Shown here in pieces: positions 1 through 64,000 of a stretch of 64,000 bases of DNA. This stretch comes from Candidatus Woesearchaeota archaeon (GTDB taxonomy: Archaea; Nanobdellota; Nanobdellia; Pacearchaeales; GW2011-AR1). Position numbers and translations under genes: made by a program. The stretch is taken from contig CAZSPD010000001.1 in the NCBI GenBank assembly GCA_964608765.1, positions 147,223-211,222 on the forward strand, written 5' to 3'. The notes beneath the pieces were generated by a model. The model saw only the letters and a program-made list of their open reading frames with translations, was not told the DNA's origin and ran no database searches. How positions within the stretch are numbered: the stretch's first letter is position 1; the number at the start of each line of letters is the position of its first letter.

Positions 1-104
1 AATTCTTCAAGATTTCTTCCATCAAATCTCTTTCCTTCTCCTAAATATTTTTTTATTCTTTCTGCAGTTACTTCAGGTGTTATTGATATTTCTTCTCCGC
101 CCAT
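1..104 (-). CDS. rrp42: Exosome subunit Rrp42 (RNase PH-like), N-terminal fragment running off the window
   Basis: A minus-strand ATG at 104 opens MGGEEISITPEVTAERIKKYLGEGKRFDGRNLEE. It lies directly after the rrp41 stop, matching the conserved archaeal rrp4-rrp41-rrp42 order. Only 34 codons are visible. Confidence 0.55.
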   Translation of the reverse strand, partial: MGGEEISITPEVTAERIKKYLGEGKRFDGRNLEE

Positions 105-105
105 C

Positions 106-822
106 TTATTCATTTCCTCCATTTAAATCAACTGAATCTTTAAGTGCCTTTTTTTGTACTTCATATATTTTTTCACAAGATTTTCTAGCAAGTTCAATAG
201 CTTCCATTAATTGACTTGAAGTTATTTTTCCATCAAGTTGAAAATGAGTTATTTCTCCCGAGTGTGTCATTGAAACAGGAATATCAGTAGAACCTTCCCC
301 CACTTCATAATCTTCTTCTTCTTTACTTAAATCAACTACAATTGTTTTATCTAATTTACCTACTGAAATACTAGATACAATATCTTTCATAGGTATTCCT
401 GCATGAGCAAGTGCCATTGAAGCAGCATTTATTCCAGCACATCTAGTACCTGCATCTGCTTGAATTATATTAATGTGAACATCTACAACCATATTTGGAA
501 ATTTATCTAACATTAAAACAGGTTCTAGTGCCCATTCTGTTATTTTAGATATTTCAGTGCTTCTTCTAGATGGACCGGGCCTTATTCTTTCAGAAACAGA
601 AAAACTATTCATATTATAAGTGCACCTTAAAGTTCCTTTTTCAGGATTTTGTGAATGTTGAGGATGCATTTTTTTAGGTCCATACACAGCAGCTAATGCG
701 ATTGTATTTCCTGATCTAAACATTGCACTTCCATCTGCATTTGGAATTATTCCTACTTTAGCTTCAATTTCTCTAAACTCATCCACTTTTCTTCCATCTG
801 GTCTTTTAAAATTACTTGTCAT
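106..822 (-). CDS. rrp41: Exosome catalytic subunit Rrp41 (RNase PH domain)
   Basis: 238 aa. RNase PH-like sequence (RPDGRKVDEFREIE, TRCAGINAASMALAHAGIPM). Sits between rrp4 and rrp42. Confidence 0.9.
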   Translation of the reverse strand: MTSNFKRPDGRKVDEFREIEAKVGIIPNADGSAMFRSGNTIALAAVYGPKKMHPQHSQNPEKGTLRCTYNMNSFSVSERIRPGPSRRSTEISKITEWALEPVLMLDKFPNMVVDVHINIIQADAGTRCAGINAASMALAHAGIPMKDIVSSISVGKLDKTIVVDLSKEEEDYEVGEGSTDIPVSMTHSGEITHFQLDGKITSSQLMEAIELARKSCEKIYEVQKKALKDSVDLNGGNE

Positions 823-823
823 C

Positions 824-1558
824 TTAATGTTCCTCTACTTTAAATTCTGATTTATTTTCATTTTTTTTAGTTTCTTTTTTTTCTCCACCATTCTTTTTAA
901 ACCACTCTTCAACTTTTTCAGTAAGTCCTTCTACAAATGATTTCTCTGCTATAAACATTATTGCTCTTTTAGCAAATAATTCATCATCTACTTTATCTCC
1001 CTTTATCCAAATGTATCCATTTTGTCCTACTGTAATATTACAATTAGTATACTCTCTAATAACTTTTATCATACTTCCTTCTTTACCAATCACTCTCGGA
1101 ACTTTATTTGAATTTATTTTAAATACAATTCCTTCATCTATTCTTCCTAATCCTTTTGATTTTATTGTTAAGTCAATACCTCTTCCATTTGTAGAAAAAA
1201 TCTGAACAACACAAATATCTCCTATTTTCATAACTTCATCTAATCTATCTTTAGCTACAAATCTAGGTGTTTCAGTAAGGGGTAAGAAAGCATTTTCAGC
1301 AATTCCAATATCAATTACCCACCCATTAAATGTGATTAAATTACATTTTCCTATGACAATATTTCCTCTTCTTGGTTGATACACTCCTGAAAGTGGAATT
1401 AATTTTACTAATTTATTTGATTCTTCAGCAAGTCCGTATCTTAATGCAACTACTTTATTTCCTCTTTTTTCAGTACCTTCTCCTGGAAGATAATTATCTC
1501 CTTCTACAATTGTTTCTCCAGGTATTACAACTTTTCTCTTATTTTCTATTTCTGCCAT
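824..1558 (-). CDS. rrp4: Exosome RNA-binding subunit Rrp4 (S1 + KH domains)
   Basis: 244 aa. S1-like region (GNIVIGKCNLITFNGWVIDIG) and KH-like GKEGSMIKVI. Stop abuts the rrp41 start. Confidence 0.88.
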   Translation of the reverse strand: MAEIENKRKVVIPGETIVEGDNYLPGEGTEKRGNKVVALRYGLAEESNKLVKLIPLSGVYQPRRGNIVIGKCNLITFNGWVIDIGIAENAFLPLTETPRFVAKDRLDEVMKIGDICVVQIFSTNGRGIDLTIKSKGLGRIDEGIVFKINSNKVPRVIGKEGSMIKVIREYTNCNITVGQNGYIWIKGDKVDDELFAKRAIMFIAEKSFVEGLTEKVEEWFKKNGGEKKETKKNENKSEFKVEEH

Positions 1559-1562
1559 TTTA

Positions 1563-2234
1563 TTATTCTTTTATTTCTTGTGTAATAACACTTCCGTGTG
1601 TTATCGAATTTAATTTATCATAAAAATCCATTATCATTCCTGACGGGACTTCTACAACAACTTCAAGACTTCCATCATTCATCCAATTTTCTGAACTCTT
1701 ATAAGTAGATATTACTCCATAAGCCCTTCCCGTATAAACAGCAGGAATTTTTATTTTAACTTTTTTAGTTTCAATCTTTATTGGAATAATGATACTTATT
1801 TTTTCAAGAATTTCATTAATTTGATTTTCTATAGGTATATTCTTGATATTAATATTTGCTTGTTCAAGAGCGTTTTTAATTCTTTCGGCTGTATGAGGGT
1901 GCCCCGTTTGAGGGTCGTAAGCATTTTTAGAAAGAAAGTCCACAACTTGTTTAAATCTCTTTTCTTGTTCAGCATCTCTATACTCTTGTGTTGTTAATAT
2001 TTCTCCTTCTTTCACAATTTTTTCTACTATTTCATTAAAATCTGATGTACTAAATGCTTCTTTAAGATCAGATTCAGAAGCTCTTTCTCCTTTTTTCATA
2101 TCTTTAAATACAAAATCAGTTTCAGCTTGTATATTTGATATTAATCCTTTCTTGAATTTCAATGCATCATCTAGATTAACAAGAATTTCAAAATTTTTTC
2201 CAGATTTTTTAATTCGTGCTGTAGTATTAGTCAT
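1563..2234 (-). CDS. SBDS/Sdo1 ribosome maturation protein homologue
   Basis: 223 aa. N-terminal ARIKKSGKNFEILV is typical of archaeal SBDS. Conserved position in the exosome superoperon. Confidence 0.85.
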   Translation of the reverse strand: MTNTTARIKKSGKNFEILVNLDDALKFKKGLISNIQAETDFVFKDMKKGERASESDLKEAFSTSDFNEIVEKIVKEGEILTTQEYRDAEQEKRFKQVVDFLSKNAYDPQTGHPHTAERIKNALEQANINIKNIPIENQINEILEKISIIIPIKIETKKVKIKIPAVYTGRAYGVISTYKSSENWMNDGSLEVVVEVPSGMIMDFYDKLNSITHGSVITQEIKE

Positions 2235-2236
2235 TT

Positions 2237-2956
2237 TTATAATTCTTTAATATTTTCCCCTTCTAATTTCTTTAATTTTTGTTCTTCTTTAGAAATATAA
2301 GCTAATTCAAATTTTTTAAGATTAAACTTGTTTCCCTGAACTTTTTCAAATATTTCTAATACAAGTTTAACTCCTTGTTTTATTGTAAGGCTTTGCTTGT
2401 ATTTTTCCCTTAATTCTTCTTTTATCTTATTATCATTCTCACCTATAACATTTGCATAGTATGAAAAATAATTTCCAGTAACATCACTAACAAATAATTC
2501 TCCTTTTTTTCCATTTATTCCAGCAATCATCATTGATACTCCAAATGGTCTTGCACCACCATATTGTGTAAATTGTTGTTTCATATTTGCAATTTCTTTT
2601 ATTACTAATTCAGGTTCTATAGGAGAATCATAAGTAACTCTATGTTGCTGACAAAAAAGTTGTGCTCTTTCTACAAGTATCCTTGCATCAGACAATATTC
2701 CTGATGAGCTACCGATTATATGAGAATCGATTTCAGATATTTTACTTGCTGATTCTTTTACAATAAGTTTATCTTCAATTCTTTTATCTGCAAGTATGAA
2801 AACCCCGTCAGAACAAACCATTCCAACACTGGAACTCCCCAATCTTACTGTTTTTTCAGCATATTCAACTTGGAGTAAATGTCCTTCTGGAGAAAACATC
2901 GTAGCTGTTCTATCGTAACCCATTGCTTGATTTTGCATGTCCATAGGCATATCCAT
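2237..2956 (-). CDS. psmA: 20S proteasome alpha subunit
   Basis: Carries the YDRTATMFSPEGHLLQVEYA alpha-type N-terminal signature. The true start may be the internal Met at 2938 (MQNQAMGYDR). Confidence 0.9.
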   Translation of the reverse strand: MDMPMDMQNQAMGYDRTATMFSPEGHLLQVEYAEKTVRLGSSSVGMVCSDGVFILADKRIEDKLIVKESASKISEIDSHIIGSSSGILSDARILVERAQLFCQQHRVTYDSPIEPELVIKEIANMKQQFTQYGGARPFGVSMMIAGINGKKGELFVSDVTGNYFSYYANVIGENDNKIKEELREKYKQSLTIKQGVKLVLEIFEKVQGNKFNLKKFELAYISKEEQKLKKLEGENIKEL

Positions 2957-3047
2957 TGTATATTAAGAGAATTTTATAATCAATTTAATTTTTTCTCTGT
3001 TCTTGTTTAAATTTAACATTTTTGGAAGTTTTTAAGTTTTTTGGTGG

Positions 3048-3335
3048 CTACTTTTGCTTTTTTAAACCCCTTAAAGTCCCACTAACTTTACTAACTTCTA
3101 TTTTCTCATTCAAGATTGCAATACTGGCTCTAACTAAATCAACAGCCTCTCTATTTATTGATATAATCACTTCTCCTTTATTTTGCTTTATAAAATTTAA
3201 TCCGCATTTACTCATACCAAGTATTCCTGAAAATTGAAGTATTGCTCTTTCAATACTTTCCTTAATATTTTCACTCTCTCCTTTAATAAGAAGATATCTT
3301 TTATTTTCTTTATGTGATGCAATTAATGGTTTCAT
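3048..3335 (-). CDS. RNase P protein component Pop5/Rpp14-like
   Basis: 95 aa with KRYLLIKGE, VIISINREAVDLVRASIAIL and SGTLRGL, resembling archaeal Pop5. Conserved position upstream of psmA in the superoperon. Shorter than typical Pop5. Confidence 0.65.
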   Translation of the reverse strand: MKPLIASHKENKRYLLIKGESENIKESIERAILQFSGILGMSKCGLNFIKQNKGEVIISINREAVDLVRASIAILNEKIEVSKVSGTLRGLKKQK

Positions 3336-3369
3336 ATATTATTAAATTAAAAACACTTTATATCTTTTA

Positions 3370-4824
3370 TTATCCAGAGAAATCCTCTGCTTTGTAAAGA
3401 AACACTTTGGTTTCACTATCTTTCCAACACTCTGCTTCCATTCCTCCTTTAATACACAAATTACCTAAGAAATTCTCTTTATTTGGAATAAATTCCCAGA
3501 CACTAGGTAAAAATGTACTTTGGTGCTCCCCTCTTATTAGAACAATACCATATTTTCTTTCATCTAGTTTTTTAAGTAATTCTTCATAATTTTCATATTC
3601 AAATAATGTAGGAATATCCAAAACACTAATATCAATTACAGCCTCTTCTAATTCTTTTTTTGTTAGTGGGAAAAATCTTTCATCATTAACTGCAGCATTT
3701 ATTGAATTTTCAATAATACATTCATATAAACTTTTTTGAGGGATAATATGTCCAATACATCCCCTCAGCTCATTATTTTTAGAAAATGTAACAAAACACC
3801 CTCTCTTTTCTTTAAGTTTTTCAGGAATATTTTTTTCATCTATTTTTACACTCTTTCCACTCTTAAGATATTCTTCTGTATTTTTTCTTGCGAGATTTAA
3901 CATAAATTCTTTTTCTTTATAATTAAATTCACTTTCATCAACAAAAACAATTGCAGAATATCCCACTACACTTGTATTATCTCCACTTATATCTCCTGAA
4001 TTTGCATAAGATATAAAATAAGGTTTCCAAGATTTTTCTTTAGCAATTTCTAAAAGACTCGCAACAGCCCAAGGAGCATCAATTTCAGCACTAAATATAC
4101 CCTTAGAATCTAAATCCATTATTCTCCCAATAGAATATGAGTCTAAATCAATTGCTTGATTATACTCATGATAATGAGACAAGTCAACACTAACAACAAT
4201 TAAATCATCTTCTTCTAAATATTTTAGAATTACTTCTTTTAGTTCAACACTGTTTGTTTCACCAACCAACATTGGAACTATTTCAAATTCTTTTAATTTT
4301 GATTGTAAAAAAGGTAATTCAATTTCTAAAGAGTGTTCTTTTTCGTGTGCTTCTTCAATATTGAATATAGTTTTTTCATTATTTACTATTTCTTTTGCTT
4401 TTTTACTAACTTTAATGTTTCCAAGTGGAGTAGAGTAATATTTAAAAGATGAAATTGAAACATTTTTTAAAAAATAATAATGACTCGGTCCCATTAAAAA
4501 AACTGTTTTATAATTTTCTTCTAATTGATTAAATGCACTTGCTGCTATTTTTCCAGAATAAACATAACTAGCATGAGGAACAATCACTGCCTTTACTTTT
4601 CCATTAAAATCTTTTTTTTCATAACCTTCAAAATATTCTTTAATTGATTTTTCAAGTTCTACTTTATCCCCCGGATACCATGTCCCAGAAAACTGAGGTT
4701 CTCTAATATGTTTTTCATTCATTTTATTTTTTGGATTAATAAAAACTATTAAAATTAATAGAATAACAAAGATAATTGTAATATAAATAATTGTTTTTTT
4801 TAGCTTACCTCTTCTTCCAGACAT
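3370..4824 (-). CDS. Membrane-anchored fusion of a MEMO-like domain (AmmeMemoRadiSam protein B) and AMMECR1 (protein A)
   Basis: 484 aa. N-terminal TM helix (IIYITIIFVILLILIVFI). MEMO-type VPHASYVYSGKIAASAF and VDLSHYH. C-terminal AMMECR1-type CFVTF and LRGCIGHI. Confidence 0.75.
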   Translation of the reverse strand: MSGRRGKLKKTIIYITIIFVILLILIVFINPKNKMNEKHIREPQFSGTWYPGDKVELEKSIKEYFEGYEKKDFNGKVKAVIVPHASYVYSGKIAASAFNQLEENYKTVFLMGPSHYYFLKNVSISSFKYYSTPLGNIKVSKKAKEIVNNEKTIFNIEEAHEKEHSLEIELPFLQSKLKEFEIVPMLVGETNSVELKEVILKYLEEDDLIVVSVDLSHYHEYNQAIDLDSYSIGRIMDLDSKGIFSAEIDAPWAVASLLEIAKEKSWKPYFISYANSGDISGDNTSVVGYSAIVFVDESEFNYKEKEFMLNLARKNTEEYLKSGKSVKIDEKNIPEKLKEKRGCFVTFSKNNELRGCIGHIIPQKSLYECIIENSINAAVNDERFFPLTKKELEEAVIDISVLDIPTLFEYENYEELLKKLDERKYGIVLIRGEHQSTFLPSVWEFIPNKENFLGNLCIKGGMEAECWKDSETKVFLYKAEDFSG

Positions 4825-4928
4825 ACATTCTTTAACAAACTTCTATCTAAAAACCTTCCTAAAAAAATATTTAAAGCAACTATGCCAATTATTTACATAA
4901 ATTTACACAAAAAAGAGGATTAAACAAG

Positions 4929-6272
4929 ATGGAAATTTGTACTATTGGAGGTTATGAAGAAGTCGGAAAAAATATGACTGCTGTAAAAGTCGGAGACAAT
5001 GTTGTTATCTTTGACGCTGGAATTTATCTCCCACCATTAGTGGAATTACAAGAACAAGAATCCCAAGTCCAATATACTGAAAATATGCTTAGAGCAGCAA
5101 AAGCAATACCTAATGATTTAATCTTAGATAGATTAGGATGGACAGATAAAGTAAAATTAATTATAATTGGACATGCTCATTTAGACCATGTAGGTGCTTT
5201 ACCTTATCTTGCTCATAGATACCCTAAAGCAGAAATTCTTGCAAGTCCTTTTACAATGGCTGTTTTAGAAGGAATACTCAAAGATGAGAAGATAAGTATT
5301 AGAAATAAAAGAAGAGTCGTAAAAGAAAACTCAACTTACACATTTAAGGGTAATTCTGAGTCAATTAAAATAGAATTTATTAACACAACTCACTCTACAC
5401 TTCAATGTCTTTTTGTTGCATGGCATTCAAGAGAGGGAATTTTCTTTTATGGATTAGATTTTAAATTTGATAATCATCCTATTATAGGATTACCTCCTAA
5501 TTATAAAAGATTAAAAGAATTAGGTAAATTAGGAGTAAAATGTCTTGTAGTAGATGCTTTATATTCTGATACTGACAGAAGAACTGCAAGTGAAAGAATA
5601 GCAAGGAATTTACTTGAAGACGCTCTTGGAAATATTTATGATAAGAAATCTGCAATTTTTATAACAACTTTCTCTTCCCATATTGCACGACTTAAGAGTA
5701 TAGTAGATTTTGGACAAAAAACAAGGAGAAAAATAGTGTTTATTGGAAGAAGCTTAAATAAATATGTTGAAGCTGCAATTAAAGTTAACCAGTGTCCATT
5801 TAAAAATAAAATAAATACAATAAAATACCGTGGACAAATTAATTCCTTTTTGAAAAAAGTAGAAAGAAATAGAGGAGACTATCTTATTGTGTGTACTGGA
5901 CATCAAGGAGAAAAAGGTTCTATTTTAGATAGAATAATCTATAATGAAACTCCGTTCAAATTTAGAACAGGAGATAATTTAATATTTTCTTCAAGTATAA
6001 TACCTGCTTCTGTAAATATTAATGCCAGAGAAAAAATGGATAACAAGTTAAAGAAGCAAGGAGTAAGATTACAGACAGATGTTCATGTCTCAGGGCACGG
6101 GGGTAAAGAAGATTTAAGAGATTTATTAGAGATGCTAAAACCGAAACATTTAATTCCTGCACATGGTTCTTTAAAACAGGAGGCCCCCCTAATAGATTTA
6201 GCAAGTGAGATGGGATACAAATTTCAAGAAAACTCTCATTTATCTTCAAATGGAAAGGTGATAAAAATATAA
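4929..6272 (+). CDS. rnj: Archaeal RNase J (metallo-beta-lactamase/beta-CASP ribonuclease)
   Basis: 447 aa. GHAHLDHVGALPYL MBL motif, VHVSGHGGKEDL and IPAHG beta-CASP C-terminal motifs. No KH domains, unlike the aCPSF1 at 14437. Confidence 0.8.
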   Translation: MEICTIGGYEEVGKNMTAVKVGDNVVIFDAGIYLPPLVELQEQESQVQYTENMLRAAKAIPNDLILDRLGWTDKVKLIIIGHAHLDHVGALPYLAHRYPKAEILASPFTMAVLEGILKDEKISIRNKRRVVKENSTYTFKGNSESIKIEFINTTHSTLQCLFVAWHSREGIFFYGLDFKFDNHPIIGLPPNYKRLKELGKLGVKCLVVDALYSDTDRRTASERIARNLLEDALGNIYDKKSAIFITTFSSHIARLKSIVDFGQKTRRKIVFIGRSLNKYVEAAIKVNQCPFKNKINTIKYRGQINSFLKKVERNRGDYLIVCTGHQGEKGSILDRIIYNETPFKFRTGDNLIFSSSIIPASVNINAREKMDNKLKKQGVRLQTDVHVSGHGGKEDLRDLLEMLKPKHLIPAHGSLKQEAPLIDLASEMGYKFQENSHLSSNGKVIKI

Positions 6273-6273
6273 T

Positions 6274-6957
6274 ATGGTTAAATTAAATGAAGAAATAATA
6301 GGAGGTTTAGTATCTGCATTATCTAGGGGAGAACCCCTTGAAAAAGCTATGATGACTTTCTATAATGCAGGGTATGATAGAGAGGAAATAGAAGATTCTG
6401 CAAAAGAAGTTTATGATAAACTTGGTCCCCAAATAATGGGTGTTAAAGGAACTTTACAAGATACTTTAGATGATATTGCAACAAAAGCAGGTGTTCCCAA
6501 TAAAGAAAAGCCAAAAGAAGAAGAGCCTCCAAAAAAAGACACTACTTTTACTGATAACTTAGAACTTCAAAAAATGCCAGAAAAGAAAGATGTTTCTCCT
6601 AAGGATTTAGAAAAACCATTGGAATCTACTCCAACTACTCAACAACTTTCAAGTTTAGACTCAACTCAATTACACTATCAACAAAATGACGATATTACAA
6701 ATAAAATAAAAGAAGCTATTAAAGATTTAAAACCAGTAAACATTCCTTCAAAAATAGAGGTAATTCATAAAAACGAGGGACAAAACCAAAAAGTTATTCA
6801 ACATGTTTCAAGATATGATGATTCTCCAAAACCCCCAAGTAAAGTAGTTACCTATGTTTTAATAGTTATTTTAATATTGCTCTTAGGTGCTTTAGTTTCA
6901 GTGTTCCTTTTTAAGGAAGATTTAATAAAGTTTTTTAATAATATTGGACTTAATTAA
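6274..6957 (+). CDS. Hypothetical tail-anchored membrane protein with a K/E/P-rich linker
   Basis: 227 aa. C-terminal TM (VVTYVLIVILILLLGALVSVFLF). N-terminal helical motif FYNAGYDREEIEDSA. Start is 1 nt after the RNase J stop. Confidence 0.55.
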   Translation: MVKLNEEIIGGLVSALSRGEPLEKAMMTFYNAGYDREEIEDSAKEVYDKLGPQIMGVKGTLQDTLDDIATKAGVPNKEKPKEEEPPKKDTTFTDNLELQKMPEKKDVSPKDLEKPLESTPTTQQLSSLDSTQLHYQQNDDITNKIKEAIKDLKPVNIPSKIEVIHKNEGQNQKVIQHVSRYDDSPKPPSKVVTYVLIVILILLLGALVSVFLFKEDLIKFFNNIGLN

Positions 6958-6960
6958 TCT

Positions 6961-7512
6961 ATGAAAACTATTTACCCTCCTGCAGAAGATTCTTATTTAA
7001 TGTCTAGGATATTAAAAGAGCAGCTTCCAAACCTTTTAGAGAATAATGAAGACTTAAAATTTTTAGAGATAGGTGTTGGCTCTGGAATACATCTTCAAAC
7101 AGCAGATAATTTAGGAGTTAAAATAGAAAATATTTTTTCCTCAGATATAAATCATAATTCAGTGGAGCATTGTAATATTCTGGGGTTTCACTGTATTTAT
7201 TCAGATTTATTTGAAAATATTGAAGGAAAATTTGATTTAATAATTTTTAATCCTCCTTATCTTCCTGAAGATATTAATGAACCTCAAGATTCAGCACTTT
7301 CAACTACAGGGGGTAAAAAAGGAAATGAAATTATTCTCAGATTTTTAAATGATGCAAAACTTTACCTTAAAGAAAATGGAAAAATATTTTTAATAACAAG
7401 TTCAATTTCAGAAGATATTGATTTTAAGAGCTTAGGATATTTAGAGAAAGAAATTGGATGTGAAAAATTGTTCTTTGAGAGGCTTTGTGTTTGGGAACTA
7501 AGAGTTAATTAA
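6961..7512 (+). CDS. HemK/Mtq2-type N5-glutamine (release factor) methyltransferase
   Basis: 183 aa. IYPPAEDSYLM N-terminus, SAM motif EIGVGSG, catalytic IFNPPYLP (NPPY). Confidence 0.75.
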   Translation: MKTIYPPAEDSYLMSRILKEQLPNLLENNEDLKFLEIGVGSGIHLQTADNLGVKIENIFSSDINHNSVEHCNILGFHCIYSDLFENIEGKFDLIIFNPPYLPEDINEPQDSALSTTGGKKGNEIILRFLNDAKLYLKENGKIFLITSSISEDIDFKSLGYLEKEIGCEKLFFERLCVWELRVN

Positions 7513-8296
7513 TATTTTCTTCAAATACTGCTTTTTTTTCTTTATAAAATACACCTAAAGGAATTTTAGTCTTTTTATTTAAAATATTATAATCAAATTC
7601 TTCTGCTCTTTTCATTGCACTATTAAAATCTTTAACATCATGTTTCTTTTCTTTAAGCATATATGTATATTTTTTATAATCATCATTAGGATGAAATACT
7701 AAACAAGGTTGAATAACCTCGATAAATGCAAATCCTTTGTGATTAAACGCTTCTTCAAGAACATCTTCTATTTGTTTTACATCTGCATACACTCTAGCAA
7801 CAAATGTTGCTCCTGCGGAAAGCATTAATTTAATTGGGTTTAAAGGAAGAACATTAACTCCTTTTGGAGTTGTCTTATCTTTAAAATTTAATTCAGTTGT
7901 GGGAGTTGGTTGCCCAACAGTAAGAGCAAATACTTGATTATTGTGTACAAGATATTTCATATTTGAGTTGTATCTTGCAGCATGAATAAGATGTTCAATT
8001 CCTTCTGCATATGCATCTCCGTCTCCTGAAAATCCAATTACATTCATTTTAGGATTTGCAACTTTAATTCCTAATGCAGTAGGCAAAACTCTTCCATGAA
8101 GTGTATTTATTCCATTTAAATTGATGTAATCAAATATTTTAGCATGGCATCCTATACCTGCTACTATAGCATAATTATTTTTATCTGATTCATTTTTGAT
8201 TTTTTTATTTAAAAAATTCTTTACACCTGCAAGTATCTGAAAATTCCAGCATCCAGGACACCAAGTTGGTTTTGTAGGTGAATTTAAATTTACCAT
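7505..8296 (-). CDS. 2-oxoacid:ferredoxin oxidoreductase, beta (TPP-binding) subunit
   Basis: WCPGCWNF Cys motif and GDGDAYAEG TPP motif. I place the start at the Met at 8296 (MVNLNS) because of GGTGGAGGT 9 nt upstream and a TAATG overlap with the preceding ORF. The ORF track start is 8329. Confidence 0.85.
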   Translation of the reverse strand: MVNLNSPTKPTWCPGCWNFQILAGVKNFLNKKIKNESDKNNYAIVAGIGCHAKIFDYINLNGINTLHGRVLPTALGIKVANPKMNVIGFSGDGDAYAEGIEHLIHAARYNSNMKYLVHNNQVFALTVGQPTPTTELNFKDKTTPKGVNVLPLNPIKLMLSAGATFVARVYADVKQIEDVLEEAFNHKGFAFIEVIQPCLVFHPNDDYKKYTYMLKEKKHDVKDFNSAMKRAEEFDYNILNKKTKIPLGVFYKEKKAVFEENIN

Positions 8297-8718
8297 TAAA
8301 ATTTTACCTCCACCATAAATTCTTTCCATCTAGGGATTATAATTGAGAGAGCCCCTATTATTAAAGCAAGCATAATTCCAACTTCATTATGTTGATTTGC
8401 TATCATTCTTTGAATGCCCACAATAATTATTAATGCTCCTGCAAATATAAAGTAAGGTATTCTCCAAGATTTGTTTTGGTCAATAAAAAACCATAATATA
8501 TACAATGCAAGAATTATAAATAATACATGTTGCGAAGCATCAAATAAAATATCTTTTCCAAATAAATACATTGGGATGTATTTAAAGAGGATTAACCCAA
8601 TTATCATTAACAATGCAGTGTATGTTATCCAGATTAATTGTTTTTGCACATCAGACCTAATTTTATTATTTTTTTTACTCCCTTTTTTTTGTTTTTTGGA
8701 TTTACTTTTTTTTACCAT
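8296..8718 (-). CDS. Small 4-TM membrane protein encoded between the OFOR alpha and beta genes
   Basis: 140 aa. Lys-rich N-terminus followed by four hydrophobic helices. TAATG start/stop overlaps at both ends. Confidence 0.6.
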   Translation of the reverse strand: MVKKSKSKKQKKGSKKNNKIRSDVQKQLIWITYTALLMIIGLILFKYIPMYLFGKDILFDASQHVLFIILALYILWFFIDQNKSWRIPYFIFAGALIIIVGIQRMIANQHNEVGIMLALIIGALSIIIPRWKEFMVEVKF

Positions 8719-10199
8719 TACACTAACCTCTTTTCTATTTCTCTTTTTAATTCATCTGCAAAAAATGGTCTTCCATCATACCTTAATATTTTATTTTTAG
8801 GATTAATGAACATTCCTGTATGTTGAGTTATAATTCCTGCTAATTGTCCTGTTGGAGAATTTTCTACAAGGAGTATATTTTTCCTTAGCAGATTATCTCG
8901 TATATTTTCTGGGAAAGGCTCAAGGTATTTAATGTGAATAAACTCTACATCTAGTCCCTTAATTGCATCAAGTATTGCCCCTTTATTAGAACCCCAACTC
9001 ACAACAATATTCTTAGAATTTGGTTCTCCATAAATAAAAAACCTAGAAAATCTTTTTAGTTCTTCTTTTAATTGCTGATGTTTCTTCAACCTTTTATCTA
9101 TATTCTCTTTTATTATTTGAGCATCTTCTGTTGCACTTCCAAAACTATCTTTTTCATAACTATTATATCTTGTAAAAGGAGTAGTATTTTTTATTTTAAT
9201 TATAGAGGATTCTTCATCTAATGTGTAATTACTTTCTGCAAGGTGTTTATCTCCTAAAACTATTGAAGGTATTTTAAATTTCTGAGATAAATAAAATGCT
9301 TCATTTGTCATTTCTTGAGCTTCTTTTGGGTCTCCTGGAGCTGCAACTGTTCTTGAGAATTGTCCGTGTCCAAAATGTATTGCCATATTCAAATCTCCTT
9401 GTGAAGTATAGGTTGCTACCCCTGTTCCTGGACCAGGTCTTTGAGATAAATATACTACAATCGGTATTTCTGCTATACCTGCTAAACTTAGAGACTCAGT
9501 CATTAAATCAAATCCCCCTCCTGAAGTCCCAACCATAACATTTTTTCCCATTATTGAACTACCTAAACCTGCATTAATTACAGCAATTTCATTTTCTAGT
9601 TTTACTGTCTTAACACCTTTAATAGGGGCTAATTCACTAAGTATAGGAGTTGCAGGAGTCATAGGATATGCATAATAAATATCTATATTTGAATTAAGTG
9701 CACCGTTTGTTATTCCAGTATTTCCATTGATAAGATAATTGCTTCTTTTATAATTTCGAATTTTACATAAGTTATTTGTTTCTTCACTATATCCTTTTTT
9801 TGCATTTGCAAGATTTTCACTGAATTTCTTACTCAATTTTTTAAGTCCTTCTTCAAGAAGTTTAAATTCTAAACATAAAAGTTTGAATATTCTTCCTGCA
9901 TAATACATATTCTCTTTAGAATTTTTAAGAATTATTCCCCCAGCATTTAAATTTTTTTTATGAATTTCTTCTGTTTTACTGTCTAAGCACACTAAAATAT
10001 CTATTTTTGAATCATTACTAAAAATAGGTTCATCTGAAAAAGTAAGAATATTAAAATTGTGTCCTCCTCTTATTAGGGATTGATAATCTCTAGAATAAAA
10101 AACATAATTTCCACTTTTTATAAGAGCATTTCCTACAATTTGAGTTAAAACATTTGGTCCTTGCCCTGCTTCACCTCCAATAAGTATATTATATCTCAT
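8718..10199 (-). CDS. 2-oxoacid:ferredoxin oxidoreductase, fused gamma/alpha subunit
   Basis: 493 aa. N-terminal gamma-like IGGEAGQGPNVLTQIVG. Alpha-like YPMTPATPILSELA and GTSGGGFDLMTESLSLAG. Confidence 0.85.
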   Translation of the reverse strand: MRYNILIGGEAGQGPNVLTQIVGNALIKSGNYVFYSRDYQSLIRGGHNFNILTFSDEPIFSNDSKIDILVCLDSKTEEIHKKNLNAGGIILKNSKENMYYAGRIFKLLCLEFKLLEEGLKKLSKKFSENLANAKKGYSEETNNLCKIRNYKRSNYLINGNTGITNGALNSNIDIYYAYPMTPATPILSELAPIKGVKTVKLENEIAVINAGLGSSIMGKNVMVGTSGGGFDLMTESLSLAGIAEIPIVVYLSQRPGPGTGVATYTSQGDLNMAIHFGHGQFSRTVAAPGDPKEAQEMTNEAFYLSQKFKIPSIVLGDKHLAESNYTLDEESSIIKIKNTTPFTRYNSYEKDSFGSATEDAQIIKENIDKRLKKHQQLKEELKRFSRFFIYGEPNSKNIVVSWGSNKGAILDAIKGLDVEFIHIKYLEPFPENIRDNLLRKNILLVENSPTGQLAGIITQHTGMFINPKNKILRYDGRPFFADELKREIEKRLV

Positions 10200-10301
10200 A
10201 TCACCCTCTTTAATGTAGTTAATTTTATATATTGGTATAGTTTTGAGCTGTTATAAACTTTTTTGTATAAAAATGATTAAAAATACTAAATTAATTTATT
10301 G

Positions 10302-10455
10302 TAAAATGGTAAGATTTGCACACTCGAGTAACCATGTTGACGAGGTAGTCGTTCAAATATTACAGGAGATAAAATGGTAAGATTTGCACACTCGAGTAAC
10401 CATGTTGACGAGGTAGTCGTTCAAATATTACAGGAGATAAAATGGTAAGATTTGC
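10302..10455 (+). repeat. Perfect 68-bp tandem duplication (2 full copies plus the genuine 5' end) of the mre11 start region
   Basis: Identical units at 10303-10370 and 10371-10438. The third copy matches for 17 nt (AAAATGGTAAGATTTGC) and then continues as mre11. ATGs lie at 10306, 10374 and 10442 (period 68). Confidence 0.95.
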
Positions 10456-11611
10456 CCACATAGCAGATGTACATCTTGGAGGATGGAAACAACAGCCAAT
10501 GCAGGATTTAAATTTTGAATCTTTTAAAGAAGCTGTAAATATTTGTATAAAGTCAAAATTGGATTTTATTTTATTTGCAGGAGATTTATTTGATTCAGCA
10601 TATCCCCCAATTGAAATACTTAAAGAAACATTTGCACAATTTAGAAGATTAAAAGATGCAGGAATACCTTGTTTTATAATTGCAGGTTCTCATGACTATT
10701 CTGTATCTGGAAAAACATTTTTAGATGTTCTTGAGAAAGCAGGATTTTGTAAAAATGTTTATAATGCAGAGGAAAAAGAAAACTCAATAATCCTTAATCC
10801 AATTGTTTATGGAAATGTTGCAATTTATGGATACCCTGGAAGAAAATCAGGTTTAGAAATAGCTGATTTAAAAAAAATAAGATTTAATGATTCTCCTGGA
10901 TTATACAAAATATTCATGTTACACACCACAATAGATAGAGTTGTTGGAACACTACCTATAGAATCAATAAATCCAGATAAACTACCTCATGCAGATTATT
11001 ATGCATTAGGACACATACACGTCTTTTATAGTGATAAGCGATTTGTTTATCCAGGACCATTATTTCCAAATAATTTTAAGGAACTTGAAGACTTAAAACA
11101 AGGATCTTTTGTAATCATAGATACAGAATCAAACTTTAATATTCAAAGAATAAAATTACCTACAAAACAAATAGAACATTTAGTGATTGAAATAAGTGAT
11201 GCACTAACAGGAACAGAGAAAATAATTTATGAGCTTAATCAAAGAGAACTTAAAGACAAAGTAATCCTGCTTAGGATATACGGGGAATTAAAAAGAGGAA
11301 AAACTTCTGATATAAAATTTTCTAAGATTGAAGAATTTATAAAAAGCAAGGAAGCATACTTTCTTTTAAGGAACACTCACGATTTAATCTCAGAGGAGAT
11401 AGAATTAGAATTTAATATTCCAGAGAAAGATTCTGAAAACATTGAAGAAGAGATAATCAAATCACATTCAGAAGAATATCCTTCTTCTTTTAATGATATA
11501 ATAAATGAATTAATGAATTCTCTTTCAATAGAGAAACAAGAAGGTGAGACAACAGAGACATTCAATAATAGGATTATTCAAGGAACTAAAAAATTCTTTA
11601 AATTACCTTAA
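10442..11611 (+). CDS. mre11: DNA double-strand break repair nuclease Mre11
   Basis: Phosphoesterase motifs FAHIADVHLG, GDLFD, AGSHD and GHIH. Followed by rad50. Confidence 0.9.
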   Translation: MVRFAHIADVHLGGWKQQPMQDLNFESFKEAVNICIKSKLDFILFAGDLFDSAYPPIEILKETFAQFRRLKDAGIPCFIIAGSHDYSVSGKTFLDVLEKAGFCKNVYNAEEKENSIILNPIVYGNVAIYGYPGRKSGLEIADLKKIRFNDSPGLYKIFMLHTTIDRVVGTLPIESINPDKLPHADYYALGHIHVFYSDKRFVYPGPLFPNNFKELEDLKQGSFVIIDTESNFNIQRIKLPTKQIEHLVIEISDALTGTEKIIYELNQRELKDKVILLRIYGELKRGKTSDIKFSKIEEFIKSKEAYFLLRNTHDLISEEIELEFNIPEKDSENIEEEIIKSHSEEYPSSFNDIINELMNSLSIEKQEGETTETFNNRIIQGTKKFFKLP

Positions 11612-11619
11612 TAAATAAA

Positions 11620-13668
11620 ATGAAGTTAAAGAGAATAATTTTAAATAATATACGAAGCTATGAAAAACAAGAGATAGTTTTTCCAGAAGGTTCAGTACTT
11701 CTTTCAGGAGATATTGGCTCAGGTAAGACCTCAGTTCTTTTAGGAATAGAATTTGCTTTATTTGGATTACAGCCTGGACAAAAAGGAACTTCAATTTTAA
11801 GGAATGGACAAGTCCAAGGGGGAGTTGAAATAGAATTTGAAATTGATGGAAAGATAATAATTCTTGAAAGAACTTTAAAAAAAACACGGGCAGTTGGACA
11901 AGATTATTGTTCAATTTCAATAGACGGAGAAAAAAAAGAAATATCTGTGACTGAATTAAAAAGCAAGGTTTTAGAACTTCTAAACTACCCTAAAGAATTT
12001 TCAAAAAAGCAAAATCTTTTGTATAAATTTACAGTGTATACTCCTCAAGAAGAGATGAAACAAATTATACTTGAAAATTCAGAAACAAGAATAAATACTC
12101 TTAGACATGTTTTTGGTATTGACAAATATAAAAAGATAATTGAAAATGCATCTGTTTTAATTTCCAAGGTAAGGGAAGAAAAAAAGATAAAAGATGCACT
12201 CTCCTCTAATCTTGAAAGCGACAAACTAAATATTGAATCTAAAGAAAAAGAACTTTCTGAAAAATCTTATAATCTAATTTCATTTGAAACTAAATTTAGA
12301 GACAAATCTGAAAAAAGAAAAAAGATTCAAGAAGAAAAAGAAGACATATTAAAAAAAATTGAAGAAAAAAGAAAATATCAGCAAGAAATAGAAAAAGTCC
12401 ACATTGCAAAAAATGTTAAAATTGACACAATCCACAACAATTCCCTATCAATCACACATCTTAAATCCCAAATCCAAGAATTAAAAAGCCTAGATTATAA
12501 TGAAAAAGAAGTTTTGGAATTAGAAAAAGAAGTTAGTGATTTAAAATCCAAGAAACACGAATTAAATGAAAAAAACATTAATATAACAGGCTTGATTCAT
12601 GCACTCAACTCTAAAAACTATGATAGTGAAAAGATTAAAGAAAAACTAAAGAACTTAGAAATATGCCCAACTTGCCTTCAAGAAGTTGATTCAGTATACA
12701 AATCAAATGTAGTTAATGAAATGGATTCTAATATTTCCTCTAATAATAATTTAATTAAAGATAATACTGAAAAAAAAGAAGCACTAAGAAACCAAATATT
12801 AAAAATTGATTATGATATTTCATTAAAAGAAAAAAGAATACAAGAAATAAGGATTTTGAAAGTAAAATTACTAGGATTAGAAGATAAACAAAGACAATTA
12901 GAAAACTTAGAAAAAACTAATACTTCTTTAGAAAAGGATTTAGAAATTTTTGACAATCAAATAGAATCCCTAAAACTAAAAGTGTTTGAACTTAATAAAT
13001 TTGATAATTTAAATCAAGAAAAGAATAAGGAACTTGAAGAAGCATTAAGAGAAGAAAAAAATGCAGAAATAAGAGTTGCAGAATTAAAAAGAGAAATAGA
13101 GGTTTTTTCAAGACAAATAAATGAACTGAAAGAGAGGGTTAAAGAGATAGAAGCAATAAAAACTCAAGCACACTATCTTTCTGATTTAGAAGAGTGGCTA
13201 TCAAAAAAATTCATTCCAATAGTTTCTACTGTTGAAAAAAATGTTTTCACTAAACTAAAAATAGAGTTTTCAAAACTTTTCTCTAAATGGTTTTCAATGC
13301 TTGTTTCAGATACATTCAATGTAAGATTAAGTGATGATTTTACTCCAATAGTTGAGCAGCAAGATTATGAAATAGATTATGCTTATCTCTCAGGAGGAGA
13401 AAGAACAGCTATTGCCCTTGCTTATAGACTCGCATTAAATCAAGTAATAAACTCTTTTTTAAGTAAAATAAAAACAAAAGACATAGTTATTTTAGATGAA
13501 CCTACAGACGGATTTTCAGATCAGCAATTAGATAAGATGAGAGAGGTTTTAGAAGAATTAAATGTTTCCCAATTAATCATTGTAAGTCACGAACAAAAAA
13601 TTGAAAGTTTTGTTGATAATGTTATAAAATTCAAAAAAGAAGGGGGAAAGAGTGTTGCTTTTGACTAG
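11620..13668 (+). CDS. rad50: DNA repair ATPase Rad50 (short coiled coil)
   Basis: Walker A GDIGSGKTS, zinc hook CPTC mid-protein, signature LSGGERTAIALA, Walker B IVILDEPT. Long K/E-rich coiled coil. Confidence 0.9.
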   Translation: MKLKRIILNNIRSYEKQEIVFPEGSVLLSGDIGSGKTSVLLGIEFALFGLQPGQKGTSILRNGQVQGGVEIEFEIDGKIIILERTLKKTRAVGQDYCSISIDGEKKEISVTELKSKVLELLNYPKEFSKKQNLLYKFTVYTPQEEMKQIILENSETRINTLRHVFGIDKYKKIIENASVLISKVREEKKIKDALSSNLESDKLNIESKEKELSEKSYNLISFETKFRDKSEKRKKIQEEKEDILKKIEEKRKYQQEIEKVHIAKNVKIDTIHNNSLSITHLKSQIQELKSLDYNEKEVLELEKEVSDLKSKKHELNEKNINITGLIHALNSKNYDSEKIKEKLKNLEICPTCLQEVDSVYKSNVVNEMDSNISSNNNLIKDNTEKKEALRNQILKIDYDISLKEKRIQEIRILKVKLLGLEDKQRQLENLEKTNTSLEKDLEIFDNQIESLKLKVFELNKFDNLNQEKNKELEEALREEKNAEIRVAELKREIEVFSRQINELKERVKEIEAIKTQAHYLSDLEEWLSKKFIPIVSTVEKNVFTKLKIEFSKLFSKWFSMLVSDTFNVRLSDDFTPIVEQQDYEIDYAYLSGGERTAIALAYRLALNQVINSFLSKIKTKDIVILDEPTDGFSDQQLDKMREVLEELNVSQLIIVSHEQKIESFVDNVIKFKKEGGKSVAFD

Positions 13669-13685
13669 TTTGTAGATATAGAAAA

Positions 13686-13727
13686 ATTTATAAAACATCA
13701 TATTTTATCTAGAATATAAATTCTAGA
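13686..13727 (+). promoter_or_regulatory. Putative psmB promoter: TATA-like box plus a perfect palindrome
   Basis: ATTTATAAAA at 13686-13695. TCTAGAAT-ATAA-ATTCTAGA palindrome at 13708-13727, about where transcription would start. ATG at 13751. Confidence 0.4.
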
Positions 13728-13750
13728 TTGATTTTATCTAAAAATCTAAA

Positions 13751-14416
13751 ATGGACGAAGAATTAAAAAAGTCAATATTAAGGACCGGAACAACTATACT
13801 GGGGATTGTTTGTAAAGAAGGAATTGTTATGGCTTCTGATAGACAATCAAGTGCAGGGACAATTGTCATGAATAAGAATTCAGAAAAAACAAAAAAGATT
13901 AATGATTATATTCTTATTTCTGGAACAGGAATGGTATCAGACATTCAAAGAGTTGCAAAACTATTGCCTGCAGAATTAAAACTAAAAGAATTGCGTTCAA
14001 AATCAAGACCTAGTGTGAAACAAGCAGCAAGTTTACTTTCAAATATATCTTATTCAGGTATAAGGCAACCTTCAATGATTCCTCAACAAGCAGGATTTTT
14101 AATTGGAGGATTTGATGAAGATGGAACAGTTGAACTTTACACTGTTGAACCTGCTGGGAGTTTTGTAAAAGTAGATGACTATGATGCTAACTTTGGCTCA
14201 GGAATGCCCTATGTTTTAGGGTTTTTAGAGAGACAATACAAAAAAGATATGTCTATTAAAGATGGAATTGAATTAGCAAAAGAAGCAATTAAGTCCTCAA
14301 CTCAAAGAGATATGGGTTCAGGATATGGAATCGATGTGTTCACAATAACAAAAGAGGGTATTAAAAAAGTAGTTGAACAACAGATTCTTCCAGAATATGT
14401 GAATGAAACAAAATAA
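13751..14416 (+). CDS. psmB: 20S proteasome beta subunit
   Basis: 221 aa. Short propeptide followed by the GTTILGIV active-site Thr region. Confidence 0.9.
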   Translation: MDEELKKSILRTGTTILGIVCKEGIVMASDRQSSAGTIVMNKNSEKTKKINDYILISGTGMVSDIQRVAKLLPAELKLKELRSKSRPSVKQAASLLSNISYSGIRQPSMIPQQAGFLIGGFDEDGTVELYTVEPAGSFVKVDDYDANFGSGMPYVLGFLERQYKKDMSIKDGIELAKEAIKSSTQRDMGSGYGIDVFTITKEGIKKVVEQQILPEYVNETK

Positions 14417-14436
14417 TCTTAATATATTTTTATAAA

Positions 14437-16320
14437 ATGGAAATTTTAAATAAAATTACAGAAAAATTACGTGGAAAAGTAAAAGAAGCGAATTTTGAAG
14501 GGGCAAATATAGTGCTTTACACAGACAATGAGAATTTTTTTAGAGAAGGTGAAGGTGAGATAAAAAAAATAGTTGATGAAATTAAGAAAAGAATAGAGTT
14601 GCGTGCAGACCAAAAAATTCTACCTTCTAAAGAAGCAACTGAGAAAAAAATAAGAGAAATAATTCCTGCAGAAGCTGAAATAACAGAGATTTTATTTGAT
14701 GCTCCAAGAAGTATAGTTGTAATAGAAGCAAAAAAACCAGGATTAGTAATAGGAAAACAAGGTTCTATTTTAGAAGAAATAAGAAAAGAGACACTCTGGG
14801 TACCTCAAGTTCAGCGTTCTCCTGCAATAAAAAGTAAAATAACAGAAAATATACGAGAAGTTCTTTATGACAATAATAATTATAGAAGAAAATTCCTTAA
14901 TGAAATAGGTGAAAAAATCTACAAAGGATGGAACCCAGATAAAATAGAAGAATGGGTAAGATTAAGTTTCCTAGGAGGAGGAAGACAAGTTGGAAGAAGC
15001 TGTTTGCTTTTACAAACACCAAATTCAAATATTCTTTTAGATTGTGGAATTGATGTAGCTTCTTTAGGAAATGATAAATTCCCTTACTTTAATGTTCCTG
15101 AATTTGATATTTCTCAAATAGATGCTATAATTTTAGGACACGCTCATTTAGACCATTCAGGTTTGCTTCCTTATCTTTATAAGATGGGTTATAGAGGACC
15201 AGTATACATGACTGCTCCTACTAGAGATATAGCAGCACTTCTTGCTTTAGATTTTATAGGTGTGGCCTATAAGCAAGCTGCAACTCCTCTATTTAGTTCA
15301 TCAGATATTAAAGAAATGGTAAAGCATAGTATTTGCTTAAATTACAATGAAGTAACTGATGTTACACCTGATATAAGAATAACTTTCTACAATGCAGGAC
15401 ATGTATTAGGTTCAGCACAAGTGCACATTAATATTGGAAATGGGTTACATAATTTTGTATATACTGGAGACATGAAATACGGGAAAACAAGACTTTTAGA
15501 TCCAGCTGTTAATAAATACACTAGAGTAGAATCAATACAAGTAGAATCAACTTATGGGAGTAAAGAAGATCTTTTACCTCCAAGAAAAGACACTGAAAAA
15601 AGATTCATAGATATGATACGTGAAACAATAGAAAAAGGAGGAAAAGTCCTTCTTCCAGAATTAGGATTAGGACACGCTCAAGAAACTATTTTAAGAGTTG
15701 AAGAAGCAATTAGAACAGGAGAACTCCCAAAAATACCAATGTATATTGATGGAATGATTTGGGATATTAATGCTATTCACACAGCTTATCCTGATTTTTT
15801 AAGTGCTAATATACGTTCTTCAATTTTCCAAGATAAAAATCCATTTGTTTCAGATATTTTTGTGAGAGTAGCTTCACCACAAGAAAGAAAACAAGTAATT
15901 GAAGGAGGACCGTGTATAGTAATTGCAACTTCAGGTATGCTTGTAGGAGGAGCTTCTGTAGAGTATTTCAGATATTTTGCAGACAATCCTAATAATTTAA
16001 TAATTTTAAGCTCATATCAAGGCCCAGGTTCTCTTGGAAGAAAATTACAAGATGGAGAAAAATCAGTGCAAATTGAAGCTGAGAGAGGACTACAAGAGAT
16101 TAAAGTGAATATGAGAGTTGAATTATTAACAGGATTAACACCTCACTCTGGAAGAAATGAATTAATTTCTTTTTTCAATAATATGTACCCTAAACCAAAA
16201 AGGATTTTAATAAATCATGGAGAAGTTTCAAAATCACTTGATTTAGCCTCAACTCTTTACAAGTCTCATAGAATTGAAACAACTGTTCCAAGAAATTTAG
16301 AAGTTATTAGATTAAGATAA
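14437..16320 (+). CDS. aCPSF1 (KH-KH-metallo-beta-lactamase-beta-CASP ribonuclease, transcription termination factor FttA type)
   Basis: 627 aa. N-terminal KH region (GLVIGKQGS), GHAHLDHSG MBL motif, C-terminal HSGRNEL and INHGE. Confidence 0.9.
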   Translation: MEILNKITEKLRGKVKEANFEGANIVLYTDNENFFREGEGEIKKIVDEIKKRIELRADQKILPSKEATEKKIREIIPAEAEITEILFDAPRSIVVIEAKKPGLVIGKQGSILEEIRKETLWVPQVQRSPAIKSKITENIREVLYDNNNYRRKFLNEIGEKIYKGWNPDKIEEWVRLSFLGGGRQVGRSCLLLQTPNSNILLDCGIDVASLGNDKFPYFNVPEFDISQIDAIILGHAHLDHSGLLPYLYKMGYRGPVYMTAPTRDIAALLALDFIGVAYKQAATPLFSSSDIKEMVKHSICLNYNEVTDVTPDIRITFYNAGHVLGSAQVHINIGNGLHNFVYTGDMKYGKTRLLDPAVNKYTRVESIQVESTYGSKEDLLPPRKDTEKRFIDMIRETIEKGGKVLLPELGLGHAQETILRVEEAIRTGELPKIPMYIDGMIWDINAIHTAYPDFLSANIRSSIFQDKNPFVSDIFVRVASPQERKQVIEGGPCIVIATSGMLVGGASVEYFRYFADNPNNLIILSSYQGPGSLGRKLQDGEKSVQIEAERGLQEIKVNMRVELLTGLTPHSGRNELISFFNNMYPKPKRILINHGEVSKSLDLASTLYKSHRIETTVPRNLEVIRLR

Positions 16321-16409
16321 TTAATTTACTACTCTATTAATTATTATTTATTTTACTCTCATTATCTTTATTATTTAACCTTTAAAAACCCTAAAACACT
16401 ATATATAAG

Positions 16410-17312
16410 ATGAAACACAACCTTAAAGTAACAATAATTATTCTTGCAATGTTTGTAGTTTCTCAGTTTATTGGATTATATGTTATTGATCACTATAATG
16501 TAAAAGAAAATACTTTACCCTATGGAATGGAGACTCCTCAGGCTGAAAAAGAATCTGACTTTTACACTTCTTTTCTTCCTTCAATTATAATTGCATTTAT
16601 CTTTGCAATAGTGCTCTTAATACTTTTAACTAGGTTTAATTTTAGTTTTATTTTAAAAATTTGGTTTTTTGCAGTAATACTAATAGCAATAGGAATTTTC
16701 TTTAACACATTTTTCCCTAATGAACAATATTTCCCTTATATTGCACTTGTTTTTGCACTTCCTTTAGCACTAATAAAAGTATTTAAAAGAAATTTTTTAA
16801 TCCACAATCTCACAGAATTAGTAGTTTATCCTTCAATTGCAGCAGTGTTTGTTCAACTTCTTAATTTCTGGACAGTTATAGTTTTATTATTCTTAATATC
16901 TATTTATGATATGTGGGCAGTTTGGCGCTCTGGAATAATGCAGAAAATGGCTAAATACCAAATAAATGAATTAAAGATATTTTCAGGATTTTTTGTACCT
17001 TATATCTCTAAAAAAACTAGAATGGAACTTAAGGAAGCTTCAAAATCAAAAGCAAAATCTAAGAATGTTAGAGTAGATATGGCTATTTTAGGTGGAGGAG
17101 ATGTTGTTTTCCCTATTATAACAGCAGGAGTAATGCTTAAACAATTTGGATTTATGCCTGCACTATTAGTCCTTATAGGAGCTACTTTAGGGTTAGGTTA
17201 TCTACTGTTTTTTGCTGAGAAAAAGAAATTTTACCCTGCAATGCCATTTATAACAGCAGGAATATTACTTGGAATTTTAATTTCTTGGATATCTGGAATA
17301 CTTGTTTTTTAG
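16410..17312 (+). CDS. Presenilin/signal-peptide-peptidase family (A22) intramembrane aspartyl protease
   Basis: 300 aa, polytopic. Contains YD (ISIYDMWAVW), GxGD (LGGGDVVFP) and PAL (MPALLV) motifs in the right order. Confidence 0.75.
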   Translation: MKHNLKVTIIILAMFVVSQFIGLYVIDHYNVKENTLPYGMETPQAEKESDFYTSFLPSIIIAFIFAIVLLILLTRFNFSFILKIWFFAVILIAIGIFFNTFFPNEQYFPYIALVFALPLALIKVFKRNFLIHNLTELVVYPSIAAVFVQLLNFWTVIVLLFLISIYDMWAVWRSGIMQKMAKYQINELKIFSGFFVPYISKKTRMELKEASKSKAKSKNVRVDMAILGGGDVVFPIITAGVMLKQFGFMPALLVLIGATLGLGYLLFFAEKKKFYPAMPFITAGILLGILISWISGILVF

Positions 17313-17404
17313 GGCTCTTTTTATTTTTAAACACATCTCAATTGCATAATTTTATTCTATATTTAGGGGTATTGTAACTACTCAACAAATACAACACATA
17401 GAAA

Positions 17405-17414
17405 TATTTATAAA
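17405..17414 (+). promoter_or_regulatory. TATA-like box for the 17436-19894 gene string
   Basis: TATTTATAAA ends 22 nt before the ATG at 17436, a geometry consistent with a leaderless mRNA. Confidence 0.35.
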
Positions 17415-17435
17415 CCCCTAAAGAATAGTAACTTT

Positions 17436-17657
17436 ATGACAAATATTGGCTTACTTCATTATAATAAGATAGTTGAAGAAAATATTGAATCTAGTGATTA
17501 CCATAACGGATTAATAGATTTAATTTGCCTTCAAAGATGGAGATTAGAAGGTGAAACAATAGAGACTGACTTACATTACTTAAAAGGAACTGATTCTTAT
17601 CTTGAATTAAATTTACCTAATTTTAGAAGGTATCTTTCTAAATCACTATTAAATTAA
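17436..17657 (+). CDS. Hypothetical protein (73 aa)
   Basis: ORF with a TATA-like box upstream. Its stop is 1 nt before the next start. No recognisable motif. Confidence 0.45.
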   Translation: MTNIGLLHYNKIVEENIESSDYHNGLIDLICLQRWRLEGETIETDLHYLKGTDSYLELNLPNFRRYLSKSLLN

Positions 17658-17658
17658 A

Positions 17659-18246
17659 ATGGAAAATAAATTAAAATCTAACCCTAAAACAAGAAAAGAC
17701 TATGTTACTGGTTTAGCTCTTGAAAATAAAATTAATGCTGATTTATCTAGTAAATCTAATAATGTTATTCATTTAAATAGGATTCCAAGTTCAATGGAAG
17801 AAGCAGTTTCTTACTCTAAATTTTGGGGAGAGATTTTAGATGAATTTGAAGATAATGTAGACAAGATAGACTTCTTTTATCAGGAAAAAAATAAGCAATT
17901 ACCTCTTTCATCTAAGCAAAAATTCCTTAAATCAATTGGATTTAAAGTAAATCCTAAAATGCAAGAAGGTGAAGTAAAATACACTACTGTTAGTCCTTTG
18001 TGTATAAGGGAAGTTAGTAAATTTAATGAAAATAGCTTGGTTAAAATGATTACTGAAGAAAAAGAATGGAACAGATTAAATGCTCTTTCAAGAGAAACAA
18101 ATGATTTCCATGCTCCTTTTGCTCTTTTACCTAAAAACCTGTGTTATCACGTGAATGTTCCTTTAGAATGTATAGAAAAAATAACATTTGATCAATATGA
18201 TTTTCTAAATCAAGAATATAAATCTGAAAATAAAAACAAAAAATAA
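17659..18246 (+). CDS. Hypothetical protein (195 aa)
   Basis: Tightly coupled ORF with no recognisable motif. Confidence 0.5.
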   Translation: MENKLKSNPKTRKDYVTGLALENKINADLSSKSNNVIHLNRIPSSMEEAVSYSKFWGEILDEFEDNVDKIDFFYQEKNKQLPLSSKQKFLKSIGFKVNPKMQEGEVKYTTVSPLCIREVSKFNENSLVKMITEEKEWNRLNALSRETNDFHAPFALLPKNLCYHVNVPLECIEKITFDQYDFLNQEYKSENKNKK

Positions 18247-18247
18247 A

Positions 18248-18646
18248 ATGGAAAATAAAACTAAACCAGAAGAAATAATTGAAGAATACAACTTAATTAT
18301 AGAAAGATATAATTTAATTAATAATTACTATAATAAGAAAGAAGATGAGAATTATCTGAATATTGATAGAATTTATCCTAACAAAGACTTTTTATTTAAA
18401 ATAAAACAATTTTGTTCTGAAGAAGCATATAAGATATTGAATCTTGAAAACCTACCTCATAAAGATAAAAATAATCTTTCAAAAAAACTCCTTAATCTTA
18501 GAGAGGATTTCCATAAAACTATAGACAAAGGAGTTGAGTTTCATATTAAAGAACTTGATGAAATAAAGAAAAAGAAAGTCTTAGATGAAATAGAGTATTT
18601 TAATCAAAATTTAATGAATGATTTAAATGGGGGCTTTTTTATTTAA
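18248..18646 (+). CDS. Hypothetical coiled-coil-like protein (132 aa)
   Basis: Tightly coupled ORF, K/E/N-rich. Confidence 0.5.
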   Translation: MENKTKPEEIIEEYNLIIERYNLINNYYNKKEDENYLNIDRIYPNKDFLFKIKQFCSEEAYKILNLENLPHKDKNNLSKKLLNLREDFHKTIDKGVEFHIKELDEIKKKKVLDEIEYFNQNLMNDLNGGFFI

Positions 18647-18647
18647 A

Positions 18648-19484
18648 ATGTTAGTTAAACAAGAATTAATTAATAAAATCAAAGATTACTTTGACTTGAA
18701 TGTTTATGAGACTAAGGTTTGGCTTGCTTTAATTGGAAAAGGAGCAGCTTCTGCAGGGGAAATTGCAGAGCTTTCAGGTGTTCCAAGAAGTAGAACTTAT
18801 GATGTTTTAGAAACACTTGAAAAAAAAGGTTTTGCAATAGTTAAACTTGGAAAACCAGTTAAATATTTAGGAGTAAAACCAAGGATGATTCTTGACAAGC
18901 TTAGAAACAATGTAAGAGTTGAAGCAGAAGAGAAAATACAAAGTCTTTCAAATATAAAAGATACTGAAGAATTTGCACAACTTGAAGAAATATATAAAGG
19001 TGGAATAGAACCTGTAAAAAGAGAAGATGTTTCTGCTGCATTAAAAGGAAGATCAAATATTTCAAATTATTTAAGGGAAATAATAAGAAACTCTAAAAGA
19101 GAAGTTTTAATTTGTGCTAATGTAAGGGATATACTCTCAAAAACCAAACTTTTCCAACAAACTTTTGATTTATTAAAGAGAGAGAATATTAAGATAATTT
19201 TAACTCTTTCAGGGGAAGATAATCTAATAAGAAAAGCAGAATCAGAGTTTGGAATTAAAATTAAAAAAGTAAATATTGATGCAAAATTCTTTATAATTGA
19301 TAGAGAAGAAGTATTATTTTATTTAACTGGACCAGAAAGTAAAGAAGAATCTGCAATTTGGCTTAATTCTGAATTTTTCTCACAATATTTTGCTTCTCTT
19401 TTTGAAATTGCATTTGGAGTTGAAAAATCAGATAAAACTAATGTTACTAAACAATCTAAAAAACCTAAAAAGGAGAGAAATTAA
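18648..19484 (+). CDS. TrmB-family transcriptional regulator
   Basis: wHTH SAGEIAELSGVPRSRTYDVLETLEKKGFA plus a TrmB-like C-terminal domain. Start taken at the Met at 18648, just after the upstream stop (ORF track start is 18627). Confidence 0.8.
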   Translation: MLVKQELINKIKDYFDLNVYETKVWLALIGKGAASAGEIAELSGVPRSRTYDVLETLEKKGFAIVKLGKPVKYLGVKPRMILDKLRNNVRVEAEEKIQSLSNIKDTEEFAQLEEIYKGGIEPVKREDVSAALKGRSNISNYLREIIRNSKREVLICANVRDILSKTKLFQQTFDLLKRENIKIILTLSGEDNLIRKAESEFGIKIKKVNIDAKFFIIDREEVLFYLTGPESKEESAIWLNSEFFSQYFASLFEIAFGVEKSDKTNVTKQSKKPKKERN

Positions 19485-19570
19485 AATGAAACAAAATATT
19501 CAATCAGGGGAAAATCCTTTGGAGAAGCTAACTAAATCTTGGGAGGATAAAATAAATCAAAGAAAGTAAA

Positions 19571-19894
19571 ATGGAAGAAAAAGTCATTTACACTGCTAGA
19601 GAAAGAATTCCTGGACAGAACAATTTTATGAGAATAAATGAGTCTGTTGCTGTTGTATTAAAGAGACTAGGATGGAAAGTAGTAAATAGTTCTTATATTC
19701 TTTCAGAAGGGTTACCTGTTGAAGCTTATGGTTATTACAAGCTTCCTGGAGTAGGAATAATTAGAACTGTTTTAGTTTACAGAAATTCTGAGTACACTTT
19801 TTTAGTGAATCTCTTAGGCTTTGAAGGAGAAAAGCAAGAGTCTAATAAAATAAAGATGTACCTTGAGAATACATTAAAAAAGGTTCTCCACTAA
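19571..19894 (+). CDS. Hypothetical protein (107 aa)
   Basis: ORF in the same coupled gene string with no recognisable motif. Confidence 0.45.
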   Translation: MEEKVIYTARERIPGQNNFMRINESVAVVLKRLGWKVVNSSYILSEGLPVEAYGYYKLPGVGIIRTVLVYRNSEYTFLVNLLGFEGEKQESNKIKMYLENTLKKVLH

Positions 19895-19913
19895 TTAAAA
19901 TTGCTTTTATACA

Positions 19914-20210
19914 ATGGAAATTTGGAAAGGTTCAGACATAGGAAAAATAATTGTCTATAGGAGGTCCTTTAATGATACTCTTCACTCTAAAGAAACATTT
20001 GCTATTTGTAAGACTTATCCTAAATCAGATTTTTTAGGTGTTATTGATTATCCTATTGAATTAAGCTCAAGATACCAGATAATCAAGATACTTAAAAACA
20101 AGGAAAAATTAGATGAATCTAGTCTTCTTCAAGCTGGGGAGTGGTGCTCTCAAGGAGAAGTTTCAAAAGAAGAATTAAGTGTCTTAGAAAAAATATCCAA
20201 AGAATTTTAA
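19914..20210 (+). CDS. Hypothetical protein (98 aa)
   Basis: ORF only. Confidence 0.4.
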   Translation: MEIWKGSDIGKIIVYRRSFNDTLHSKETFAICKTYPKSDFLGVIDYPIELSSRYQIIKILKNKEKLDESSLLQAGEWCSQGEVSKEELSVLEKISKEF

Positions 20211-20214
20211 TTTT

Positions 20215-21492
20215 TTATTTAAATTTTAAATCACTAATATACATTTCTTTTATTATTTTACTATTTTTAATTTTCCATTTCTCTAAAAACTCTTTTAATC
20301 CAAGAGTTACTTTTTCACGAGCATAAAGTCTGTTTTCTTTTTCATATATTATTTTATGCTCTTTTATGAATTTTTTACAATTTTCTTTATCATCATTATA
20401 AGGCCCAGAGTATATTATTTCCTTCTTTTTTTCAGTAACAAAAAAATACTGTGCTACTTCCCCTTTTCCATATTCAAATCCTTTCTTGCTTATTATAAAA
20501 AACACACCTATTTCTTTACCTAAATAATTAAAGAATTTTAAGAGCTTACTACCTGCAATATCCCCTTCAGGTTTATTTGTTTTAGCTTCTATTAAGATAA
20601 ATTCTTTTCCTCTTTTAATTGAAGATTCCCTTATTTTTTCAATATCTTCTTTTTTTACTTCAAAATTTTTTATAGAAGGTTTTTTTATAAACTCAATACA
20701 AGATTTTTGAAATTTTTCAAAAGTTTCTTTACTTAATGCAGCTAAAACATTTCTTTGTTTATAAGTAGGATCAATTAAAATAACAGGAGAATTTAATTTT
20801 GAAGTATTTAAATCAATTAAAATATCTTTTTTATTTTTATACTGTTTTTCAATATCAATCAAAAGTTTATCTTTTCCCACTTTAGTCATAGCTTGAATGA
20901 ATTTTTCAAATCCCTTGTAATAATAAACAAGTAATTCTAAGGAATACCCTGAAAAACCATGAATATAAGATTCTGCACCATAGCATTTATTAGCATAGCA
21001 AAATGATTTTGCTATTTTTATATCATCTAATATTTTTTTATCTTTTATTTTTTTATTTACATATTTCACATGAAGATAAGATAAGTCAGTTATATTTTCA
21101 TGTTCTTTAGAACTATTTACTTTTTTAACAGGTATTAGTTCTATAAAGAAATTTTCATTAATATCTATTCTAAAATAATCTCTTGAGCCGTGTATAACAG
21201 AATGCTTGTATGTTCCTCCAATAAGTTTCTCAGTTAATTTAGAAATTTCATTGTTTTTGTATTTTTTATCATACCTCACAAACACATCAACATCATATTT
21301 GTCTTTTTTTATTACTGTTCCTTTTGCAAAACTCCCTCCAATAAATATTTCAGCATCTATATTTGATTTTTTTATATTTTTTTTAAGTGTCTCGCAAAAT
21401 AAATTAACTTCTTTTTTTATTTCTTTTAACTCTTTTTCAGAAGGGTTGCATTTATCGAGGACTTCCTTAAGAATCTTTTCGTTTTTTCTCAT
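20215..21492 (-). CDS. cca: Archaeal class I CCA-adding enzyme (tRNA nucleotidyltransferase)
   Basis: 425 aa. IGGSFAKGTVIKKDKYDVDVFV pol-beta NTase motif and archaeal CCA-like architecture. Confidence 0.85.
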   Translation of the reverse strand: MRKNEKILKEVLDKCNPSEKELKEIKKEVNLFCETLKKNIKKSNIDAEIFIGGSFAKGTVIKKDKYDVDVFVRYDKKYKNNEISKLTEKLIGGTYKHSVIHGSRDYFRIDINENFFIELIPVKKVNSSKEHENITDLSYLHVKYVNKKIKDKKILDDIKIAKSFCYANKCYGAESYIHGFSGYSLELLVYYYKGFEKFIQAMTKVGKDKLLIDIEKQYKNKKDILIDLNTSKLNSPVILIDPTYKQRNVLAALSKETFEKFQKSCIEFIKKPSIKNFEVKKEDIEKIRESSIKRGKEFILIEAKTNKPEGDIAGSKLLKFFNYLGKEIGVFFIISKKGFEYGKGEVAQYFFVTEKKKEIIYSGPYNDDKENCKKFIKEHKIIYEKENRLYAREKVTLGLKEFLEKWKIKNSKIIKEMYISDLKFK

Positions 21493-21892
21493 AAGGTTTT
21501 TGTATCTCCTTTAACTCTTTTACACTTTTATTGAGAGTAGAAGCTAAATCAATTATATATTTTCCTTCTTCAAGTTTGTAGATTAGGGGTCTTTTTTTAT
21601 TAAATACATTAACAATGTCTATTTCAAATTTACCTTCACCCACAACTCTAACAGACTCTAAATCAAGTATCACAGGTGTTTCTTCATCTGTAATTCCAAC
21701 TATTTCCCTTATATCCTTTTCAATAACAGATTTTTCTTTTTCAGGTATTTCAACTATCTTATTTTTTATTTCTTCAAGTTGTTCTTGCTTTATATAAAAG
21801 AAAAACCTTCCACCACAATTACTACATCCATCTAATAATTCTTTACTTCCCAAAGGTATTATCTTAGAACATTTAACACACTGATGTGGCAT
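21467..21892 (-). CDS. Zn-ribbon protein, DUF2072/OapC-like
   Basis: MPHQCVKCSKIIPLGSKELLDGCSNCGGRFFFYIK resembles the N-terminus I recall for the archaeal Zn-ribbon-containing protein family that accompanies an Era-like GTPase and DUF2073. TATA-like box about 30 nt upstream. Confidence 0.6.
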   Translation of the reverse strand: MPHQCVKCSKIIPLGSKELLDGCSNCGGRFFFYIKQEQLEEIKNKIVEIPEKEKSVIEKDIREIVGITDEETPVILDLESVRVVGEGKFEIDIVNVFNKKRPLIYKLEEGKYIIDLASTLNKSVKELKEIQKPYEKKRKDS

Positions 21893-21945
21893 TTTAAATT
21901 ACATTTCATAAAATCAATGCAAGTTTATAAAATTAATGAATTCAA

Positions 21946-22605
21946 CTAAGAAACTCTTTTAATCTCTCCAAGAATCTCTTTTAACACACCTTTTAATCCA
22001 TTTTTGTTAGAGAACTTATTTTCTAATGAGGATAATGTGTAAAATACACAATAAAATAAGAATTTATTATAATCCTCAAATTTTTTTAGTCTATCTAATA
22101 TCTCTGAGGATAATTTTCTGTTAAAATAAATAGTTTCCATATAAAAATATGCAAAATCTCTTTCAGGGTAAGAATATCCAGAATGTTCAAAATCGATTAA
22201 CCCCAATTTATCTTTTTCTATAAATATATTCTGAGGCCTAAAGTCTCCATGAACTAATAACCCCTCGTTTCCTTTTACACTGTATAATATAGGAGGAGGT
22301 ATTTCTTTTAAATTATTCTTAATATATTCTATTTTAGGATATTCATTTAGCATCCCTTTTTTTAAAGGAAGTTTTTTAAAAAGTCTTTCAACATCATAAA
22401 TATTCCATTTTTTTAATTCTTTTTCAAGAAAAGTTCCATTTACTTTTTCTATTTTTAATACTAAATTATCTTTATTTTCAGATAAAATTTCTGGAACAAT
22501 AAAATTCTCTTTAAAGTAATCCCTATATTTTAATTCATTTTCATATTTTTTAATGTCCGAGAATCTCTTTTCTATGTGTGAATCATATATTTTTACTTTT
22601 TTCAT
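21946..22605 (-). CDS. APH/choline-kinase-fold phosphotransferase
   Basis: 219 aa. Catalytic loop LVHGDFRPQNIFI and LIDFEHSGY (HGDxxxxN / DFE). Start overlaps the rSAM gene end by 23 nt. Confidence 0.7.
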   Translation of the reverse strand: MKKVKIYDSHIEKRFSDIKKYENELKYRDYFKENFIVPEILSENKDNLVLKIEKVNGTFLEKELKKWNIYDVERLFKKLPLKKGMLNEYPKIEYIKNNLKEIPPPILYSVKGNEGLLVHGDFRPQNIFIEKDKLGLIDFEHSGYSYPERDFAYFYMETIYFNRKLSSEILDRLKKFEDYNKFLFYCVFYTLSSLENKFSNKNGLKGVLKEILGEIKRVS

Positions 22606-24499
22606 TTTTTAAATCAAAGTAATCTTTAAAAATATCAACTAACCACCCATTATCTAATTCTTCAAAATAATCCTGATTAGCATAGAAAGATATCGCTCCT
22701 CTTATTCCTAAAGAATATATTGGCTTAATATCAGAATAATAACTATCTCCAATATAAACTAATTCCTCAGGTTTTATATTTATTTCATTAAAAAATTCTT
22801 TAAAATACTCTAAAGAGGGTTTTTTAAATTTCTTAGATTCAAAGATATCCTCAAAAAGATTTAAATTTATTTTTTTTTCTTTTAATTCAGTAATTATACT
22901 CTCTTTTTTATTTCTAGATAAGATATATACCGGTAGATTATACTTATTTTTAATTTCATTTAATTGATTTATTAAGGGTTTATTTATTTTTGAGTTTTCT
23001 TTCCATTTTTTTAAATATAGATATATCATATCATTTACTTTTTCAGGTTTATTTAACTCCTCTGAGATTTTATTAAATATCTCCCTTATATCATAAAAAT
23101 CTTGTTTTTCTATCTCTTCCATATACCCGTATTTTTTAGCTACAAAATTAATTGCTTCATAAGTAGGTTCACGAGAGATTATTGTTCCATCATAATCTAT
23201 TGCTATTGCTTTTGGAGGGCTCAAATATAAATCTTTTCCAAATTCTTCAATAAGTAAACTCAAAAAAGGATACATTCTACTATCTGGTGAATCTAAACTA
23301 CCTTCAGTTAATTCAGAATAATAAGGGCAACTATTTCCGCATATTAGAATAAATGGGCATTTTTTATTTACACAGTACTCTTTATTTAGGGGGGATAAGA
23401 GGTTCCATTTCTTAAAAGTTTCTCCTCCTTTAAAATCCAGATTATCTATATTATAATCAAAATATTTTTTTGTACCTGAAAATCCATGGCAAGGACCCAC
23501 TAATCCCGTGGGGTGTACTACTATTTGATTTCCACACGCTCCGCAGTCTTTAAGATAAGGTTTTTCATTAATTATATATTTTAATCTTCTTAAGATTCTA
23601 TCCTCATAGATTTTTTTTCTCCTTAATATTCTATAAGAATTATAAAGTTGAAAAGCACAATATTCTGAATCTACAAATAATTTGTTTCCCTTAATATTTT
23701 CCAAAGGTAAGTTAAATCCAATTGATTTCACTTTTTTGAACTTTTTTGAAATCCATTTAGATATTGAAGGTAAGTAATCTATATTGTGGCTATTGATTGT
23801 AATAGAAAAAGAAACAATTACTCCATCAGAGAGATATTTTTCTATATTCCCTATAACTTCTTTAGATGTGCCTAAATTACTATGGTTTATTCTAGTTTTA
23901 TCATTAATTTTATTAAACCCATCAATAGAAACAGACACTATTACATTATTATCCTTAAAAACATTAGACAGTTCTTTATCATAGATAGATCCATTAGTGT
24001 TTATTCCAATATGTGTATCTTTGGATAATTCCCTTATTTTAGTTATACACTTAATTAAAACATCTTTATTCAATAAAGGTTCTCCACCATAGAATATTAT
24101 CCTTTTTTCATTAGATTTGGAATTATTAAAAAAATAATCAATTGCTTTATTTGCATTTTCCCAAGTTAAAACATTTCTTTCTTTACTTTTATAATTTCCT
24201 TCAATAAAGCAATAAGGGCATTTAAAATTACAATTATCTGTTAAAAGAAGGTACATTAAACTCAATTCTTGTTCTGTATTATTAATTATTTTCTTATAGT
24301 GCTCTATAAATTTATTTTCATAATCATTCTCAACAAGTATTCTATTTTCAGATAAATAAGGACTTTTATTTATTCCTTTTTTTATATCTTCAAGATTAGA
24401 ATTACTAAATAAAAAAAACCTGTGTTTATAGGGGGAATAAACTATTGAGTAATCAAGATATTTTCTAATATATAAAAAAGGATTTAATATCTTTTTCAT
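22583..24499 (-). CDS. Radical SAM/SPASM peptide-maturase-like enzyme fused to a C-terminal HAD-superfamily domain
   Basis: 638 aa. CNFKCPYC (Cx3Cx2C) after a leader of about 90 aa. SPASM-type CGNQIVVHPTGLVGPC and CVNKKCPFILICGNSC. HAD motifs AIDYDGT, ILSRN, KKPS and GDSYYSD. Confidence 0.85.
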   Translation of the reverse strand: MKKILNPFLYIRKYLDYSIVYSPYKHRFFLFSNSNLEDIKKGINKSPYLSENRILVENDYENKFIEHYKKIINNTEQELSLMYLLLTDNCNFKCPYCFIEGNYKSKERNVLTWENANKAIDYFFNNSKSNEKRIIFYGGEPLLNKDVLIKCITKIRELSKDTHIGINTNGSIYDKELSNVFKDNNVIVSVSIDGFNKINDKTRINHSNLGTSKEVIGNIEKYLSDGVIVSFSITINSHNIDYLPSISKWISKKFKKVKSIGFNLPLENIKGNKLFVDSEYCAFQLYNSYRILRRKKIYEDRILRRLKYIINEKPYLKDCGACGNQIVVHPTGLVGPCHGFSGTKKYFDYNIDNLDFKGGETFKKWNLLSPLNKEYCVNKKCPFILICGNSCPYYSELTEGSLDSPDSRMYPFLSLLIEEFGKDLYLSPPKAIAIDYDGTIISREPTYEAINFVAKKYGYMEEIEKQDFYDIREIFNKISEELNKPEKVNDMIYLYLKKWKENSKINKPLINQLNEIKNKYNLPVYILSRNKKESIITELKEKKINLNLFEDIFESKKFKKPSLEYFKEFFNEINIKPEELVYIGDSYYSDIKPIYSLGIRGAISFYANQDYFEELDNGWLVDIFKDYFDLKNEKSKNI

Positions 24500-24514
24500 C
24501 TTTAATAAATAATC

Positions 24515-24721
24515 TTAAATCCAATCTTCTATAGGAACTGTGCTTACTCTATCGTCAATAGTGCAACTTCCACAGTTACATATTCCACAACTTCCACAAG
24601 AACAATCGCTTCCACCCCCACAAAGGGAGCACATTGCAACAATACTATCTTTATGTATTAAGTTGATATCCCCATAAAGTTCTATTTTTTTAACTGCGTT
24701 ATAATTTGGATTATACTCCAT
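24515..24721 (-). CDS. Cys-rich 68-aa peptide, candidate RiPP precursor
   Basis: MEYNPNYNAVKKIELYGDINLIHKDSIVAM-CSLCGGGSDCSCGSCGICNCGSC-TIDDRVSTVPIEDWI. Stop is 15 nt before the rSAM start. Has its own TATA-like box. Confidence 0.7.
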   Translation of the reverse strand: MEYNPNYNAVKKIELYGDINLIHKDSIVAMCSLCGGGSDCSCGSCGICNCGSCTIDDRVSTVPIEDWI

Positions 24722-24743
24722 AGGAAACTCACATATTCAAACT

Positions 24744-24753
24744 ATTTAAATAT
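24744..24753 (-). promoter_or_regulatory. TATA-like box upstream of the Cys-rich peptide gene
   Basis: TATTTAAATA lies 23 nt upstream of the ATG at 24721, in the 69-nt gap after the DUF2073-like gene. Confidence 0.35.
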
Positions 24754-24790
24754 TATTATAAAATTAATGATGAGTTTAATCTAGTGTATT

Positions 24791-25198
24791 TTACTTATTT
24801 AATAATAACTCAATCTTTTTAGGATTTCTTTTAATTTCCTTAACTATTGTTGCAGGTCCTATTATTGTTATTGCACCTAAATCTCCTTTACTTAGTGCTT
24901 TTATTAATCCGCTTCTCATCTTATCTAATATACTCATCTCATTACTTCCACTAATTACAGCGAGTTCTATGCCTCTAAATCCTTTAATATGCCCTATCAT
25001 AGCCATTGTATCTCCTATTAATCTTGCTTCTTCTTCTGATTTAAGTCTTCCCTGAATAAATAAAATATTATTTCCAAGAACAATATTAAGGATTTTTTTT
25101 ATTCTTTCATGACTATTTAAATCCCTTATTTCAGAATAAGGAATAAACTGCATTGAAAATCCTTTTATTTTCCCTAATTTTTTATCCCTCTTTGCCAT
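24791..25198 (-). CDS. DUF2073/OapB-like conserved archaeal protein
   Basis: 135 aa. ERIKKILNIVLGNNILFIQGRLKSEEEARLIGDTMAMI...FRGIELAV matches my recollection of the DUF2073 pattern. Lies directly downstream of the GTPase. Confidence 0.55.
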   Translation of the reverse strand: MAKRDKKLGKIKGFSMQFIPYSEIRDLNSHERIKKILNIVLGNNILFIQGRLKSEEEARLIGDTMAMIGHIKGFRGIELAVISGSNEMSILDKMRSGLIKALSKGDLGAITIIGPATIVKEIKRNPKKIELLLNK

Positions 25199-25219
25199 TT
25201 TATTATATTCTTTTTATTT

Positions 25220-25861
25220 TTAAATGCTTTTTGCTAATTTAAATATTGATTCGTAAAATTCTTCAAAGTTTTCACCACTCTTAGCACTTACACCCACAAC
25301 ATCATATTCTGGAAAAGCTGCTTCTATTTTTTTTAAATCTGCTTTCTTTAAATCTACTTTATTTCCAACAATAAGAACAGGTATTTTTCTTGCAACTAAA
25401 TTACCTACTATTGTTATATTTACTTGATTATATGGGTTTTCTGATGAGTCTAAAACTATTACAACAACATCCATATCATCAAGCCACTTTATGCTTTCAA
25501 TAACACCTTGTGTTGCTTCTTTAGCTCTTTCTTTTGCTTCTTTTTTCTTCATATTATATTTTAAGAAATCTTCATAATCTATTTTTGTAGCTATTCCTGG
25601 AGTGTCTATCATTTTAAAAGTTAAAGATTTACCTTTATACTTTATTTCTACTTTTTCTTTAAATTGAATATTTCTAGTTTCATGAGGGACTTTACTTACT
25701 GTTCCAATTTCTTGTCCTGTAAAATCTTTACAAATCCTATTTGCTAAACTTGTTTTACCTGCATTTGGAGGGCCATAAAATCCTAGTTTGATTTCCCTTC
25801 TATTTTTAAATAAATTATTAAATATTTTTTTAAAAAAATTCTTGAATACTTTTATCGCCAT
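25220..25861 (-). CDS. Era-like small GTPase (OapA-like)
   Basis: G1 GPPNAGKT, G3 DTPG, G4 NKVD, G5 SAK. N-terminal amphipathic/basic segment. Confidence 0.8.
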   Translation of the reverse strand: MAIKVFKNFFKKIFNNLFKNRREIKLGFYGPPNAGKTSLANRICKDFTGQEIGTVSKVPHETRNIQFKEKVEIKYKGKSLTFKMIDTPGIATKIDYEDFLKYNMKKKEAKERAKEATQGVIESIKWLDDMDVVVIVLDSSENPYNQVNITIVGNLVARKIPVLIVGNKVDLKKADLKKIEAAFPEYDVVGVSAKSGENFEEFYESIFKLAKSI

Positions 25862-25901
25862 ATTAATGTTTTATCAAAATAGGTTTATTAAATTTGTGTT
25901 A

Positions 25902-27371
25902 TTATTTTTTAAGTGAACTTTTTTTCACTTCTTTTTTTGGTTCTTGAGAGCCTATATTCATAGGGCTTCCAACAATTCCTTTTATTTTCTTATTTTCATA
26001 CTTCCTCATAGCATAATTTATTTGTTCCCTAGTCCATCCTGCCTTTTTAAGATTCTTTTCAACAGTTTCCCTAGGAATATTTTTTATTTTTGAATCGTGT
26101 ATATAAACCATTATATTATACATATTATTTTTTGTTTTAAACAAATATGTTTCATATTTTCTAATATACCATCTCTGGACTAAAATATAAGTTATGGCAA
26201 ATATTAAGAGCAGTAAAAAGATAACTAAAATAAACCACAACCATCTATTTTGAGCTTTCCATCTTTCATATTGTCCACTATCAACAGGAGTTAATTTATC
26301 AATATCTGGAGAAATAAACACAGGGACACTAAAGAAATCAATATTTGATTTAGTTGCAAATACAAATTTATTAGAAATTTCATTTAAGACTAAATAAAAG
26401 TAACCTTCTCCTGAATAAACTCTAGAAATATTATCAAATACATTGTCTCCAAGGTCTTTAATTATTGCATAAGGAGCAGAATTATAATTCTCTGTTTTTC
26501 TAGATGAAAAATCAAATATGTTGAGGATTTCTATTGTTTTATTTTCATAAGTTATCTCTATTTTTTTAGATTCTATAGTTGTTACAATATTTTGATTATT
26601 CCATAAAAAAATAGCATCTAAATAGTTTTCTCTATTTCCTCTAAAATCAATTCTACTTAAATCTGCAAGAACTGAAAGATCTATTGACTCTCTTTCAGGA
26701 TAATATCTCATAGGCTGAGAGTAGGACATTAAGTAGAAGTTTGTAGGAAGATTTATTCTATTTATACTTTCTAAAATTTCTTCTTGTGATTCAAGTTGCT
26801 GCTCTAAATATTTATTTTCAATAGATTTTAATTCCAATTCAATTGATTCTATATTTAGGTATTTATTTAAAATACTTTGAGTGTAGATATCATATGTCTC
26901 TATTTTTGATTTAGAGGCATTTAGAAGAGCTTTTTTCTTTTCTAATGCATAATCTATTTCCCCCTTAATTAAAGCCACTTTAAACTCTTTTTCAAATATT
27001 TTTTTACCATCTAATTCAATGTAATAATCAAACACTTTTTCTGATGAAGACATAATAATTCCTGTTTCATTAAAACTAAGAATTTGAGGTGCAGAATCTA
27101 TAGAAGTATTTGTGATATCTGAAAACTTCCCCTCATATTCTATATTTCTCCCTAAAAGTTCATTTAATGAAACCTCATTTCCAAGAGAATCTATAAACAC
27201 TGATTCTAAACTTTGATTTAAGAAACTTATATTTAAATCTAATTTAAGTGTTTCAGAGGGAGAATAGTTACTAACTATTAAACTTCCTTCTTTATAGTAT
27301 TCAAATGAAGCAGAGGCAATTCCTATAAATACTATGCTAAATAATAAGATAAATACACTTTTACACCTCAT
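25902..27371 (-). CDS. Type I membrane glycoprotein-like surface protein with a small cytosolic tail domain
   Basis: 489 aa. Signal peptide (VFILLFSIVFIGIASA), many NxS/T sequons, TM (WLWFILVIFLLLLIFAITYILV). Tail carries KKAGWTREQINYAMRKY. Confidence 0.6.
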   Translation of the reverse strand: MRCKSVFILLFSIVFIGIASASFEYYKEGSLIVSNYSPSETLKLDLNISFLNQSLESVFIDSLGNEVSLNELLGRNIEYEGKFSDITNTSIDSAPQILSFNETGIIMSSSEKVFDYYIELDGKKIFEKEFKVALIKGEIDYALEKKKALLNASKSKIETYDIYTQSILNKYLNIESIELELKSIENKYLEQQLESQEEILESINRINLPTNFYLMSYSQPMRYYPERESIDLSVLADLSRIDFRGNRENYLDAIFLWNNQNIVTTIESKKIEITYENKTIEILNIFDFSSRKTENYNSAPYAIIKDLGDNVFDNISRVYSGEGYFYLVLNEISNKFVFATKSNIDFFSVPVFISPDIDKLTPVDSGQYERWKAQNRWLWFILVIFLLLLIFAITYILVQRWYIRKYETYLFKTKNNMYNIMVYIHDSKIKNIPRETVEKNLKKAGWTREQINYAMRKYENKKIKGIVGSPMNIGSQEPKKEVKKSSLKK

Positions 27372-27427
27372 TATTATAATAATAAATTCTTTTTTATAAA
27401 TCTTTTTAATTTAAATAATTCTATTCT

Positions 27428-30400
27428 TTATTTTCTTTTTTTAACTTTTTTAGAAACCACTACTTTTTTATCTTTTCTACTTAAAGTATAAGCAATGTAT
27501 ATTAACCCAATTAATGCAACAGCAAATGCAACGTGATTTACACTAAAGAATGGAAGTTCTACTGTAGCAGGACAGTAAATTAAATTAGAGCGCTCAGTAA
27601 TGCATTCATTGTATTTATCAATAGAACCGAGTCTCCAAACACCAGTATTATCTAAGAAAAATGCTGTATCAGGTAACCCTAGTGAAGAACGTGTATCTTC
27701 AGTGAATTGATTTAAAGGATCCCACCCCATTACACCTCTAATTCCAACTGTTATTTGAGAAACACCTTCTGAACAACTATCATCTGTTGTAGGTTCATAA
27801 ACACACCATCCTGGATTAGGATAATTAATTGTTCCTCCACCATTATCATCTCCTCTACAATTTTCTAAATTATAAGTACACTGATATTGATGCCCTTGAG
27901 GATAACAACTTACTGTTCCTGATGTGAATTCATCAAAGTGACTACATTCACTATCACTTAATTGTAATTCATTACTATCACATGTTTCTCCAAGTTCAAC
28001 TATTCCATTCCCACACACTGAACCAGGAGATATAAAATGGCAGTTAGTATCGCAATTTCCTTCTCCAGGAGGTTCACACTCTTCGTTTGATTCATATTCA
28101 ACTACTCCATTCCCACAGTGATCTAATGGACCTTGACAATTACTAAAATTATAAGTACATTCAAGAAGATGTCCTTGAGGATAACAATTTACTGTTCCTG
28201 ATGTGAAATCATCAAAGTGACTACATTCACTATCACTTAATTGTAATTCATTACCATCACAAACTTCTCCACGTTCAAGTATTCCATTTCCACATACAGG
28301 TGTTAAACTAGGAGGAACAATATAATTACAATCATCACCACAATTTCCTTCTCCAGGAGGTTCACACTCTTCCCCAGCATCTACAACACCATTTCCACAG
28401 TTAGATACTGGAGGATTTCCATCACAATAATCTATCTTAGGTATTGTGGTAGCCCTACATATATTACTAGCACTATTCCAAGTACATCCACACTCTGGAG
28501 CAATCATACATTTCATATTTGAGTCATAATAAGGTTCTTTTTCACAAGTAGGTTCATTTTCAGCTACTCTGTAGTATAAATCTCCATCATGATTACATTG
28601 ATATTCATCTGTGTAATCTGCACAACGTACTATACCTGGCCATTTTTTTTCAACTTCAATTGAGTCTGATTTTTCAGATATATCTAATCCTACAACATTT
28701 GCAATAAAGTAGTATTTAGCAGGTTCTCCATTACCTTCATATTCTGCTCTCCAAATTCCCATATTATTTGAACTACTGTAGGAGTTTATATTTTCTAGAT
28801 ATCCAGGGTTTTCTATTCTACTATCTCTTCCTCCCCCATTGTCTTTCCAGATTTCAAAGTTTATTCTTCTTCCATTACAATGTGGAGTAGCCTCTACAAA
28901 CATATTTGCATTATTTCCTTCTAATATTCTCAAAGTACTCCAATAAACATCAAGGATTTCACAAGTAACAGGACAAGGACCACAATCGCTTTCACAATTA
29001 TTACAATTTTCAGGACCATTACAAACACCATCCCCACACCATCCTCCTTGAACAGTAACTGAAGTACAAGATGCTGAACAATAATTACAAGTATCTCCAT
29101 ATAGAGCAGTACATGGAACACCATTTAAGGCAGCTCCATTATCACACTGTTCTCCAGGTTCTAAAATCCCATTTCCACAACTTGCTAATCTTGATACTCT
29201 TAATAATTGAGGGTCATTTACACCTGAATTTGAACTTGAATTTGTAACACCTGAAACAGTTGATCTAAAATAATATTCTGGAGGGTCAGTTTCAGGAACC
29301 CCTTCACTTTGCCACTCAGCATCCCACATTCCAGCAGCAGAGTTTCCACTTAGCGGGAATATTATTGGAACAGGATTTATTATCACATCATCATCTGCTC
29401 CAATTGTGTCTTTTTCTTTTATTTCAAAACTAATAGTTTTTCCTCCGCAATTTGTTCCAGCAATATTTAATAGTACTGGTGTTCCCTCAACTATTGGGCT
29501 TCCAACAGGAGTTGAATAATTCCAAGATAAAGAAGTTAAAACACAAGGAGGAATACATCCAGAAGTATTATAAGTACATCCACTAGTACATGTTACAGCA
29601 CCCAAAGTATATCCAGCACCCATTAAACTTGCACATGTTGCACCTCCTAAAGCAGTTCCATCACACTGCTCACCACTTTCTCTTACTCCATTTCCACATG
29701 TAGCTGTACAATCATTATCATTAACAGCATTACATCCTTGAGGACAACACCCATCATTGTTGATTCCACAACTTAAAGCAGGATAAGTACATGAGCCACT
29801 TACACACCTCCCAGGATTACATTGTCCAGGACTATTAGTGCAATGACTATCTCTAGTACATATTGTACAATCATTATCATCCCCTATATCACACCCTAAA
29901 GGACAACATCCATCATTGTTGATTCCACAACTTAAAGCAGGATTTGAACAAGTATTAGTTGCTAAATTACAAGTATCTGGACCAGTACAAACCTTATTAT
30001 CATTACATTGGGAATTAGAGGTACAGCAATTATTTATAAGAATATTGGCACATGTACCACTATTACAAATATCAGTTGTACACGGATTACCATCATCACA
30101 TGTTCCGCAATTTAAAGTACCTCCACATCCATCTGAAACTGTTCCACAATTTCTACCTAATGCTGAACATGTTGTTGGAACACAAACACAAGCTCCACCC
30201 GAGCAAGTTTGTCCTGACAAACAAGCTGTTGGAGTTCCCCAATTATAACATCCATTACTTCCTGAAACACATGTTTGAACATTATTTCCTGAACATCGTG
30301 TTGCACCTGGAGTACACTGATTATTACAACACTGACTAGTATCATATCCACACCCACTTACTCCAGGAGGATTACATCTTAAATTACCTCCATTAAAACC

Positions 30401-31012
30401 TAAACCAACACAAGTCTGCCCTCTTAATTGAGTACTTGTACAAGGAGACCCTGATGCTCCACAGTCACAATTCTCTCCATCTTCTACTATACTATTCCCA
30501 CAAACAGCAACAGAACTATCATTACAACATATTTTTGTTCCATAAGTACTACTAAATTGAGCTAAATGTGCATTTGTATTTGCACTTAAAGAAAGAACCT
30601 GAATAGGATAATTAGAAGGACAAGAAGTAGTTGTTACAGAAGTACACATAAATTTTCCAAAACACACATTTGTGGAGTAACCTGGTTCATTTTGGGTTTG
30701 AGCATGAGCATTTGTTGTTGCAGATAATTTTAAAATCTTATTAGTTGGATTAGAGGCAGGAGAACAAGTATGCATAGAAGCATTATCAGCAGCAGAGTAA
30801 TAAGTCATACCCACACAACATAAATAATAAGTGTATGTTCCTTGATTCCATAATGCTCCGTGAGCATTTGTTGAAGAAGATAATCTCATAACTCTATTAG
30901 CTTCAGGACAAGAAGTTGTAATTGAACAAGTTGTTGCTGAAATAAAACTTGATAATAATATTGTAAATGTAATTACTACAACAAAAAATATTAAACCTCT
31001 TTTGCTACTCAT
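27428..31012 (-). CDS. Giant Cys-rich repeat surface protein (1194 aa), C-terminally membrane anchored
   Basis: Signal peptide. Three LSxxTNAH repeats. Seven CGNGxxExGExC(D/E) repeats (Myxococcus cysteine-rich-repeat-like). Duplicated ALSCGINNDGCCP modules. C-terminal TM plus a Lys-rich tail. Confidence 0.8.
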   Translation of the reverse strand: MSSKRGLIFFVVVITFTILLSSFISATTCSITTSCPEANRVMRLSSSTNAHGALWNQGTYTYYLCCVGMTYYSAADNASMHTCSPASNPTNKILKLSATTNAHAQTQNEPGYSTNVCFGKFMCTSVTTTSCPSNYPIQVLSLSANTNAHLAQFSSTYGTKICCNDSSVAVCGNSIVEDGENCDCGASGSPCTSTQLRGQTCVGLGFNGGNLRCNPPGVSGCGYDTSQCCNNQCTPGATRCSGNNVQTCVSGSNGCYNWGTPTACLSGQTCSGGACVCVPTTCSALGRNCGTVSDGCGGTLNCGTCDDGNPCTTDICNSGTCANILINNCCTSNSQCNDNKVCTGPDTCNLATNTCSNPALSCGINNDGCCPLGCDIGDDNDCTICTRDSHCTNSPGQCNPGRCVSGSCTYPALSCGINNDGCCPQGCNAVNDNDCTATCGNGVRESGEQCDGTALGGATCASLMGAGYTLGAVTCTSGCTYNTSGCIPPCVLTSLSWNYSTPVGSPIVEGTPVLLNIAGTNCGGKTISFEIKEKDTIGADDDVIINPVPIIFPLSGNSAAGMWDAEWQSEGVPETDPPEYYFRSTVSGVTNSSSNSGVNDPQLLRVSRLASCGNGILEPGEQCDNGAALNGVPCTALYGDTCNYCSASCTSVTVQGGWCGDGVCNGPENCNNCESDCGPCPVTCEILDVYWSTLRILEGNNANMFVEATPHCNGRRINFEIWKDNGGGRDSRIENPGYLENINSYSSSNNMGIWRAEYEGNGEPAKYYFIANVVGLDISEKSDSIEVEKKWPGIVRCADYTDEYQCNHDGDLYYRVAENEPTCEKEPYYDSNMKCMIAPECGCTWNSASNICRATTIPKIDYCDGNPPVSNCGNGVVDAGEECEPPGEGNCGDDCNYIVPPSLTPVCGNGILERGEVCDGNELQLSDSECSHFDDFTSGTVNCYPQGHLLECTYNFSNCQGPLDHCGNGVVEYESNEECEPPGEGNCDTNCHFISPGSVCGNGIVELGETCDSNELQLSDSECSHFDEFTSGTVSCYPQGHQYQCTYNLENCRGDDNGGGTINYPNPGWCVYEPTTDDSCSEGVSQITVGIRGVMGWDPLNQFTEDTRSSLGLPDTAFFLDNTGVWRLGSIDKYNECITERSNLIYCPATVELPFFSVNHVAFAVALIGLIYIAYTLSRKDKKVVVSKKVKKRK

Positions 31013-31080
31013 TATAGTATATTATAGTAAATTCGCTTTTATAAATCTTTTTCTAATTAAGTAAATACTTTTTATTTTAA

Positions 31081-32616
31081 TTATTCTTCTTTTCTTTTTG
31101 TAATCACCTTTACTAAATCACTAACATAAGGTTGTTCAAATTCAGCAACTCCATTTACAACATTAAAATTTACTATATGTACCATACCATCCCATTCACC
31201 TTCTCTATTTCTCGGAGGAGCTCTTATCCAAATTTGGCAGTTTGATTGCATATATAAATGTCCAGGTTTGACATTTATAGAATCATATTGAGGTTCAATA
31301 AAACACCAATCTTCAAATTTAGTTAAATCATCTCCAGTTAAAATAGCATTCATAGAATGGGCAAATGTACCAAAATAATCTACAAAATAAACTGGTAACC
31401 CATATTTACCATTATCTTTTAATGTTCCTTTATGCCAGTAAATTGAATCTAAGTCAAATCCAGAATATCCAACTGCATCAGGATTCCCATGAAAATTTGT
31501 CATAAGTTGTCCAGCATATTCTGTACATACCCAAGTTGGATTTGGAGGAAAACTTGGAAGAATGTGAAAAATATCAGCCCAGTCTTCACGCAATTTTTCC
31601 CTAACATATGCATCTCTTTGTGCTTTTGTTTTAAGTAAATCATATGCTGCACCATTCTCATTAGTTGAAACAAATGGATTTATTGCATATTTATACTGAC
31701 TTTCAACAACTTTACCATTAAACATTACTTTCTCTAATTCACTTTTTGCATTCTTTAATTCAATTTCAATTTGATAATCTCCAAGTTTTTCCCAAAAAGT
31801 ATTTACATTTAAATTACTACCCTCTAATCTTGCTTTAGTTTTATCATCTAGTGATTTTACATAATTTACTACAACAGGATTATCTTCAGGATTTACATCA
31901 CTAGCTCTTCCACTTAAATCAAATACAAATTCAGATTCATCTTCTAAATTCTTATCAACACCACTTAAATCTAAAACAGGTTTATAATTAGGAATATTCA
32001 CACTTGTTCTTTTTTCTAAATCACCTGCTTTAAGCACAAATTCATAATTACCTTTAGTTATTCCATCAGGATTATATTTGAAAGTTTTACTATAATCAAA
32101 ACCTGTAAGTGAATTATCAATTATATCTTCCTTTAAGAACACCTCACCATCTTTATTTATTGTGAGTTCTGCTTTTGGAACTTTCTTGATTTTAGCAGAA
32201 TACTCTATCTCAACTGTATTAATTAAACTTGCATTTTGTTCAATACCCTCACTTAAAGTTAATTCAAGTTTACTCACTCCAGTTTTATCACTTTGATTTT
32301 TAGAATCAATAACTTCACCATAAACATCAAACTTACCCTCTTCCTTAAATTCTCTTAAAACATCAATAGGTTTGTCACTCTTAATACTCTCATTTCCTAT
32401 ATATAATGCATATTGCTTAATGTCTCCTACTCCATCTGGGTCTGTTCCCCTAACCTTCATTCTAATTTCAGAAGGAACTTCAACACTTAATGGGTTTACT
32501 TCAAGTATTGCTGTTGGAGGTTCATTTTCTGGCTCACATCCGTGCAAAGTACTCATTAGTGCTATTGGCACAGAATAGAGTATATTTTTCAATGTTTTAC
32601 TTAGTTTCCTAACCAT
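31081..32616 (-). CDS. Secreted (lipobox-like) PKD-domain protein with a C-terminal transglutaminase-like Cys-protease fold
   Basis: 511 aa. Signal ending LHGC. PKD-like AILEVNPLSVEVPSEIRMKVRGTDPDG. C-terminal Cys/His/Asp candidates WVCTEYAG, GLPVYFVDY, FAHSMNAIL and WCFIEPQYD. Confidence 0.55.
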   Translation of the reverse strand: MVRKLSKTLKNILYSVPIALMSTLHGCEPENEPPTAILEVNPLSVEVPSEIRMKVRGTDPDGVGDIKQYALYIGNESIKSDKPIDVLREFKEEGKFDVYGEVIDSKNQSDKTGVSKLELTLSEGIEQNASLINTVEIEYSAKIKKVPKAELTINKDGEVFLKEDIIDNSLTGFDYSKTFKYNPDGITKGNYEFVLKAGDLEKRTSVNIPNYKPVLDLSGVDKNLEDESEFVFDLSGRASDVNPEDNPVVVNYVKSLDDKTKARLEGSNLNVNTFWEKLGDYQIEIELKNAKSELEKVMFNGKVVESQYKYAINPFVSTNENGAAYDLLKTKAQRDAYVREKLREDWADIFHILPSFPPNPTWVCTEYAGQLMTNFHGNPDAVGYSGFDLDSIYWHKGTLKDNGKYGLPVYFVDYFGTFAHSMNAILTGDDLTKFEDWCFIEPQYDSINVKPGHLYMQSNCQIWIRAPPRNREGEWDGMVHIVNFNVVNGVAEFEQPYVSDLVKVITKRKEE

Positions 32617-32703
32617 ATTGTAACTAAATAGTGATAGTTTTTAAAGATTATTATGCTTCTTTTTGATAGGTGTATTTTCCTGCTTTTTTCACCCTTTAAC
32701 TAC

Positions 32704-32738
32704 AAACAAAAAATAAAAATGGCTCCATAAGGAGCCAT
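32704..32738 (-). terminator. Hairpin plus oligo-T terminator after the 34619-32763 operon
   Basis: Perfect 8-bp stem ATGGCTCC-NNNN-GGAGCCAT at 32719-32738, followed on the minus strand by TTTTATTTTTTGTTT. Lies 25 nt after the stop at 32763. Confidence 0.6.
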
Positions 32739-32762
32739 ATTAAAAATATTTCTTAATTTAAT

Positions 32763-33044
32763 TTACCACGGTCCATTTAATCCTAATGGATGGTCTTCAC
32801 CACATGGAGGGAATCTTTTGTATTTCTTGAAATATTGAAAAGACTTGATTAAATCGTCTAATTCTTCTTCATTGTCAAATCTAAGTACAACTTCATATCC
32901 TTCATCGTCTTCAATCCTGAAAAAAAGCTGTTTTGTTGAAGGGACAATACCTGCATCCCAAGATTCTACCTTTTTTATTTCACCATCTTTCATTAAATCT
33001 TCTTTTGTAGCTCCCTTTGTAAAATCTCTTATTTCAAGTTCCAT
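32763..33044 (-). CDS. Hypothetical acidic protein (93 aa)
   Basis: Last gene of a three-gene overlapping/abutting string. No recognisable motif. Confidence 0.5.
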   Translation of the reverse strand: MELEIRDFTKGATKEDLMKDGEIKKVESWDAGIVPSTKQLFFRIEDDEGYEVVLRFDNEEELDDLIKSFQYFKKYKRFPPCGEDHPLGLNGPW

Positions 33045-33045
33045 T

Positions 33046-33447
33046 TTATTTATCTTCGTCTAAATCAATCCCTAGTTTTTTTAAAATGGTAAAGTCCATT
33101 AGACTACGTGCTTCTTCACCTATTCTTTCGAAATTAAATTTATTCTTCCCAGATGTTCCATAATCTATATGGTCTTTATGGAAGTTGTCTGCAAAATCTA
33201 GTCTCATTATAGGAATGTTTGTTAGACTATCAGTTATTTTTATGCTCTTACCTGTTCTAATTAGATTAGTGCCGTCTCCAAATAAACCTAAATCCTCTCC
33301 TCTTACACATTTTCCATTTGGAAGCCAGATTTTTTCTCCGCTGTATAAAGCACTAGCACTTAAATATTCCAATCCCTCAATAGTGTAAACCTTTTCAAAC
33401 ACTTTTTGCCTTGATTGATACATGCCTAATGTTTGCTCAAGCTTCAT
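33046..33447 (-). CDS. Hypothetical protein (133 aa)
   Basis: Start overlaps the upstream gene by 4 nt (ATGA). No recognisable motif. Confidence 0.5.
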   Translation of the reverse strand: MKLEQTLGMYQSRQKVFEKVYTIEGLEYLSASALYSGEKIWLPNGKCVRGEDLGLFGDGTNLIRTGKSIKITDSLTNIPIMRLDFADNFHKDHIDYGTSGKNKFNFERIGEEARSLMDFTILKKLGIDLDEDK

Positions 33448-34619
33448 TTTTTAGAACCTCCTTTTAACTGCGGTGGTTTCTCGTCCTCCACTGACGCTTG
33501 CTTTAGTAAGTATAGCAATAAATCTTCTTTTGTAAAAATTCTTTTTCCTTCTGAGAGAGCTAATGCATTTGCTAGATAGGTTTGGTAATATGAAAAATAA
33601 AGATTTTTCAACCTCTCATCTTTTTCTTCTTCAGAGGCGAGCTTCTGCATAATAGACTTTTTGAAGTTATGCTTGATAGCTTTTTCTGTGATAGGCTGAT
33701 GTTTTAATTGTTCCTTTTTTTTAATTAGGTAATCTATATCTCCTAAAACAAGTTCTCCTTTCATAATGGAATGAGTAACCTGAACTTCAAATAATTCTAC
33801 TCTTTTTTCAAAATCTCTATCATCAAAGACTATCAAGTCTAATAAATCATTTTTTGCTGATTTTAAATAATAAGAAGATGCAAATAAATCAATATCTGAA
33901 AATGGTTTTTTACTGCCTGTCAATAAAATTAATTTTGAATTTTTAATAGAATCTTCTCCATATATGTCATATAATATTTTTTTAACTCTTTCAATACTGG
34001 TGTTTTTCGCCATTCCCTGAAAATACATTGTTGCCAAATTCCCATATTGATGTGAAAAATTAATAACAGTATCTATTGTTTCTTTATCTCTTCTTTCTAA
34101 AGAATCATATTTTTTTTCAAACTTATCCATTAATCCGTACTCTTTAGAAAGTAAATATTCTGTCCATATTGCAAACAATTCATATTTCCCTAAATTTTCT
34201 TTCTCAAATTCTTCAAGTTCCTTAAATGCCTTATTTTTTCTACGAAAATTTTGCAATTCTTTTAAATTAAATTTCTTTGAAGAAAACTCCTGTTTCTCTT
34301 CGTCTAATAGCTTTTTTTCTAAATCAACTAGCCTCATTCCAGATAAGGACTTTTCACAATATAACCCATGCCCAAAATATTCATGAAACAGGCTTAAAGG
34401 GCTTCCATCTTTTACTATTGCTGTTTGATTTCTTGGAAGATAAATTCCAGATGAATTAGGGTTTAACCCTATTTGAATTGTAAATCTATTCCACTCCTGG
34501 CTCGAAACTTGTTGCAAACTAGTTTGTTCTGGTTTATATCCTAACAAATTTTGATAATATTCATTAATTGAGGAACAGACTTGGGCTAAACCTAAAAAAG
34601 GATTGTCCATAATAAACAC
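33444..34619 (-). CDS. Fusion protein: HExxxH-motif N-domain plus minimal pol-beta nucleotidyltransferase plus helical C-domain
   Basis: 391 aa. LFHEYFGHGLY. NTase-like LLTGSKKPFSDIDLF...LDLIVFDD. Alpha-helical C-terminus. Confidence 0.55.
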   Translation of the reverse strand: MFIMDNPFLGLAQVCSSINEYYQNLLGYKPEQTSLQQVSSQEWNRFTIQIGLNPNSSGIYLPRNQTAIVKDGSPLSLFHEYFGHGLYCEKSLSGMRLVDLEKKLLDEEKQEFSSKKFNLKELQNFRRKNKAFKELEEFEKENLGKYELFAIWTEYLLSKEYGLMDKFEKKYDSLERRDKETIDTVINFSHQYGNLATMYFQGMAKNTSIERVKKILYDIYGEDSIKNSKLILLTGSKKPFSDIDLFASSYYLKSAKNDLLDLIVFDDRDFEKRVELFEVQVTHSIMKGELVLGDIDYLIKKKEQLKHQPITEKAIKHNFKKSIMQKLASEEEKDERLKNLYFSYYQTYLANALALSEGKRIFTKEDLLLYLLKQASVEDEKPPQLKGGSKK

Positions 34620-34760
34620 ACTTCTTTAAACTATTTAAATATTACTATTATATAGTTAATACACATTAATTACTGCATTATCTTTAGTTTAACACCCTCC
34701 AACTTCCTAAATTCATCTAATACTTCTCTATCCTTAAAACCCTTCGCCTTTTCTAAGAAT

Positions 34761-35714
34761 TCAAACAACTTTCTTTTTCCCTTTCTTTTTTGAGGACGTT
34801 TTTTTCTTTTTTAGATTCTTATTTAAATTTTCTTCTTTTCTTTTTTTTACAATAGAGATTAAAAAATAAATTGATAAAACAAGTGCAGCTGAAATAAGAA
34901 AAGAATAATCCCCAAATACTGGTAAAGGCGCTATTTCTATACACGCTCCACAATCTTCTGGACACTCTTTACAATTTTCATCAGGTTCATTACAAATATC
35001 ATCTCCGCATACTGAACTCATAATAGTAATTTCATTTGCACAATCATCAGAACAATACACACAACTACTTTCACCAGCAAGAACAACACACACAACACCA
35101 TTTAAACCACTATTATCACACACTTCATTAGGACTGTCAATATTACCATCTCCACAATACCCTCCTGTAACTACAACTTCTTCACACTCATCAGAACAAT
35201 ATGTACAAGAATCTTTATATGGAGCAAGACATGGAACCCCATTTAAACTTCCATCATCACACTCTTCATAAGGTGTTTGAATTATTCCGTCTCCACAAAT
35301 TGAACGAGGATTAACTTGAAGCATATCTTCAGGTTCTGTTGAACTTGTCATACCTCCCCAAGGTTCTCCTGTAACAGCTGCAACAAAATAATATTCTGGA
35401 GGGTCACTCTCCCCGGGTTCATTATCTTTATGATATTCAGCAGTCCAAATTGCATAAGAAGAAGAACCACTATATCTAATACCTGAGGGGTTATTAACAA
35501 GTGGTTGGTCAATTCCTCCAGCATCTCTCTCAAATATTTGAAATGTTATTTCAAATCCCTCTAAACCAGGTCCAATTACAATGAGTTTTACTGGATCCCC
35601 TTCTGTTACACTAGTAGTATTCCAATAAGCAGAATCTATATGGGGAGCAGGAACAAATTTCATTAGAAAGATTACTATCATACACCCAAAAAAAACCTTA
35701 TACACACTTTTCAT
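34761..35714 (-). CDS. Cys-rich surface protein, paralogous to modules of the 1194-aa protein
   Basis: 317 aa. Signal/TM N-terminus. SDPPEYYFVAAVTG beta-sandwich-like module. CGDGIIQTPYEECDDGSLNGVPC repeats. C-terminal TM plus a K-rich tail. Confidence 0.75.
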   Translation of the reverse strand: MKSVYKVFFGCMIVIFLMKFVPAPHIDSAYWNTTSVTEGDPVKLIVIGPGLEGFEITFQIFERDAGGIDQPLVNNPSGIRYSGSSSYAIWTAEYHKDNEPGESDPPEYYFVAAVTGEPWGGMTSSTEPEDMLQVNPRSICGDGIIQTPYEECDDGSLNGVPCLAPYKDSCTYCSDECEEVVVTGGYCGDGNIDSPNEVCDNSGLNGVVCVVLAGESSCVYCSDDCANEITIMSSVCGDDICNEPDENCKECPEDCGACIEIAPLPVFGDYSFLISAALVLSIYFLISIVKKRKEENLNKNLKKKKTSSKKKGKKKVV

Positions 35715-35881
35715 AACTGAACCTCTTTTAATGTTCTATTTTAATAGGAATTCTTTTTTATAAATTCTCTTATTTAGTATTTTTACTTTATTTATCCCCT
35801 AAAATTTACTATTATCCAAACACTTTAAAAGTTTTATAATTATTATATTTATATATTATTATATTTATAGGTTAAGATACA

Positions 35882-37024
35882 ATGGAAACAAAAAAAATAT
35901 TTGATTATTCAATTGACACTGACGAAGAAACACTTATGCAATTTAGAGAGTGTTATTCTGAAGATTTTGTAAAATCTGCTGCACTTATGCCAGATGCTCA
36001 TAAAGGATATTCTGCACCAATAGGAGCAGTTCTAATTACAAAAGGTAAAATAGTTCCAGCCTGGGTAGGGTATGATATTGGGTGCGGTTTAATTGCAATT
36101 CAAATAAAAGGGAAAAACATTTTTGAGAAAATAACTAAAAACACTCAAAAAATCTACAATGAAATTCTAAAAAATATACCTATGGGAGTAGGTGAATATA
36201 GAAAATCAAAAAACCTCTCAGAAAAAACAAAAAAAGAATTTCAAAAACTATTAGAAAATTTCCAAAAAAAACCTCACAACAAAAATATTTTACATTTTCT
36301 TAAAACAACTCCCTTAAAACACTTAGGGACTTTAGGAGGAGGAAATCACTTTATTGAGATAGGACACTACAAAAAAGAAATCTGGCTAATAATTCATTCT
36401 GGAAGTAGAGGAATAGGGCATGTAATTGCAAAAAAATACATGATTAAAGCATCTAACAGTAAAACTAATTTTGAAAGAACCTTTCCTTTAGATGTTGATT
36501 CTGAATTAGGAAAAGAATATCTTAATATATTAGAATTTGGATTAGAATACGCTCTTCTTAATAGATTAGAAATTTCCTACAATGTAATTGAAATACTTGA
36601 AAAAATACTAAATGAAAAACTAAAAACAGAACTTTGGGTAAATAAAAATCATAACCACGCAGTTTATGAGAGAGGGCATTACATTCATAGAAAAGGAGCA
36701 ACTCCAGCAAAAAAAGGAGAAAGAGGAATAATTCCTGGAAACATGCGAGATGGCTCATTTTTAGTTATTGGGCTAGGAAATTCCAAATTTTTAAATTCTT
36801 CTTCACACGGAGCAGGAAGATTATTAAGTAGAAAACAAGCAAAAGAAAAAATATCAATGAAGGAATTTCAAGATTCAATGAAAGGCATACAAGGAACAGT
36901 CTCTCAAAAAACACTTGATGAATCTCCAATGGCATATAAAGACATAAATAAAATAATGGAAGCACAAAAAAAATCTGTTAAAGTTCTAAAAGAAATTAAA
37001 CCAATAATTAATTGGAAAGGATAG
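35882..37024 (+). CDS. rtcB: RtcB-family RNA 3'-phosphate ligase (short form)
   Basis: MPDAHKGYSAPIGAV, GGGNHFIEIG, HSGSRGIGH, NHNHA, HRKGATPA and SSSHGAGR motifs. 380 aa. Confidence 0.85.
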   Translation: METKKIFDYSIDTDEETLMQFRECYSEDFVKSAALMPDAHKGYSAPIGAVLITKGKIVPAWVGYDIGCGLIAIQIKGKNIFEKITKNTQKIYNEILKNIPMGVGEYRKSKNLSEKTKKEFQKLLENFQKKPHNKNILHFLKTTPLKHLGTLGGGNHFIEIGHYKKEIWLIIHSGSRGIGHVIAKKYMIKASNSKTNFERTFPLDVDSELGKEYLNILEFGLEYALLNRLEISYNVIEILEKILNEKLKTELWVNKNHNHAVYERGHYIHRKGATPAKKGERGIIPGNMRDGSFLVIGLGNSKFLNSSSHGAGRLLSRKQAKEKISMKEFQDSMKGIQGTVSQKTLDESPMAYKDINKIMEAQKKSVKVLKEIKPIINWKG

Positions 37025-37030
37025 TTGGAA

Positions 37031-37067
37031 ATATTTATAAACACATGTAAATATATATTTACACGTG
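37031..37067 (+). promoter_or_regulatory. TATA-like box plus a 26-bp near-perfect palindrome overlapping the HTH-MNT start codon
   Basis: ATATTTATAA at 37031-37040. CACATGTAAATAT/ATATTTACACGTG at 37042-37067 (12 of 13 arm positions pair). GTG start at 37065. Confidence 0.5.
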
Positions 37068-37598
37068 GAAACTAAATTAAAAATACTAAAACCATTTTTT
37101 GAAAATCCTAATGGGGAATTTCAGATAAGAGAACTTTCAAGACTATTAAAGATAAATCACACTACAATAAGGCAATATTTATTAAAATTAGTTAAAGAGG
37201 ATTTAGTAGAGATAAAGAAAGGTAAGCCTTATGATTATTTTAAAGCAAATATTAATAAGAAATTTTTAAACTTAAAGCTGTTTTTTAATATTGAAAAACT
37301 TAGAGAATCTGAATTAATAGGGCAAATTGAAAAAGACTATGATTACCCTTTAATAGTATTATTTGGAAGCTATGCTTCTGCAACAGATGATTCTAAAAGC
37401 GATATTGATTTGTTTGTCTTAACAGAAATTAAAAAAGAAAAAGATTATTCTAAATTTAAAGAAAAATTAAATAGAGAGGCAGTTCTACATCTCTTTTCAA
37501 AATCTGATTTTAATTCTGCAAAAACTAAAAATCCTGAACTATTAAATAATATTTTAAATGGAATAATTTTGTCAGGAAGATTAGAGGTATTTAAATGA
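37065..37598 (+). CDS. wHTH plus minimal nucleotidyltransferase (MNT-type antitoxin-like)
   Basis: 177 aa. FQIRELSRLLKINHTTIRQYL HTH. LFGSYASATDDSKSDIDLFVL NTase motif. GTG start. Confidence 0.75.
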   Translation: METKLKILKPFFENPNGEFQIRELSRLLKINHTTIRQYLLKLVKEDLVEIKKGKPYDYFKANINKKFLNLKLFFNIEKLRESELIGQIEKDYDYPLIVLFGSYASATDDSKSDIDLFVLTEIKKEKDYSKFKEKLNREAVLHLFSKSDFNSAKTKNPELLNNILNGIILSGRLEVFK

Positions 37599-38014
37599 AC
37601 TTTGATAATTTAATTAGAGAAGGTTTTATTAAAAAAGTTCCTATTGACTCAATTAGAGCAAAGAGTTTAATTAAATCATCTGAACAAGCATTAAACACAG
37701 CAAAGATAATTCCTTTTAAAGAAGAGACTTCAAAGACAATATTCAGAGAATTATATGAGTCTTTAAGACAGTGCTGTGAAGCAATAGGGTATCTTAAAGG
37801 ATATAAATTTTTTAACCACGAGTCTATTGCTTCCTTTTTAGATGAGATTTTAAATGAAAAACAATTGTCCTTAAAATTTGATAGATACAGAAAACTAAGA
37901 AATAGAATAAATTATTATGGGGATGCAATCAATCTTGAAACACTAAAGGAGGGTTTAACTGAAATACCTTCATTAATTCAAAGATTAAAGGAACATTTTA
38001 TTGTAAAAAATTAA
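37595..38014 (+). CDS. HEPN-domain protein (partner of the MNT)
   Basis: 139 aa, helical. RYRKLRNRINYYG HEPN-like motif. 4-nt overlap with the MNT gene. Confidence 0.65.
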   Translation: MNFDNLIREGFIKKVPIDSIRAKSLIKSSEQALNTAKIIPFKEETSKTIFRELYESLRQCCEAIGYLKGYKFFNHESIASFLDEILNEKQLSLKFDRYRKLRNRINYYGDAINLETLKEGLTEIPSLIQRLKEHFIVKN

Positions 38015-38041
38015 TTAATTGGAAAGGATAGAATTTACCTT

Positions 38042-38497
38042 TTATTTAATACAAAATAATTTAATTTGTCTAGGAGAATAATGTGTTGCATTTGCAGATA
38101 TTATAACTGCTCTTGCATAAACTTCTTTATCGGAATCTCCTTCAAAAAAACACTGTCCATTTATTAAGCAGATTTTTGCATTGCATGTTATTCCTACAGG
38201 AGATAATTCTTCTATTCTTTCTTTTACAAGAGGGACTTCACTTTCAAACTTATCCCACTCAAGAGGCAAATCATCTAAATTTACACTTAAAATTTCTGCT
38301 CTTAACTCTTCATCTAATTGAATATCTCTTAACATAGAAATTTGCTTTTCTGTTATTTCTTCTTGAAACTTCATTTTTGGAGAAACATTGGAACTTGTAA
38401 CAACAAGCAAGACCCCTGCAAGAAGAACTATTGATATAAAAGCTTCAACTAACCTCATCCATCCTTTTTTGTTTTTAGTTAAATTTCTATTTACCAT
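38042..38497 (-). CDS. Type IV pilin-like protein (class III signal peptide)
   Basis: 151 aa. Basic N-terminus KNKKG followed by the hydrophobic helix WMRLVEAFISIVLLAGVLLVV. Confidence 0.55.
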   Translation of the reverse strand: MVNRNLTKNKKGWMRLVEAFISIVLLAGVLLVVTSSNVSPKMKFQEEITEKQISMLRDIQLDEELRAEILSVNLDDLPLEWDKFESEVPLVKERIEELSPVGITCNAKICLINGQCFFEGDSDKEVYARAVIISANATHYSPRQIKLFCIK

Positions 38498-39261
38498 ACT
38501 TTAATTTTTAAGTATCCTGAATTTATTTTTCCATCTGAATTAATATAATTTATTGGTTTGTCTCTAACATATATATTTGTAGAAATATCACTTTCTAAAT
38601 CAGGATGACTCTTTTCAATTAAATCCCCATTTGAAAGAATTATTCCATATGTAAATTCAGTTTTTCCAGGAACATTTAATTGGGTTTTTAATGCAGAGTA
38701 ATCCCCTTCATCTACACTTCTTTTTATTTTTTCTTGAAATACATATTTATCTGTTTTTACTAATCCTATTTCTTCATTCACATTAGTACAACTTCCACCT
38801 CCCCCAGACACTGGATTAAACTCTTCAGAATAATATATTTTGAAAAATGTATCTTGAGAACTTAATCCATTTATACTAATATAACCCCCGTCAATATAAA
38901 CCATTGAACTATCCAAGACATTTCCTCTAGAATCAATAATAACTATCCTATTTCCTATATCTAGACTATTTATAGAGTGTCCTGAAAGTGTTACACAACT
39001 TCCAGTAGGAGGAGATATAGCTACACTAATAACTTTAACTCCTGAAGAAAACTCCTCAATCAACCCATTTTCTAAATTACTAAACAAATCTTTTTTACCT
39101 TCTTGCTTTGTTATTGAATATTTTGAAGCTGCAAAAACAAAAACTACAAATGATATAAATATTACAAAAGATATTATCACTTCAACATGTGTTCCTTTAC
39201 GATTTTTTGGAAAAAGACTACAATTGGAAAAACTTTTGTTTTTAACTCTCTTATTCATCAA
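38491..39261 (-). CDS. Type IV pilin-like protein (class III signal peptide)
   Basis: 256 aa. PKNRKG followed by THVEVIISFVIFISFVVFVFA. Overlaps the downstream pilin-like gene by 7 nt. Confidence 0.55.
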   Translation of the reverse strand: MMNKRVKNKSFSNCSLFPKNRKGTHVEVIISFVIFISFVVFVFAASKYSITKQEGKKDLFSNLENGLIEEFSSGVKVISVAISPPTGSCVTLSGHSINSLDIGNRIVIIDSRGNVLDSSMVYIDGGYISINGLSSQDTFFKIYYSEEFNPVSGGGGSCTNVNEEIGLVKTDKYVFQEKIKRSVDEGDYSALKTQLNVPGKTEFTYGIILSNGDLIEKSHPDLESDISTNIYVRDKPINYINSDGKINSGYLKIKVW

Positions 39262-39349
39262 ACTTACCTCTTTTTTACTAAATAACTAAATAACTCAAGT
39301 TTTTAAAACTAATTTTTTTTTAAAATCCTAAATTACTTTTTATCTAGCA

Positions 39350-40348
39350 TTATTTCCAACTAACTTCAATATAATCTGTTCTTTCTTGAGGATGTATATC
39401 TAGTTCTTCAAGACTCCCACTAAAATATACATTTGCATTTGCTTTAAACATTATTTCACCTAAAAAAGCAATCATAGCTCCATTATCTACAAGCAGATTT
39501 TTTTCAGGACAAAAGAATTTAGTTTCTTCAATTCTTTCATCACACATTATTTTACACATTTCTTGAAGCCGCAAATTACACGCAACACCTCCTCCAAGTA
39601 AAAGCTCTTTTTTTCCTGTGTGTGCCAATGCTCTTTCAGAAGTTTCAACAAGCATTGCAAAAACTGTTTCTTGAAGAGAATATGCTAAATCTTCTTTAGA
39701 GTATTTTCCAGATTCTATTTTTTGTTTTAAATTAGTTAATATCCCTGAGAGTGCAATATCCATTCCTTTAACTTTGTAAGGTAGTTCAATATAATTTTTA
39801 CTTTCTTTTGCTAATTTTTCAACACTAGGTCCCCCAGGAAACCCTATTCCAGAATATCTTGCAAAATTATCAATAAAGTTTCCAACTCCTATGTCTAAAG
39901 TTTCCCCAAACACTCTATATTTTCCAGATGCATAAGCAATTATTTGAGTGTTTGCTCCAGAAGTGTAAAGCATTACAGGATCTTTTGCTCCAGTCACTTT
40001 CCCTATTTCAAGATGAGCAACACAGTGATTAACCCCTACAATAGGTTTATTTAATTTTAAAGAAAGTTCTTTTGCTTTTTTTAATCCAACTAAAAGGCAA
40101 GGAGCTAAACCTGGTCCTTGAGAAAATGCAATTACATCTATTTCACTTTCCTTTATATTCGCTGTTTCAAGTGCTTTTTTATATAATTCCTTAAAAACAC
40201 TTTCATGATGCTTTGCACTTTCAGATGGAATTATTCCTCCTTGTTTTGTAGTATACATGTCTCTTACATTTGACAATATTTTCCCATTTTTAACAATACC
40301 AATACCTAAAGTGTGGGCAGTTGACTCAATACCCAAAACAATTACCAT
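39350..40348 (-). CDS. kae1: tRNA N6-adenosine threonylcarbamoyltransferase Kae1
   Basis: 332 aa. GIESTAHTLGIGIV, VNHCVAHLE and ASKHA fold motifs. No Bud32 fusion. Confidence 0.9.
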   Translation of the reverse strand: MVIVLGIESTAHTLGIGIVKNGKILSNVRDMYTTKQGGIIPSESAKHHESVFKELYKKALETANIKESEIDVIAFSQGPGLAPCLLVGLKKAKELSLKLNKPIVGVNHCVAHLEIGKVTGAKDPVMLYTSGANTQIIAYASGKYRVFGETLDIGVGNFIDNFARYSGIGFPGGPSVEKLAKESKNYIELPYKVKGMDIALSGILTNLKQKIESGKYSKEDLAYSLQETVFAMLVETSERALAHTGKKELLLGGGVACNLRLQEMCKIMCDERIEETKFFCPEKNLLVDNGAMIAFLGEIMFKANANVYFSGSLEELDIHPQERTDYIEVSWK

Positions 40349-40411
40349 AAAAATAAAATAAAGAATTAGTATATAAAATTAATTAAAAATAAAAAAAAGC
40401 ATTTGACAGCT

Positions 40412-40594
40412 TTATCTCTTTTTCTTTTTTACTGTCTTTTTTGCTGGCTTCTTAGCAGCAGGTTTTTTCTTAGCTGCCTTTTTCTTTTTTCCGCCTCTAG
40501 CCATTTTAGCTTCGCATACATTTCCGTTTCCGTCTACATAGTAAAGATATCCTGGCTTTCTTTTAACAGCATTTTTAACAACAACTGTTCCCAT
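40412..40594 (-). CDS. Small protein with a Lys/Ala-rich tail (putative nucleic-acid-binding)
   Basis: 60 aa. KRKPGYLYYVDGNGNVCEAKMARGG core followed by KKKKAAKKKPAAKKPAKKTVKKKKR. Strong AAGGAGGT 8 nt upstream of the ATG. Confidence 0.65.
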   Translation of the reverse strand: MGTVVVKNAVKRKPGYLYYVDGNGNVCEAKMARGGKKKKAAKKKPAAKKPAKKTVKKKKR

Positions 40595-40671
40595 TTTTTA
40601 ACCTCCTTTTGTGAATATGATTTATTATGGCAAATATTCTTTTTAAATCTTTCCTCGACGAGGATATTCAT

Positions 40672-41025
40672 CTAATAATAGTTACTCTTTTTAAATAAAC
40701 TTTGAATCTCTTTTTTATATTTTTTATTTAAAGGAATTTCAATAAGTTTGTAGAAAGATTTTTTTGGAGATATAGACGGTAAAAAAGGTCTTACAATTTT
40801 TTTTTCAATCACTTTATTCTTATTATCAAGCCATATTGCAGCAAATTCAAAGAAAACAAAAAACGAGTGAATCCTCATTTTAGTGGGTTTTGAAAATTCA
40901 AATAGCATTGCAGGACAATTTTCTTTTGAATGAAACATTAATCCTATTGCCTTTCCTAATCCAGATAATTTTTTAACTTTTTTTATCTTTATTTTTTTAG
41001 ATTTTTCTTTTATAGTCACCTGCAT
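40672..41025 (-). CDS. DUF192-like protein
   Basis: 117 aa. GLMFHSKENCPAMLFEF...IWLDNKNKVI pattern resembles DUF192 (COG1430). Confidence 0.55.
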   Translation of the reverse strand: MQVTIKEKSKKIKIKKVKKLSGLGKAIGLMFHSKENCPAMLFEFSKPTKMRIHSFFVFFEFAAIWLDNKNKVIEKKIVRPFLPSISPKKSFYKLIEIPLNKKYKKEIQSLFKKSNYY

Positions 41026-41062
41026 TTTAATACTAGAATTTTTTGATTTATAATATTATTTA

Positions 41063-41464
41063 TTATTCATTAAACCAATATTTGTTTTTATTAACTTGTT
41101 CTTTTTTAGTAAGATAGGTTTTATACATAAGATTAACATTTTTTTCTGTAACATAATCGTGATGTCTAAATCCTCCTCCAAATGTTTGGGGTATGTGCAT
41201 TAATTCATGAATTATTGTTTTTACTTGCTCTTCTTTACTTAGTTTATCAAATTTAGCAGACAAAAATTCAAGAGCATAATATGCTTCAACACCTATTGCC
41301 TTTTGCATCAATTTTCCAAGAGCATGACATCTGGCAATAGTTCTTTTAGTTGAGCTCCCATAACTCCTATAACACTTTACTCTTTCCATTTTTATGTGTG
41401 GAAAAAGCCTTTTAGAAATATCTTCAGCAATTAACTGTAAATCTGGAGCATATTCGTATCTCAT
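41063..41464 (-). CDS. Predicted Zn metallopeptidase (HExxH)
   Basis: 133 aa. IIHELMHIPQTFGGGFRHHD. Confidence 0.6.
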   Translation of the reverse strand: MRYEYAPDLQLIAEDISKRLFPHIKMERVKCYRSYGSSTKRTIARCHALGKLMQKAIGVEAYYALEFLSAKFDKLSKEEQVKTIIHELMHIPQTFGGGFRHHDYVTEKNVNLMYKTYLTKKEQVNKNKYWFNE

Positions 41465-41683
41465 TTAATCTTCACTGTGAAAATACCATTCACCTTCTTT
41501 ATTTATTTCTATTAGAGATATTTTACTTTTTATTATCCCTAGTTTTCTTGATAAAAGCTCTTTTATAAATTCTTCACTTTCTTTTGTTTGAGGCTCAGGT
41601 ATATATAAAATATATTTCCCAGGCATAATTTTCTCAAACTTTGGATAACTTGAATTAAATCTCACCTTTAGTATAATCTTCAT
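41465..41683 (-). CDS. Hypothetical protein, weakly DUF167-like
   Basis: 72 aa. IILKVRFNSS...ILYIPEPQTKESEEFIKELLSRKLG loosely parallels the neighbouring DUF167 protein. Confidence 0.4.
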   Translation of the reverse strand: MKIILKVRFNSSYPKFEKIMPGKYILYIPEPQTKESEEFIKELLSRKLGIIKSKISLIEINKEGEWYFHSED

Positions 41684-41717
41684 ATATTTCTCAGATAATT
41701 TAGCTTTTTAATAATTT

Positions 41718-41930
41718 TTATTCTATTTCAATGATTTTTTCTCTTGAATTAAATCCCTTTATTATTTTAACACTTTTCCTAAAATGTTTTTTAAGAAATT
41801 TAATTAACTCTAGATTTGCTTTTCCATCAATAGGCTTTTCTTTAATCCACACTTCATAAGATTTGTTTTTTTCAATTTCAATTATTTTTTCTTGAGAAGA
41901 ATTAGGATGAAGTTTAATTGAGACTTTCAT
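41718..41930 (-). CDS. DUF167 (YggU-like) protein
   Basis: 70 aa. VSIKLHPNSS...KEKPIDGKANLELIKFLKK...IIKGFNSREKIIEI. Confidence 0.65.
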   Translation of the reverse strand: MKVSIKLHPNSSQEKIIEIEKNKSYEVWIKEKPIDGKANLELIKFLKKHFRKSVKIIKGFNSREKIIEIE

Positions 41931-42327
41931 ACCTTCTTTGATTTCTATTTTCTTTTAATATTTTCCGTATTTTAGATTGAAGTAAAGAATAACTATCAAT
42001 ATCACTAGAACTTATAATGCCTTCAAGACCCTCTACTGTTCTAATCAATGTTTTTTCATCAACTTTAGGAGAGTATTTTTTTATTGTAACTATGTCTCCA
42101 GAATCATTTATTGAGTTGCGAATATTCATGAGATAATATGAACGACACTCAGGACATTTTAGAAGTGAAGTACACTCCCCTCCATAAGGTATTATTATCT
42201 GATTAACTGGACTGGATAGTGCTATAACTTCAAAATTCTCTATAATATCATCTACATTTAGCCTTTTTCCTTCTAAATAACCACAATAATAGCACTCTCT
42301 TTTTTTATAAGAATTTTTTTTTGGCAC
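41914..42327 (-). CDS. Hypothetical Zn-finger protein
   Basis: 137 aa. CYYCG...CPECRSYY four-Cys arrangement. Confidence 0.5.
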   Translation of the reverse strand: MPKKNSYKKRECYYCGYLEGKRLNVDDIIENFEVIALSSPVNQIIIPYGGECTSLLKCPECRSYYLMNIRNSINDSGDIVTIKKYSPKVDEKTLIRTVEGLEGIISSSDIDSYSLLQSKIRKILKENRNQRRYESLN

Positions 42328-42386
42328 TAGAGAATTAATTCTTAATGGTTTTTAAAAATTTATATTAAAAAATATTTATTAGAAAT

Positions 42387-43577
42387 TTATCTTGTTACAA
42401 TCTCTAATCCATCTCTGTGTTTTAGTTTATGTTCTTTTCCCCACGCCATCCTAGTTTTAGCATCAATTGCCTTTATAAAATTCTTTCCAAAATCAGTATG
42501 AAGATAATATGCAAAATCAAGTGCAGTTGTTCCAGGAGGCATTAAAAAACAATCTGGAAGTATATTTCCTTTACTATCTCCAAGCTTATTTGCTGATGCA
42601 GGGAATACTGCAATGTATTTTAAAAAATCAAATACAGCACTATTCAAAACTTGCTGAACTCCTGTTCCAAATTCATACTTATCTAAGACACTCTCTTTTA
42701 TTTTCCCTAATGCTTCTCTTTGTTTTGAATTAAGTTCTTTTAAAATCTTAAAATCTTTTTCACCAGGAATATATTCTATTAATCCAGCTTTAGCAGCTTG
42801 TCTTAAAGCTAACTCTGAATCTGAGCTACAGGGTATAACTAAATAATCCTTATATTTCTCTTTTATTAAATTATAATTTTTTTCTCCATTATCCATATCA
42901 ACTTTGTTAGCAGCAATAATCATAGGCTTACTTTCTTTTCTTAATTCTGACGCAAAACTTATTGTTTGTTCTTCACTCCATAAAGTTGGCTTTTCAGGAA
43001 GTTCCATCCTCAATAAAACATCTTTTACATTGTTTTCTTTTACTTTAAGCCCAGAAAATTGTTTTGCAACAGCTTCAGAGAATTTTGCCTTTGACATTTC
43101 AATTGTTCTTGCAAAAGTTCTCCACACTTTCATAAGAATATTGCAAAACCATTTATTTAATTCATCTTCAAGCAACTCTATATCATTTAATGGATTATAT
43201 TCTCCATTAGGAACAGGTTTTCCCTCAGAGTCAGTTGTTCCAGAAACATCAACTATATGCACAAAAACATCTGCTTCTCTTAAATCATCTAAAAATTGAT
43301 TTCCTAATCCTTTACCTTCACTCGCTCCTTTAACAAGCCCAGCAACATCCATTAAATCAATTGGAACAAATCTATTATGGTTTATACAAAATCCATGATT
43401 TGGATTACATTGAGTATTAAATTCTTTATCTAAACATTCAATTTTAACATACCCTATACCGTGATTTGGTTTTATTGTCGTAAAAGGATAAGATGCAATT
43501 TCAACTTCTGCTAAAGTAGCTGCCTTAAAAAAAGTGCTTTTTCCAACAGAAGGTTTTCCAACTAATCCTATTAACAT
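42387..43577 (-). CDS. Obg-family GTPase/ATPase (YchF/OLA1-like) with a TGS domain
   Basis: 396 aa. [29 protein letters not shown] and NKVD motifs. C-terminal TGS-like end. Confidence 0.8.
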
Positions 43578-43651
43578 TTTCTATAATTTCAAAACATTGC
43601 TCCTTAAAAGATTATGTGTAAGGTGTTTTGAACTTAAAAAAGAATTACAAT

Positions 43652-44368
43652 TTACACTTTTTCTAAAACATAAAGCTTCATTGTTATATTTATTTTACTA
43701 AAATCATATTTTCTAATAAGATTATTTAATTTAGTTTTATCACTCTCTTTAAACCTTATAGGAGAGTCCTGGATAATATTTTTAACAAGCACTTCTTTAT
43801 TCGGATAAGAATCATAACTCCTAATCAATATCTCTTTTTTTATTTTAAAATTCTTTTTTATATTTTTTTTAAAATTTTTTGAAAAGTTTTCAACTTCTTT
43901 CATTACTTCTTTATTTTTATTCCAAAAAGGGGTTAGTAACTCATTATACTGATTGCCTTTATCTATCCATTTAATAATTACAAGTTTGCCTTTTTCTTTT
44001 AAAGAGTAATGAATCGCTTCTAAAATTCTATTAAAATTCTTATAAACAGGTTGGGCTAATATTACTACATCAAAATTTTTTTCTTTAAATTCTAAAATAT
44101 TTTTATGAACATACTTAATATTTTTCTTTTTTTTATGTTCATTACAATACTGAATAACTGATTTTTTAGAATCCACCCCAACAACTTTTCTAGCATATTT
44201 AGATATTGGGAGAGTTAATCTTCCTATACCGCAACCTACATCTAAAACAATTTTACCCTCAAACTCAATTTCTTTTAACAAAGTATTAAATTCTATTTTT
44301 TCTGGGTCAGAATATTTTAAACTTTCTTCCCATTTTTTAATTTGCTGTTTTAACACAGGTTTATTCAT
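43652..44368 (-). CDS. Class I SAM-dependent methyltransferase
   Basis: 238 aa. VLDVGCGIGRLT motif I. Confidence 0.7.
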   Translation of the reverse strand: MNKPVLKQQIKKWEESLKYSDPEKIEFNTLLKEIEFEGKIVLDVGCGIGRLTLPISKYARKVVGVDSKKSVIQYCNEHKKKKNIKYVHKNILEFKEKNFDVVILAQPVYKNFNRILEAIHYSLKEKGKLVIIKWIDKGNQYNELLTPFWNKNKEVMKEVENFSKNFKKNIKKNFKIKKEILIRSYDSYPNKEVLVKNIIQDSPIRFKESDKTKLNNLIRKYDFSKINITMKLYVLEKV

Positions 44369-44404
44369 AAATTACTAAACTATCTTAAGTTTATAAAATC
44401 AGAC

Positions 44405-44965
44405 TTAATTCCTAATATTTAATTGTTTATACATTAATTTTAATTGAGATTGTAATTCCAATATTGTTCCATTATTTGAAAGAGCATAATCTGCCATCTC
44501 CATGCATTTCTTAACTTGCTGTCCATTTTTACTATTTTCTTGAAAATCTCTTTTATCTGCTTTTAAAAACTCTTTGAATGTTTTAGGGTCACTCTCTTTT
44601 GCTCTATTTCTAGCATTTTTCCATCTTACTCTCAAATTAGCATCAATAGATAATAAAATAAAACCTTCTTTGAATTTATTTCTGAATTCTTCAACTTCAC
44701 CAGAATTTCTTATTCCATCTATAATATAATTTTTTTTATTATTTATTTTTTTTATTACTCTTTTTGCAAGTGCACTTGATCCCTCTTCTTTTCTTATAGT
44801 ATTTCCTAAATCTTGAAGTGTTTTTCTTTCGTGATTTATTTTTCTTTTATTTGCTTCTTCTCTTACTTCCTGTGAAAGAGATAAATATTCAAATCCTTTC
44901 CCTACAAAAAAATCAGATGCAACACTCTTTCCACCTGCAATTCTTCCTGTAATTCCAATAATCAT
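44405..44965 (-). CDS. P-loop nucleotide kinase, CoaE/dNMP-kinase-like
   Basis: 186 aa. IIGITGRIAGGKSV Walker A and DGIRNSGEVEEF. Confidence 0.65.
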   Translation of the reverse strand: MIIGITGRIAGGKSVASDFFVGKGFEYLSLSQEVREEANKRKINHERKTLQDLGNTIRKEEGSSALAKRVIKKINNKKNYIIDGIRNSGEVEEFRNKFKEGFILLSIDANLRVRWKNARNRAKESDPKTFKEFLKADKRDFQENSKNGQQVKKCMEMADYALSNNGTILELQSQLKLMYKQLNIRN

Positions 44966-45023
44966 AAGATAAGTTTATGAAATAAGTTTTTATATTTTAG
45001 TATATTGAAAAACACGATAAAAT

Positions 45024-45113
45024 GCCCCTGTAGTTCAATCGGATAGAACCTCTCGTTGCGGTAAAGATGTTTGCAAATTCGGGAAAATCGGAGTTCGAGT
45101 CTTCGCAGGGGCA
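45024..45113 (+). tRNA. tRNA-Arg(GCG) with an intron of about 17 nt after position 37
   Basis: Hand-folded. Acceptor GCCCCTG/CAGGGGC, D arm GTTC/GAAC, anticodon stem TCTCG/CGGGA with loop TTGCGG. Intron about 45062-45078. T arm CGGAG-TTCGAGT-CTTCG, discriminator A, no encoded CCA. Confidence 0.75.
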
Positions 45114-45197
45114 TTTGGTAAATAAGTTGTAGTGTTTTAATTTTAATATAATTTTAAAAGCAGAAAAGTATTTAAATTCATTATCTTTGAAAAGATA

Positions 45198-45851
45198 ATG
45201 AAAATAATAAATGAAATTACAATGAGTATAGTAAAAAACGCTGAAGATGGGGAAAGCATTCATAGCTTAGCAAGTAAAATAGGATTTGCTTATTCTGCAG
45301 TTTACAAATGGGTATCTGAATTAGAAGAATACAGTGTAATTAGTTTAATTAAAAAAGGGAATAGGAACACTATAAAGATTAACGAAAATTTAATCTATAA
45401 AAAATTTAAGGAGTTAGATGATGCTATTTCTGTTATTGACAAGGATAATCATTTTTGGAAGTTGATTAAAAGATTAAAATTAAGAATGAGATTTGTTAAA
45501 GGAACAGCTGCAGCTATTTGGACTAAAGGGAGTTTTATTACAGGAGATTTTTATGAGAGAATTTATTTTTTGGAAGTTGAAAGAAAGGATGCAAACAAAT
45601 TAAGGGAAGAATTAGAGAAAGAAAAAATTGCATACACTGAAGGACAAGTGGTTAATAAGAGGCCTTTAGTTTGGATTATAGAAAAAGAAAATTTAGAGAT
45701 AGAAAAGAAAGATGGATTGCCTGTTATGTCTTTAGATGAATTAGTGAAATGGGGAAAAGAATTGCATTTAGAAAATATATTGGAGCAATTAGATAGAATG
45801 TATAATTTAGGTTTAAATATAGTATATTCAGAGGTCTTAACAAATGTCTAA
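45198..45851 (+). CDS. wHTH protein, AbiEi-antitoxin-like
   Basis: 217 aa. SIHSLASKIGFAYSAVYKWVSELEE HTH. 8-nt overlap with the NTase gene. Inverted repeat TTATCTTT-GA-AAAGATAA at 45181-45198 abuts the ATG. Confidence 0.55.
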   Translation: MKIINEITMSIVKNAEDGESIHSLASKIGFAYSAVYKWVSELEEYSVISLIKKGNRNTIKINENLIYKKFKELDDAISVIDKDNHFWKLIKRLKLRMRFVKGTAAAIWTKGSFITGDFYERIYFLEVERKDANKLREELEKEKIAYTEGQVVNKRPLVWIIEKENLEIEKKDGLPVMSLDELVKWGKELHLENILEQLDRMYNLGLNIVYSEVLTNV

Positions 45852-46542
45852 AATTGATTCGCGAGGTGGTTTGCTTGAAAGAGAACAAGAGGTTATAAAG
45901 ATTCTAAATTTATTTTTAGATAAAAAATTAGAATTTGTAGTTGTTGGAGGATATGCAATTTCAACTTACAAAAAGAGATTTTCAATTGATTTAGATGTTG
46001 TAGTTAAAGAAGAGGATGTTGACAAATTTTGGAAGATTTTAGAAAAAGAAGATTATATTTTATATTATGAGAAAGAGATAGCATTGCTTTATGGTGAGAA
46101 TTTTAAAAGATTTAGAAAAAAAATGAAAGATCTTCCAGTTGACATAGATTTATTGATTAATGGGTTAGTTTGTAGAACAACTAATGCAACTTGGAGTTTA
46201 AATTATATTAAAAAGCATTTAGTAAAAAGAAAAATAGATAGTTCTGAATTTTTAACTCCAGAAAGATAATTGCTTATTGCAATGAAACTACATAGCGGAA
46301 GATTGTCTGATATTAGAGATGTTGTTGCTTTGATGCCCTGTGATTTTGAAAAATTAGAAAAACATTTACAAAAAGGAGATAGTAGAAAATTAAAAGAATC
46401 AATCAAAAAACAATCTAGCTTCCTTAACCACCCTCAATTTGATGACAGCTTTAAAGGAATCTTTGGACCTTATTCTTTTAGTGAAGAAAATGTACAAGAA
46501 ACTAAAAATATAATTAAAGAAATCTTAAAGAGGATACAATGA
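45844..46542 (+). pseudogene. AbiEii/DUF1814-like nucleotidyltransferase interrupted by an in-frame TAA
   Basis: ORFs 45844-46269 and 46270-46542 are in the same frame, separated only by a TAA at 46267-46269. The N-part has VVGGYAISTYKKRFSIDLDVVV. Homology continues across the stop (TPER*LLIAMKLHSGRLSDIRDV). Confidence 0.65.
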
Positions 46543-46620
46543 ATTTAAATTCACCTTATTTTTTCCATAAAATTTATATAGTGCATATGCATATTATGAA
46601 TATTAATTCATTAGATTAAA

Positions 46621-47832
46621 ATGAAAAAGGGGAAAAACTCAACAAGAATTATTTTAGGTATATTAGTAGTTGTCTTTATAGTTTTAATAGTATTATTCTT
46701 TAAAAATTCTCAAGAAAACAAATCTAATAATGTTGAGCAGCTAGAACAAATAGGAAAACTTGAAAAAATTAATGGAGTTATTCTTTTATCTGAAAATACT
46801 GGAGATATTTCAGGGTACTATCAGTGGGAAAAAGAATTAGATGAACAAGGATTAAGAGCAATAATTAAACCTGAGAGAGTTGTAATGGAAAAATACCCTG
46901 ACTATTTTAAACAATTAAGTGATAAAGGGTATGAAGTTGCAACAGGATATGGTAAAGAACCTTTCTGGAATATGAGTTATGAAGACCAGTATAATATAAT
47001 GAAAGAATACAAAGAATATCATGAAAGTGTAACTCAAAAACCTCTTAAAATATTTAGTTCAAAATATTTTGCATACGATGAAAACACTCTTAAAGCAGCA
47101 GATGCTTTAGGAATACCTTATATTCTTGCAAGAGGAACAGGAATTGAAGCAGCAATTTACTCTCCAATTGAATACAATGCAAAACTTATTTTTGTTTCAA
47201 ATTTAGTATTTGAAGAAATGGGCTCAGGTTCACTTTGTGATTCTAGTCTTTATGAGAGAGGTGCAACAGCAGATGAATTCACAGAAACACTTGAAGAGAC
47301 ATTTAATCAAGATTTAAAAGACATTGTACTTGTCTCACATGTTTACATAGGAGGAACACGAGTTGAGTGGTGGAATGCATACAAAGGTGCAATTGACTCC
47401 CAAAGAGTTTCCTGGAAAGGCTTCGATGATTGGGCAAATTCAGTAAAAAAAGTTCAAACAAATTATAACCAAATACCTTACAACACTGAGGTAAAATACC
47501 TTGTTCCAAAGCCCTCAATACCTTTAGATCAATTAGAATTATTACCTGCATTAAAAGCAAAAAACAAAATAGTTGTTTTCCATAATGGGCAAGGTGAAAT
47601 GTGTTTAGAGTTTTTAGAATTTATAAAAACAACAGATTATCCTTTAGAAGAACACTTAACTACTGAAACTGGATTTTATCAAACACTAGAGAGCTATAAA
47701 AAGAGTTTTGACTCAAGTGAAGGATATTCAACTTCATTTGGATACTATCCAATTATCTTTATAGGAGATAGGGCATATTCAGGATTTGATAGTGCAACAA
47801 AGCAACTTATTCTTAATCAAATACGAAACTAA
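46621..47832 (+). CDS. Membrane-anchored protein, possibly polysaccharide-deacetylase-like with a glutaredoxin-like C-terminus
   Basis: 403 aa. N-terminal TM. C-terminal IVVFHNGQGEMCLEF...PIIFIGDRAYSGFD resembles a Grx fold lacking CxxC. The domain calls are weak. Confidence 0.4.
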   Translation: MKKGKNSTRIILGILVVVFIVLIVLFFKNSQENKSNNVEQLEQIGKLEKINGVILLSENTGDISGYYQWEKELDEQGLRAIIKPERVVMEKYPDYFKQLSDKGYEVATGYGKEPFWNMSYEDQYNIMKEYKEYHESVTQKPLKIFSSKYFAYDENTLKAADALGIPYILARGTGIEAAIYSPIEYNAKLIFVSNLVFEEMGSGSLCDSSLYERGATADEFTETLEETFNQDLKDIVLVSHVYIGGTRVEWWNAYKGAIDSQRVSWKGFDDWANSVKKVQTNYNQIPYNTEVKYLVPKPSIPLDQLELLPALKAKNKIVVFHNGQGEMCLEFLEFIKTTDYPLEEHLTTETGFYQTLESYKKSFDSSEGYSTSFGYYPIIFIGDRAYSGFDSATKQLILNQIRN

Positions 47833-47915
47833 TTTTCATTAACTTTTAAAAATATTTAATTTTTGATTTTTTAACTTAAAGCAAAATTTAAATAGGCATT
47901 CAGATAATTCTATCT

Positions 47916-48479
47916 ATGAGTGTGGTATATCCTTATATTGTTCTTCCATTATTAATTTTCTTTGCAAGAGTAGCAGATGTTAGTTTAGGAACAATAAGAA
48001 TTATTTTTATTTCTAAAGGATTCAAACTTTTATCTTTTGTAGTAGGATTTTTTGAAGTTTTAATCTGGATTTTAGCAATAAGCCAGATATTCTCAGATTT
48101 AACTAATCCTTGGTTAATTTTAGCATATGCTTTAGGATTTGCTACAGGTAACTATGTTGGAATATGTTTAGATGAAAAAATTTCAATAGGAAATTCAATG
48201 ATTAGAATTATTATTAGAAAAAATTCTAAGAAATTAATAGGTGAATTAAAGAAGAAAGGATATCAAATGACAGTAATAGATGGACAAAGTGGTGACCAAG
48301 AAACAGGTGTAAAAATGATTTTAATGGTTGTTAGAAGAAAGGAAATAAAAAAGATATTTGAGTTAATTAAAAAAATAAACCCTAAAGCATTCTTTACTGT
48401 AGAAGATATAAGGAGCACTAGAAAAACACAGCACGAATTATTAAAACAAAAGGGTGGCCCAGTAAAACTAGCTAAATAA
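47916..48479 (+). CDS. UPF0316/DUF2179 membrane protein
   Basis: 187 aa. ARVADVSLGTIRIIFISKG, three TM helices and a C-terminal DUF2179-like domain. Confidence 0.7.
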   Translation: MSVVYPYIVLPLLIFFARVADVSLGTIRIIFISKGFKLLSFVVGFFEVLIWILAISQIFSDLTNPWLILAYALGFATGNYVGICLDEKISIGNSMIRIIIRKNSKKLIGELKKKGYQMTVIDGQSGDQETGVKMILMVVRRKEIKKIFELIKKINPKAFFTVEDIRSTRKTQHELLKQKGGPVKLAK

Positions 48480-48525
48480 TTTGTATTTTGTTAAGGTTTA
48501 TAAAACTCTAATTCTTAAATTAAAT

Positions 48526-48735
48526 ATGAAAAAATCAACTAAAATAATAATTGCAGTTGCTGTTGTACTTGTAATTCTTTTAGTCTGGGGACTTATTGGA
48601 AGTTCTGAAGCTGCTAAAATAGGGACAGACTGTGATTTTGGAATTGGAAAAGACGGAAGTGCACTATGTTGGAAGTGGCATAGAAACACACTAGGGCAAG
48701 TAGGGGATAATATCAAAGATATTTTTGGAAAGTAA
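48526..48735 (+). CDS. Small secreted/membrane protein (69 aa)
   Basis: MKKSTKIIIAVAVVLVILLVWGLIG signal/anchor. Start taken at the ATG at 48526 rather than the TTG at 48481. Confidence 0.45.
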   Translation: MKKSTKIIIAVAVVLVILLVWGLIGSSEAAKIGTDCDFGIGKDGSALCWKWHRNTLGQVGDNIKDIFGK

Positions 48736-48769
48736 TTTATTTTATAAATCCATTTTCTATTCCTAAATA

Positions 48770-49537
48770 ATGTTAAATGAAATTATTTTAGCGTTAGTTC
48801 AGGCAATTACAGAGTTTCTTCCTATTTCTTCAAGCGGACATCTTGCAATTTTATCTAATATTCTTGAATCCCCTAATTTATTTTTTATGACATTTTTACA
48901 CCTAGCATCTTTATTTGCAGTGATTATTTTTACACGAAAAGAAATAATCCAAATATTAAAACTAGATAAAAAAAGCTGGAAATTAATTAAATATTTAATA
49001 ATTGGAATAATACCTGCAGGGTTAGTTGGATTATTTTTTAATAATATTATTGAAAGCACTTTAACTTCTTATTTTTTAATAGGAATATTTTTCATTTTTA
49101 CAGGAATAATTGTTTTCTCAACTAAGTTTATTACACTCTCAAAAAACCCTAAAGATTCTTCTAATTTTTCAAATAAAAATTCTTTTGTAATTGGATTAAT
49201 GCAAGCTCTTGCACTATTACCTGGAATATCTAGAAGTGGAATGACTATCTCAACAGCAATGTTCTTTAAAATAGAAAAAGAAAAAGCAGTAAAATTTTCC
49301 TTTTTAATGTTCATACCTTTAGCACTAGGAGCATTTATACTTGAATCAATAAAACACTCTAGTGAAATAATAACAATCCCCTCTTTAACTTTGATTTTAT
49401 CATTTGCAATATGTTTCTTTTTTAGTTTATTATTTCTTAATCTTCTAAATTACATTGTAAAGAAAGATAAATTTTGGATATTTGGAATATATTGCTTCTT
49501 TATAGGGGCACTTTCTATTTTATTACATTTCTTTTAA
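48770..49537 (+). CDS. uppP: Undecaprenyl-diphosphatase (BacA/UppP)
   Basis: 255 aa. ITEFLPISSSGHL and PGISRSG motifs. Polytopic. Confidence 0.85.
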   Translation: MLNEIILALVQAITEFLPISSSGHLAILSNILESPNLFFMTFLHLASLFAVIIFTRKEIIQILKLDKKSWKLIKYLIIGIIPAGLVGLFFNNIIESTLTSYFLIGIFFIFTGIIVFSTKFITLSKNPKDSSNFSNKNSFVIGLMQALALLPGISRSGMTISTAMFFKIEKEKAVKFSFLMFIPLALGAFILESIKHSSEIITIPSLTLILSFAICFFFSLLFLNLLNYIVKKDKFWIFGIYCFFIGALSILLHFF

Positions 49538-49606
49538 TGCTTAGGTAATTTGTTCCCTAATTTCCAATTTCATAACATTTATTAAATCAAAATATATTAT
49601 AAAATA

Positions 49607-50035
49607 ATGGTTGCTAAAAAATCAGAGAAATCTAAATCTTATTCTGAATATAAAGAATCAATTAAAAAAAAGACAGACAGAAAATTAATGGAAGATATTG
49701 CTCTTTCTTTAAAAAAACTTGAAATTAGGGTAAATGAATTATGTGACTCAAAAGAAGACTCTAAAAGAAATATTCTTAAAACACCAAAACACGTAAGAGA
49801 AAAACTTTCATATCCCACAAGATTAAATCTTGAAGAAACCTGGAATAAAAAACGACAAGAATTTGAAGAAATTGCAGAAGAAATATCCAGAGATAATGAT
49901 TTTTTTGTTTTGCAAAATAATACTTTAAGAGAAAAATGGATTAAGAAAAACTACCCTAAACAAAAAGATGTTAAAGCACTTATTAAACGAGCTTTAGAAT
50001 TATACAATTCAAGAATGAGAGTAATTTACCATTAA
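49607..50035 (+). CDS. Hypothetical basic protein (142 aa)
   Basis: ORF only, K/E-rich. Confidence 0.45.
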   Translation: MVAKKSEKSKSYSEYKESIKKKTDRKLMEDIALSLKKLEIRVNELCDSKEDSKRNILKTPKHVREKLSYPTRLNLEETWNKKRQEFEEIAEEISRDNDFFVLQNNTLREKWIKKNYPKQKDVKALIKRALELYNSRMRVIYH

Positions 50036-50093
50036 TTATTATTTAATTTATTTTCTTATTTTAATTTTATTATTTAATTTATTTTTTATCCAT

Positions 50094-51809
50094 TTATTTA
50101 AATAATTCACTTAAATCAACACCTCTAGAAGCTATTTTCTTATATTCTTCAATTTCTTTATCTTCAATTTTTTTAAATAATAGTTTAGGACTATTTATCT
50201 TGTGTTCTTTATCAAAATCTTCTTTAGATTTTTCCCACATTCCAGAAGAAGCAGGGCTTCCCTTAAGATTTAATTGCTCCCAAACTTTTTTAGAGGTTTC
50301 AGGAAGATAAGGTGCAAAAAACACAGCTAAATTTTTAAGTAAAAACGCACTCACATAAAATATATTGTTTGCTCTCTTAGGATTTTCTTTTATAATTTCC
50401 CAAGGCTTACTATCATTTATGTATTTATTTCCTTCAGCAGACAACTCTAATATCTTAAAATATGCTTTTCTTAACTCTGCTTTTTCAAGCAAATCCCCTA
50501 CTTCTTTTCTTTTTTCTTTAATTTTATTTAATAATTGCTTATCTATTTCTTCAAGTTCTTTTAGAGAGGGTTTTATTATTTTACCTTCAAGTTTAGTATC
50601 TATAAAATTAAGGACTCTATTCACATAATTAGCATAATTACCTATTAAATCTGAATTAACTCTCCCCTGAAAATCCTTCCACCTAAATTCAGAATCACTT
50701 GTTTCAGGTATTATCTGAGTTAAATAATGTCTCCAAATATCTGCTTCTAATTTTAATTCAGGTAATCTTTCACAAAACACTCCAATTCCTTTACTTTTAG
50801 AAAATTTTTGTCCTTCATAATTTAAATATTGTAGTCCAACAACATTCTTAGGAAGATTAAATTCTCCATGAGCAATAACCATTCCAGGCCAAAATATTGT
50901 ATGAAATGGAATATTATCTTTTCCTAAAAAATTGTAAACTTCAGACTTCTTATCTTTCCAGAATTTTTCCCATTCTTTTGTAGTTTCTTTTGTTGAAGAT
51001 ACATACCCTATTGGAGCATCAAACCACACATAAAATACTTTGTCTTCAAATTCTTTTAATGGAACCTTTACTCCATGCTTTAAATCTCGTGTTATGCATC
51101 TTGGCCTCAACCCCTCATTAATCCAACCCATAGCTAATCCCCTTACCTGTTCTCTAAAATATTTTTGAGATTGAACCCACTTCTTTAATTTAGGGGATAA
51201 ACTATTTAATTTAAGGAATAAATGTTCTGTTTCTTTTATCTCTAGTTTCCCACCTGAAATAGATGATTTAGGATTTTTTAATTGAGAAGGATCTAAAACT
51301 GAAGTACATTTTTCACATTGGTCTCCACTTGCATCAGGATATCCACATTTTGGACACTCTCCCACAACATATCTATCTGGAAGAAACATATTTTCTTCAG
51401 GAGAGTAAAAAACTTTCATCTCATTTTTTTCAATAAACCCTTTTTTATTTATAACCTTAAAAAATTCCTTAACTGTTTTGTGATGTATATCTCTGCTTGT
51501 CCTTGAAAAATTATCATAAGATATATCAAACCAGTCATAGATTTTTTTATGTTCTTCATATAATTTATCTGAAAATTTTTCTATAGACACATTTAATTTA
51601 AATGCTGCAATTTCAGAAGTTGAACCATTTTCATCTGTTCCTCCTATAAATAAGGTTTCATGCCCTTTAGCTCTACAATATCTTGCAAATATATCTGCTG
51701 GTAAATGAGAGCCAACTATGTGTCCTAAATGAGGGACATTGTTAATATATGGAAGCGCAGCTGTGATTAATCTTTTATTTTTTAATTTGAATTTATTATC
51801 TTTTTTCAT
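50094..51809 (-). CDS. metG: Methionyl-tRNA synthetase
   Basis: 571 aa. PYINNVPHLGH (HIGH-type), Zn knuckles CPKCG...CEKC, and KFSKSKG (KMSKS). Confidence 0.9.
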   Translation of the reverse strand: MKKDNKFKLKNKRLITAALPYINNVPHLGHIVGSHLPADIFARYCRAKGHETLFIGGTDENGSTSEIAAFKLNVSIEKFSDKLYEEHKKIYDWFDISYDNFSRTSRDIHHKTVKEFFKVINKKGFIEKNEMKVFYSPEENMFLPDRYVVGECPKCGYPDASGDQCEKCTSVLDPSQLKNPKSSISGGKLEIKETEHLFLKLNSLSPKLKKWVQSQKYFREQVRGLAMGWINEGLRPRCITRDLKHGVKVPLKEFEDKVFYVWFDAPIGYVSSTKETTKEWEKFWKDKKSEVYNFLGKDNIPFHTIFWPGMVIAHGEFNLPKNVVGLQYLNYEGQKFSKSKGIGVFCERLPELKLEADIWRHYLTQIIPETSDSEFRWKDFQGRVNSDLIGNYANYVNRVLNFIDTKLEGKIIKPSLKELEEIDKQLLNKIKEKRKEVGDLLEKAELRKAYFKILELSAEGNKYINDSKPWEIIKENPKRANNIFYVSAFLLKNLAVFFAPYLPETSKKVWEQLNLKGSPASSGMWEKSKEDFDKEHKINSPKLLFKKIEDKEIEEYKKIASRGVDLSELFK

Positions 51810-51898
51810 ATATTCTAAATCTATTACAAGTTTTTAAAGATATTCTCATCTCCCGAATAAACAGTTAATATTAAAAATAACTTTTTCTTTAATTTAAA

Positions 51899-52534
51899 AT
51901 GAATGAAGTAGGTGATATACAACATCTTGAACCTAAAATAATTGAAAAGAGAATATGGAATCATAACCATCTTTTTGCTGGGTTTTTTATAGCAATTGTT
52001 TTCATTGGAATAGCTTTATTTTTAATAATGTATTATAATCTTGACTTAACAAATTCACTTATAGTTATTTTATCAGTAGTTTTAATTTATTCAGGGATAT
52101 TATTTTTTCTTATAGAACCAAAAGTTTTGAGACAAGTGGAAAATACTGTTGTACATAAAATAGAAAAACCAGTTATTAAAGAAATTCCTGTTGAGAAAAA
52201 AATATTTGTAGACAGGCCTATTGAAGTTATAAAAGAAGTTCAAGTACCAGTAGAAAAAACAATATTTATTGATAGACCTGTTGAAAAAATAGTTGAAGTA
52301 CCTTCAGAACCTGCAATTATAACTTATCCAGAACCTCAAAAAAGCAAATTAAATATTCCAAAATACGACTTCGTTGCTTCAGAAGAAACAAGAACATATC
52401 ACACAAGAAACTGCAGATTTAGTAAATTAATAAAAAGAAAATATAAATTAGTTTCAAATGATGAAAAAGACTTTATTAAGGAAAAATTTAAGCCATGTAA
52501 AGTTTGCATAAAACCAAAAAAGAAGAAAAAATAA
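51899..52534 (+). CDS. Membrane protein with a repeat linker and a C-terminal Ada-type Zn-binding-like motif
   Basis: 211 aa. Two TM helices. Repeats VEKKIFVDRPIEVIKEV / VEKTIFIDRPVEKIVEV. YHTRNCRF...PCKVC. Confidence 0.5.
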   Translation: MNEVGDIQHLEPKIIEKRIWNHNHLFAGFFIAIVFIGIALFLIMYYNLDLTNSLIVILSVVLIYSGILFFLIEPKVLRQVENTVVHKIEKPVIKEIPVEKKIFVDRPIEVIKEVQVPVEKTIFIDRPVEKIVEVPSEPAIITYPEPQKSKLNIPKYDFVASEETRTYHTRNCRFSKLIKRKYKLVSNDEKDFIKEKFKPCKVCIKPKKKKK

Positions 52535-52585
52535 ACAACTCAATTTTAATTTTAATTTATTATCTAAACTAATAAAAGAGGAAAA

Positions 52586-55138
52586 ATGCAAGGTGTAACA
52601 GAAACTCTTAATTCAATGAATTTGAGTGGATTAACAGATAAAGAAGCCAGCTCTAAATTAAAAGAATTTGGATATAATGAACTTCCAAGAGAAAAAAGGA
52701 AATCTCCTTTTAGAATTATTTTTAGTGTAATTAAAGAACCAATGTTTATGCTCTTAATTGTGTGTTGTGTTATTTATTTATTATTAGGAAATATTAAAGA
52801 ATCATTTATTTTATTGGGGTTTGTAGGTGTTATTTCTTTTATAACAATTTACCAGGAAAATAAAACAGAAAAAGCCTTGAAAGCTTTGAGAGATTTGTCT
52901 AGTCCCAGAGCACTAGTTGTAAGAGGAGGAGAAAAAAAGAGAATTCCTGGAAGAGAAGTTGTTGAAGGAGATATAGTTGTTCTGTCAGAGGGAGATAGAG
53001 TCCCAGCAGATTCAATTATAATAGCTTCAACTAATCTTTTTGTAGATGAAAGTCTTCTTACAGGAGAATCTGCCCAAGTTAGAAAAAAACCAACAACTAA
53101 TCTTAAAACATTGATGCAAAAACCAGGAGAAGAAAGCACTCCTTTTGTTTACTCAGGAACTTTAGTTGTGAGAGGAACTGCTATAGCACTTGTTAAAAAA
53201 ACAGGAATTGAAACTGAAATTGGAAAAATAGGTTCTTCTCTTAAAAGCATAAAAACTGAAAAAACAAACTTGCAAAAAGAAACAAAATCACTTGCAAAAT
53301 ACTTTGCAATTTATGGATTAACTGCGTGTACAATAATAGTTTTAGCATATGGGTTCATAAGTGGAAATTGGATTGAATCAATTTTAAATGGAGTAGTATT
53401 AGCAATGTCTGTTTTACCAGAAGAATTCCCAGTAATACTTGCACTATTTTTAGGTTTAGGTGCTTGGCGAATGTCTAAAAAAGATGTTCTTATAAGAAAG
53501 CAACAAGCAATTTCAGAATTAGGTTCTACAACAATTCTCTGTACAGATAAAACAGGAACTTTAACTCAAAATAAAATGAGTGTTGCAAAACTTTATTGGA
53601 ATAACCAAACTTGCTTTGTAAATGATACTGTACAAATACCTGAAAAATTTAATGAAGTTGTAGAGTATGGGATATTAGCAAGTCAAAAAGAGCCTTTTGA
53701 CCCAATGGAAAAAGCACTTAAGGAACTTTCAAGAGGAAGTGAGAAAAAATTTATTCATAAAACTTGGAAGCTTTTACACGAATATCCTCTATCTAATCAC
53801 TTGATGGCAGTCTCTCATGTTTGGTCAAAACCTGAAAAACATGAACATGTTGTTGCAGCTAAAGGAGCACCTGAAGCAATTTTAAAACTCTGTAAATTAG
53901 ATACAGCTTCTGAAAAAAAGATTTTAAAAGAAGTTTCTAAATTTTCCAGAGAAGGACTAAGAGTTATTGCAGTAGCTAAATCAACTTCAACAGGAAAGCT
54001 CCCTGGAGAACAATATGAGTTTGATTTTGAATTTATCGGTTTAATAGGCTTTGAAGACCCTATACGTAAATCTGTTCCTAAAGCAATTCAAGAGTGTTAT
54101 GAAGCAGGAATAAGGGTTATAATGATTACAGGAGATTACCACGGAACAGCTCAAAAAATAGCACTTGAAATTGGATTAAAAAATCCAGATAAATATATTA
54201 CAGGAGATGAACTTGAAAAAATAAGTGATTATGATTTAAAGAAAAAAGTAAAAGATGTGAATATTTTTGTTAGAGTTGTTCCTCAACAAAAACTAAGATT
54301 AGTAAATGTACTTAAGTCAAGTGGAGAGATTGTTGCAATGACTGGAGACGGTGTTAATGATGCTCCTGCTTTGAAATCTGCTAACATTGGAATATCTATG
54401 GGAGAAAGAGGTACAGACGTTGCAAGAGAAGCATCTTCAATTGTAATTTTAGATGATGACTTTACTTCAATTGTTAATGGTGTTAAAATGGGAAGAAGAG
54501 TCTTTGACAATATACGAAAAGCAATGTCTTATGTTTTCTCAATGCACATCCCTATTTTAGGAATAACAGCACTAGCATTAATATTTGGTTGGCCTTTAAT
54601 ATTACTTCCTGTACATATTTTATTTTTAGAATTAGTTGGGGACCCAGCTTGTACAATTGTCTTTGAAACAGAAAGAGCTGAAAAAAATATAATGAAGAGA
54701 AAACCTAGAAAACCTAAAGAGAAAGTATTTGATAAAAAAACATTTATTTATAGTACTTTGCAAGGATTAGGAATATTAATTTTTATGGCATTTGTTTTCT
54801 ACTTCACATTAAAAACTTCAAATAATGAAAACCTCTCTCGTGCAATGAGTTTTTCTACTTTAATTTTTTCTAACTTATTTTTAATCTTAAGTAGCAGGTC
54901 TTCTTCAAAACCAATCTATAAAACACTCTTTGAAAAAAATACTGCATTTTTAATGATTTCTTTAGGAGCTTTAACTTTCTTATTCTTCTCTTTATACACT
55001 CCATTCCTTAAAGGAGTATTTAAGTTTGCTTCACCTTCTTTATTACAATTAATTGTTACTTTTGGAATAGCTCTTCTAAGTGTTCTTTGGTTTGAAATAA
55101 TAAAAAAAGCTCACAACAAATATTATGAAAAAAAGTAA
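52586..55138 (+). CDS. P-type cation ATPase, Ca2+-type (P2A-like)
   Basis: 850 aa. TGES, CTDKTGTLT, MITGD and TGDGVNDAPALK motifs. Confidence 0.85.
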   Translation: MQGVTETLNSMNLSGLTDKEASSKLKEFGYNELPREKRKSPFRIIFSVIKEPMFMLLIVCCVIYLLLGNIKESFILLGFVGVISFITIYQENKTEKALKALRDLSSPRALVVRGGEKKRIPGREVVEGDIVVLSEGDRVPADSIIIASTNLFVDESLLTGESAQVRKKPTTNLKTLMQKPGEESTPFVYSGTLVVRGTAIALVKKTGIETEIGKIGSSLKSIKTEKTNLQKETKSLAKYFAIYGLTACTIIVLAYGFISGNWIESILNGVVLAMSVLPEEFPVILALFLGLGAWRMSKKDVLIRKQQAISELGSTTILCTDKTGTLTQNKMSVAKLYWNNQTCFVNDTVQIPEKFNEVVEYGILASQKEPFDPMEKALKELSRGSEKKFIHKTWKLLHEYPLSNHLMAVSHVWSKPEKHEHVVAAKGAPEAILKLCKLDTASEKKILKEVSKFSREGLRVIAVAKSTSTGKLPGEQYEFDFEFIGLIGFEDPIRKSVPKAIQECYEAGIRVIMITGDYHGTAQKIALEIGLKNPDKYITGDELEKISDYDLKKKVKDVNIFVRVVPQQKLRLVNVLKSSGEIVAMTGDGVNDAPALKSANIGISMGERGTDVAREASSIVILDDDFTSIVNGVKMGRRVFDNIRKAMSYVFSMHIPILGITALALIFGWPLILLPVHILFLELVGDPACTIVFETERAEKNIMKRKPRKPKEKVFDKKTFIYSTLQGLGILIFMAFVFYFTLKTSNNENLSRAMSFSTLIFSNLFLILSSRSSSKPIYKTLFEKNTAFLMISLGALTFLFFSLYTPFLKGVFKFASPSLLQLIVTFGIALLSVLWFEIIKKAHNKYYEKK

Positions 55139-55173
55139 TGCAATTTAATCCTACAAATTTTTAATCAAATTAA

Positions 55174-56142
55174 TTAGAAGTTAACAATTTTATTAAGTAA
55201 AAATTCAGCCATTATAAATAAAATATAAAAGAAAATTAATATTAGTCCTTCTTTTTTATCTATTGACTTATTTGATTTCATAAATGAAAATACAAAAATG
55301 CCTGCTATAAGAATTGTTCCTCCAAGTAAATACATTTTGTAAGGATTGTATGAGAAAGGATTAATTAAAGCAACAAGTCCTAATACAATTGTCCCATCTG
55401 TAACAACTGTTCCAAGAATATCTCCTAATGCTAAATCATCTTTATTTCTTCTTACTGCCTTTATTGAAAATGCAAGTTCAGGAAGACAGGTTCCAAGAGC
55501 CAATATTGTTATTCCTACAAGCATAGAAGGAATTTTAATATCTTCTGCAAAATTCTCAACATATTTAACAGTAAAGAATGCACTAACTAAAACAATTGTT
55601 AAACTTACTATTAATAAGATTAAACTCTTAGTGTATGATTCTTTTTTTCTAGCAGGTTTTGGTTTATCACCAGTATACTCTTTACTGAATTTTTTACTTC
55701 CTTTATAGATTCTAAAAAAGAAAAACGAGCCTGCTAAGATAAGTATAATTCCATCTACTCTAGAGAGTTTTCCATCAAACCCAAGTAATAATGGGAATAA
55801 AAGGAGTATTAAATATAAAAAACTGTCTTCTATTGTTTTACTTTTAACTTTTATTCCTCCATAAGAAAATAAAGAAACTATTCCAAATACAAGTGTTAAA
55901 TCAGCAATACTTGAACCTATGAGAGTTCCTAATCCAAGCTGAGAATCTCCTTTTATAGCTGAGATTATCGATATTGCAGCTTCTGGTAAAACAGAGACTA
56001 AAGCAACTATAAAAAAACTCACCATAAACTCTTGTATGTGTAATGCTCTTGCAATTTTTGAAGAATACAATATAGCATAGTCTGCAAATTTTATAAGTAC
56101 TATTAAACACAATATTGACAAGCCTAAATTAACGAGTATCAT
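55174..56142 (-). CDS. Ca2+/Na+ antiporter (CaCA/YrbG family)
   Basis: 322 aa. Two alpha-repeats (LPEAAISIISA...GTLIGSSIADL and GTCLPELAFSI...LGDILGT). Confidence 0.8.
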   Translation of the reverse strand: MILVNLGLSILCLIVLIKFADYAILYSSKIARALHIQEFMVSFFIVALVSVLPEAAISIISAIKGDSQLGLGTLIGSSIADLTLVFGIVSLFSYGGIKVKSKTIEDSFLYLILLLFPLLLGFDGKLSRVDGIILILAGSFFFFRIYKGSKKFSKEYTGDKPKPARKKESYTKSLILLIVSLTIVLVSAFFTVKYVENFAEDIKIPSMLVGITILALGTCLPELAFSIKAVRRNKDDLALGDILGTVVTDGTIVLGLVALINPFSYNPYKMYLLGGTILIAGIFVFSFMKSNKSIDKKEGLILIFFYILFIMAEFLLNKIVNF

Positions 56143-56252
56143 TTTTACCTTCTTTATAATCCTAAGAGTTTTTTAGTTTTAAAAAGTTAGTGTTTAACTG
56201 AGTGTTTTTGGTTTTTCATAACTTTTATTAATATAAGTTATCTTTAAAATAT

Positions 56253-57425
56253 ATGAAAAAGAGGATAAAAGTAATTTTAATTTTTTTAGTTGCTTTTCAA
56301 TTTATATTATTTATAAATTTTGCAAAAGCTGACATAATTTCTATTAATTCTGGGGGAAGCACTAACTTAATAATTAATCCTGGAAAATATATTGAAGGAT
56401 TTTTTTCAGGTAAACCAACAGTTATTTCTGTATGTGGAAATGGGATATTAGAACCAAGTGAAGAGTGTGATGATGGAAATAATATAGATGGAGATGGATG
56501 TTCTGCACTATGTAAAATAGAGAAAGAGAGTGGTGGAGGCGGAGGAGGTGGAGGTGGAGGTGGAAGTGACTTTGATGACTCTTCTATTCCAGATCATTCA
56601 AATATAAGATTAGACCCTGTTGAAATACAAAAAACAATTCTTATTAACACAAACATAGAAGAGGAAATAATTGTATTAAATTTAGGTAGAGATATTTCTA
56701 TTAATCCTTTAGTTCATAGTAAAGGGTTTAGTAATGATTTAATGGTTAAGTTCTGGGATGAAGAACAAGGAATGTGGGTAGACACTCTTAATTTATATTT
56801 ATCTCCCAGAGAAGTTTATGAATTAAGAGCTAAATTCTTTGCACCAAATACCACAGGAGAATATACTGGAACAATTTTTGTTGGAGATAGAAAATTAAAA
56901 GTAACTCTAGATATACAAGAAAAACTGTTATTATTTGATTCAAATATCATTATCTTAAACAAAGATTATGTTGTTCCACAAGGAAATAAACTAAGAACTT
57001 CTGTAACTTTAATTCCTATGATGGATGAAGATAGAGTTGATGTAACATTAAATTACTTTATAAGAGATTATGATAACAAAGTATATTTAACAAGGAGTGA
57101 GACATTGCTTGTTGAAAATAGAGTTAACTTTAAGAGGAATTTTGATACCGGGTTACTTCCAGTAGGAGCCTATGTTTTAGACCTTGAATTAATTTACCCT
57201 AATGGAGTTGCTCCTTCAAGTGCTCATTTTGAAATTGTTGAAAATAAACAAAACACTTTCTTTGGAAAACTTGTGTTTTTCCTTGTTAATTCAATATTAG
57301 TAATACTTGCTCTTTTGATTATATTTATAGTATTAAGAGCAATTAGATTCTTAGGAGATAAGAAAAAAATCCAAGAACAAAAGAAGAAATTAGTAGATTA
57401 TTTTAAAGGATTAAGAAAGCGTTAG
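56253..57425 (+). CDS. Surface protein with a Myxococcus-type Cys-rich repeat, poly-Gly linker, beta-sandwich region and C-terminal TM
   Basis: 390 aa. Signal peptide. [27 protein letters not shown]. An 11-Gly run. C-terminal [24 protein letters not shown]. Confidence 0.75.
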
Positions 57426-57574
57426 TAAAGGATTAAGACAAAGCAAAATCATCTAAAAAACAACTATCCAAACATTTTTAAACGAACTATTTTTTAATAA
57501 TTAATCCAATGAACACAGGGGAGGATAATTCATTCTCTTTATGTGTTAATATAAAATAAACTCAGGAAAATAAA

Positions 57575-57874
57575 ATGGATATTTATCAAATTGTAGAAAA
57601 AGCTAGAAAAACAGGAAAAATAGAAAAAGGAACAAATGAAGTTACAAAAGCAATAGAAAGAGGCACTGCTAAGCTTGTAGTATATGCTGGCGATGTTCAA
57701 CCAAAAGAAATTGTCCAACACTTGCCTATTTTATGCAAAGAGAAGAATATTTTGTGTAAAGAAGTAGATAGCAGACAGAAGCTAGGTATTGCTGTTGGAA
57801 TAAAAGTTCCAGCGTCTTCAGTTGCAATTATAGAACCAGGTGAAAGCCAAAAAGACATAGCTGGATTAAAATGA
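57575..57874 (+). CDS. rpl7ae: Ribosomal protein L7Ae
   Basis: 99 aa. [37 protein letters not shown]. Confidence 0.9.
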
Positions 57875-57888
57875 TTCTATAAAATAAA

Positions 57889-58182
57889 ATGGCAAAAGAA
57901 CAAAGAACAAAAAATGCAAAACAGCAAGGCTCAAAAGGAAGCGACAAAATTGTTGCAGAGGAAGCTGTACCTGCCCTTGTTGAAGAAATTATTGGAAGAA
58001 CAGGTTTTAGAGGAGAGATAACTCAAGTCAAATGCTTAGTCCAAGAAGGAAGAGATAAAGGTAGGAGTATGAGAAGAAATGTTAAAGGTCCAGTGAGAAT
58101 TGGAGATGTTTTAATGCTTAGAGAAACTGAAATCGAAGCAAGAAGAATTAAATCAAATATTACAAAAGGAAGTTATAGTTAA
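57889..58182 (+). CDS. rps28e: Ribosomal protein S28e (with a basic N-terminal extension of about 27 aa)
   Basis: [21 protein letters not shown]...[30 protein letters not shown]. Confidence 0.9.
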
Positions 58183-58183
58183 A

Positions 58184-58402
58184 ATGAGTGATGGGTTATC
58201 TAAACTAGTTAATGGAGAATTGCGCAGAGCAACACTTGAGCTAAATAATGCTAAATCCCTTCCAGAAGACAAATACTTAGAAGAAATTCAAAGCAGAGTT
58301 AATTCTTTAGGATATAATGTAGTAAAAATTTTGCGTGACCCTTCAAATAAATATTTATATCATCTTTCAATAATTAAGGAGGATTATTCTCAAAATGCCT
58401 AA
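58184..58402 (+). CDS. Hypothetical 72-aa protein inserted between rps28e and rpl24e
   Basis: Starts 1 nt after the S28e stop and overlaps the L24e start by 8 nt. No recognisable motif. Confidence 0.5.
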   Translation: MSDGLSKLVNGELRRATLELNNAKSLPEDKYLEEIQSRVNSLGYNVVKILRDPSNKYLYHLSIIKEDYSQNA

Positions 58403-58568
58403 ATGTGTTTATTGTGGAAAACAATATGATTATCACAAAGGGCTTACACTAGTCATGAAAGATGGCTCAATTAATTATCTTTGTTCTTCAAAATGCAGGA
58501 AAAATATGCTAATGAGAAGAAGAAAAGTAAGGTGGATTTCTAAAAAAACAAAATCCAAAAAAGAGTAA
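58395..58568 (+). CDS. rpl24e: Ribosomal protein L24e
   Basis: Not in the ORF track (57 aa). MPKCVYCGKQYDYHKGLTLVMKDGSINYLCSSKCRKNMLMRRRKVRW, a classic L24e Zn-ribbon. Confidence 0.85.
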   Translation: MPKCVYCGKQYDYHKGLTLVMKDGSINYLCSSKCRKNMLMRRRKVRWISKKTKSKKE

Positions 58569-58640
58569 TGCTTCTAAACTATATCTTAGATAACTATCGA
58601 AGAATATTTAAATAAAGATTCTGTTATTTCTTAAAGAAAG

Positions 58641-59144
58641 ATGGCTGAGAAAGATAAGATATTTTCAAGTAAGATTAAGTATGATGGACTCATGGATTTT
58701 AAAGAATTTTATAAATTTTGTTACCAATGGCTTACAGAAGAAGCTGAATTAAGTGTCTCTGAAGCAAAATATGCCGAAAAAGTAACAGGAGATTCTAAGA
58801 ACATTGATATCTCGTGGAATGGTTCAAGAACAGTCACAGATTATTTTAAATTTCAAGTTTCTGTTTCATTTAAAATTATAAACCTAACCAACACAGAGAT
58901 AATTCAATCTGGAAAAAAGTTTAAAATGAATAAAGGGAGTGTGGAAGTTTCTGTTTCAGGAACTTTGGTTAGAGACTACGATGGGAAATTTGAAAAAACA
59001 TCTTCACAAAAATTCATGAGGTCAATATATGAAAAGTGGGTTATACCTTCAAGAATAGAGGAATACGAAGGAAAATTAATTGGAAACTGCAATGAATTTT
59101 TACTGCAAGCAAAAGCTTTCTTAGATTTAGAAGGAAGAATTTAA
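58641..59144 (+). CDS. Hypothetical protein (167 aa)
   Basis: ORF only. Confidence 0.45.
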   Translation: MAEKDKIFSSKIKYDGLMDFKEFYKFCYQWLTEEAELSVSEAKYAEKVTGDSKNIDISWNGSRTVTDYFKFQVSVSFKIINLTNTEIIQSGKKFKMNKGSVEVSVSGTLVRDYDGKFEKTSSQKFMRSIYEKWVIPSRIEEYEGKLIGNCNEFLLQAKAFLDLEGRI

Positions 59145-59257
59145 TTAAATTTTGTTTATATTTATTAAAAAATATTAAAAGAATCTTTAAAATATCTTTT
59201 TTTTATGCAAAAGTTATTAACCGAAATCCTTAAATATCAAATTCATTTAATCATTCT

Positions 59258-60649
59258 ATGAAAAAAGTCGTGACACCTTTGTTAATTATTTTATCTTCTA
59301 TATTAATTATTTCTTTTACATCTGCACTCGATCTTAAAATTGATAAATTAACTTCAAATGAAGTATGTATCTCAGGATTAAATCAACCTGCAACTTTTGA
59401 TTTAAAAATAACTAACTTAGGTTCTTCTGAAAATTTATTTTTTTATAGTTTTTTTGGGCAAGAGATTTACCCTAAAGAATTGTATCTTGAAGGGAAAAAA
59501 ACCCAAGACATTACACTTACAATTTATCCTTATGAAAATGAAAAGCCTGGACATCACACATTCGATTTATTTATCAGAAATAATCAAGGAGGAGAAGTTT
59601 CTCAGAGATTAACAATAAATCTTATTAAATTTGGAGAAGCATTTGAAATAGGTGCAGAGGAATTTGACCCAGAATCAAAATCACTAAATGTATACATACA
59701 CAATAAAGTTAATTTTAACTTTGAAGATGTAGTCGTTGTGTTTAGCTCACCATTCTTTGAATTTGAAAAAAAATTTACTTTAGGACCTAATCAAAGAAAT
59801 GATTTTGCAGTTACTTTAGACAAAGAGGATTTTAAAAAATTAATGGCAGGATATTATACTTTTAAAGCAGAAATCCAAGCAAAAGGATTAAAAGAAACAA
59901 TTGAAGGAACTTTAAAATTCTCTGAAAAAAACATTCTTACAACAAATAAAAAAACCTATGGATTTATAATTAACACAAATGCTATTGAAAAAACAAATGA
60001 AGGTAATGTTGTTACAAAGACAGAAACAGTCATAAAAAAGAATGTTGTTTCAAGACTATTTACTCACTTTAGTCCAGAACCTAATACAGTAGACAGAGAA
60101 GGATTTGTAGTGTATTATACGTGGTATAATAATTTAGCACCAGGAGAGGTTCTTAAAATAAATGTTAAAACAAATTGGATTCTTCCTTTTGCAATAATAT
60201 TCTTAATTATTTTAGTTGTAATAGTTGTTAAAAAAACATCTAATAGAAATATTGTACTTAAGAAAAAAGTTTCTTTTGTAAATGCTAAGGGAGGAGAATT
60301 TGCACTTAAAGTAATGATACTTGTTGAAGCTAAAAACTTCCTTGAAAGAGTTAGTATAATTGATAGATTACCTTATCTAACTAAAGTACATGAAAGATTT
60401 GGAGGAGAACGCCCATCAAGAGTAGATGAAAAGACTAAGAGAATGGAATGGAATTTTGAAAGAATGCATCCAGGAGAAAGAAGAGTGTTCTCATATATAA
60501 TTTATTCAAAAATAGGGGTATTAGGAAAATTTGCACTCCCTCCTGTAACAGCTGTTTATGAGAGAGAAGGTAAAGTAAAAGAAGCACAATCTAATCAAGC
60601 TTTTTTTATGCTTGAACCGAGAACACCTAAGGATTTAGAAGGACAGTAA
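59258..60649 (+). CDS. Surface protein with beta-sandwich (CARDB/DUF11-like) regions and an internal TM
   Basis: 463 aa. Signal peptide (LLIILSSILIISFTSA). TM ILPFAIIFLIILVVIVV at about residue 310. Confidence 0.55.
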   Translation: MKKVVTPLLIILSSILIISFTSALDLKIDKLTSNEVCISGLNQPATFDLKITNLGSSENLFFYSFFGQEIYPKELYLEGKKTQDITLTIYPYENEKPGHHTFDLFIRNNQGGEVSQRLTINLIKFGEAFEIGAEEFDPESKSLNVYIHNKVNFNFEDVVVVFSSPFFEFEKKFTLGPNQRNDFAVTLDKEDFKKLMAGYYTFKAEIQAKGLKETIEGTLKFSEKNILTTNKKTYGFIINTNAIEKTNEGNVVTKTETVIKKNVVSRLFTHFSPEPNTVDREGFVVYYTWYNNLAPGEVLKINVKTNWILPFAIIFLIILVVIVVKKTSNRNIVLKKKVSFVNAKGGEFALKVMILVEAKNFLERVSIIDRLPYLTKVHERFGGERPSRVDEKTKRMEWNFERMHPGERRVFSYIIYSKIGVLGKFALPPVTAVYEREGKVKEAQSNQAFFMLEPRTPKDLEGQ

Positions 60650-60685
60650 ATTATAAAAGTAACTCTTTCTTTTAATGAATATAAA

Positions 60686-61900
60686 ATGAGAGGTAGATTA
60701 AATTCTAAAGGAATGTCTGCAATTGTTGCAACTTTACTAATTATTTTACTAAGTATGTTCGCAATTGGAGCATTTTGGATTGTTATAAAAAACCTTTTAG
60801 TAAGTCAAACTGATATTTTAGTTACAAAGCAAGAATTTTTCTCAGAAAATGTAGGAATAAAATCAGTAAATATAGATGGGAGTAAAGTAAGTATTTCTTT
60901 AGGAAGGTCAAGTGGAGAATCTATAGATAAGAAAGATATTAAAGATATAGAGGTACAAGTTTATGTTCCTTCTGATATTGTGTCTGTAGTTGATTTGTCA
61001 GGAAGCATGGTTGTGTGCAGAGGAATAACCTCAACACAGTGTAGAAATTTAGGGGGAAGTTATAGTTCAGCAGGAGGATACTGCCACACTTTATCTGTAG
61101 ATAAAAAAGCTGCTTGTGAAAATTTAAATGGAGTCTGGAGAGATAGATTATCCCCTACAAGAGAGGCTAATAGGCAATTATTAGAAATGCTTTCTGAAGT
61201 AGAAGGCACAAGAATAGGGCTTGTAGCTTATAATGGTTCTATAATACCTCGTTTAAGCATAGATTTAACTGACAACATAGATGCATTAAATAATACAATT
61301 AATTCTTGGGAAAAAGCTATTGGAGGAACATGCATATGCTGTGGTATAAATGATGCAGTAAGAATGTTTAATAGTTTTTCTAGTCCAGCAACACCTAAAA
61401 AAATGATTGTTATGAGTGATGGAGAAGCAGAAACAAGATGTTCTAGTCAAAAGCCAGGGGATGCTTCTCAAGATGCAATTAATTCTGCTTGTACTGCAAG
61501 TTCTACTATGGCAAATTTAACTATTTATTCAATAGGGTTTGGAGAAGATGCAAATCATGAAACCCTAATAGAAATTGCAAACTGTGGAGATGGAGAAGAA
61601 TTTCAAGCATTAGAGGACATAGATTTAATTGAGATATACAGTCATGTTTCTCAGGAGATTATAACAAGATCAATTGTCTCTGATAAAATTAACTACATTT
61701 ATATACTCTTTTACACTCAAACTTCTAGTTATAGAGAAGTGATATATGAAATTCCTCCAAACTTAGGAATTAAAGCATATTCATTTAATTTAGCAGGAAA
61801 ATTAGAGGGAGAAATAATAAGAATTGAGGTTTACCCTGTTATTTTGCTTAAATCCGGAAAAGAAGAAATAGGTCCACTATTTGATTCATGGACACGCTAA
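60686..61900 (+). CDS. Archaeal pilin N-terminal domain fused to a von Willebrand factor A (vWA) domain
   Basis: 404 aa. KGMSAIVATLLIILLSMFAIGAFWIV (class III signal / Pilin_N-like). MIDAS elements VVDLSGSM, GGTCICCG and VMSDGEAE. Cys-rich insert after the DxSxS motif. Confidence 0.75.
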   Translation: MRGRLNSKGMSAIVATLLIILLSMFAIGAFWIVIKNLLVSQTDILVTKQEFFSENVGIKSVNIDGSKVSISLGRSSGESIDKKDIKDIEVQVYVPSDIVSVVDLSGSMVVCRGITSTQCRNLGGSYSSAGGYCHTLSVDKKAACENLNGVWRDRLSPTREANRQLLEMLSEVEGTRIGLVAYNGSIIPRLSIDLTDNIDALNNTINSWEKAIGGTCICCGINDAVRMFNSFSSPATPKKMIVMSDGEAETRCSSQKPGDASQDAINSACTASSTMANLTIYSIGFGEDANHETLIEIANCGDGEEFQALEDIDLIEIYSHVSQEIITRSIVSDKINYIYILFYTQTSSYREVIYEIPPNLGIKAYSFNLAGKLEGEIIRIEVYPVILLKSGKEEIGPLFDSWTR

Positions 61901-61915
61901 CAATAAAAGTATAAA

Positions 61916-63163
61916 ATGAAAAAGAGGGTTTCAAAAAAAAGAAGGGTAAAAATAAAAGATTCTAAAGCAATGTCTAATGTTATTGCAACTTTACTAATTA
62001 TTTTACTAGCTATTGTTTTAGTTATTATAATGTGGATAATAATAAAAGATTTAGTTGCTAAAGACACAGAAATTGCAGAGATTAAAACAGAATTTTTTGG
62101 TGAGAACATTCGTATAACTGCTTTAAAATTTGATGAAGATATTGTAAAAATATCTTTGCAAAAGATAGGAAGGAGAGACAATCCTAAAACAACTTTATGG
62201 AGTTCAGGAGAAATTAGTGGGAGTCTAGGTGTGGATATAATTTCAGTAGTTGATTTATCTGGGAGTATGATTTCTTGTAATAGCATTTCTGAACAATGTT
62301 GCAATGATGTTTTAGGAGCTACTAGTTATTCTTCAAGGAACTGCTATGGTTTGTCTGAAAATCATAAAGAGGATTGTGTTAATATTTGCAACGGTGTATG
62401 GGTGAACAGATTAACCCCTACAAAAGATTCTAACAGAGAGATACTTACAATTATTAATGAAATAGAAGATAGTAGAGTAGGAATTGTTGCTTACAATGCA
62501 GGAATTATTAGCTCTTCTGGAACAGGCTTAACATCTAATACTGATATATTAAATAGTGTAATTGATTCTTGGGAAGTTGGAGGAAATACTTGTATTTGTT
62601 GTGGAATTAATGAAGCACTAAGGATTTTAGAGGAACAATCTCCAGAAAATAAGCTTAAAAAAATAATTGTTATGAGTGATGGACAAGCAAACACAAGATG
62701 CCAAGAGCAAGGAACAGGAGACCCTTCACAAGATGCAATACGTTCTTCATGCGGCGCATATTCTACACTATCTAATTTAACTATTTACTCTGTTGGAGCA
62801 GGAGATAATGTAAATGAGAACACACTCAGGGAAATCGCAAACTGCGGAAAAGGTGTTTATTTTCCTGCACTAGATATTTCAGGACTAATAGAAGCATATA
62901 GAAACGTTATTGGAGAAATAAAAACAAACTACATTACATCATATAGTAGATTAGATTACATTTATATTGTATTTAAAAATGAGACTTCTTCTCACATTGA
63001 GAAAATTGCTAATATCCCTAGGAATTTAGTAATAAGAACATACTCTTTTGATTTAACTGATAAATTAGAAGGTAAAGTAGTAAGAATAGAAATTTATCCA
63101 GTTATTTTACTAAAATCAGGGAAAGAAGAAATAGGGCCTTTATTTGATTTCTGGGATGCTTAA
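61916..63163 (+). CDS. Second pilin-N plus vWA fusion protein (tandem paralogue)
   Basis: 415 aa. KAMSNVIATLLIILLAIVLVIIMWII, VVDLSGSM, GNTCICCG and VMSDGQAN. The C-terminus YPVILLKSGKEEIGPLFD is identical to the upstream paralogue. Confidence 0.75.
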   Translation: MKKRVSKKRRVKIKDSKAMSNVIATLLIILLAIVLVIIMWIIIKDLVAKDTEIAEIKTEFFGENIRITALKFDEDIVKISLQKIGRRDNPKTTLWSSGEISGSLGVDIISVVDLSGSMISCNSISEQCCNDVLGATSYSSRNCYGLSENHKEDCVNICNGVWVNRLTPTKDSNREILTIINEIEDSRVGIVAYNAGIISSSGTGLTSNTDILNSVIDSWEVGGNTCICCGINEALRILEEQSPENKLKKIIVMSDGQANTRCQEQGTGDPSQDAIRSSCGAYSTLSNLTIYSVGAGDNVNENTLREIANCGKGVYFPALDISGLIEAYRNVIGEIKTNYITSYSRLDYIYIVFKNETSSHIEKIANIPRNLVIRTYSFDLTDKLEGKVVRIEIYPVILLKSGKEEIGPLFDFWDA

Positions 63164-63194
63164 TTAAATTAAAATATATTATCATAGAGTAAAA

Positions 63195-63353
63195 TCCCTC
63201 CACCAAGATTCGAACTTGGGATCTTCCGGGTACTGCTTTTTATTTACAGATTCCTTCAGGAATGGCTTATCGTGCTTCATCCTAATCCAAAATGGAATGT
63301 CTGCACTAGACATAATCTACAGCCAGACGCTCTAACCACTGAGCTATGGAGGG
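63195..63353 (-). tRNA. tRNA-Tyr(GUA) with an intron of about 86 nt in the anticodon loop
   Basis: Hand-folded. C1:G72 acceptor CCCTCCA/TGGAGGG (archaeal Tyr identity pair). D arm GCTC-AGTGGTTA-GAGC. Anticodon stem TCTGG/CCGGA with CTGTAG. T arm CCAAG-TTCGAAT-CTTGG. Discriminator A followed by TTTT. Confidence 0.8.
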
Positions 63354-63527
63354 ATTATTGGTTTTGTTTTTCCCACTCTCTCTGCGGTTTACCATTAGAT
63401 GTTTAGTTCTAGGTTTTAACCACTGAGCTATGGAGGGATTATTGGTTTTGTTTTTCCCACTCTCTCTGCGGTTTACCATTAGATGTTTAGTTCTAGGTTT
63501 TAACCACTGAGCTATGGAGGGATTATT
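63333..63527 (-). repeat. Perfect 84-bp tandem repeat (2.3 copies) duplicating tRNA-Tyr nt 1-21 plus upstream sequence
   Basis: Identical units at 63334-63417 and 63418-63501, with a partial unit at 63502-63527. Each carries AATAAT + CCCTCCATAGCTCAGTGGTTA on the minus strand. Confidence 0.95.
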
Positions 63528-63546
63528 AAAATAAGTGGTGTAATTC

Positions 63547-63556
63547 TTTTTTAAAA
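63547..63556 (-). promoter_or_regulatory. TATA-like box upstream of the first (truncated) tRNA-Tyr 5' copy
   Basis: Minus-strand TTTTAAAAAA ends 26 nt upstream of the C1-equivalent (63521) of the distal partial copy. No comparable box precedes the real gene. Confidence 0.4.
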
Positions 63557-63737
63557 CTTTGTCTTTAGAATATATTATATCCTCTACAAAATAGAAGAGT
63601 TTAAAAACTTCATGATACATAAAAAAACATAAAATGAGGTCAAAAATAATTGATGAATTAGACTTCTTCGAAGAGGAAGATTTAGACCAGGTTATCGATG
63701 ATTTAGGTCTTGATGACTAATTTTACTCACATTTCTT

Positions 63738-64000
63738 TTATTTTTTTATTTCAAAAGAGATAGCATTATTTTTCGTTTCAAGCTCATCAAAGTTACCATC
63801 TATTATAAGTTCAATGCCTTTTACATCTATTCTATTGATTAATATTCTTTCAAGGTAAACCCTCCTTCCATACCCTATTTCAATAGGGGGGATTTCTATT
63901 TGTTTTACTTCTTTTCCATCTGCAATTATTCTTACTACACTTTCACCTGATTTTTTCAATCCATTATTTCTTATACTAAAATTAGCATCAAGATATCTTC
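63738..64000 (-). CDS. Hypothetical protein, C-terminal part (ORF continues past the window end)
   Basis: The frame stays open upstream of the TTG listed at 63959 (…RYLDANFSIRNNGLKKSGES…). No motif recognised. Confidence 0.4.
   Translation of the reverse strand, partial: RYLDANFSIRNNGLKKSGESVVRIIADGKEVKQIEIPPIEIGYGRRVYLERILINRIDVKGIELIIDGNFDELETKNNAISFEIKK

Follow-up and report, generated by a model that had tools for sequence, protein, structure and literature searches.

The window is a 64,000-nucleotide stretch of DNA in which a very short Cys-rich peptide is encoded just ahead of a radical SAM (rSAM)/SPASM gene. The locus raises the question of whether this peptide is the precursor of a RiPP, modified by the enzyme encoded next to it. 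The label DPANN is used here on the basis of related MAGs (Woesearchaeota, Nanoarchaeota and Micrarchaeia) and of archaeal marker genes in the window. These archaea are generally regarded as retaining only necessities. A natural-product-like locus had been regarded as unexpected in what looked like a reduced genome, and it is less so than claimed, because rSAM RiPP clusters had already been predicted in large numbers for DPANN (PMC12144867). In the same 2025 survey, lanthipeptides are the only functionally characterised archaeal RiPP clusters and the archaeal rSAM clusters are predictions.

The peptide gene and its insertion site

The peptide ORF occupies positions 24515 to 24721 of the minus strand and encodes 68 aa. 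Re-reading of the sequence confirmed every letter of the earlier translation. The Cys residues are at positions 31, 34, 40, 42, 45, 48, 50 and 53 and residues 1-30 contain none, as claimed in the sequence-only reading. The acidic nature of the tail (TIDDRVSTVPIEDWI, with four acidic residues and one basic residue) is also borne out, as are the 15 nt between the stop codon (24515-24517) and the ATG at 24499 of the 638-aa gene that follows. Two positions had to be amended. The end coordinate given previously, 24753, takes in a promoter-like box and is not the end of the ORF; the box itself, TATTTAAATA, ends 21 nt before the peptide ATG and not 23. The features of the gene and of its insertion site are:

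25220..25861: GTPase gene, preceding oapB
24791..25198, minus strand: oapB, upstream edge of the insertion site (Pfam PF09846, 1e-14)
24756..24770, minus strand: upstream copy of the exact 15-nt direct repeat, coding-strand sequence TCATTAATTTTATAA (repeat search)
24743..24752, minus strand: TATA-like box TATTTAAATA (sequence read)
24632..24721, minus strand: leader, aa 1-30, Cys-free, with conserved L15-x-G17-x-I19 and also V28 and M30 (alignments)
24563..24631, minus strand: core, aa 31-53, CSLCGGGSDCSCGSCGICNCGSC, with 8 Cys, 5 Ser, 1 Asp and 1 Asn
24515..24562, minus strand: variable acidic tail, aa 54-68, and stop codon, with a conserved W-[IVFY] C-terminus (alignments)
21925..21939, minus strand: downstream repeat copy, located after the kinase stop and 32 nt ahead of the ATG of oapC
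21467..21892, minus strand: oapC, downstream edge of the insertion site (Pfam PF09845, 2e-21)

The position of the box TATTTAAATA suits an archaeal transcript that is leaderless or has a short leader. Taken alone it is weak evidence, since the DNA has 25-29% GC and the window shows no enrichment of the motif (41 occurrences of TTTAAATA versus 32.3 expected). The upstream repeat copy holds another TATA-like box, TTTTATAA, 34 nt before the peptide ATG, and such boxes lie ~25-37 nt 5' of the peptide ATG in five homologous loci (L082, L085, L092, L096 and L002).

The peptide gene, the adjacent maturase-HAD gene and a kinase gene constitute a cassette of ~2.8 kb, which in the window is inserted into a GTPase-oapB-oapC operon and flanked by the exact 15-nt repeat. 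In locus L081, oapB and oapC are contiguous. The genes around the peptide-maturase pair differ at every locus, and the cassette is compact and mobile. The GC content of the cassette (~22-31%) equals that of its flanks and, consequently, composition gives no evidence of recent transfer. No relative was found in viral contigs, which gives no indication that the cassette is carried by viruses.

A selected gene coupled to a maturase gene

The ORF is short, its position looks intergenic and TATA-like motifs are common in the window, all of which would suit a chance open frame in AT-rich DNA. Several observations reject this explanation. The eight Cys in 23 residues represent the highest Cys density among all ORFs of the window, a value not attained in any of 200 block shuffles, whose maxima averaged 4.2 and went no higher than 7. 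Among 1.84 billion protein clusters there are ~20 relatives of the peptide, and homologues have E values as low as 5e-16. The 24-residue core is almost unchanged in 11 homologues, while the partner enzymes drift down to ~50% identity, which indicates that the function of the product is tightly constrained. The motif CSCGSCGxC[DNS]C is common to the close and the more distant members of the family. Across the 24 core codons pS is 0.33-1.08, which means saturated synonymous sites in a protein that hardly varies, and the core Ser residues are retained through switches between the AGY and TCN codon families. With the position ahead of the maturase also kept, the chance of a fortuitous frame is practically nil: the peptide ORF is a real gene, selected as a protein.

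Purifying selection on the ORF and strict co-occurrence with rSAM homologues had both been put forward as checks of the substrate role of the peptide. Selection is strong in the core, as described above. Co-occurrence is observed at 11 of the 12 distinct peptide loci with readable downstream DNA, where the maturase is the next gene; the twelfth carries an in-frame deletion relic of maturase and kinase in place of the intact enzymes. The two genes are separated by 2-24 nt or overlap in the closer loci; in L001 and L091, both from Micrarchaeia, the gap is at most 25 nt. This small precursor gene, beside a maturase and co-oriented with it, shows the arrangement of rSAM/SPASM Cys-rich RiPP loci. 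Co-occurrence and selection thus support the proposed role of the peptide as substrate of the neighbouring rSAM/SPASM enzyme, which would modify it.

A single maturase lacks a nearby peptide. It belongs to locus L089, where neither peptide nor kinase is present in the 12.7 kb read, and it counts against a RiPP precursor. A scan of metagenomes for the pattern DCSCGSCG provided one additional locus only. The scan of the genome collection returned chiefly distant bacterial rSAM enzymes, the relevant loci being L001, L002 and the GNAT-fused L017.

Another possibility is that the peptide is not a substrate and acts as a metallothionein-like or Fe-S/metal-binding partner of the enzyme, as donor of electrons, sulfur or metal, or as a chaperone. 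The CxC/CxxC spacing with Ser and Gly appears similar to that of metallothionein cores; the near-invariance of the core fits a folded or functional unit better than it fits many RiPP cores, and the peptide gene of L081 is intact despite the deletion of the enzyme genes. However, no metallothionein or ferredoxin family match for the peptide was found in Pfam or NCBIfam, and the exhaustive profile search found no stand-alone metallothionein-like homologues. At every readable locus the homologue is placed beside the maturase or its deletion relic, where a metallothionein or small Fe-S protein would be expected as a stand-alone gene. The leader-core organisation, the match of the leader profile to RiPP leaders, and the N-terminal domain and CteB-like fold that the maturase shares with peptide maturases also argue against a metal-binding partner, and this role is very improbable.

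The peptide has no match of any kind in Pfam or NCBIfam (the latter at E <= 0.1), and a literature search, including full text for 'CSCGSCG', gave no description of a system of peptide, maturase, HAD and kinase. The earlier statement that no described archaeal family with this core is known is consequently supported.

The modifying enzymes and their relatives

The neighbouring gene had been read as rSAM/SPASM only, which missed a HAD phosphatase domain detected by Pfam at its C-terminus. The enzymes of the cassette are organised as follows:

24275..24499, minus strand: maturase N-terminal strand-plus-helix domain, aa 1-75 (AF2 model, strands 3-32 then helices)
23585..24274, minus strand: radical SAM core, aa 76-305, with CX3CX2C (C90, C94, C97; Pfam PF04055, 3e-18)
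23225..23584, minus strand: SPASM-type auxiliary-cluster domain, aa 306-425, aligning to the CteB and anSME SPASM regions
22586..23224, minus strand: HAD-IA phosphatase domain with a four-helix C1 cap, aa 426-638 (Pfam HAD_2, 1.5e-11)
21946..22605, minus strand: minimal APH/choline-kinase-like kinase, 219 aa (Pfam APH, 2.6e-10; alignment; PDB profile search)

The AF2 model of the maturase (pLDDT 87.6) has the CteB-like rSAM/SPASM fold. In Foldseek, CteB is the best match (E 2.5e-18, TMt 0.73), with an alignment of ~435 columns that covers roughly the full target length, followed by ChlB, anSME, TigE, SuiB and SkfB. CteB is also first in the PDB profile search (1.5e-31), with the SPASM stretch included. 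The model, and an alignment that takes in nearly the whole CteB chain, are consistent with a putative leader-binding (RRE-like) domain in residues 1-75. The three Cys of CX3CX2C are invariant in 19 of 19 maturase sequences. Within the SPASM domain, Cys 319, 337, 376, 381, 387 and 391 are invariant in the same set and C322 is present in 17 of 19. An eighth Cys occurs in 11 of 19 homologues; it is a Tyr in the maturase of the window, which, like 8 of the 19 homologues, has only seven. Seven Cys would fit an auxiliary cluster in which one coordination site is open, and the CX3CX2C motif combined with a SPASM domain of 7-8 Cys is that of rSAM/SPASM enzymes of Cys-rich RiPP.

The HAD domain retains its catalytic residues (D435-x-D437, S/T528, K560 and D585/D590) in all 19 sequences, and its cap helices are placed at 446-520 in the AF2 model. 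It resembles PDB 3kzx and 2ah5 and is classed by NCBIfam as HAD-IA, CTE7/YjjG-like, scoring 33.1 bits with the HAD-SF-IA-v1 model (cut-off 23.3). Motifs I-IV (DxD, S/T, K, GDxxxD) and the C1 cap place it within the HAD-IA phosphatases. A GNAT domain replaces the HAD domain in sister enzymes, and the CPR sister loci contain neither kinase nor HAD.

The kinase gene starts 23 nt before the end of the maturase gene, which it overlaps. Its alignment was assembled from neighbour genes at the retrieved loci, as a word-indexed search gave only three proteins; an AF2 model of the kinase built from a three-sequence alignment was too poor (pLDDT 47.3). The residues K13, E24, H119-G-D121, N126, D138-x-E140 and D150 are all invariant in the alignment. 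The kinase lies directly 3' of the maturase in L082, L085, L090, L091, L092 and L001 (a fragment). L096 and L097 carry the HAD as a gene of its own, which lies between those of the maturase and the kinase, with the kinase of L096 placed 3' of it. Kinase and HAD recur with the maturase at all readable loci except L089. A HAD that is a separate gene in a more distant archaeal operon and fused elsewhere is 'Rosetta stone' evidence, from which it follows that the four functions belong together.

The best NCBIfam matches of the maturase are peptide maturases only: FibroRumin, PapB, CcpM and SCIFF. The nearest named family is FibroRumin (TIGR04135 for the Cys-rich RiPP and TIGR04136 for the maturase), which is bacterial, uncharacterised and computationally defined; a full-text literature search for the name gave no paper. 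Its maturase model is the top-scoring one (E 2e-52). Cys-rich peptides are encoded upstream of the maturase's bacterial relatives (29-33% identity), and two of these peptides pass the TIGR04135 cut-off. Leaders of this type match the archaeal leader profile with an hhalign probability of 85.8% (E 5e-6), and both sets share a hydrophobic-x-G-x-hydrophobic motif ~10-14 residues ahead of the first Cys, as well as the CxCxxCxxCxC spacing. Nevertheless, the locus falls outside FibroRumin, because the maturase, at 178.6 bits, stays below the cut-off of 400, and none of the archaeal peptides matches the precursor model (cut-off 45 bits). In contrast to the bacterial loci examined, the archaeal system adds a kinase and a HAD, fused or separate, and the CPR loci have an unrelated conserved protein of ~235-250 aa in their place. 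The close archaeal subfamily is further distinguished by its own invariant 24-residue core and by the W-[IVFY] C-terminus.

SCIFF/CteB, a thioether synthase of ranthipeptide type (PDB 5WGG and 5WHY), provides the closest solved structure to the maturase, both by sequence profile and by fold, and the match spans the N-terminal domain, the rSAM core and the SPASM domain. In both systems the Cys-rich core is highly conserved and the locus contains no exporter or protease. On the other hand, CteB has ~18% identity to the maturase, is bacterial (Clostridia) and has no HAD or kinase. The maturase scores 95.9 bits versus 425 for TIGR03974, and the peptide has no NCBIfam match to a SCIFF precursor, which is a six-Cys peptide. 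PapB/freyrasin is the second-best maturase model (3e-43), with 148.3 bits versus a cut-off of 340 (NF047865). PapB links Cys to Asp, and the archaeal core keeps Asp39 and a Cys-flanked Asn/Asp/Ser at position 49, but the repeated CxxxD motif is absent from the archaeal peptide. All named maturase families are far below their cut-offs and, consequently, the chemistry is not transferable from them with confidence. The designation sactipeptide/ranthipeptide, used in the sequence-only reading, is appropriate as a resemblance and not as membership.

Proposed maturation and competing explanations

The explanation that we consider probable is that the peptide is a RiPP precursor in a three-gene cassette with the rSAM/SPASM-HAD enzyme and the small kinase. 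For leader binding, thioether chemistry and the phosphorylation target we infer the following course. The leader (L-x-G-x-I, aa 15-19) would dock onto the N-terminal domain of the maturase. The radical SAM core would then take a hydrogen atom from the peptide, and the SPASM auxiliary clusters may help to couple the core Cys thiols to carbons of other residues, possible acceptors including the conserved Asp39 and Asn49. During maturation, phosphate would be added by the kinase and removed by the fused HAD, most plausibly on the conserved core Ser residues. The outcome would be a compact product with ranthipeptide/sactipeptide-like crosslinks and a biological role of its own; a thioether-crosslinked RiPP is the most likely product. 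The cassette contains no protease or exporter and, for this reason, leader removal and secretion are not accounted for by this explanation. A kinase and a phosphatase acting on one residue also look futile unless the phosphate is transient.

The role of the kinase can be viewed in a different manner. In class V lanthipeptides, thioamitides and kintamdin, Ser/Thr of the precursors are activated through phosphorylation by APH-like kinases (PMC9415263), and the archaeal cassette likewise combines the gene of an APH-like phosphotransferase with that of a precursor rich in Cys and Ser. The kinase could drive the key chemistry, with phospho-Ser as leaving groups for lanthionine-like thioethers at the Ser beta-carbon. 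These could form by elimination and then Cys addition, or by rSAM alpha-hydrogen abstraction with departure of phosphate; the HAD would clear unreacted phosphoserines or act non-canonically. Such a role fits the five conserved Ser among the eight core Cys, kept across codon switches, the linkage of kinase, HAD and rSAM as fused and as separate genes, and the weak matches of the kinase to LxmK (E 0.003) and LanKC (E 0.027). However, the LxmK score is 16.6 bits versus a cut-off of 315 and no HopA1/OspF-like lyase or cyclase is present in any cassette read, so that this is not class V-type lanthipeptide machinery. Instead, the partner of the minimal kinase is an rSAM-fused HAD, which has the catalytic residues of a hydrolase or phosphotransferase and not those of a lyase. 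Furthermore, the cores of the sister clades without kinase and HAD (GNAT fusions and CPR bacteria) are equally Ser-rich; since the Ser/Thr content of the cores does not separate kinase-associated from kinase-free loci, it is unusable for assigning the kinase target. Chemistry driven by the kinase is unlikely.

Alternatively, the rSAM part alone would modify the precursor, and the kinase and HAD would serve a small molecule. Candidates are the disposal or recycling of SAM-cleavage by-products, or a nucleotide or sugar phosphate, and the pair would be inherited together to support a cell with a poor metabolism. The capped HAD-IA domain is nearest to the CTE7, YjjG/YfnB nucleotidase, phosphoglycolate phosphatase and PpaX families, and its resemblance to small-molecule phosphatases and nucleotidases counts against the favoured mechanism. 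The best PDB profile matches of the kinase are choline kinase (1e-7) and methylthioribose kinase (2e-5). Given these matches and the character of the HAD, the pair may act on a small molecule and not on the peptide. Yet every one of these scores is far under the family cut-offs, the kinase has 219 aa compared with ~310-420 aa for the matched methylthioribose and choline kinases in the PDB, and the pair is not accompanied by a nucleosidase or isomerase. The fusion of the HAD to a peptide-binding maturase, and its parallel replacement by GNAT, suggest a shared substrate. A small-molecule target is unlikely.

A more specific form of the phosphorylation chemistry may be sketched, and it is doubtful. 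The minimal kinase would phosphorylate core Ser, the rSAM/SPASM part would make thioethers from Cys to the beta-carbon by radical-triggered loss of phosphate, and the HAD would proofread. The product would have a housekeeping or host-interaction role, and not that of an antibiotic. If true, this would be a DPANN-restricted, lyase-free radical route to lanthionine-type links.

Returning to the favoured RiPP precursor, the combination of the peptide with an rSAM-phosphatase fusion and a small kinase in DPANN-type archaea appears to mark an undescribed modified-peptide system. No counterpart has been described for a SPASM maturase that is obligatorily paired with a phosphatase and a kinase, and this pairing points either to novel chemistry on peptides or to a novel form of control over maturation. 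At ~2.8 kb, the system is compact enough for direct experimental study.

The cysteine-rich peptide and its family

The 68-aa peptide is followed by the gene of its putative maturase, a radical SAM/SPASM enzyme fused to a HAD phosphatase, and by a small kinase gene.

24515..24721, minus strand: peptide ORF, 68 codons
22583..24499, minus strand: maturase gene, 638 aa, ATG 15 nt past the peptide stop
21946..22605: kinase gene, 219 aa, overlapping the maturase end by 23 nt
24743-24752: TATA-like TATTTAAATA, 21 nt before the peptide ATG

Translation of the window reproduces the peptide proposed in the sequence-only reading, with eight Cys within residues 31-53 at the spacing described there, residues 1-30 free of Cys, an acidic tail and the same distance to the maturase ATG. 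The TATA-like box had been placed 23 nt from the peptide ATG, 2 nt too far; by itself the motif carries little meaning, because the window DNA has 25-29% GC and contains TTTAAATA 41 times vs 32.3 expected. No other ORF of the window is as dense in Cys as this one, with eight in 23 residues, and 200 block shuffles never came up to that number (mean maximum 4.2, largest 7).

Ten homologues (E 5e-16 to 6e-8) came out of 5.8 billion proteins searched by word index, and only nine clusters out of 1.84 billion cluster representatives searched exhaustively with a profile. Together with the ORFs recovered from fetched loci, the database matches amount to about 20 distinct sequences, and the family is therefore rare. 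All members share a short variable leader with L-x-G-x-I, followed by a core around CSCGSCGxC[DNS]C. Members of the close subfamily, whose partner enzymes are down to about 50% identical, show little or no variation over 24 residues, M-CSLCGGGSDCSCGSCGICNCGSC, and their variable tail ends with W-[IVFY].

The purifying selection that had been suggested as a check is evident at the DNA level: the protein is fixed though synonymous differences in the 24 core codons are saturated (pS 0.33-1.08). Several core Ser positions are encoded by AGY in some homologues and by TCN in others, and selection thus acts on Ser itself. The 68-aa ORF is a real gene under selection.

Domain architecture of the maturase and the kinase

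The maturase contains a radical SAM core (Pfam 3e-18; C90, C94 and C97) and a SPASM-type domain in which seven Cys are conserved; 11 of 19 homologues have an eighth, where the window enzyme has Tyr. The C-terminus is a HAD-IA domain, absent from the sequence-only reading, with all four catalytic motifs invariant (19/19 homologues). The top NCBIfam models are peptide maturases only (FibroRumin 2e-52, PapB 3e-43, CcpM and SCIFF), and the enzyme scores far under the cut-off for every named maturase family matched. By sequence profile, the nearest solved structure is CteB, the thioether synthase of the bacterial SCIFF system (1.5e-31), then anSME. The AlphaFold model rests on 19 homologues and has high confidence (pLDDT 87.6, pTM 0.87); Foldseek also places CteB nearest (E 2.5e-18, TMt 0.73, about 435 columns), followed by ChlB, anSME, TigE, SuiB and SkfB, and assigns the HAD part to HAD-IA phosphatases. 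The kinase is a minimal APH/choline-kinase-like protein with a complete catalytic set (K13, E24, HGD...N, DxE) invariant across nine homologues, and sequence comparison places it between small-molecule kinases and protein kinases.

Gene order and the insertion site

Co-occurrence was counted at every fetchable locus by reading the sequence that surrounds peptide and maturase homologues (L-handles denote loci from other genomes). The maturase is the next gene after the peptide at 11 of 12 distinct peptide loci (window, L082-84, L085/86, L088, L090, L091/L001, L092, L002, L096/97, L099 and L100), as expected from the sequence-only reading. The twelfth, L081 (8001-8467), holds an intact peptide gene followed by a 107-aa ORF that joins maturase residues 1-41 in frame to kinase residues 161-216, a relic left by a deletion in the same cassette. 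With the selection on the ORF, this co-occurrence supports the earlier main claim that the peptide is the substrate of the adjacent enzyme, and the system is predicted to be a radical SAM/SPASM Cys-rich RiPP.

The kinase follows the maturase at all loci with downstream DNA except L089, where a 70% identical maturase stands without peptide or kinase across the 12.7 kb read; this enzyme is either an orphan or has partners encoded elsewhere on its 32.8-kb contig. The L089 rSAM-HAD gene (4783-6669) is flanked by NUDIX and Met-tRNA synthetase genes. The genes flanking the trio differ at every locus (transposase and RNR, a Cas12a locus, glycosyltransferases, aldehyde:ferredoxin oxidoreductase), so the three genes travel together. 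At L085 (10961-16755), in the related archaeal MAG GCA_054039175.1, the cassette has Cas12a (Cpf1), cas4, cas1 and cas2 genes as neighbours. In L096/L097, from a MAG labelled Nanoarchaeota, the maturase is 37% identical and the overlapping genes run peptide, rSAM/SPASM (440 aa), separate HAD (206 aa) and kinase; HAD and kinase were thus components of the system before the HAD became fused.

In the window, the cassette lies between oapB and oapC, which are origin-associated protein genes, with a GTPase gene upstream (21467-25861 overall).

24791..25198: oapB, upstream edge of the cassette
21467..21892: oapC, downstream edge of the cassette
24756-24770 and 21925-21939: exact 15-nt direct repeat TCATTAATTTTATAA, bracketing the cassette

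In the related genome of L081 (9975-11394), GTPase, oapB and oapC adjoin without interruption (oapB-oapC gap 2 nt), about 1.5 kb from the relic, and the window cassette has therefore been inserted into that operon. Each repeat copy is followed after 32-34 nt by an ATG (peptide; oapC), includes the TATA-like TTTTATAA and could be a duplicated promoter or insertion-site (target) sequence; this placement is suggestive and not proven, since exact 14-nt repeats also arise by chance in window DNA. Cassette and flanks have equal GC content.

Proposed maturation and relationship to known families

The best-supported interpretation of the peptide-maturase-kinase cassette is a RiPP system. The leader would dock on the N-terminal domain of the maturase, and the rSAM/SPASM enzyme would introduce Cys-derived thioether crosslinks into the core, the chemistry of CteB, its nearest structural relative. 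The kinase and the HAD domain would contribute a step of phosphorylation and dephosphorylation. The phosphate may be a transient modification of core Ser residues, or may activate Ser as a leaving group for beta-carbon thioethers. Alternatively, both enzymes may serve a small-molecule support function: the HAD is capped and nucleotidase-like (a four-helix C1 cap, nearest to CTE7- and YjjG-type small-molecule phosphatases) and the kinase matches choline/MTR-kinase-like enzymes, whereas the fusion of the HAD to a peptide-binding enzyme and its exchange for GNAT in sister clades favour a peptide substrate. The cassette carries no protease or exporter gene, and the product may act inside the cell, as with SCIFF.

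The sister archaeal maturases have a GNAT domain where the HAD sits, and the peptides upstream are Cys- and Asp-rich.

L094, 678-2471: GNAT-fused sister maturase
L095, 824-2617: GNAT-fused sister maturase
L017, 5642-7575: GNAT-fused sister maturase

These loci, with their own peptides (e.g. ...CSGCFCDCGSGECDCSCDCQICDCGF) and an acetyltransferase as GNAT, are without the kinase.

Bacterial maturase relatives (29-33% identity; CPR bacteria, Bacteroides and a proteobacterium) also have Cys-rich peptides upstream, two of which score above the 45-bit threshold of the NCBIfam model 'FibroRumin family radical SAM-modified Cys-rich RiPP' (59.7 and 51.5 bits). The archaeal peptides gave no match to this model; their leader profile alone aligns with the bacterial leaders (hhalign probability 85.8%, E 5e-6), whereas the HAD and kinase are missing from the bacterial loci examined. 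On these comparisons, the archaeal system is distantly related to a bacterial RiPP family that is itself uncharacterised, differs from it in gene equipment and fits no named family. It is set apart by its restriction to DPANN-type archaea, the invariant core and the obligatory phosphatase-kinase pair. Clusters of rSAM-type RiPP have been predicted across archaea, including DPANN, and the functionally characterised archaeal clusters are lanthipeptides only (2025 survey, PMC12144867); literature searches found no description of the peptide-maturase-kinase system.

In CPR/Patescibacteria relatives, the rSAM maturase gene of a Cys-rich peptide is followed by an ORF of about 231-251 aa; these ORFs resemble one another at the N-terminus, match no Pfam family and may encode an accessory protein of FibroRumin-type systems.

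L004, 7278-8021: ORF after the rSAM maturase
L005, 3634-4335: ORF after the rSAM maturase
L006, 2057-2752: ORF after the rSAM maturase
L008, 1949-2653: ORF after the rSAM maturase
L009, 1840-2595: ORF after the rSAM maturase

Elsewhere in the window, a 1194-aa ORF (27428-31012, minus strand) with an N-terminal signal-like segment, many repeated Cys-rich modules (CGNG[IV]xExGExCD...) and a C-terminal hydrophobic anchor probably encodes a large surface protein; the 489-aa ORF beside it (25902-27371) is also hydrophobic-anchored. The sole Rfam match in the window is a 159-nt tRNA (63195-63353, minus strand), long enough for an intron and consistent with an archaeal genome.

What the first reader, a model, noticed from the sequence alone, without database searches (positions are those of the whole stretch)
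60686..63163. Two tandem genes fuse an archaeal type IV pilin N-terminus to a vWA (MIDAS) adhesin domain carrying a Cys-rich insert
Seen in sequence:
- Both proteins start with a basic stretch followed by K(G/A)MS(A/N)(I/V)(V/I)ATLLIILL, which looks like a class III signal peptide / Pilin_N.
- After a spacer of about 90 aa, each has a vWA fold with MIDAS residues (VVDLSGSM, GGT/GNT in G(G/N)TCICCG, VMSDG(E/Q)A).
- A Cys-containing segment of about 45 aa is inserted right after the DxSxS motif.
- The 17-aa segment YPVILLKSGKEEIGPLFD near the C-terminus is identical in both, although the rest has diverged.
- The neighbouring genes encode further surface proteins (59258-60649 and 56253-57425).

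Established knowledge: vWA modules act as tip adhesins on bacterial pili, and a bimodular vWA type IV pilin is known in Streptococcus sanguinis.

Inference: these are modular adhesive pilins, plausibly used for attachment to host cells by an episymbiotic archaeon. The conserved C-terminus may be an assembly or partner-binding motif.
Basis: partly seen in the sequence, partly recalled or inferred. Interest (0 to 1): 0.65.

Follow-up and report, generated by a model that had tools for sequence, protein, structure and literature searches.

The report
Archaeal pilins with a nested vWA adhesin domain
Two neighbouring genes of a small-genome (DPANN-type) archaeon encode pilus-subunit proteins whose outer domain is split open by a metal-dependent "sticky" vWA domain. 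This is an archaeal counterpart, built differently, of adhesive pilins known from bacteria, and it is a plausible but untested tool for attaching to other cells.

Summary
ORFs A (60686-61900, 404 aa) and B (61916-63163, 415 aa) are 50% identical paralogues. Each has a class-III-type signal ([KR][GA]|MS plus a hydrophobic helix), a vWA domain with a complete MIDAS (A: D103/S105/S107/T215/D245) and a 44-45-aa Cys-rich insert right after DxSxS.

The main correction concerns architecture. The protein is not a pilin N-terminus fused to vWA. It is a complete small archaeal pilin (helix plus Ig-like sandwich) with the vWA nested between strands 2 and 3. With the vWA columns removed, the family profile aligns end to end with a family of ~150-aa stand-alone pilins from related archaea (hhalign 99.8%, E 2e-27). 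The "spacer" is the first beta-hairpin. The identical C-terminal segment (18 aa, not 17) is the pilin's last hairpin, and it is kept by selection (9 of 18 codons differ synonymously).

The family has about 130 clusters at 90% identity, all labelled as DPANN archaea, and occurs in 1-5 tandem copies. No pilus ATPase, platform protein or prepilin peptidase lies in the window. Related genomes do have them, and two loci place the gene beside them.

Processing, assembly into pili and adhesion to a host are all inferred. I found no prior description. Verdict: new variant of a known kind, moderate interest.

The parts
60686..61900 (+). Gene A, 404-aa vWA-nested pilin
   Evidence: ORF; VWA Pfam E 4.5e-13; small-pilin HMM E 4.8e-19 in two collinear pieces, aa 6-107 and aa 326-397; AF2 model pLDDT 88
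60686..60712 (+). A: predicted class III signal peptide MRGRLNSKG (cleavage predicted after G9)
   Evidence: Basic n-region plus K-G|M-S; motif conserved across the family. Cleavage itself is inferred.
60713..60838 (+). A: pilin alpha-1 helix (aa 10-51), hydrophobic N-half
   Evidence: AF2 helix 8-51; 17 of 25 residues identical to the small-pilin consensus GLSTIVATLLIILLTLVAVGIIWVV (read); hhalign
60839..60916 (+). A: pilin beta-strands 1-2 (aa 52-77), ending in the ...SLGRSSG motif shared with small pilins
   Evidence: AF2 strands 54-64 and 67-76; aligned with small-pilin strands 52-60 and 65-72
60917..60973 (+). A: variable linker (aa 78-96) into the vWA
   Evidence: pLDDT below 50 for residues 78-89; 5% A-versus-B identity
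60974..61660 (+). A: vWA domain (aa 97-325) with MIDAS D103, S105, S107, T215, D245
   Evidence: Foldseek hits to vWA structures, E down to 1e-13
61010..61141 (+). A: Cys-rich insert (aa 109-152; C111, C119, C133, C144) in the beta1-alpha1 loop just after DxSxS
   Evidence: Deletion restores a full VWA profile alignment; four Cys nearly invariant; about 15 family members lack the insert
61661..61897 (+). A: C-terminal half of the split pilin Ig-like domain (aa 326-404)
   Evidence: hhalign of this part alone against small-pilin columns 86-155: probability 94%, E 1.4e-7; strand order matches the small pilin
61832..61885 (+). A: 18-aa segment YPVILLKSGKEEIGPLFD (aa 383-400), the last beta-hairpin of the pilin fold
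   Evidence: Aligns with IAPILISDSGKEFIGDIED of L007_367 and with the SVAPIFILESGKEVIGDV region of the small pilins
61916..63163 (+). Gene B, 415-aa paralogue, 15 nt downstream of A
   Evidence: ORF; VWA E 1.2e-8; small-pilin HMM E 1.6e-14, aa 14-84 and aa 347-407
61916..61969 (+). B: predicted class III signal peptide MKKRVSKKRRVKIKDSKA (cleavage predicted after A18)
62234..62920 (+). B: vWA domain (aa 107-335) with MIDAS D113, S115, S117, T225, D255
62270..62404 (+). B: Cys-rich insert (aa 119-163; six Cys)
62921..63160 (+). B: C-terminal half of the split pilin domain (aa 336-415), including the identical 18-aa segment at 63095-63148

Best explanation
A and B are archaeal type IV pilin-family proteins in which a vWA/MIDAS adhesin module is nested inside the pilin's Ig-like outer domain.

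Shown here:
- Each protein has a class-III-type signal with a conserved [KR]-[GA]|[LM]-S site.
- Each has a hydrophobic alpha-1 helix about 50-70% identical to the near-invariant helix of a ~150-aa stand-alone pilin family from related archaea.
- Two pilin beta-strands are followed by a vWA domain with a complete MIDAS and a Cys-rich insert next to DxSxS, and then by the remaining six pilin strands.

Inferred:
- The precursor is inserted in the membrane and a PibD/FlaK-type prepilin peptidase removes the 9-aa (A) or 18-aa (B) leader.
- A T2SSE ATPase / T2SSF platform machinery encoded elsewhere in the genome packs the alpha-1 helix into the core of a filament built mainly of the small pilin.
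- Because the Ig-like domain stays intact, the vWA projects outward, at the tip or along the shaft. Its MIDAS-bound Mg2+/Mn2+ binds an acidic residue of a protein ligand.
- The disulfide-stabilised insert shapes the binding face.
- Tandem paralogues (1-5 copies at this locus in relatives) diversify specificity, possibly for host-cell surfaces.
For: vWA and MIDAS:
- Pfam hits above threshold.
- MIDAS residues invariant in 60 homologues.
- Full profile alignment once the insert is removed.
- Foldseek matches to vWA adhesins, including S. sanguinis PilB and Mfa5.

Pilin identity:
- Cleavage-site logo.
- TIGR02537 matches 29 of 60 family members (best E 5.7e-8), and UpsA matches 15 of 60.
- A and B are the only window ORFs that hit the small-pilin HMM (E 4.8e-19 and 1.6e-14), each in two collinear pieces flanking the vWA.
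- The family profile minus its vWA columns aligns with the whole small pilin (152 columns, probability 99.8%, E 1.9e-27). The C-terminal 79 aa alone give probability 94%, E 1.4e-7.
- BLASTP of vWA-deleted A against the pilin domain of L007_367 gives E 2.4e-15.
- The order of secondary-structure elements in the AF2 models of A and of the small pilin matches.
- The small pilin's best PDB match, by sequence and by fold, is the Pyrobaculum calidifontis archaeal type IV pilus subunit 8fk7.
- The small pilins pass the TIGR02537 curated cut-off.

Machinery context:
- In L014 a family member sits beside T2SSE/T2SSF and a 181-aa pilin with the same N-terminus. In L031 it abuts KaiC, two T2SSF genes and T2SSE.
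- Four metagenome-assembled genomes carry both this family and a full pilus operon (Pfam).
- The window itself holds two pilin-like genes homologous to L014 operon genes.
- A small pilin (P0184) is on the same contig as a vWA-pilin.

Selection and copy number:
- The 18-aa segment has 9 synonymous codon differences.
- Copy number is 1-5 at the same locus.
Against: - Neither A nor B reaches any curated pilin profile directly (Pilin_N, Class_IIIsignal, TIGR02537), even as isolated N-termini. Their pilin identity rests on homology to the small-pilin family.
- No prepilin peptidase, T2SSE or T2SSF lies in the 64-kb window, and the rest of the genome could not be reached.
- Only 2 of 23 family loci are next to pilus machinery.
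- The structural match of the small pilin to a solved archaeal pilin is modest (E 1e-3, TM 0.50-0.55).
- There is no experimental evidence for cleavage, polymerisation, metal binding or any ligand.
Confidence: 0.65

Rival explanations
1. Membrane-retained surface adhesin or short pseudopilus (bindosome-like). The class III signal is used only for membrane insertion and perhaps cleavage. The protein stays anchored by its alpha-1 helix, or forms only short stubs, and displays the vWA at the cell surface rather than on long pili.
For: Archaeal class III signals are also carried by non-filament proteins such as the Sulfolobus bindosome sugar-binding proteins (established knowledge; Szabo et al. 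2007 is only listed in the references of PMC10191384). A few family members weakly hit bindosome BasA/BasB models. Most family loci (21 of 23) are not next to pilus machinery. The subunit is bulky, about 43 kDa.
Against: The whole pilin outer domain, not just the signal, is conserved and interrupted cleanly. That is hard to explain if polymerisation contacts were irrelevant. The alpha-1 helix closely tracks the near-invariant helix of the small pilins. L014 and L031 place the gene beside T2SSE/T2SSF.
Confidence: 0.2
2. A and B are themselves the major subunits of a separate filament (a heteropolymer of A and B) whose whole surface is coated with vWA domains, rather than minor subunits of a small-pilin filament.
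For: The nested topology keeps the Ig-like domain intact, so the subunit could in principle pack along a shaft. Outer-domain size is very variable among archaeal pilins and archaellins (PMC10334743). Tandem pairs are common. No small pilin lies in the window.
Against: Small pilins with the same helix are abundant and stand-alone in related genomes. One shares a contig with a vWA-pilin. The alpha-1 helix of the vWA family is less conserved than that of the small pilins, as expected for minor subunits. The bacterial precedent PilB is a minor pilin (PMC8179133).
Confidence: 0.1
3. An ordinary N-terminally anchored vWA membrane protein of the BatA/BatB kind, or an ArnB-like regulator, with no relation to pili.
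For: Weak NCBIfam hits to BatA/BatB vWA models. Foldseek hits to ArnB and BatB structures.
Against: The Bat scores are 15-18 bits against cut-offs of 350-380 and cover only the vWA. No MoxR or DUF58 genes were found nearby. The conserved cleavage motif and the full-length homology to pilins are not expected for a Sec anchor. Ten to twelve Cys plus a hydrophobic N-terminus argue for an extracellular protein, unlike cytoplasmic ArnB.
Confidence: 0.05

Closest known systems
PilB minor pilin of Streptococcus sanguinis type IV pili (PDB 7b7p/7ba2; PMC8179133)
   Same: A type IV pilin-family protein carrying a vWA module with a complete MIDAS, with extra structure flanking the MIDAS face, proposed or shown to make the pilus adhesive. 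It is among the Foldseek hits of the A model (E 1e-10 to 3e-10).
   Different: - PilB is bacterial, with the bacterial N-terminal pilin signature domain (InterPro IPR012902, the domain used for that paper's survey).
- Its vWA is appended to the C-terminal end of a complete pilin module through a short loop. Here the vWA is nested between strands 2 and 3 of an archaeal Ig-like pilin domain.
- Sequence identity is 12-14%.
- PilB's metal binding and ligands were shown experimentally. Nothing here has been.
Stand-alone ~150-aa archaeal pilins named 'archaellin/type IV pilin N-terminal domain-containing protein' (TIGR02537; alignment A2)
   Same: Same signal and cleavage motif, near-identical alpha-1 helix, same beta-strand order and same C-terminal hairpin motif.
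   Different: They have no vWA and are about 250 aa shorter. Their N-terminal helix is far more conserved (16 invariant positions). They sit at a different conserved locus, after a class-I tRNA synthetase gene (PF00749).
~840-aa vWA proteins encoded inside archaeal type IV pilus operons of related genomes ('type B', e.g. L039:8900-11407)
   Same: They carry the same vWA cassette: 36% identity to A residues 97-326, including a Cys-rich insert after DxSxS and the TCICCGIN and VMSDG motifs. They also start with a class-III-like N-terminus.
   Different: The N-terminus differs (KKGxFFSxDALIAL), they are twice the size, and the flanks are unrelated. They are always embedded in an operon with T2SSE, two T2SSF genes, KaiC and small Q/E-type pilins.
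GspK pseudopilin of bacterial type II secretion
   Same: [quoted passage not shown]
   Different: [quoted passage not shown] GspK belongs to a bacterial secretion pseudopilus, and no vWA or MIDAS is described for it in that paper.
[quoted passage not shown]
   Same: Best sequence and structure match of the small-pilin scaffold: a long N-terminal helix plus an Ig-like outer domain.
   Different: The relationship is distant (16% identity, TM about 0.5). It has no inserted module and comes from a different archaeal phylum.

Membership tests
vWA domain with MIDAS | Sequence match to vWA profiles above the curated threshold | tested here: met
   PF00092 gives 50.2 bits for A and 35.8 bits for B against a cut-off of 23.8. 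With the insert deleted, A gives 66 bits over profile positions 1-166 of 174. All 60 aligned homologues match.
vWA domain with MIDAS | Complete MIDAS: DxSxS ... T ... D | tested here: met
   A D103/S105/S107/T215/D245; B D113/S115/S117/T225/D255. These columns are invariant in alignment A1.
vWA domain with MIDAS | vWA alpha/beta fold | tested here: met
   AF2 model pLDDT 88. There are 195 Foldseek PDB matches at E<=1e-3, and the 50 best listed include integrin I domains, ANTXR, BatB, PilB and Mfa5.
vWA domain with MIDAS | Divalent-metal binding and metal-dependent ligand binding | not testable with these tools
   Needs recombinant protein, for example ThermoFluor with Mg2+/Mn2+ and a D245A control.
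Archaeal type IV pilin (class III signal peptide proteins) | Short basic leader, [KR]-[GA] cleavage site, then about 20 or more hydrophobic residues | tested here: met
   Read directly from the sequence. Conserved in 100 of 120 homologues: -2 R/K 88%, -1 G 91% / A 9%, +1 L/M/V/I, +2 S 84%.
Archaeal type IV pilin (class III signal peptide proteins) | Match to curated pilin N-terminal profiles (TIGR02537, PF07790, PF04021) | tested here: inconclusive
   A and B give no hit, whole or as isolated N-termini. Among 60 family members, 29 hit TIGR02537 (best E 5.7e-8), 15 hit UpsA and 12 hit Pilin_N. The homologous small pilins pass the TIGR02537 cut-off.
Archaeal type IV pilin (class III signal peptide proteins) | Homology to pilin-sized proteins over the whole pilin domain | tested here: met
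   hmmsearch gives E 4.8e-19 for A and 1.6e-14 for B. hhalign of the vWA-deleted profile against the small pilins gives 152 columns at E 1.9e-27, and the C-terminal part alone gives E 1.4e-7.
Archaeal type IV pilin (class III signal peptide proteins) | Fold: long N-terminal helix plus an Ig-like beta-sandwich, as in solved archaeal pili | tested here: met
   The scaffold (small pilin) model has pLDDT 85. Its top PDB match is the archaeal type IV pilus subunit 8fk7 over 146 columns, though weakly (E 1e-3, TM 0.50/0.55). The A model has helix 8-51 and the same strand order around the vWA.
Archaeal type IV pilin (class III signal peptide proteins) | Prepilin peptidase (PibD/FlaK/EppA) in the genome and actual cleavage | not testable with these tools
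   None was found in the window. The only polytopic GxGD protease there is of the SPP/presenilin type. The rest of the 215-kb contig could not be fetched.
Archaeal type IV pilin (class III signal peptide proteins) | Assembly ATPase (T2SSE) and platform protein (T2SSF) available | tested here: inconclusive
   Absent from the window. Present beside family members in L014 and L031, and elsewhere in four genomes that carry the family. The window has two pilin-like genes homologous to L014 operon genes.
Bacterial modular vWA pilin (PilB type) | vWA module appended after a complete pilin module through a short linker | tested here: not met
   Here 79-80 residues of the pilin domain follow the vWA. 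The PilB topology is taken from PMC8179133.
Bacterial modular vWA pilin (PilB type) | Bacterial class III signal (InterPro IPR012902 domain; G|F..E-type motif with Glu at +5, the motif detail being from established knowledge) | tested here: not met
   The mature N-termini MSAIVATLL and MSNVIATLL have no Glu at +5 (read from the sequence). No bacterial pilin N-terminal family appears among the Pfam or NCBIfam hits listed at E<=1.
BatA/BatB-type membrane vWA proteins | Profile match at the curated cut-off and a MoxR/DUF58 operon context | tested here: not met
   15-18 bits against cut-offs of 350-380. No MoxR or DUF58 family appeared in the Pfam scans of window proteins.

The most novel reading that the evidence does not exclude
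These archaea use one conserved small-pilin scaffold as a display platform for interchangeable adhesin cassettes. The vWA is nested in the Ig-like domain, as here. In relatives, Cys-rich DUF4215-type repeats or other modules are appended instead. The tandemly expanding vWA-pilin array (1-5 copies at a fixed locus next to L7Ae-S28e) would then be the host-recognition and host-range determinant of these episymbionts. The nested topology would let adhesive subunits be incorporated along the filament shaft rather than only at the tip.
Probability: 0.2. Interest if true: 0.75.

Novelty: new variant of a known kind. Interest (0 to 1): 0.55.

Why it matters
How DPANN archaea physically recognise and hold on to host cells is largely unknown. 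Pili are repeatedly invoked, but no adhesive subunit has been pinned down.

This family gives a concrete and testable candidate. It is a pilin with a canonical metal-dependent protein-binding domain. It is widespread in Pacearchaeota/Woesearchaeota-type genomes and varies in copy number. It shares its vWA cassette with a larger protein encoded inside the pilus operons of related genomes.

It also extends the 'modular pilin' idea, which was established and surveyed only in bacteria (PMC8179133), to archaea. Here the solution is topologically different: the module is inserted into the Ig-like outer domain instead of being grafted onto the end. Current annotation ('VWA domain-containing protein', 'Mg-chelatase subunit ChlD', 'hypothetical') hides the pilin nature of these proteins.

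Tried and rejected
- **Direct pilin-profile hits on A and B.** Pfam and NCBIfam give none, whole or as isolated N-termini. Pilin identity had to be established through homologues.
- **Extending beyond the window to look for PibD or T2SSE/T2SSF.** A is not on record in the contig index, and B is found only on a 1.7-kb contig.
- **Gene conversion as the cause of the identical 18-aa segment.** Rejected: 9 of 18 codons differ synonymously, and the codon identity (0.50) is no higher than the gene-wide value (0.57).
- **The 167-aa and 463-aa upstream genes as dedicated partners.** Rejected as a specific claim: the 463-aa family has more than 1,300 clusters at 54-81% identity, about ten times more than the vWA-pilins. 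There are no PDB or Pfam leads.
- **TCICC cysteines pairing with the insert cysteines.** Not supported: about a dozen members without the insert keep TCICCG.
- **The SPP/presenilin-type protease at 16410-17312 as the prepilin peptidase.** Not supported: it matches PF06550 (SPP), and no prepilin-peptidase family appeared among its Pfam hits.
- **BatA/BatB or ArnB membership.** Rejected (see the membership table).
- **Position of the Cys insert relative to the MIDAS, and disulfide geometry.** Could not be measured because model coordinates are not exposed by the tools.
- **Literature searches for an archaeal vWA pilin.** Nothing found. Makarova et al. 2016 mention vWA only as ArnB-type regulators and bacterial TadG.
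Full report
**1. Observation**

ORFs A (60686-61900, 404 aa) and B (61916-63163, 415 aa) lie head to tail on the + strand, 15 nt apart. They are 50% identical over their full length (E 8e-122). The window is archaeal: it encodes exosome subunits, proteasome alpha and beta subunits, FttA, RtcB, Kae1, L7Ae and S28e. Its G+C content is 25-36%. The homologues of A that carry an organism label are named Pacearchaeota, Woesearchaeota, Nanoarchaeota, Diapherotrites and the like, with one partial protein labelled Thaumarchaeota. Episymbiosis itself is taken from the literature on the group and is not shown here.

**2. vWA and MIDAS**

- PF00092 matches both proteins above its gathering score.
- The match starts at profile position 22-31 because a 44-45-aa Cys-containing segment follows DxSxS. 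Removing A residues 109-150 gives a full alignment (profile positions 1-166 of 174, 66 bits, E 6e-18). The segment is therefore a true insertion in the beta1-alpha1 loop.
- D103, S105, S107, T215 and D245 are invariant in an alignment of 60 homologues.
- C111, C119, C133 and C144 in the insert are nearly invariant, as are C216, C218 and C219 (the TCICCG motif after the MIDAS Thr) and C252.
- About 15 family members lack the insert and still keep TCICCG.
- The AF2 model of A is confident (pLDDT 88). Its PDB neighbours are vWA proteins, including the pilus adhesins PilB (S. sanguinis) and Mfa5.

**3. The N-terminus**

- A and B fit a FlaFind-like pattern. In the window only they and one 1194-aa ORF do.
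- Across 120 homologues the site is conserved: R/K at -2 (88%), G/A at -1 (91%/9%), L/M/V/I at +1 and S at +2 (84%).
- Curated pilin profiles do not reach A or B directly.
- At family level, 29 of 60 members hit TIGR02537 (best E 5.7e-8), 15 hit UpsA and 12 hit Pilin_N.

**4. The key result: the vWA is nested in a complete pilin**

In the 78 related loci fetched from reference genomes, the same N-terminal module occurs in two other settings:
- on pilin-sized ORFs of 148-181 aa;
- on proteins whose first ~145 aa are followed by other modules, for example Cys-rich DUF4215-like repeats.

A with its vWA removed (residues 1-96 joined to 326-404) aligns collinearly with the pilin domain of L007_367 (E 2.4e-15). 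The segment A 379-403 (IEVYPVILLKSGKEEIGPLFDSWT) matches that protein's last hairpin (IAIAPILISDSGKEFIGDIEDEYTF).

A search with that pilin domain found 102 clusters of mostly 145-165-aa proteins. NCBI names some of them 'archaellin/type IV pilin N-terminal domain-containing protein'. Their N-terminus is almost invariant (GLSTIVATLLIILLTLVAVGIIW).

Profile-profile comparisons with the small-pilin alignment:

| Query | Result |
|---|---|
| Full vWA family | 106 columns, probability 99.4%, E 3e-21 |
| vWA family with vWA columns removed | 152 columns covering pilin positions 1-156 of 162, probability 99.8%, E 1.9e-27 |
| C-terminal 79 residues alone | Pilin columns 86-155, probability 94%, E 1.4e-7 |

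An HMM of the small pilins hits only A (E 4.8e-19) and B (E 1.6e-14) among the window's ORFs, each in two collinear pieces around the vWA.

The AF2 model of a small pilin (pLDDT 85) has a helix at 8-47 and eight strands. The A model has a helix at 8-51, two strands, the vWA, and then six strands in the same order.

The small pilin's best PDB match, by sequence and by fold, is the Pyrobaculum calidifontis archaeal type IV pilus subunit 8fk7, though the match is modest (TM 0.50/0.55, E 1e-3). Solved archaeal pilins all have Ig-like outer domains of variable size (PMC10334743).

- The 'spacer' is alpha-1 plus the first hairpin plus a 19-20-aa variable linker (5% A-versus-B identity, pLDDT below 50).
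- The 'conserved C-terminal motif' is the last hairpin of the pilin fold.

The identical segment is 18 aa long, and 9 of its 18 codons differ synonymously. It is therefore kept by purifying selection and not by gene conversion.

**5. Distribution and context**

- The family has about 130 clusters at 90% identity. An exhaustive profile search finds 370 clusters (at 50% identity) at E<=1e-30. Roughly the top hundred are full-length proteins of this architecture.
- In 12-13 of 23 loci the gene follows a conserved run: DUF4215 protein, L7Ae, S28e, a 167-aa protein, a ~460-aa protein.
- Copy number at that spot ranges from one to five.
- The ~460-aa neighbour belongs to a much larger family (more than 1,300 clusters) that is more conserved. 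The linkage is therefore not evidence of a dedicated partnership.
- A second family of ~840 aa carries the same vWA cassette (36% identity, including a Cys insert and TCICCGIN). Its N-terminus and flanks are different. It always lies inside a type IV pilus operon with T2SSE, two T2SSF genes, a KaiC-like ATPase and several small pilins. This matches the 'system 1' layout reported for DPANN (preprint 10.64898/2026.04.22.720090).
- Four metagenome-assembled genomes carry both families.
- In L014 the short-type gene lies beside T2SSE/T2SSF and a 181-aa pilin with the same helix. In L031 it abuts the operon.
- The small pilins are stand-alone genes after a class-I tRNA synthetase gene (PF00749). 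One is on the same contig as a vWA-pilin.

**6. What is missing**

The window has no T2SSE, T2SSF or prepilin peptidase, and I could not fetch the rest of the contig. It does contain two overlapping pilin-like genes (38042-38497 and 38491-39258, minus strand). These are homologous to the two genes directly downstream of T2SSF in L014 (E 2e-29 and 1e-16). That is indirect evidence that the genome has such a system.

**7. Mechanism**

Shown: the architecture, the MIDAS, the cleavage motif, and the homology to pilins.

Inferred: leader removal by a class III peptidase; extraction of alpha-1 into a filament core made mainly of the small pilin; outward display of the vWA; metal-dependent binding of a protein ligand; a role of the disulfide-rich insert in shaping the binding face; and diversification of specificity by tandem paralogues. 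Consistent with the last point, A-versus-B identity is 39% in the insert, 53% in the vWA core, 92% around DxSxS and 61% in the C-terminal pilin half.

Rivals are a membrane-retained or pseudopilus-like adhesin, a self-polymerising vWA-coated filament, and an unrelated membrane vWA protein. They are weighed in the Rival explanations section.

**8. Comparison and novelty**

The nearest characterised analogue is S. sanguinis PilB. There a vWA module is grafted onto the C-terminal end of a bacterial pilin and mediates adhesion. The survey of modular pilins in that paper was restricted to the bacterial N-terminal signature (PMC8179133). GspK is the known case of a domain inserted into the pilin sheet (same paper).

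I found no paper describing an archaeal vWA pilin. I therefore file this as a new variant of a known kind: an archaeal modular pilin that works like PilB but is not a member of its family. It fails two of PilB's defining features: the topology is nested rather than appended, and the signal is archaeal rather than bacterial.

Noticed in passing
window 38042-38497 (-) and 38491-39258 (-): Two overlapping genes (151 aa and 255 aa) with class-III-like N-termini (KNKKGWMRLVEAFISIVLL and NRKGTHVEVIISFVIFISF). They are homologous (E 2e-29 and 1e-16) to the two genes directly downstream of T2SSF/T2SSE in locus L014. Neither has a Pfam or NCBIfam hit. They are probably minor pilin-like components of a pilus system whose ATPase lies outside the window.
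   Followed up: partly
window 63195-63353 (-) and 63333-63527: A tRNA gene with an 89-nt insertion next to the anticodon, probably an intron (Rfam 52 bits). ARAGORN missed it. Its 5' exon and the upstream sequence are repeated as a perfect 84-nt tandem repeat (2.3 copies), which also produces a spurious 104-aa ORF with repeated peptides. This could be a real duplication of the tRNA 5' half or an assembly artefact.
   Followed up: partly
window 58641-59144 (+) and 59258-60649 (+): A 167-aa protein with no TM-like segment and a 463-aa protein (signal-like N-terminus, beta-rich ectodomain, TM-like segment at about residue 301-330, 130-aa C-terminal domain). They form a conserved pair next to L7Ae-S28e in many related genomes. 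The 463-aa family has more than 1,300 clusters at 54-81% identity, and every source name shown is 'hypothetical protein'. No Pfam or PDB lead was found.
   Followed up: partly
window 25902-35714 (-): A block of five large ORFs (489, 1194, 511, 391 and 317 aa) without any Pfam hit. Three of them (489, 1194 and 317 aa) have a signal-like N-terminus and a C-terminal TM-like segment, so they are likely further surface proteins. The 1194-aa ORF also fits the loose class-III pattern (SSKRG|LIFFVVVITF).
   Followed up: no
window 16410-17312 (+): A polytopic GxGD aspartyl protease of the signal-peptide-peptidase/presenilin type (PF06550, E 8.5e-14). It is the only intramembrane aspartyl protease in the window, and no prepilin-peptidase family is among its Pfam hits.
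   Followed up: partly
L085 9136-15746 (ENA contig_93518): At the same syntenic position (DUF4215 protein, L7Ae, S28e, 167-aa gene) a related genome carries five tandem vWA-pilin paralogues (408, 408, 412 and 413 aa, plus one split gene). The ~460-aa neighbour there is fragmented into three ORFs.
   Followed up: partly
L039:8900-11407 and 46 other loci (type B): Proteins of about 840 aa with a different class-III-like N-terminus (KKGxFFSxDALIAL) carry the same Cys-insert vWA cassette. They sit in conserved pilus operons with T2SSE, two T2SSF genes, KaiC and four to six small pilin-like genes. They are likely the operon's own large adhesive subunit, and I did not find them described in the papers searched.
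   Followed up: partly
L007:4427-5530, L005:15561-17018, L006:4028-6736, L083:19276-20262: Other modular proteins built on the same small-pilin scaffold: the pilin domain followed by Cys-rich DUF4215-like repeats (367 and 485 aa), by a large C-terminal region (902 aa), or by a second pilin domain (328 aa).
   Followed up: partly
window 60650-60659: ATTATAAAAG lies 27-36 nt upstream of the ATG of A and could be a TATA box for a leaderless transcript. The gap between A and B is only 15 nt, so B is probably co-transcribed with A. This was read from the sequence only.
   Followed up: no

Follow-up and report, generated by a model that had tools for sequence, protein, structure and literature searches.

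The window, a stretch of 64,000 nucleotides from a small DPANN archaeon, carries an intron-bearing tRNA-Tyr gene on its minus strand (Table 1). The gene lies in the order vWA protein (+), tRNA (-), 28-aa ORF (+) and M10 peptidase (-), an arrangement common to the window and three related loci (L008, L057 and L061). It is interrupted at position 37/38 by an intron of 86 nt with a canonical bulge-helix-bulge motif (CUGU/GCAG, h=5, h'=2), and TTTT comes right after its discriminator base. Because of this insertion into the anticodon loop the gene is missed by ARAGORN, which fails on all intron-bearing tRNA-Tyr genes examined. A C/D-box match within the intron stays below threshold (E=1.2) and is at chance level.

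A perfect tandem repeat sits between the promoter and the genuine tRNA-Tyr gene (63333-63527, minus strand), for which Tandem Repeats Finder gives a period of 84 bp, 2.3 copies, 100% matches, no indels and a score of 390. Read on the minus strand, each 84-bp unit consists of AATAAT, nucleotides 1-21 of tRNA-Tyr and a spacer of 57 nt, and the 27-bp direct repeat made up of the first two elements is present three times at the locus. An earlier sequence-only reading of this DNA had described the same anatomy, which is borne out here. The copied piece comprises the 5' acceptor strand, U8 and A9, the 5' strand of the D-stem and the D-loop. The proximal copy runs unbroken into the tRNA body, the full-length Rfam alignment being interrupted by the 37/38 intron alone. 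The extra fragments gave no tRNA match on 63360-63527 in a cmscan search of Rfam, even at E≤10, and no known RNA family besides tRNA was found at the locus either at the gathering threshold or at E≤10. A tRNA pseudogene or a tandem tRNA copy was rejected, as there is no cloverleaf remnant past the 5' part and identity to the gene ends abruptly at nt 21. A 104-aa ORF (63306-63620) crossing the tRNA and the repeats is an artefact of repeat phase.

Table 1. Features of the tRNA-Tyr locus, in window coordinates
Feature	Position	Strand	Basis or remark
Promoter: BRE-like AAAG (63560-63557) and TATA-like TTTTAAAAAA (63556-63547)	63547-63560	-	Sequence; conserved in relatives
Distal repeat core R1: native leader AATAAT and copy of tRNA-Tyr nt 1-21	63501-63527	-	Identical to 63333-63359
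Parts of R1: AATAAT; tRNA nt 1-21	63527-63522; 63521-63501	-	Sequence
Spacer 1, 57 nt	63500-63444	-	Sequence
Apical part of hairpin 1, AAACCTAGAACTAAACATCTAATGG	63476-63500	-	Forms ACCUAGA/UCUA..GGU stem (RNAfold)
Anti-fragment 1, TAAACCGCAGAGAGAGTGGGA, imperfect inverted copy of tRNA nt 1-21	63455-63475	-	Pairs with nt 11-20 and C1-C3
Linker 1, A-rich, AAAACAAAACC and AATAAT	63438-63454	-	Unpaired in every fold computed
Second AATAAT and nt 1-21 copy	63443-63417	-	Fragment 2 itself 63417-63437
Spacer 2, identical to spacer 1	63360-63416	-	Apical part 63416-63392, anti-fragment 63391-63371, linker 63370-63360
AATAAT directly before the real gene	63359-63354	-	Sequence
tRNA-Tyr(GUA), intron-bearing	63353-63195	-	Rfam RF00005, 52.3 bits, full length
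tRNA-Tyr exon 1; intron; exon 2	63353-63317; 63316-63231; 63230-63195	-	

The TATA-like element TTTTAAAAAA lies 25 nt upstream of the distal fragment. The motif AAAG/AACC-TTTAAAAAAG-AATTA is kept at the matching position in the relatives L008, L029 and L066; its distance to the first fragment in L008 and L029 is the same as here, and in L066, which is free of units, the distance from promoter to tRNA equals that from promoter to distal fragment in the window. The stretch 24-30 nt upstream of each inner copy reads GAGAGAG, the two inner copies therefore have no TATA box, and internal promoters were not found by eye. Judged from this conservation, the element at 63547-63560 is the sole conserved candidate promoter for the entire array and the tRNA, and transcription probably starts within the distal AATAAT, about 26 nt from the TATA centre. 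The sequence-only reading had called it the only TATA-like box; its spacing is indeed correct for the distal copy, but a second AT-rich stretch, ATATAATATAT at about 63580-63570, is TATA-like as well. Since a single conserved promoter is positioned for the distal fragment, it would be natural to assume a leader of about 170 nt with two extra 5' strands, in line with the 168 nt or so proposed earlier. The copies were not taken as pieces of a split tRNA gene, given that the inner ones have no TATA box of their own and that the spacer is complementary to the fragment itself and not to a partner leader.

In the sequence-only reading the extra fragments were seen as decoys, and the imperfect inverted copy of the fragment within each spacer, here termed anti-fragment, was overlooked. 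In RNAfold every unit forms a separate hairpin, which is followed by an A-rich linker without structure, and in the partition-function fold the anti-fragment pairs with nt 11-20 of its own fragment (mean P about 0.85) and with C1-C3. As the anti-fragment pairs with them, the fragments appear to be partly self-sequestered rather than free. All 16 units tested share the hairpin closed by the fragment (Z-scores -1.7 to -5.5). Insulation is nevertheless incomplete in the model, where nt 1-7 of the extra fragment are held by just 3-4 pairs, and a reading of the fragments as fully insulated decoys is weakened by the partition-function results. When the complete precursor is folded, pairing of the 3' acceptor strand has a P of about 0.40-0.44 for the real copy and of 0.22-0.37 for each of the two extra ones, and an extra copy is predicted as its partner about as often as the real one. 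Decoy competition is thermodynamically possible in this fold, whereas the partial self-pairing of the fragments and the variable number of units, including zero, speak against it. In the window the anti-fragment pairs with the real 5' strand (-14.6 kcal/mol) nearly as well as with the extra copy (-18.6 kcal/mol); in the clade of L026, L028 and L036 this preference is reversed, the extra copy carrying G18A opposite C.

Homologous or analogous modules of fragment and anti-fragment are found before tRNA-Tyr in many Woesearchaeota-like genomes and before tRNA-Asp in one, the metagenome scan having selected loci with two copies, so that matches are uninformative on prevalence. Their copy number ranges from 0 to 3 or more, and their break point falls at nt 21 (L008, L018, L038, L026, L028, L034, L036, L029 and L063/L065) or at nt 14 of the tRNA (L006, L013 with three units, L016, and L042 with two units). 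The spacers differ within L013 and within L042, yet each holds an anti-fragment, and the two spacers of the window are identical; a CRISPR-like repeat-spacer array was rejected on these grounds. All related units have an A-rich linker, 8-20 nt in length. The same architecture stands before tRNA-Asp in L063/L065, where nt 1-15 recur at -63 together with the anti-fragment CCTAAACCATCGA. Explanations specific to tRNA-Tyr, such as C1 as a poor initiating nucleotide or mimicry towards TyrRS, were therefore dropped. The syntenic locus L008 has a period of 64 and at least three fragment copies, with an assembly gap of 100 N within the array. Across the shared gene order the number of units is two in the window, at least three in L008 and zero in both L057 and L061. 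L063 and L064 are identical over 1500/1500 and 180/180 flanking positions and contain one and zero units, respectively; L028 and L034 have identical flanks with two units and one unit, a difference that may reflect assembly collapse. The lineages L002, L003, L005, L057, L061 and L066 are free of modules. Absence or inconsequential variation in close relatives had been named in the sequence-only reading as evidence against its proposal, and copy number is indeed found to vary, zero included. Leader hairpins unrelated to the module occur in module-free relatives (L057, L004, L038, L064 and L002/L005) and before the tRNA-Asp gene of L008. The gene for an RNase P protein (p30, PF01876) is present in a related Pacearchaeota contig (L062).

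In an alignment of nine sequences (A1) 85% of the cells are paired, as compared with 33-42% in slid-partner controls, and three pairs are changed on both sides. Among them is a compensatory change in L029, where a U19-A pair is replaced by C19-G, and the real tRNA of L029 likewise has C19. The apical stem covaries among relatives as well (ACCU/AGGU versus AUCU/AGAU). Hairpin cores in L028, L036, L029 and L063 are 85-97% identical, the linkers 30-67%; between the window and L008, on the other hand, the cores have diverged more than the introns. Covariation is modest because the tRNA fixes the 5' strand. These comparisons show that the predicted pairing of fragment and anti-fragment is conserved, with a few compensatory changes.

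We consider it slightly better than an even bet (about 55%) that the array represents a dynamic, dispensable and structured 5' leader module that has been amplified at this locus by unequal crossing-over or slippage and is presumably removed by RNase P. On this view an older module, found repeatedly before tRNA genes of Woesearchaeota-like archaea, would recently have been amplified two-fold in tandem to give the 84-bp repeat. Such a module combines the first 14 or 21 nt of its tRNA and 0-8 nt of native leader with an apical hairpin that varies, the anti-fragment and the linker (8-20 nt). The whole array would be transcribed from the single promoter as the 5' leader of about 170 nt, each unit would fold upon itself to a hairpin of 55-67 nt and thereby tie up the duplicated D-arm strand, and the linker would leave a single-stranded approach to the true +1 before RNase P removes the leader. 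Copy number may drift through unequal crossing-over or replication slippage between direct repeats of 21-29 bp, and either process, slippage being one of the alternatives listed in the sequence-only reading, accounts well for a gain from one unit to two. The module itself probably originated when a template switch at the D-arm quasi-palindrome produced a duplication that was both inverted and direct, the break points (nt 13/14 and 21/22) coinciding with the two D-loop edges. The module is dispensable; what selection mainly seems to preserve is the pairing of the extra strand, and any positive role, for instance that of a 5' hairpin giving protection or insulation, is hypothetical.

The same pairings could serve a leader-encoded switch or rheostat, in which the number and strength of the units would tune the fraction of precursor that folds into processable tRNA; we regard this as possible but rather improbable. 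Its elements would be the extra fragment (1), the anti-fragment (2), the real 5' strand (3) and the 3' acceptor strand (4), with 1:2 and 3:4 opposed to 2:3 or 1:4. Such a device is favored by the nearly equal pairing of the anti-fragment with either copy and by an ensemble in which the copies share the 3' acceptor strand (0.40/0.37/0.22 here, the distal copy dominating in L028, L034, L036, L042 and L063). It is also in keeping with the anti-fragments of L026, L028 and L036, which retain the C that pairs with G18 of the real tRNA and mismatches A18 of the extra copy, and with the compensatory change in L029, which preserves pairing. However, no ligand or trans factor is evident, and the loss of the module from L064, whose flanks are otherwise identical to those of L063, and its absence from the six module-free lineages speak against a needed regulator. 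Moreover, nearest-neighbour models of RNAs of 250-350 nt take account neither of tertiary contacts in the tRNA nor of the order of folding, and the competition they predict may therefore not take place. Doubtful, though conceivable, is the view that the modules are neutral mutational debris, produced whenever the D-arm quasi-palindrome of highly transcribed tRNA genes triggers another template-switch duplication, with a fold that is not under selection. Apparently independent origins (the nt-21 type of tRNA-Tyr, several nt-14 types with unrelated spacers, and tRNA-Asp), breaks at the edges of the D-loop, differences in presence and copy number between identically flanked contigs and the perfect identity of the two units in the window would all be expected on this basis. 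Mere debris, on the other hand, should not have a hairpin core far better kept than the adjoining linker in lineages whose vWA proteins are only 45-61% identical to that of the window, nor should it exhibit compensatory changes; and many lineages retain modules although crossing-over cannot exit the zero-unit state.

A footprint of a mobile element at the tRNA 5' end, with the direct repeats as att sites and the spacer as element remnant, is unlikely at this locus. 5'-terminal tRNA fragments as direct repeats are a known signature of archaeal integration, and a direct repeat of a terminal tRNA segment is present here; in Caldiarchaeum an insert bearing a recombinase separates the gene for tRNA-Thr from a 5' fragment of it located 1.8 kb upstream (PMC3293823). 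Among the relatives, L063-L065 have a promoter and nt 1-13 at a distance of 692 bp upstream, with an ORF between these and the gene; an isolated 5' fragment makes up the locus L016, and an isolated 3' fragment L007. The spacers, however, measure 32-86 nt and encode nothing, there is no integrase in or beside the array, no mobile-element or integrase gene was found at the window locus or at the syntenic loci of relatives, and synteny is identical in relatives with zero units. Spacer and junction had no match in 2.9 million viral contigs, and a search of viral contigs with the 18-nt fragment returned nine matches, all of them unrelated phage tRNA-Arg genes. An att scar would also leave the inverted fragment copy and its covariation unexplained. 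With no element genes, no viral match and the same neighbours where units are missing, the integration or excision event suggested by the sequence-only reading is not supported for this locus. It is very unlikely that the array is an intron in disguise, the distal fragment being the true 5' exon and a splicing endonuclease removing the rest with no need for an RNase P step. In its favor, the promoter is spaced for the distal fragment, L004 has a genuine D-loop intron at 15/16 (GCUC/GAGC, h'=10), identity of extra and real copies always spans nt 1-14, and the self-complementary AGCU (nt 9-12) could serve as the central helix of 4 bp if the cut followed nt 14; at this place L006 even has an inner helix of 6 bp. 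We scanned for two 3-nt bulges with a 4-bp helix between them and at least one flanking helix, a procedure that detects the anticodon intron (h=5, h'=2) as well as the D-loop intron of L004 (h'=10). The in-phase search of 12 loci yielded just AGCU/AGCU, with h=0 and h'=0 and thus no flanking helices in the window and h' of 0-1 in the relatives except L006 (h'=6). Moreover, the proximal copy is already contiguous with the body, which makes splicing unnecessary, and the extra copies in the clade of L026, L028 and L036 have G18A in the conserved GG of the D-loop. Most improbable of all is an assembly artefact concealing a true locus with one unit or none. A perfect repeat in a metagenome-assembled contig invites this suspicion, as do the 100-N gap inside the L008 array and a potential collapse behind the difference between L028 and L034, but collapse of repeats is a far more frequent assembler error than their expansion, and the same architecture occurs in more than ten separate assemblies. 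The Logan contig L001 (SRR21159524), a separate short-read assembly, is identical through the tRNA and AATAAT and ends at window position 63362, three bases (ACC, the 3' end of the spacer) past AATAAT. This is the expected branch, because the assembly graph, presumably built with k=31, must branch there if the spacer occurs at least twice.

Tandem arrays of tRNA termini have a bacterial counterpart in the tyrT-tyrV locus of E. coli (RttR/rtT RNA, tpr), where each unit likewise repeats a terminal piece of tRNA-Tyr in the same orientation. The array has a period of 178, 3.1 copies and 95% matches; under the annotated rttR/tpr, the terminal 19 nt of tyrV reappear every 178 nt. The two systems would further resemble each other in co-transcription with the tRNA, release by processing and a copy number set by unequal crossing-over; a passage in PMC4986893 has rtT RNA originate from the tyrT transcript. 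They differ in that the bacterial locus repeats a 3' fragment downstream and the window a 5' fragment upstream, and no relationship in sequence or to RF00391 (RtT RNA) was detected at the window locus by Rfam searches at the gathering threshold and by E-value. We know of no inverted fragment copy in the E. coli units. Archaeal integration repeats (tRNA-Thr-F of Caldiarchaeum, att sites of the SSV/pNOB8 type) also place a copy of the tRNA 5' terminus upstream of an intact gene, but they flank kilobases with a recombinase gene, whereas the repeats of the window are tandem, flank 57 nt of structured non-coding sequence and come with an inverted copy. Loci with such archaeal 5'-fragment repeats are heterogeneous within a population and have been linked to intron gain and gene splitting (PMC3293823). 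Structured 5' leaders that are removed from pre-tRNAs by RNase P share with the window a hairpin followed by a single-stranded stretch before +1. To our knowledge, none has been described that is built of the tRNA's own 5' strand and its complement or that is tandemly amplified, and a limited literature search (RNase P in Woesearchaeota; tRNA introns and split tRNA genes in DPANN) returned nothing on such leaders. Repeats of tRNA termini and disrupted tRNA genes are already known; a putatively conserved leader composed of a tRNA's own 5' strand and its complement was not found described.

Archaeal tRNA genes with non-canonical D-loop introns and split or permuted genes resemble the window in the disruption of the D-loop and in an insert complementary to the 5' exon end; they differ from it in that the window has no junction bulge-helix-bulge, an intact gene body and inner copies without separate promoters. 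It is a tentative and rather speculative idea that the modules are tRNA gene disruption in progress, that is living precursors of such introns and split genes. An inverted-plus-direct duplication at the D-loop would give the leader hairpin, with the anti-fragment complementary to the would-be 5' exon end. Loss of the linker and the second fragment would leave fragment, hairpin (GAGC...) and body, equivalent to a D-loop intron with the helix-bulge-helix seen in L004, and insertion or rearrangement between copies could produce distant 5' pieces driven by a promoter of their own, of the kind found in L063 and L016.

The failure of ARAGORN and the spurious ORFs called across the array imply that annotation pipelines may mishandle such loci. 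The module recurs on different tRNAs, differs in copy number among contigs that are nearly identical and lies at those D-loop positions at which relatives have introns or splits. It offers a test case for how duplicated tRNA strands are prevented from poisoning folding, for a possible tuning of tRNA supply by the leader copy number in archaea with reduced genomes and for the origin of non-canonical introns and split tRNA genes. The lineage of the window is the one containing Nanoarchaeum; if the precursor idea is true, the modules would be the forerunners of the non-canonical introns and split tRNA genes of this wider lineage, Nanoarchaeum included.

The sequence-only reading had described a perfect 84-bp tandem repeat upstream of tRNA-Tyr in this AT-rich window (G+C about 28%), and this observation is confirmed with Tandem Repeats Finder, Rfam and L001, a Logan contig from a separate assembly. 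Along the minus strand, the promoter is followed by 19 nt, two units of AATAAT + CCCTCCATAGCTCAGTGGTTA + 57-nt spacer, a further AATAAT and the real gene. The spacing of the one conserved promoter suits the distal copy, and its distance to the fragment equals the promoter-to-tRNA distance in the module-free relative L066. The tRNA-Tyr intron (86 nt at 37/38) has a canonical bulge-helix-bulge (CUGU/GCAG) with an outer helix of 5 bp. L001 is identical across the tRNA and stops after the first three spacer bases, at the point where an assembly graph with k=31 has to fork if there are two or more spacers. This stop and the recurrence of the architecture in more than ten separate assemblies make an assembly artefact unlikely.

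The sequence-only reading overlooked an anti-fragment in the 3' part of each spacer: TAAACCGCAGAGAGAGTGGGA, which is complementary in reverse, though imperfectly, to the 21-nt tRNA fragment. A single unit is predicted to fold on itself (-18.6 kcal/mol, z = -2.3), pairing from the outside inwards C1-C3 with GGG and, beyond an internal loop, CUC/GAG and GUGGUU/AACCGC, topped by an apical stem ACCUAGA/UCUA..GGU; the 17 A-rich nucleotides after the hairpin (linker) are predicted to be unpaired. When the ensemble is computed for the whole precursor, nt 11-20 of each fragment pair with their own anti-fragment with a mean probability of 0.84-0.85, and the hairpin is predicted to tie up these nucleotides well and nt 1-7 weakly.

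Features of the window and of related loci
Feature	Location	Strand	Remarks
Tandem repeat	window 63333-63527		period 84, 2.3 copies, 100% identity
Promoter-like AAAG-TTTTAAAAAA	window 63560-63547	minus	
Real tRNA-Tyr(GUA)	window 63353-63195	minus	sole Rfam tRNA model match here, 52.3 bits
tRNA-Tyr anticodon-loop intron	window 63231-63316	minus	
Linker, opposite strand	window 63360-63376	plus	reads TTGGTTTTGTTTTT in each unit
104-aa ORF	window 63306-63620	minus	spans tRNA 5' part and both units; peptide repeats NNPSIAQWLKPRTKHLMVNRRESGKNKT
28-aa ORF	window 63634-63720	plus	very acidic (MRSKIIDELDFFEEEDLDQVIDDLGLDD)
vWA-domain paralogues	window 60686-63163	plus	two
vWA-domain paralogues	L066 7327-13937		five
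tRNA-Arg(GCG), intron-bearing	window 45023-45114	plus	ARAGORN; Rfam 45.9 bits with permissive filters only
tRNA-Asp with leader module	L063 13433-13567	plus	same in L065
Lone nt 1-13 of tRNA-Tyr	L063 11289-11301		same in L064/L065; across a 178-aa ORF from the gene
Lone 3' fragment of tRNA-Tyr	L007 3330-3384		T arm and acceptor; second copy of TGGAGGGAT before it
Second intron of L004 tRNA-Tyr	begins some 128 nt upstream of the one tRNA 3'-end match at this locus	minus	36 nt

Comparison of tRNA-Tyr loci, as the sequence-only reading had proposed, revealed that the modules recur in relatives, vary in copy number and are absent in several. Scanning species-representative genomes with the tRNA 3' end yielded six complete tRNA-Tyr genes plus L007, which is a 3' fragment on its own. 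L008 is syntenic with the window and bears an array of period 64 with a different but alignable spacer and at least three fragment copies, with an assembly gap within; L006 carries a single unit with a break at nt 14, L004 has a genuine D-loop intron at 15/16 and no such unit, and L002, L003 and L005 have no unit. In metagenomes, 39 loci have two copies of CCCTCCATAGCT at a distance of 41-101 nt by a pattern scan, and most of them are unrelated repeats. AT-rich tRNA-Tyr loci with units number eleven: L013, L016, L018, L026, L028, L029, L034, L036, L038, L042 and L063, the last reached by a different route. A second sample was collected through homologues of the neighbouring vWA protein and is independent of tRNA features. 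It comprises zero units in L057-L059, L061, L064 and L066, one in L063/L065, and in the distant L068 a degenerate leader hairpin that resembles fragment and anti-fragment as judged by eye only. Across the whole sample of about a dozen lineages, roughly one quarter to one third are module carriers. Type 1 units, as in the window, consist of nt 1-21, a short apical stem and the anti-fragment, whereas type 2 units place one or two near-perfect hairpins between nt 1-14 and the anti-fragment; L013 and L042 contain several units each, with unrelated spacers and the same architecture. Several relatives without a module have hairpins of other kinds at this position of the leader (L057, L004, L038, L064, L002/L005 and the L008 tRNA-Asp), and one may speculate that a leader hairpin per se is favoured.

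The fragment closes the predicted hairpin in all 16 units folded (z = -1.7 to -5.5). In an alignment of nine units whose fragment ends at nt 21, 85% of pair cells are standard, compared with 33-42% after a shift of the 3' partners by 1-3 columns, and three pairs are altered on both sides. The clearest case is L029, where U19-A has become C19-G through joint changes in the tRNA itself, its extra copy and the anti-fragment. The tRNA fixes the 5' strand and thereby limits covariation, so that the alignment provides good evidence for conserved pairing, whereas compensatory change, in nine sequences with a fixed 5' strand, lends it modest support. Among L028, L036, L029 and L063, hairpin cores are 85-97% identical versus 30-67% for linkers and 71-87% for introns; the cores of the window and L008 are more diverged (52-73% identity to the others).

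L063 and L064 have flanks that match without a difference, for 1500 nt on the upstream and 180 nt on the downstream side, yet exactly one 64-nt unit sets them apart, while L028 and L034 share 1285 + 400 identical nt and possess two and one units. The latter difference could reflect assembly collapse; one versus zero units is not easily explained in this way. As the L063 unit core is 97% identical to that of L029, L064 is most simply read as a precise loss between direct repeats. Such differences between identical flanks suggest that the two identical units of the window are a recent step in an ongoing process of gain and loss. Transcription would run through the whole array to give a leader of about 170 nt in which each unit folds on itself, and RNase P, whose p30 gene is carried by the related contig L062, would cleave at the true +1. 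Copy number would shift by unequal crossing-over or slippage between direct repeats of 21-29 bp, and the module was probably founded when the D-arm quasi-palindrome underwent an inverted-plus-direct duplication; both edges of the D-loop, 13/14 and 21/22, serve as break points.

It had been put forward that the extra copies could act as decoys, pairing with the 3' acceptor strand and competing with correct folding or RNase P processing. Such competition is thermodynamically possible: the partition function splits the 3' acceptor strand between the real copy (P = 0.40-0.44) and the two extra copies (0.22-0.37), and in several relatives the distal copy is predicted to win because the anti-fragment can pair equally with the real 5' strand. 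However, the folding models leave out tertiary contacts and folding order, and since L064 and whole lineages have lost the module, a required function is less likely. An earlier alternative, a footprint of integration or excision by a mobile element, is not supported for this locus: no integrase was found at the loci, synteny is the same with and without units, and junction and spacer gave no viral match. Splicing of the extra copies was rejected for the window locus, where a self-complementary AGCU (nt 9-12) lacking any flanking helix is the sole candidate in phase.

Remote tRNA-Tyr 5' fragments with their own promoter occur in L063-L065 (692 bp upstream of the gene) and in L016, a locus where just the 5' fragment is present, along with one nt-14 unit, which suggests that the 5' end of the tRNA-Tyr gene is a rearrangement hot spot. 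The lone pieces in L063-L065, L016 and L007 all carry promoter-like sequences and are possibly parts of split genes or relics of rearrangement. The D-loop intron of L004 shows a relaxed bulge-helix-bulge (GCUC/GAGC, 10-bp inner helix, outer helix absent) and starts with a U-run/A-run hairpin akin to those following nt 14 in L013 and L042.

The anticodon-loop intron of the window also occurs in L008, L028, L029, L036, L057, L061, L063 and L066, with the shared blocks GGACAUUCC, AUGAA(A/G)C..GAUAAGCC and a hairpin AUUCC-UGAA-GGAAU. Its unusual length and strong conservation (71-88% identity across lineages) suggest a function of its own, e.g. as guide RNA or protein-binding site; a C/D-box snoRNA model gave a chance-level match alone (E=1.2).

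The window is archaeal, encoding ribosomal proteins S28e and L24e, and its nearest relatives are MAGs that bear the label Woesearchaeota or Pacearchaeota. The tandem vWA paralogues, which have an N-terminal flagellin/pilin-like signal, come after an L7Ae-S28e-L24e cluster and a conserved protein of 460 aa, and tRNA-Tyr closes this block in either orientation. The convergent vWA gene lacks its own T-run before the tRNA, and the oligo-T run of the linker could end transcripts arriving from it. The conserved 28-aa ORF lies between the tRNA promoter and an upstream peptidase-like gene; gene calling gives an ORF of equal length in L057-L059, and in L008 the sequence can be aligned. The 104-aa ORF is a repeat-phase artefact from which spurious gene calls are likely to stem.

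The closest formal analogue is the E. coli tyrT array with rttR/tpr (PMC4986893), verified here (178 bp x 3.1, every unit containing the final 19 nt of tRNA-Tyr); it is a mirror image, with the 3' fragment downstream, and unrelated in sequence. The nearest archaeal precedent is tRNA-Thr of Caldiarchaeum, where an integrating element left a 5' fragment and the repeats flank a 1.8-kb recombinase-bearing insert (PMC3293823). Judged by the defining features of each class, the window array does not belong with bulge-helix-bulge introns, split genes, pseudogenes, integration scars or the RtT family. The module architecture is not confined to tRNA-Tyr, as one of six non-Tyr tRNA genes checked within the contigs of this survey has it, namely tRNA-Asp of L063, with the same arrangement in L065 (nt 1-15 at -63, anti-fragment CCTAAACCATCGA, 10-nt linker). 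The tRNA-Arg(GCG) of the window, missed by the default Rfam gathering run, has a promoter TTTATATT about 27 nt upstream and no upstream copy of its own 5' end. The window locus combines two known kinds of arrangement, repeats of tRNA termini and structured pre-tRNA leaders.
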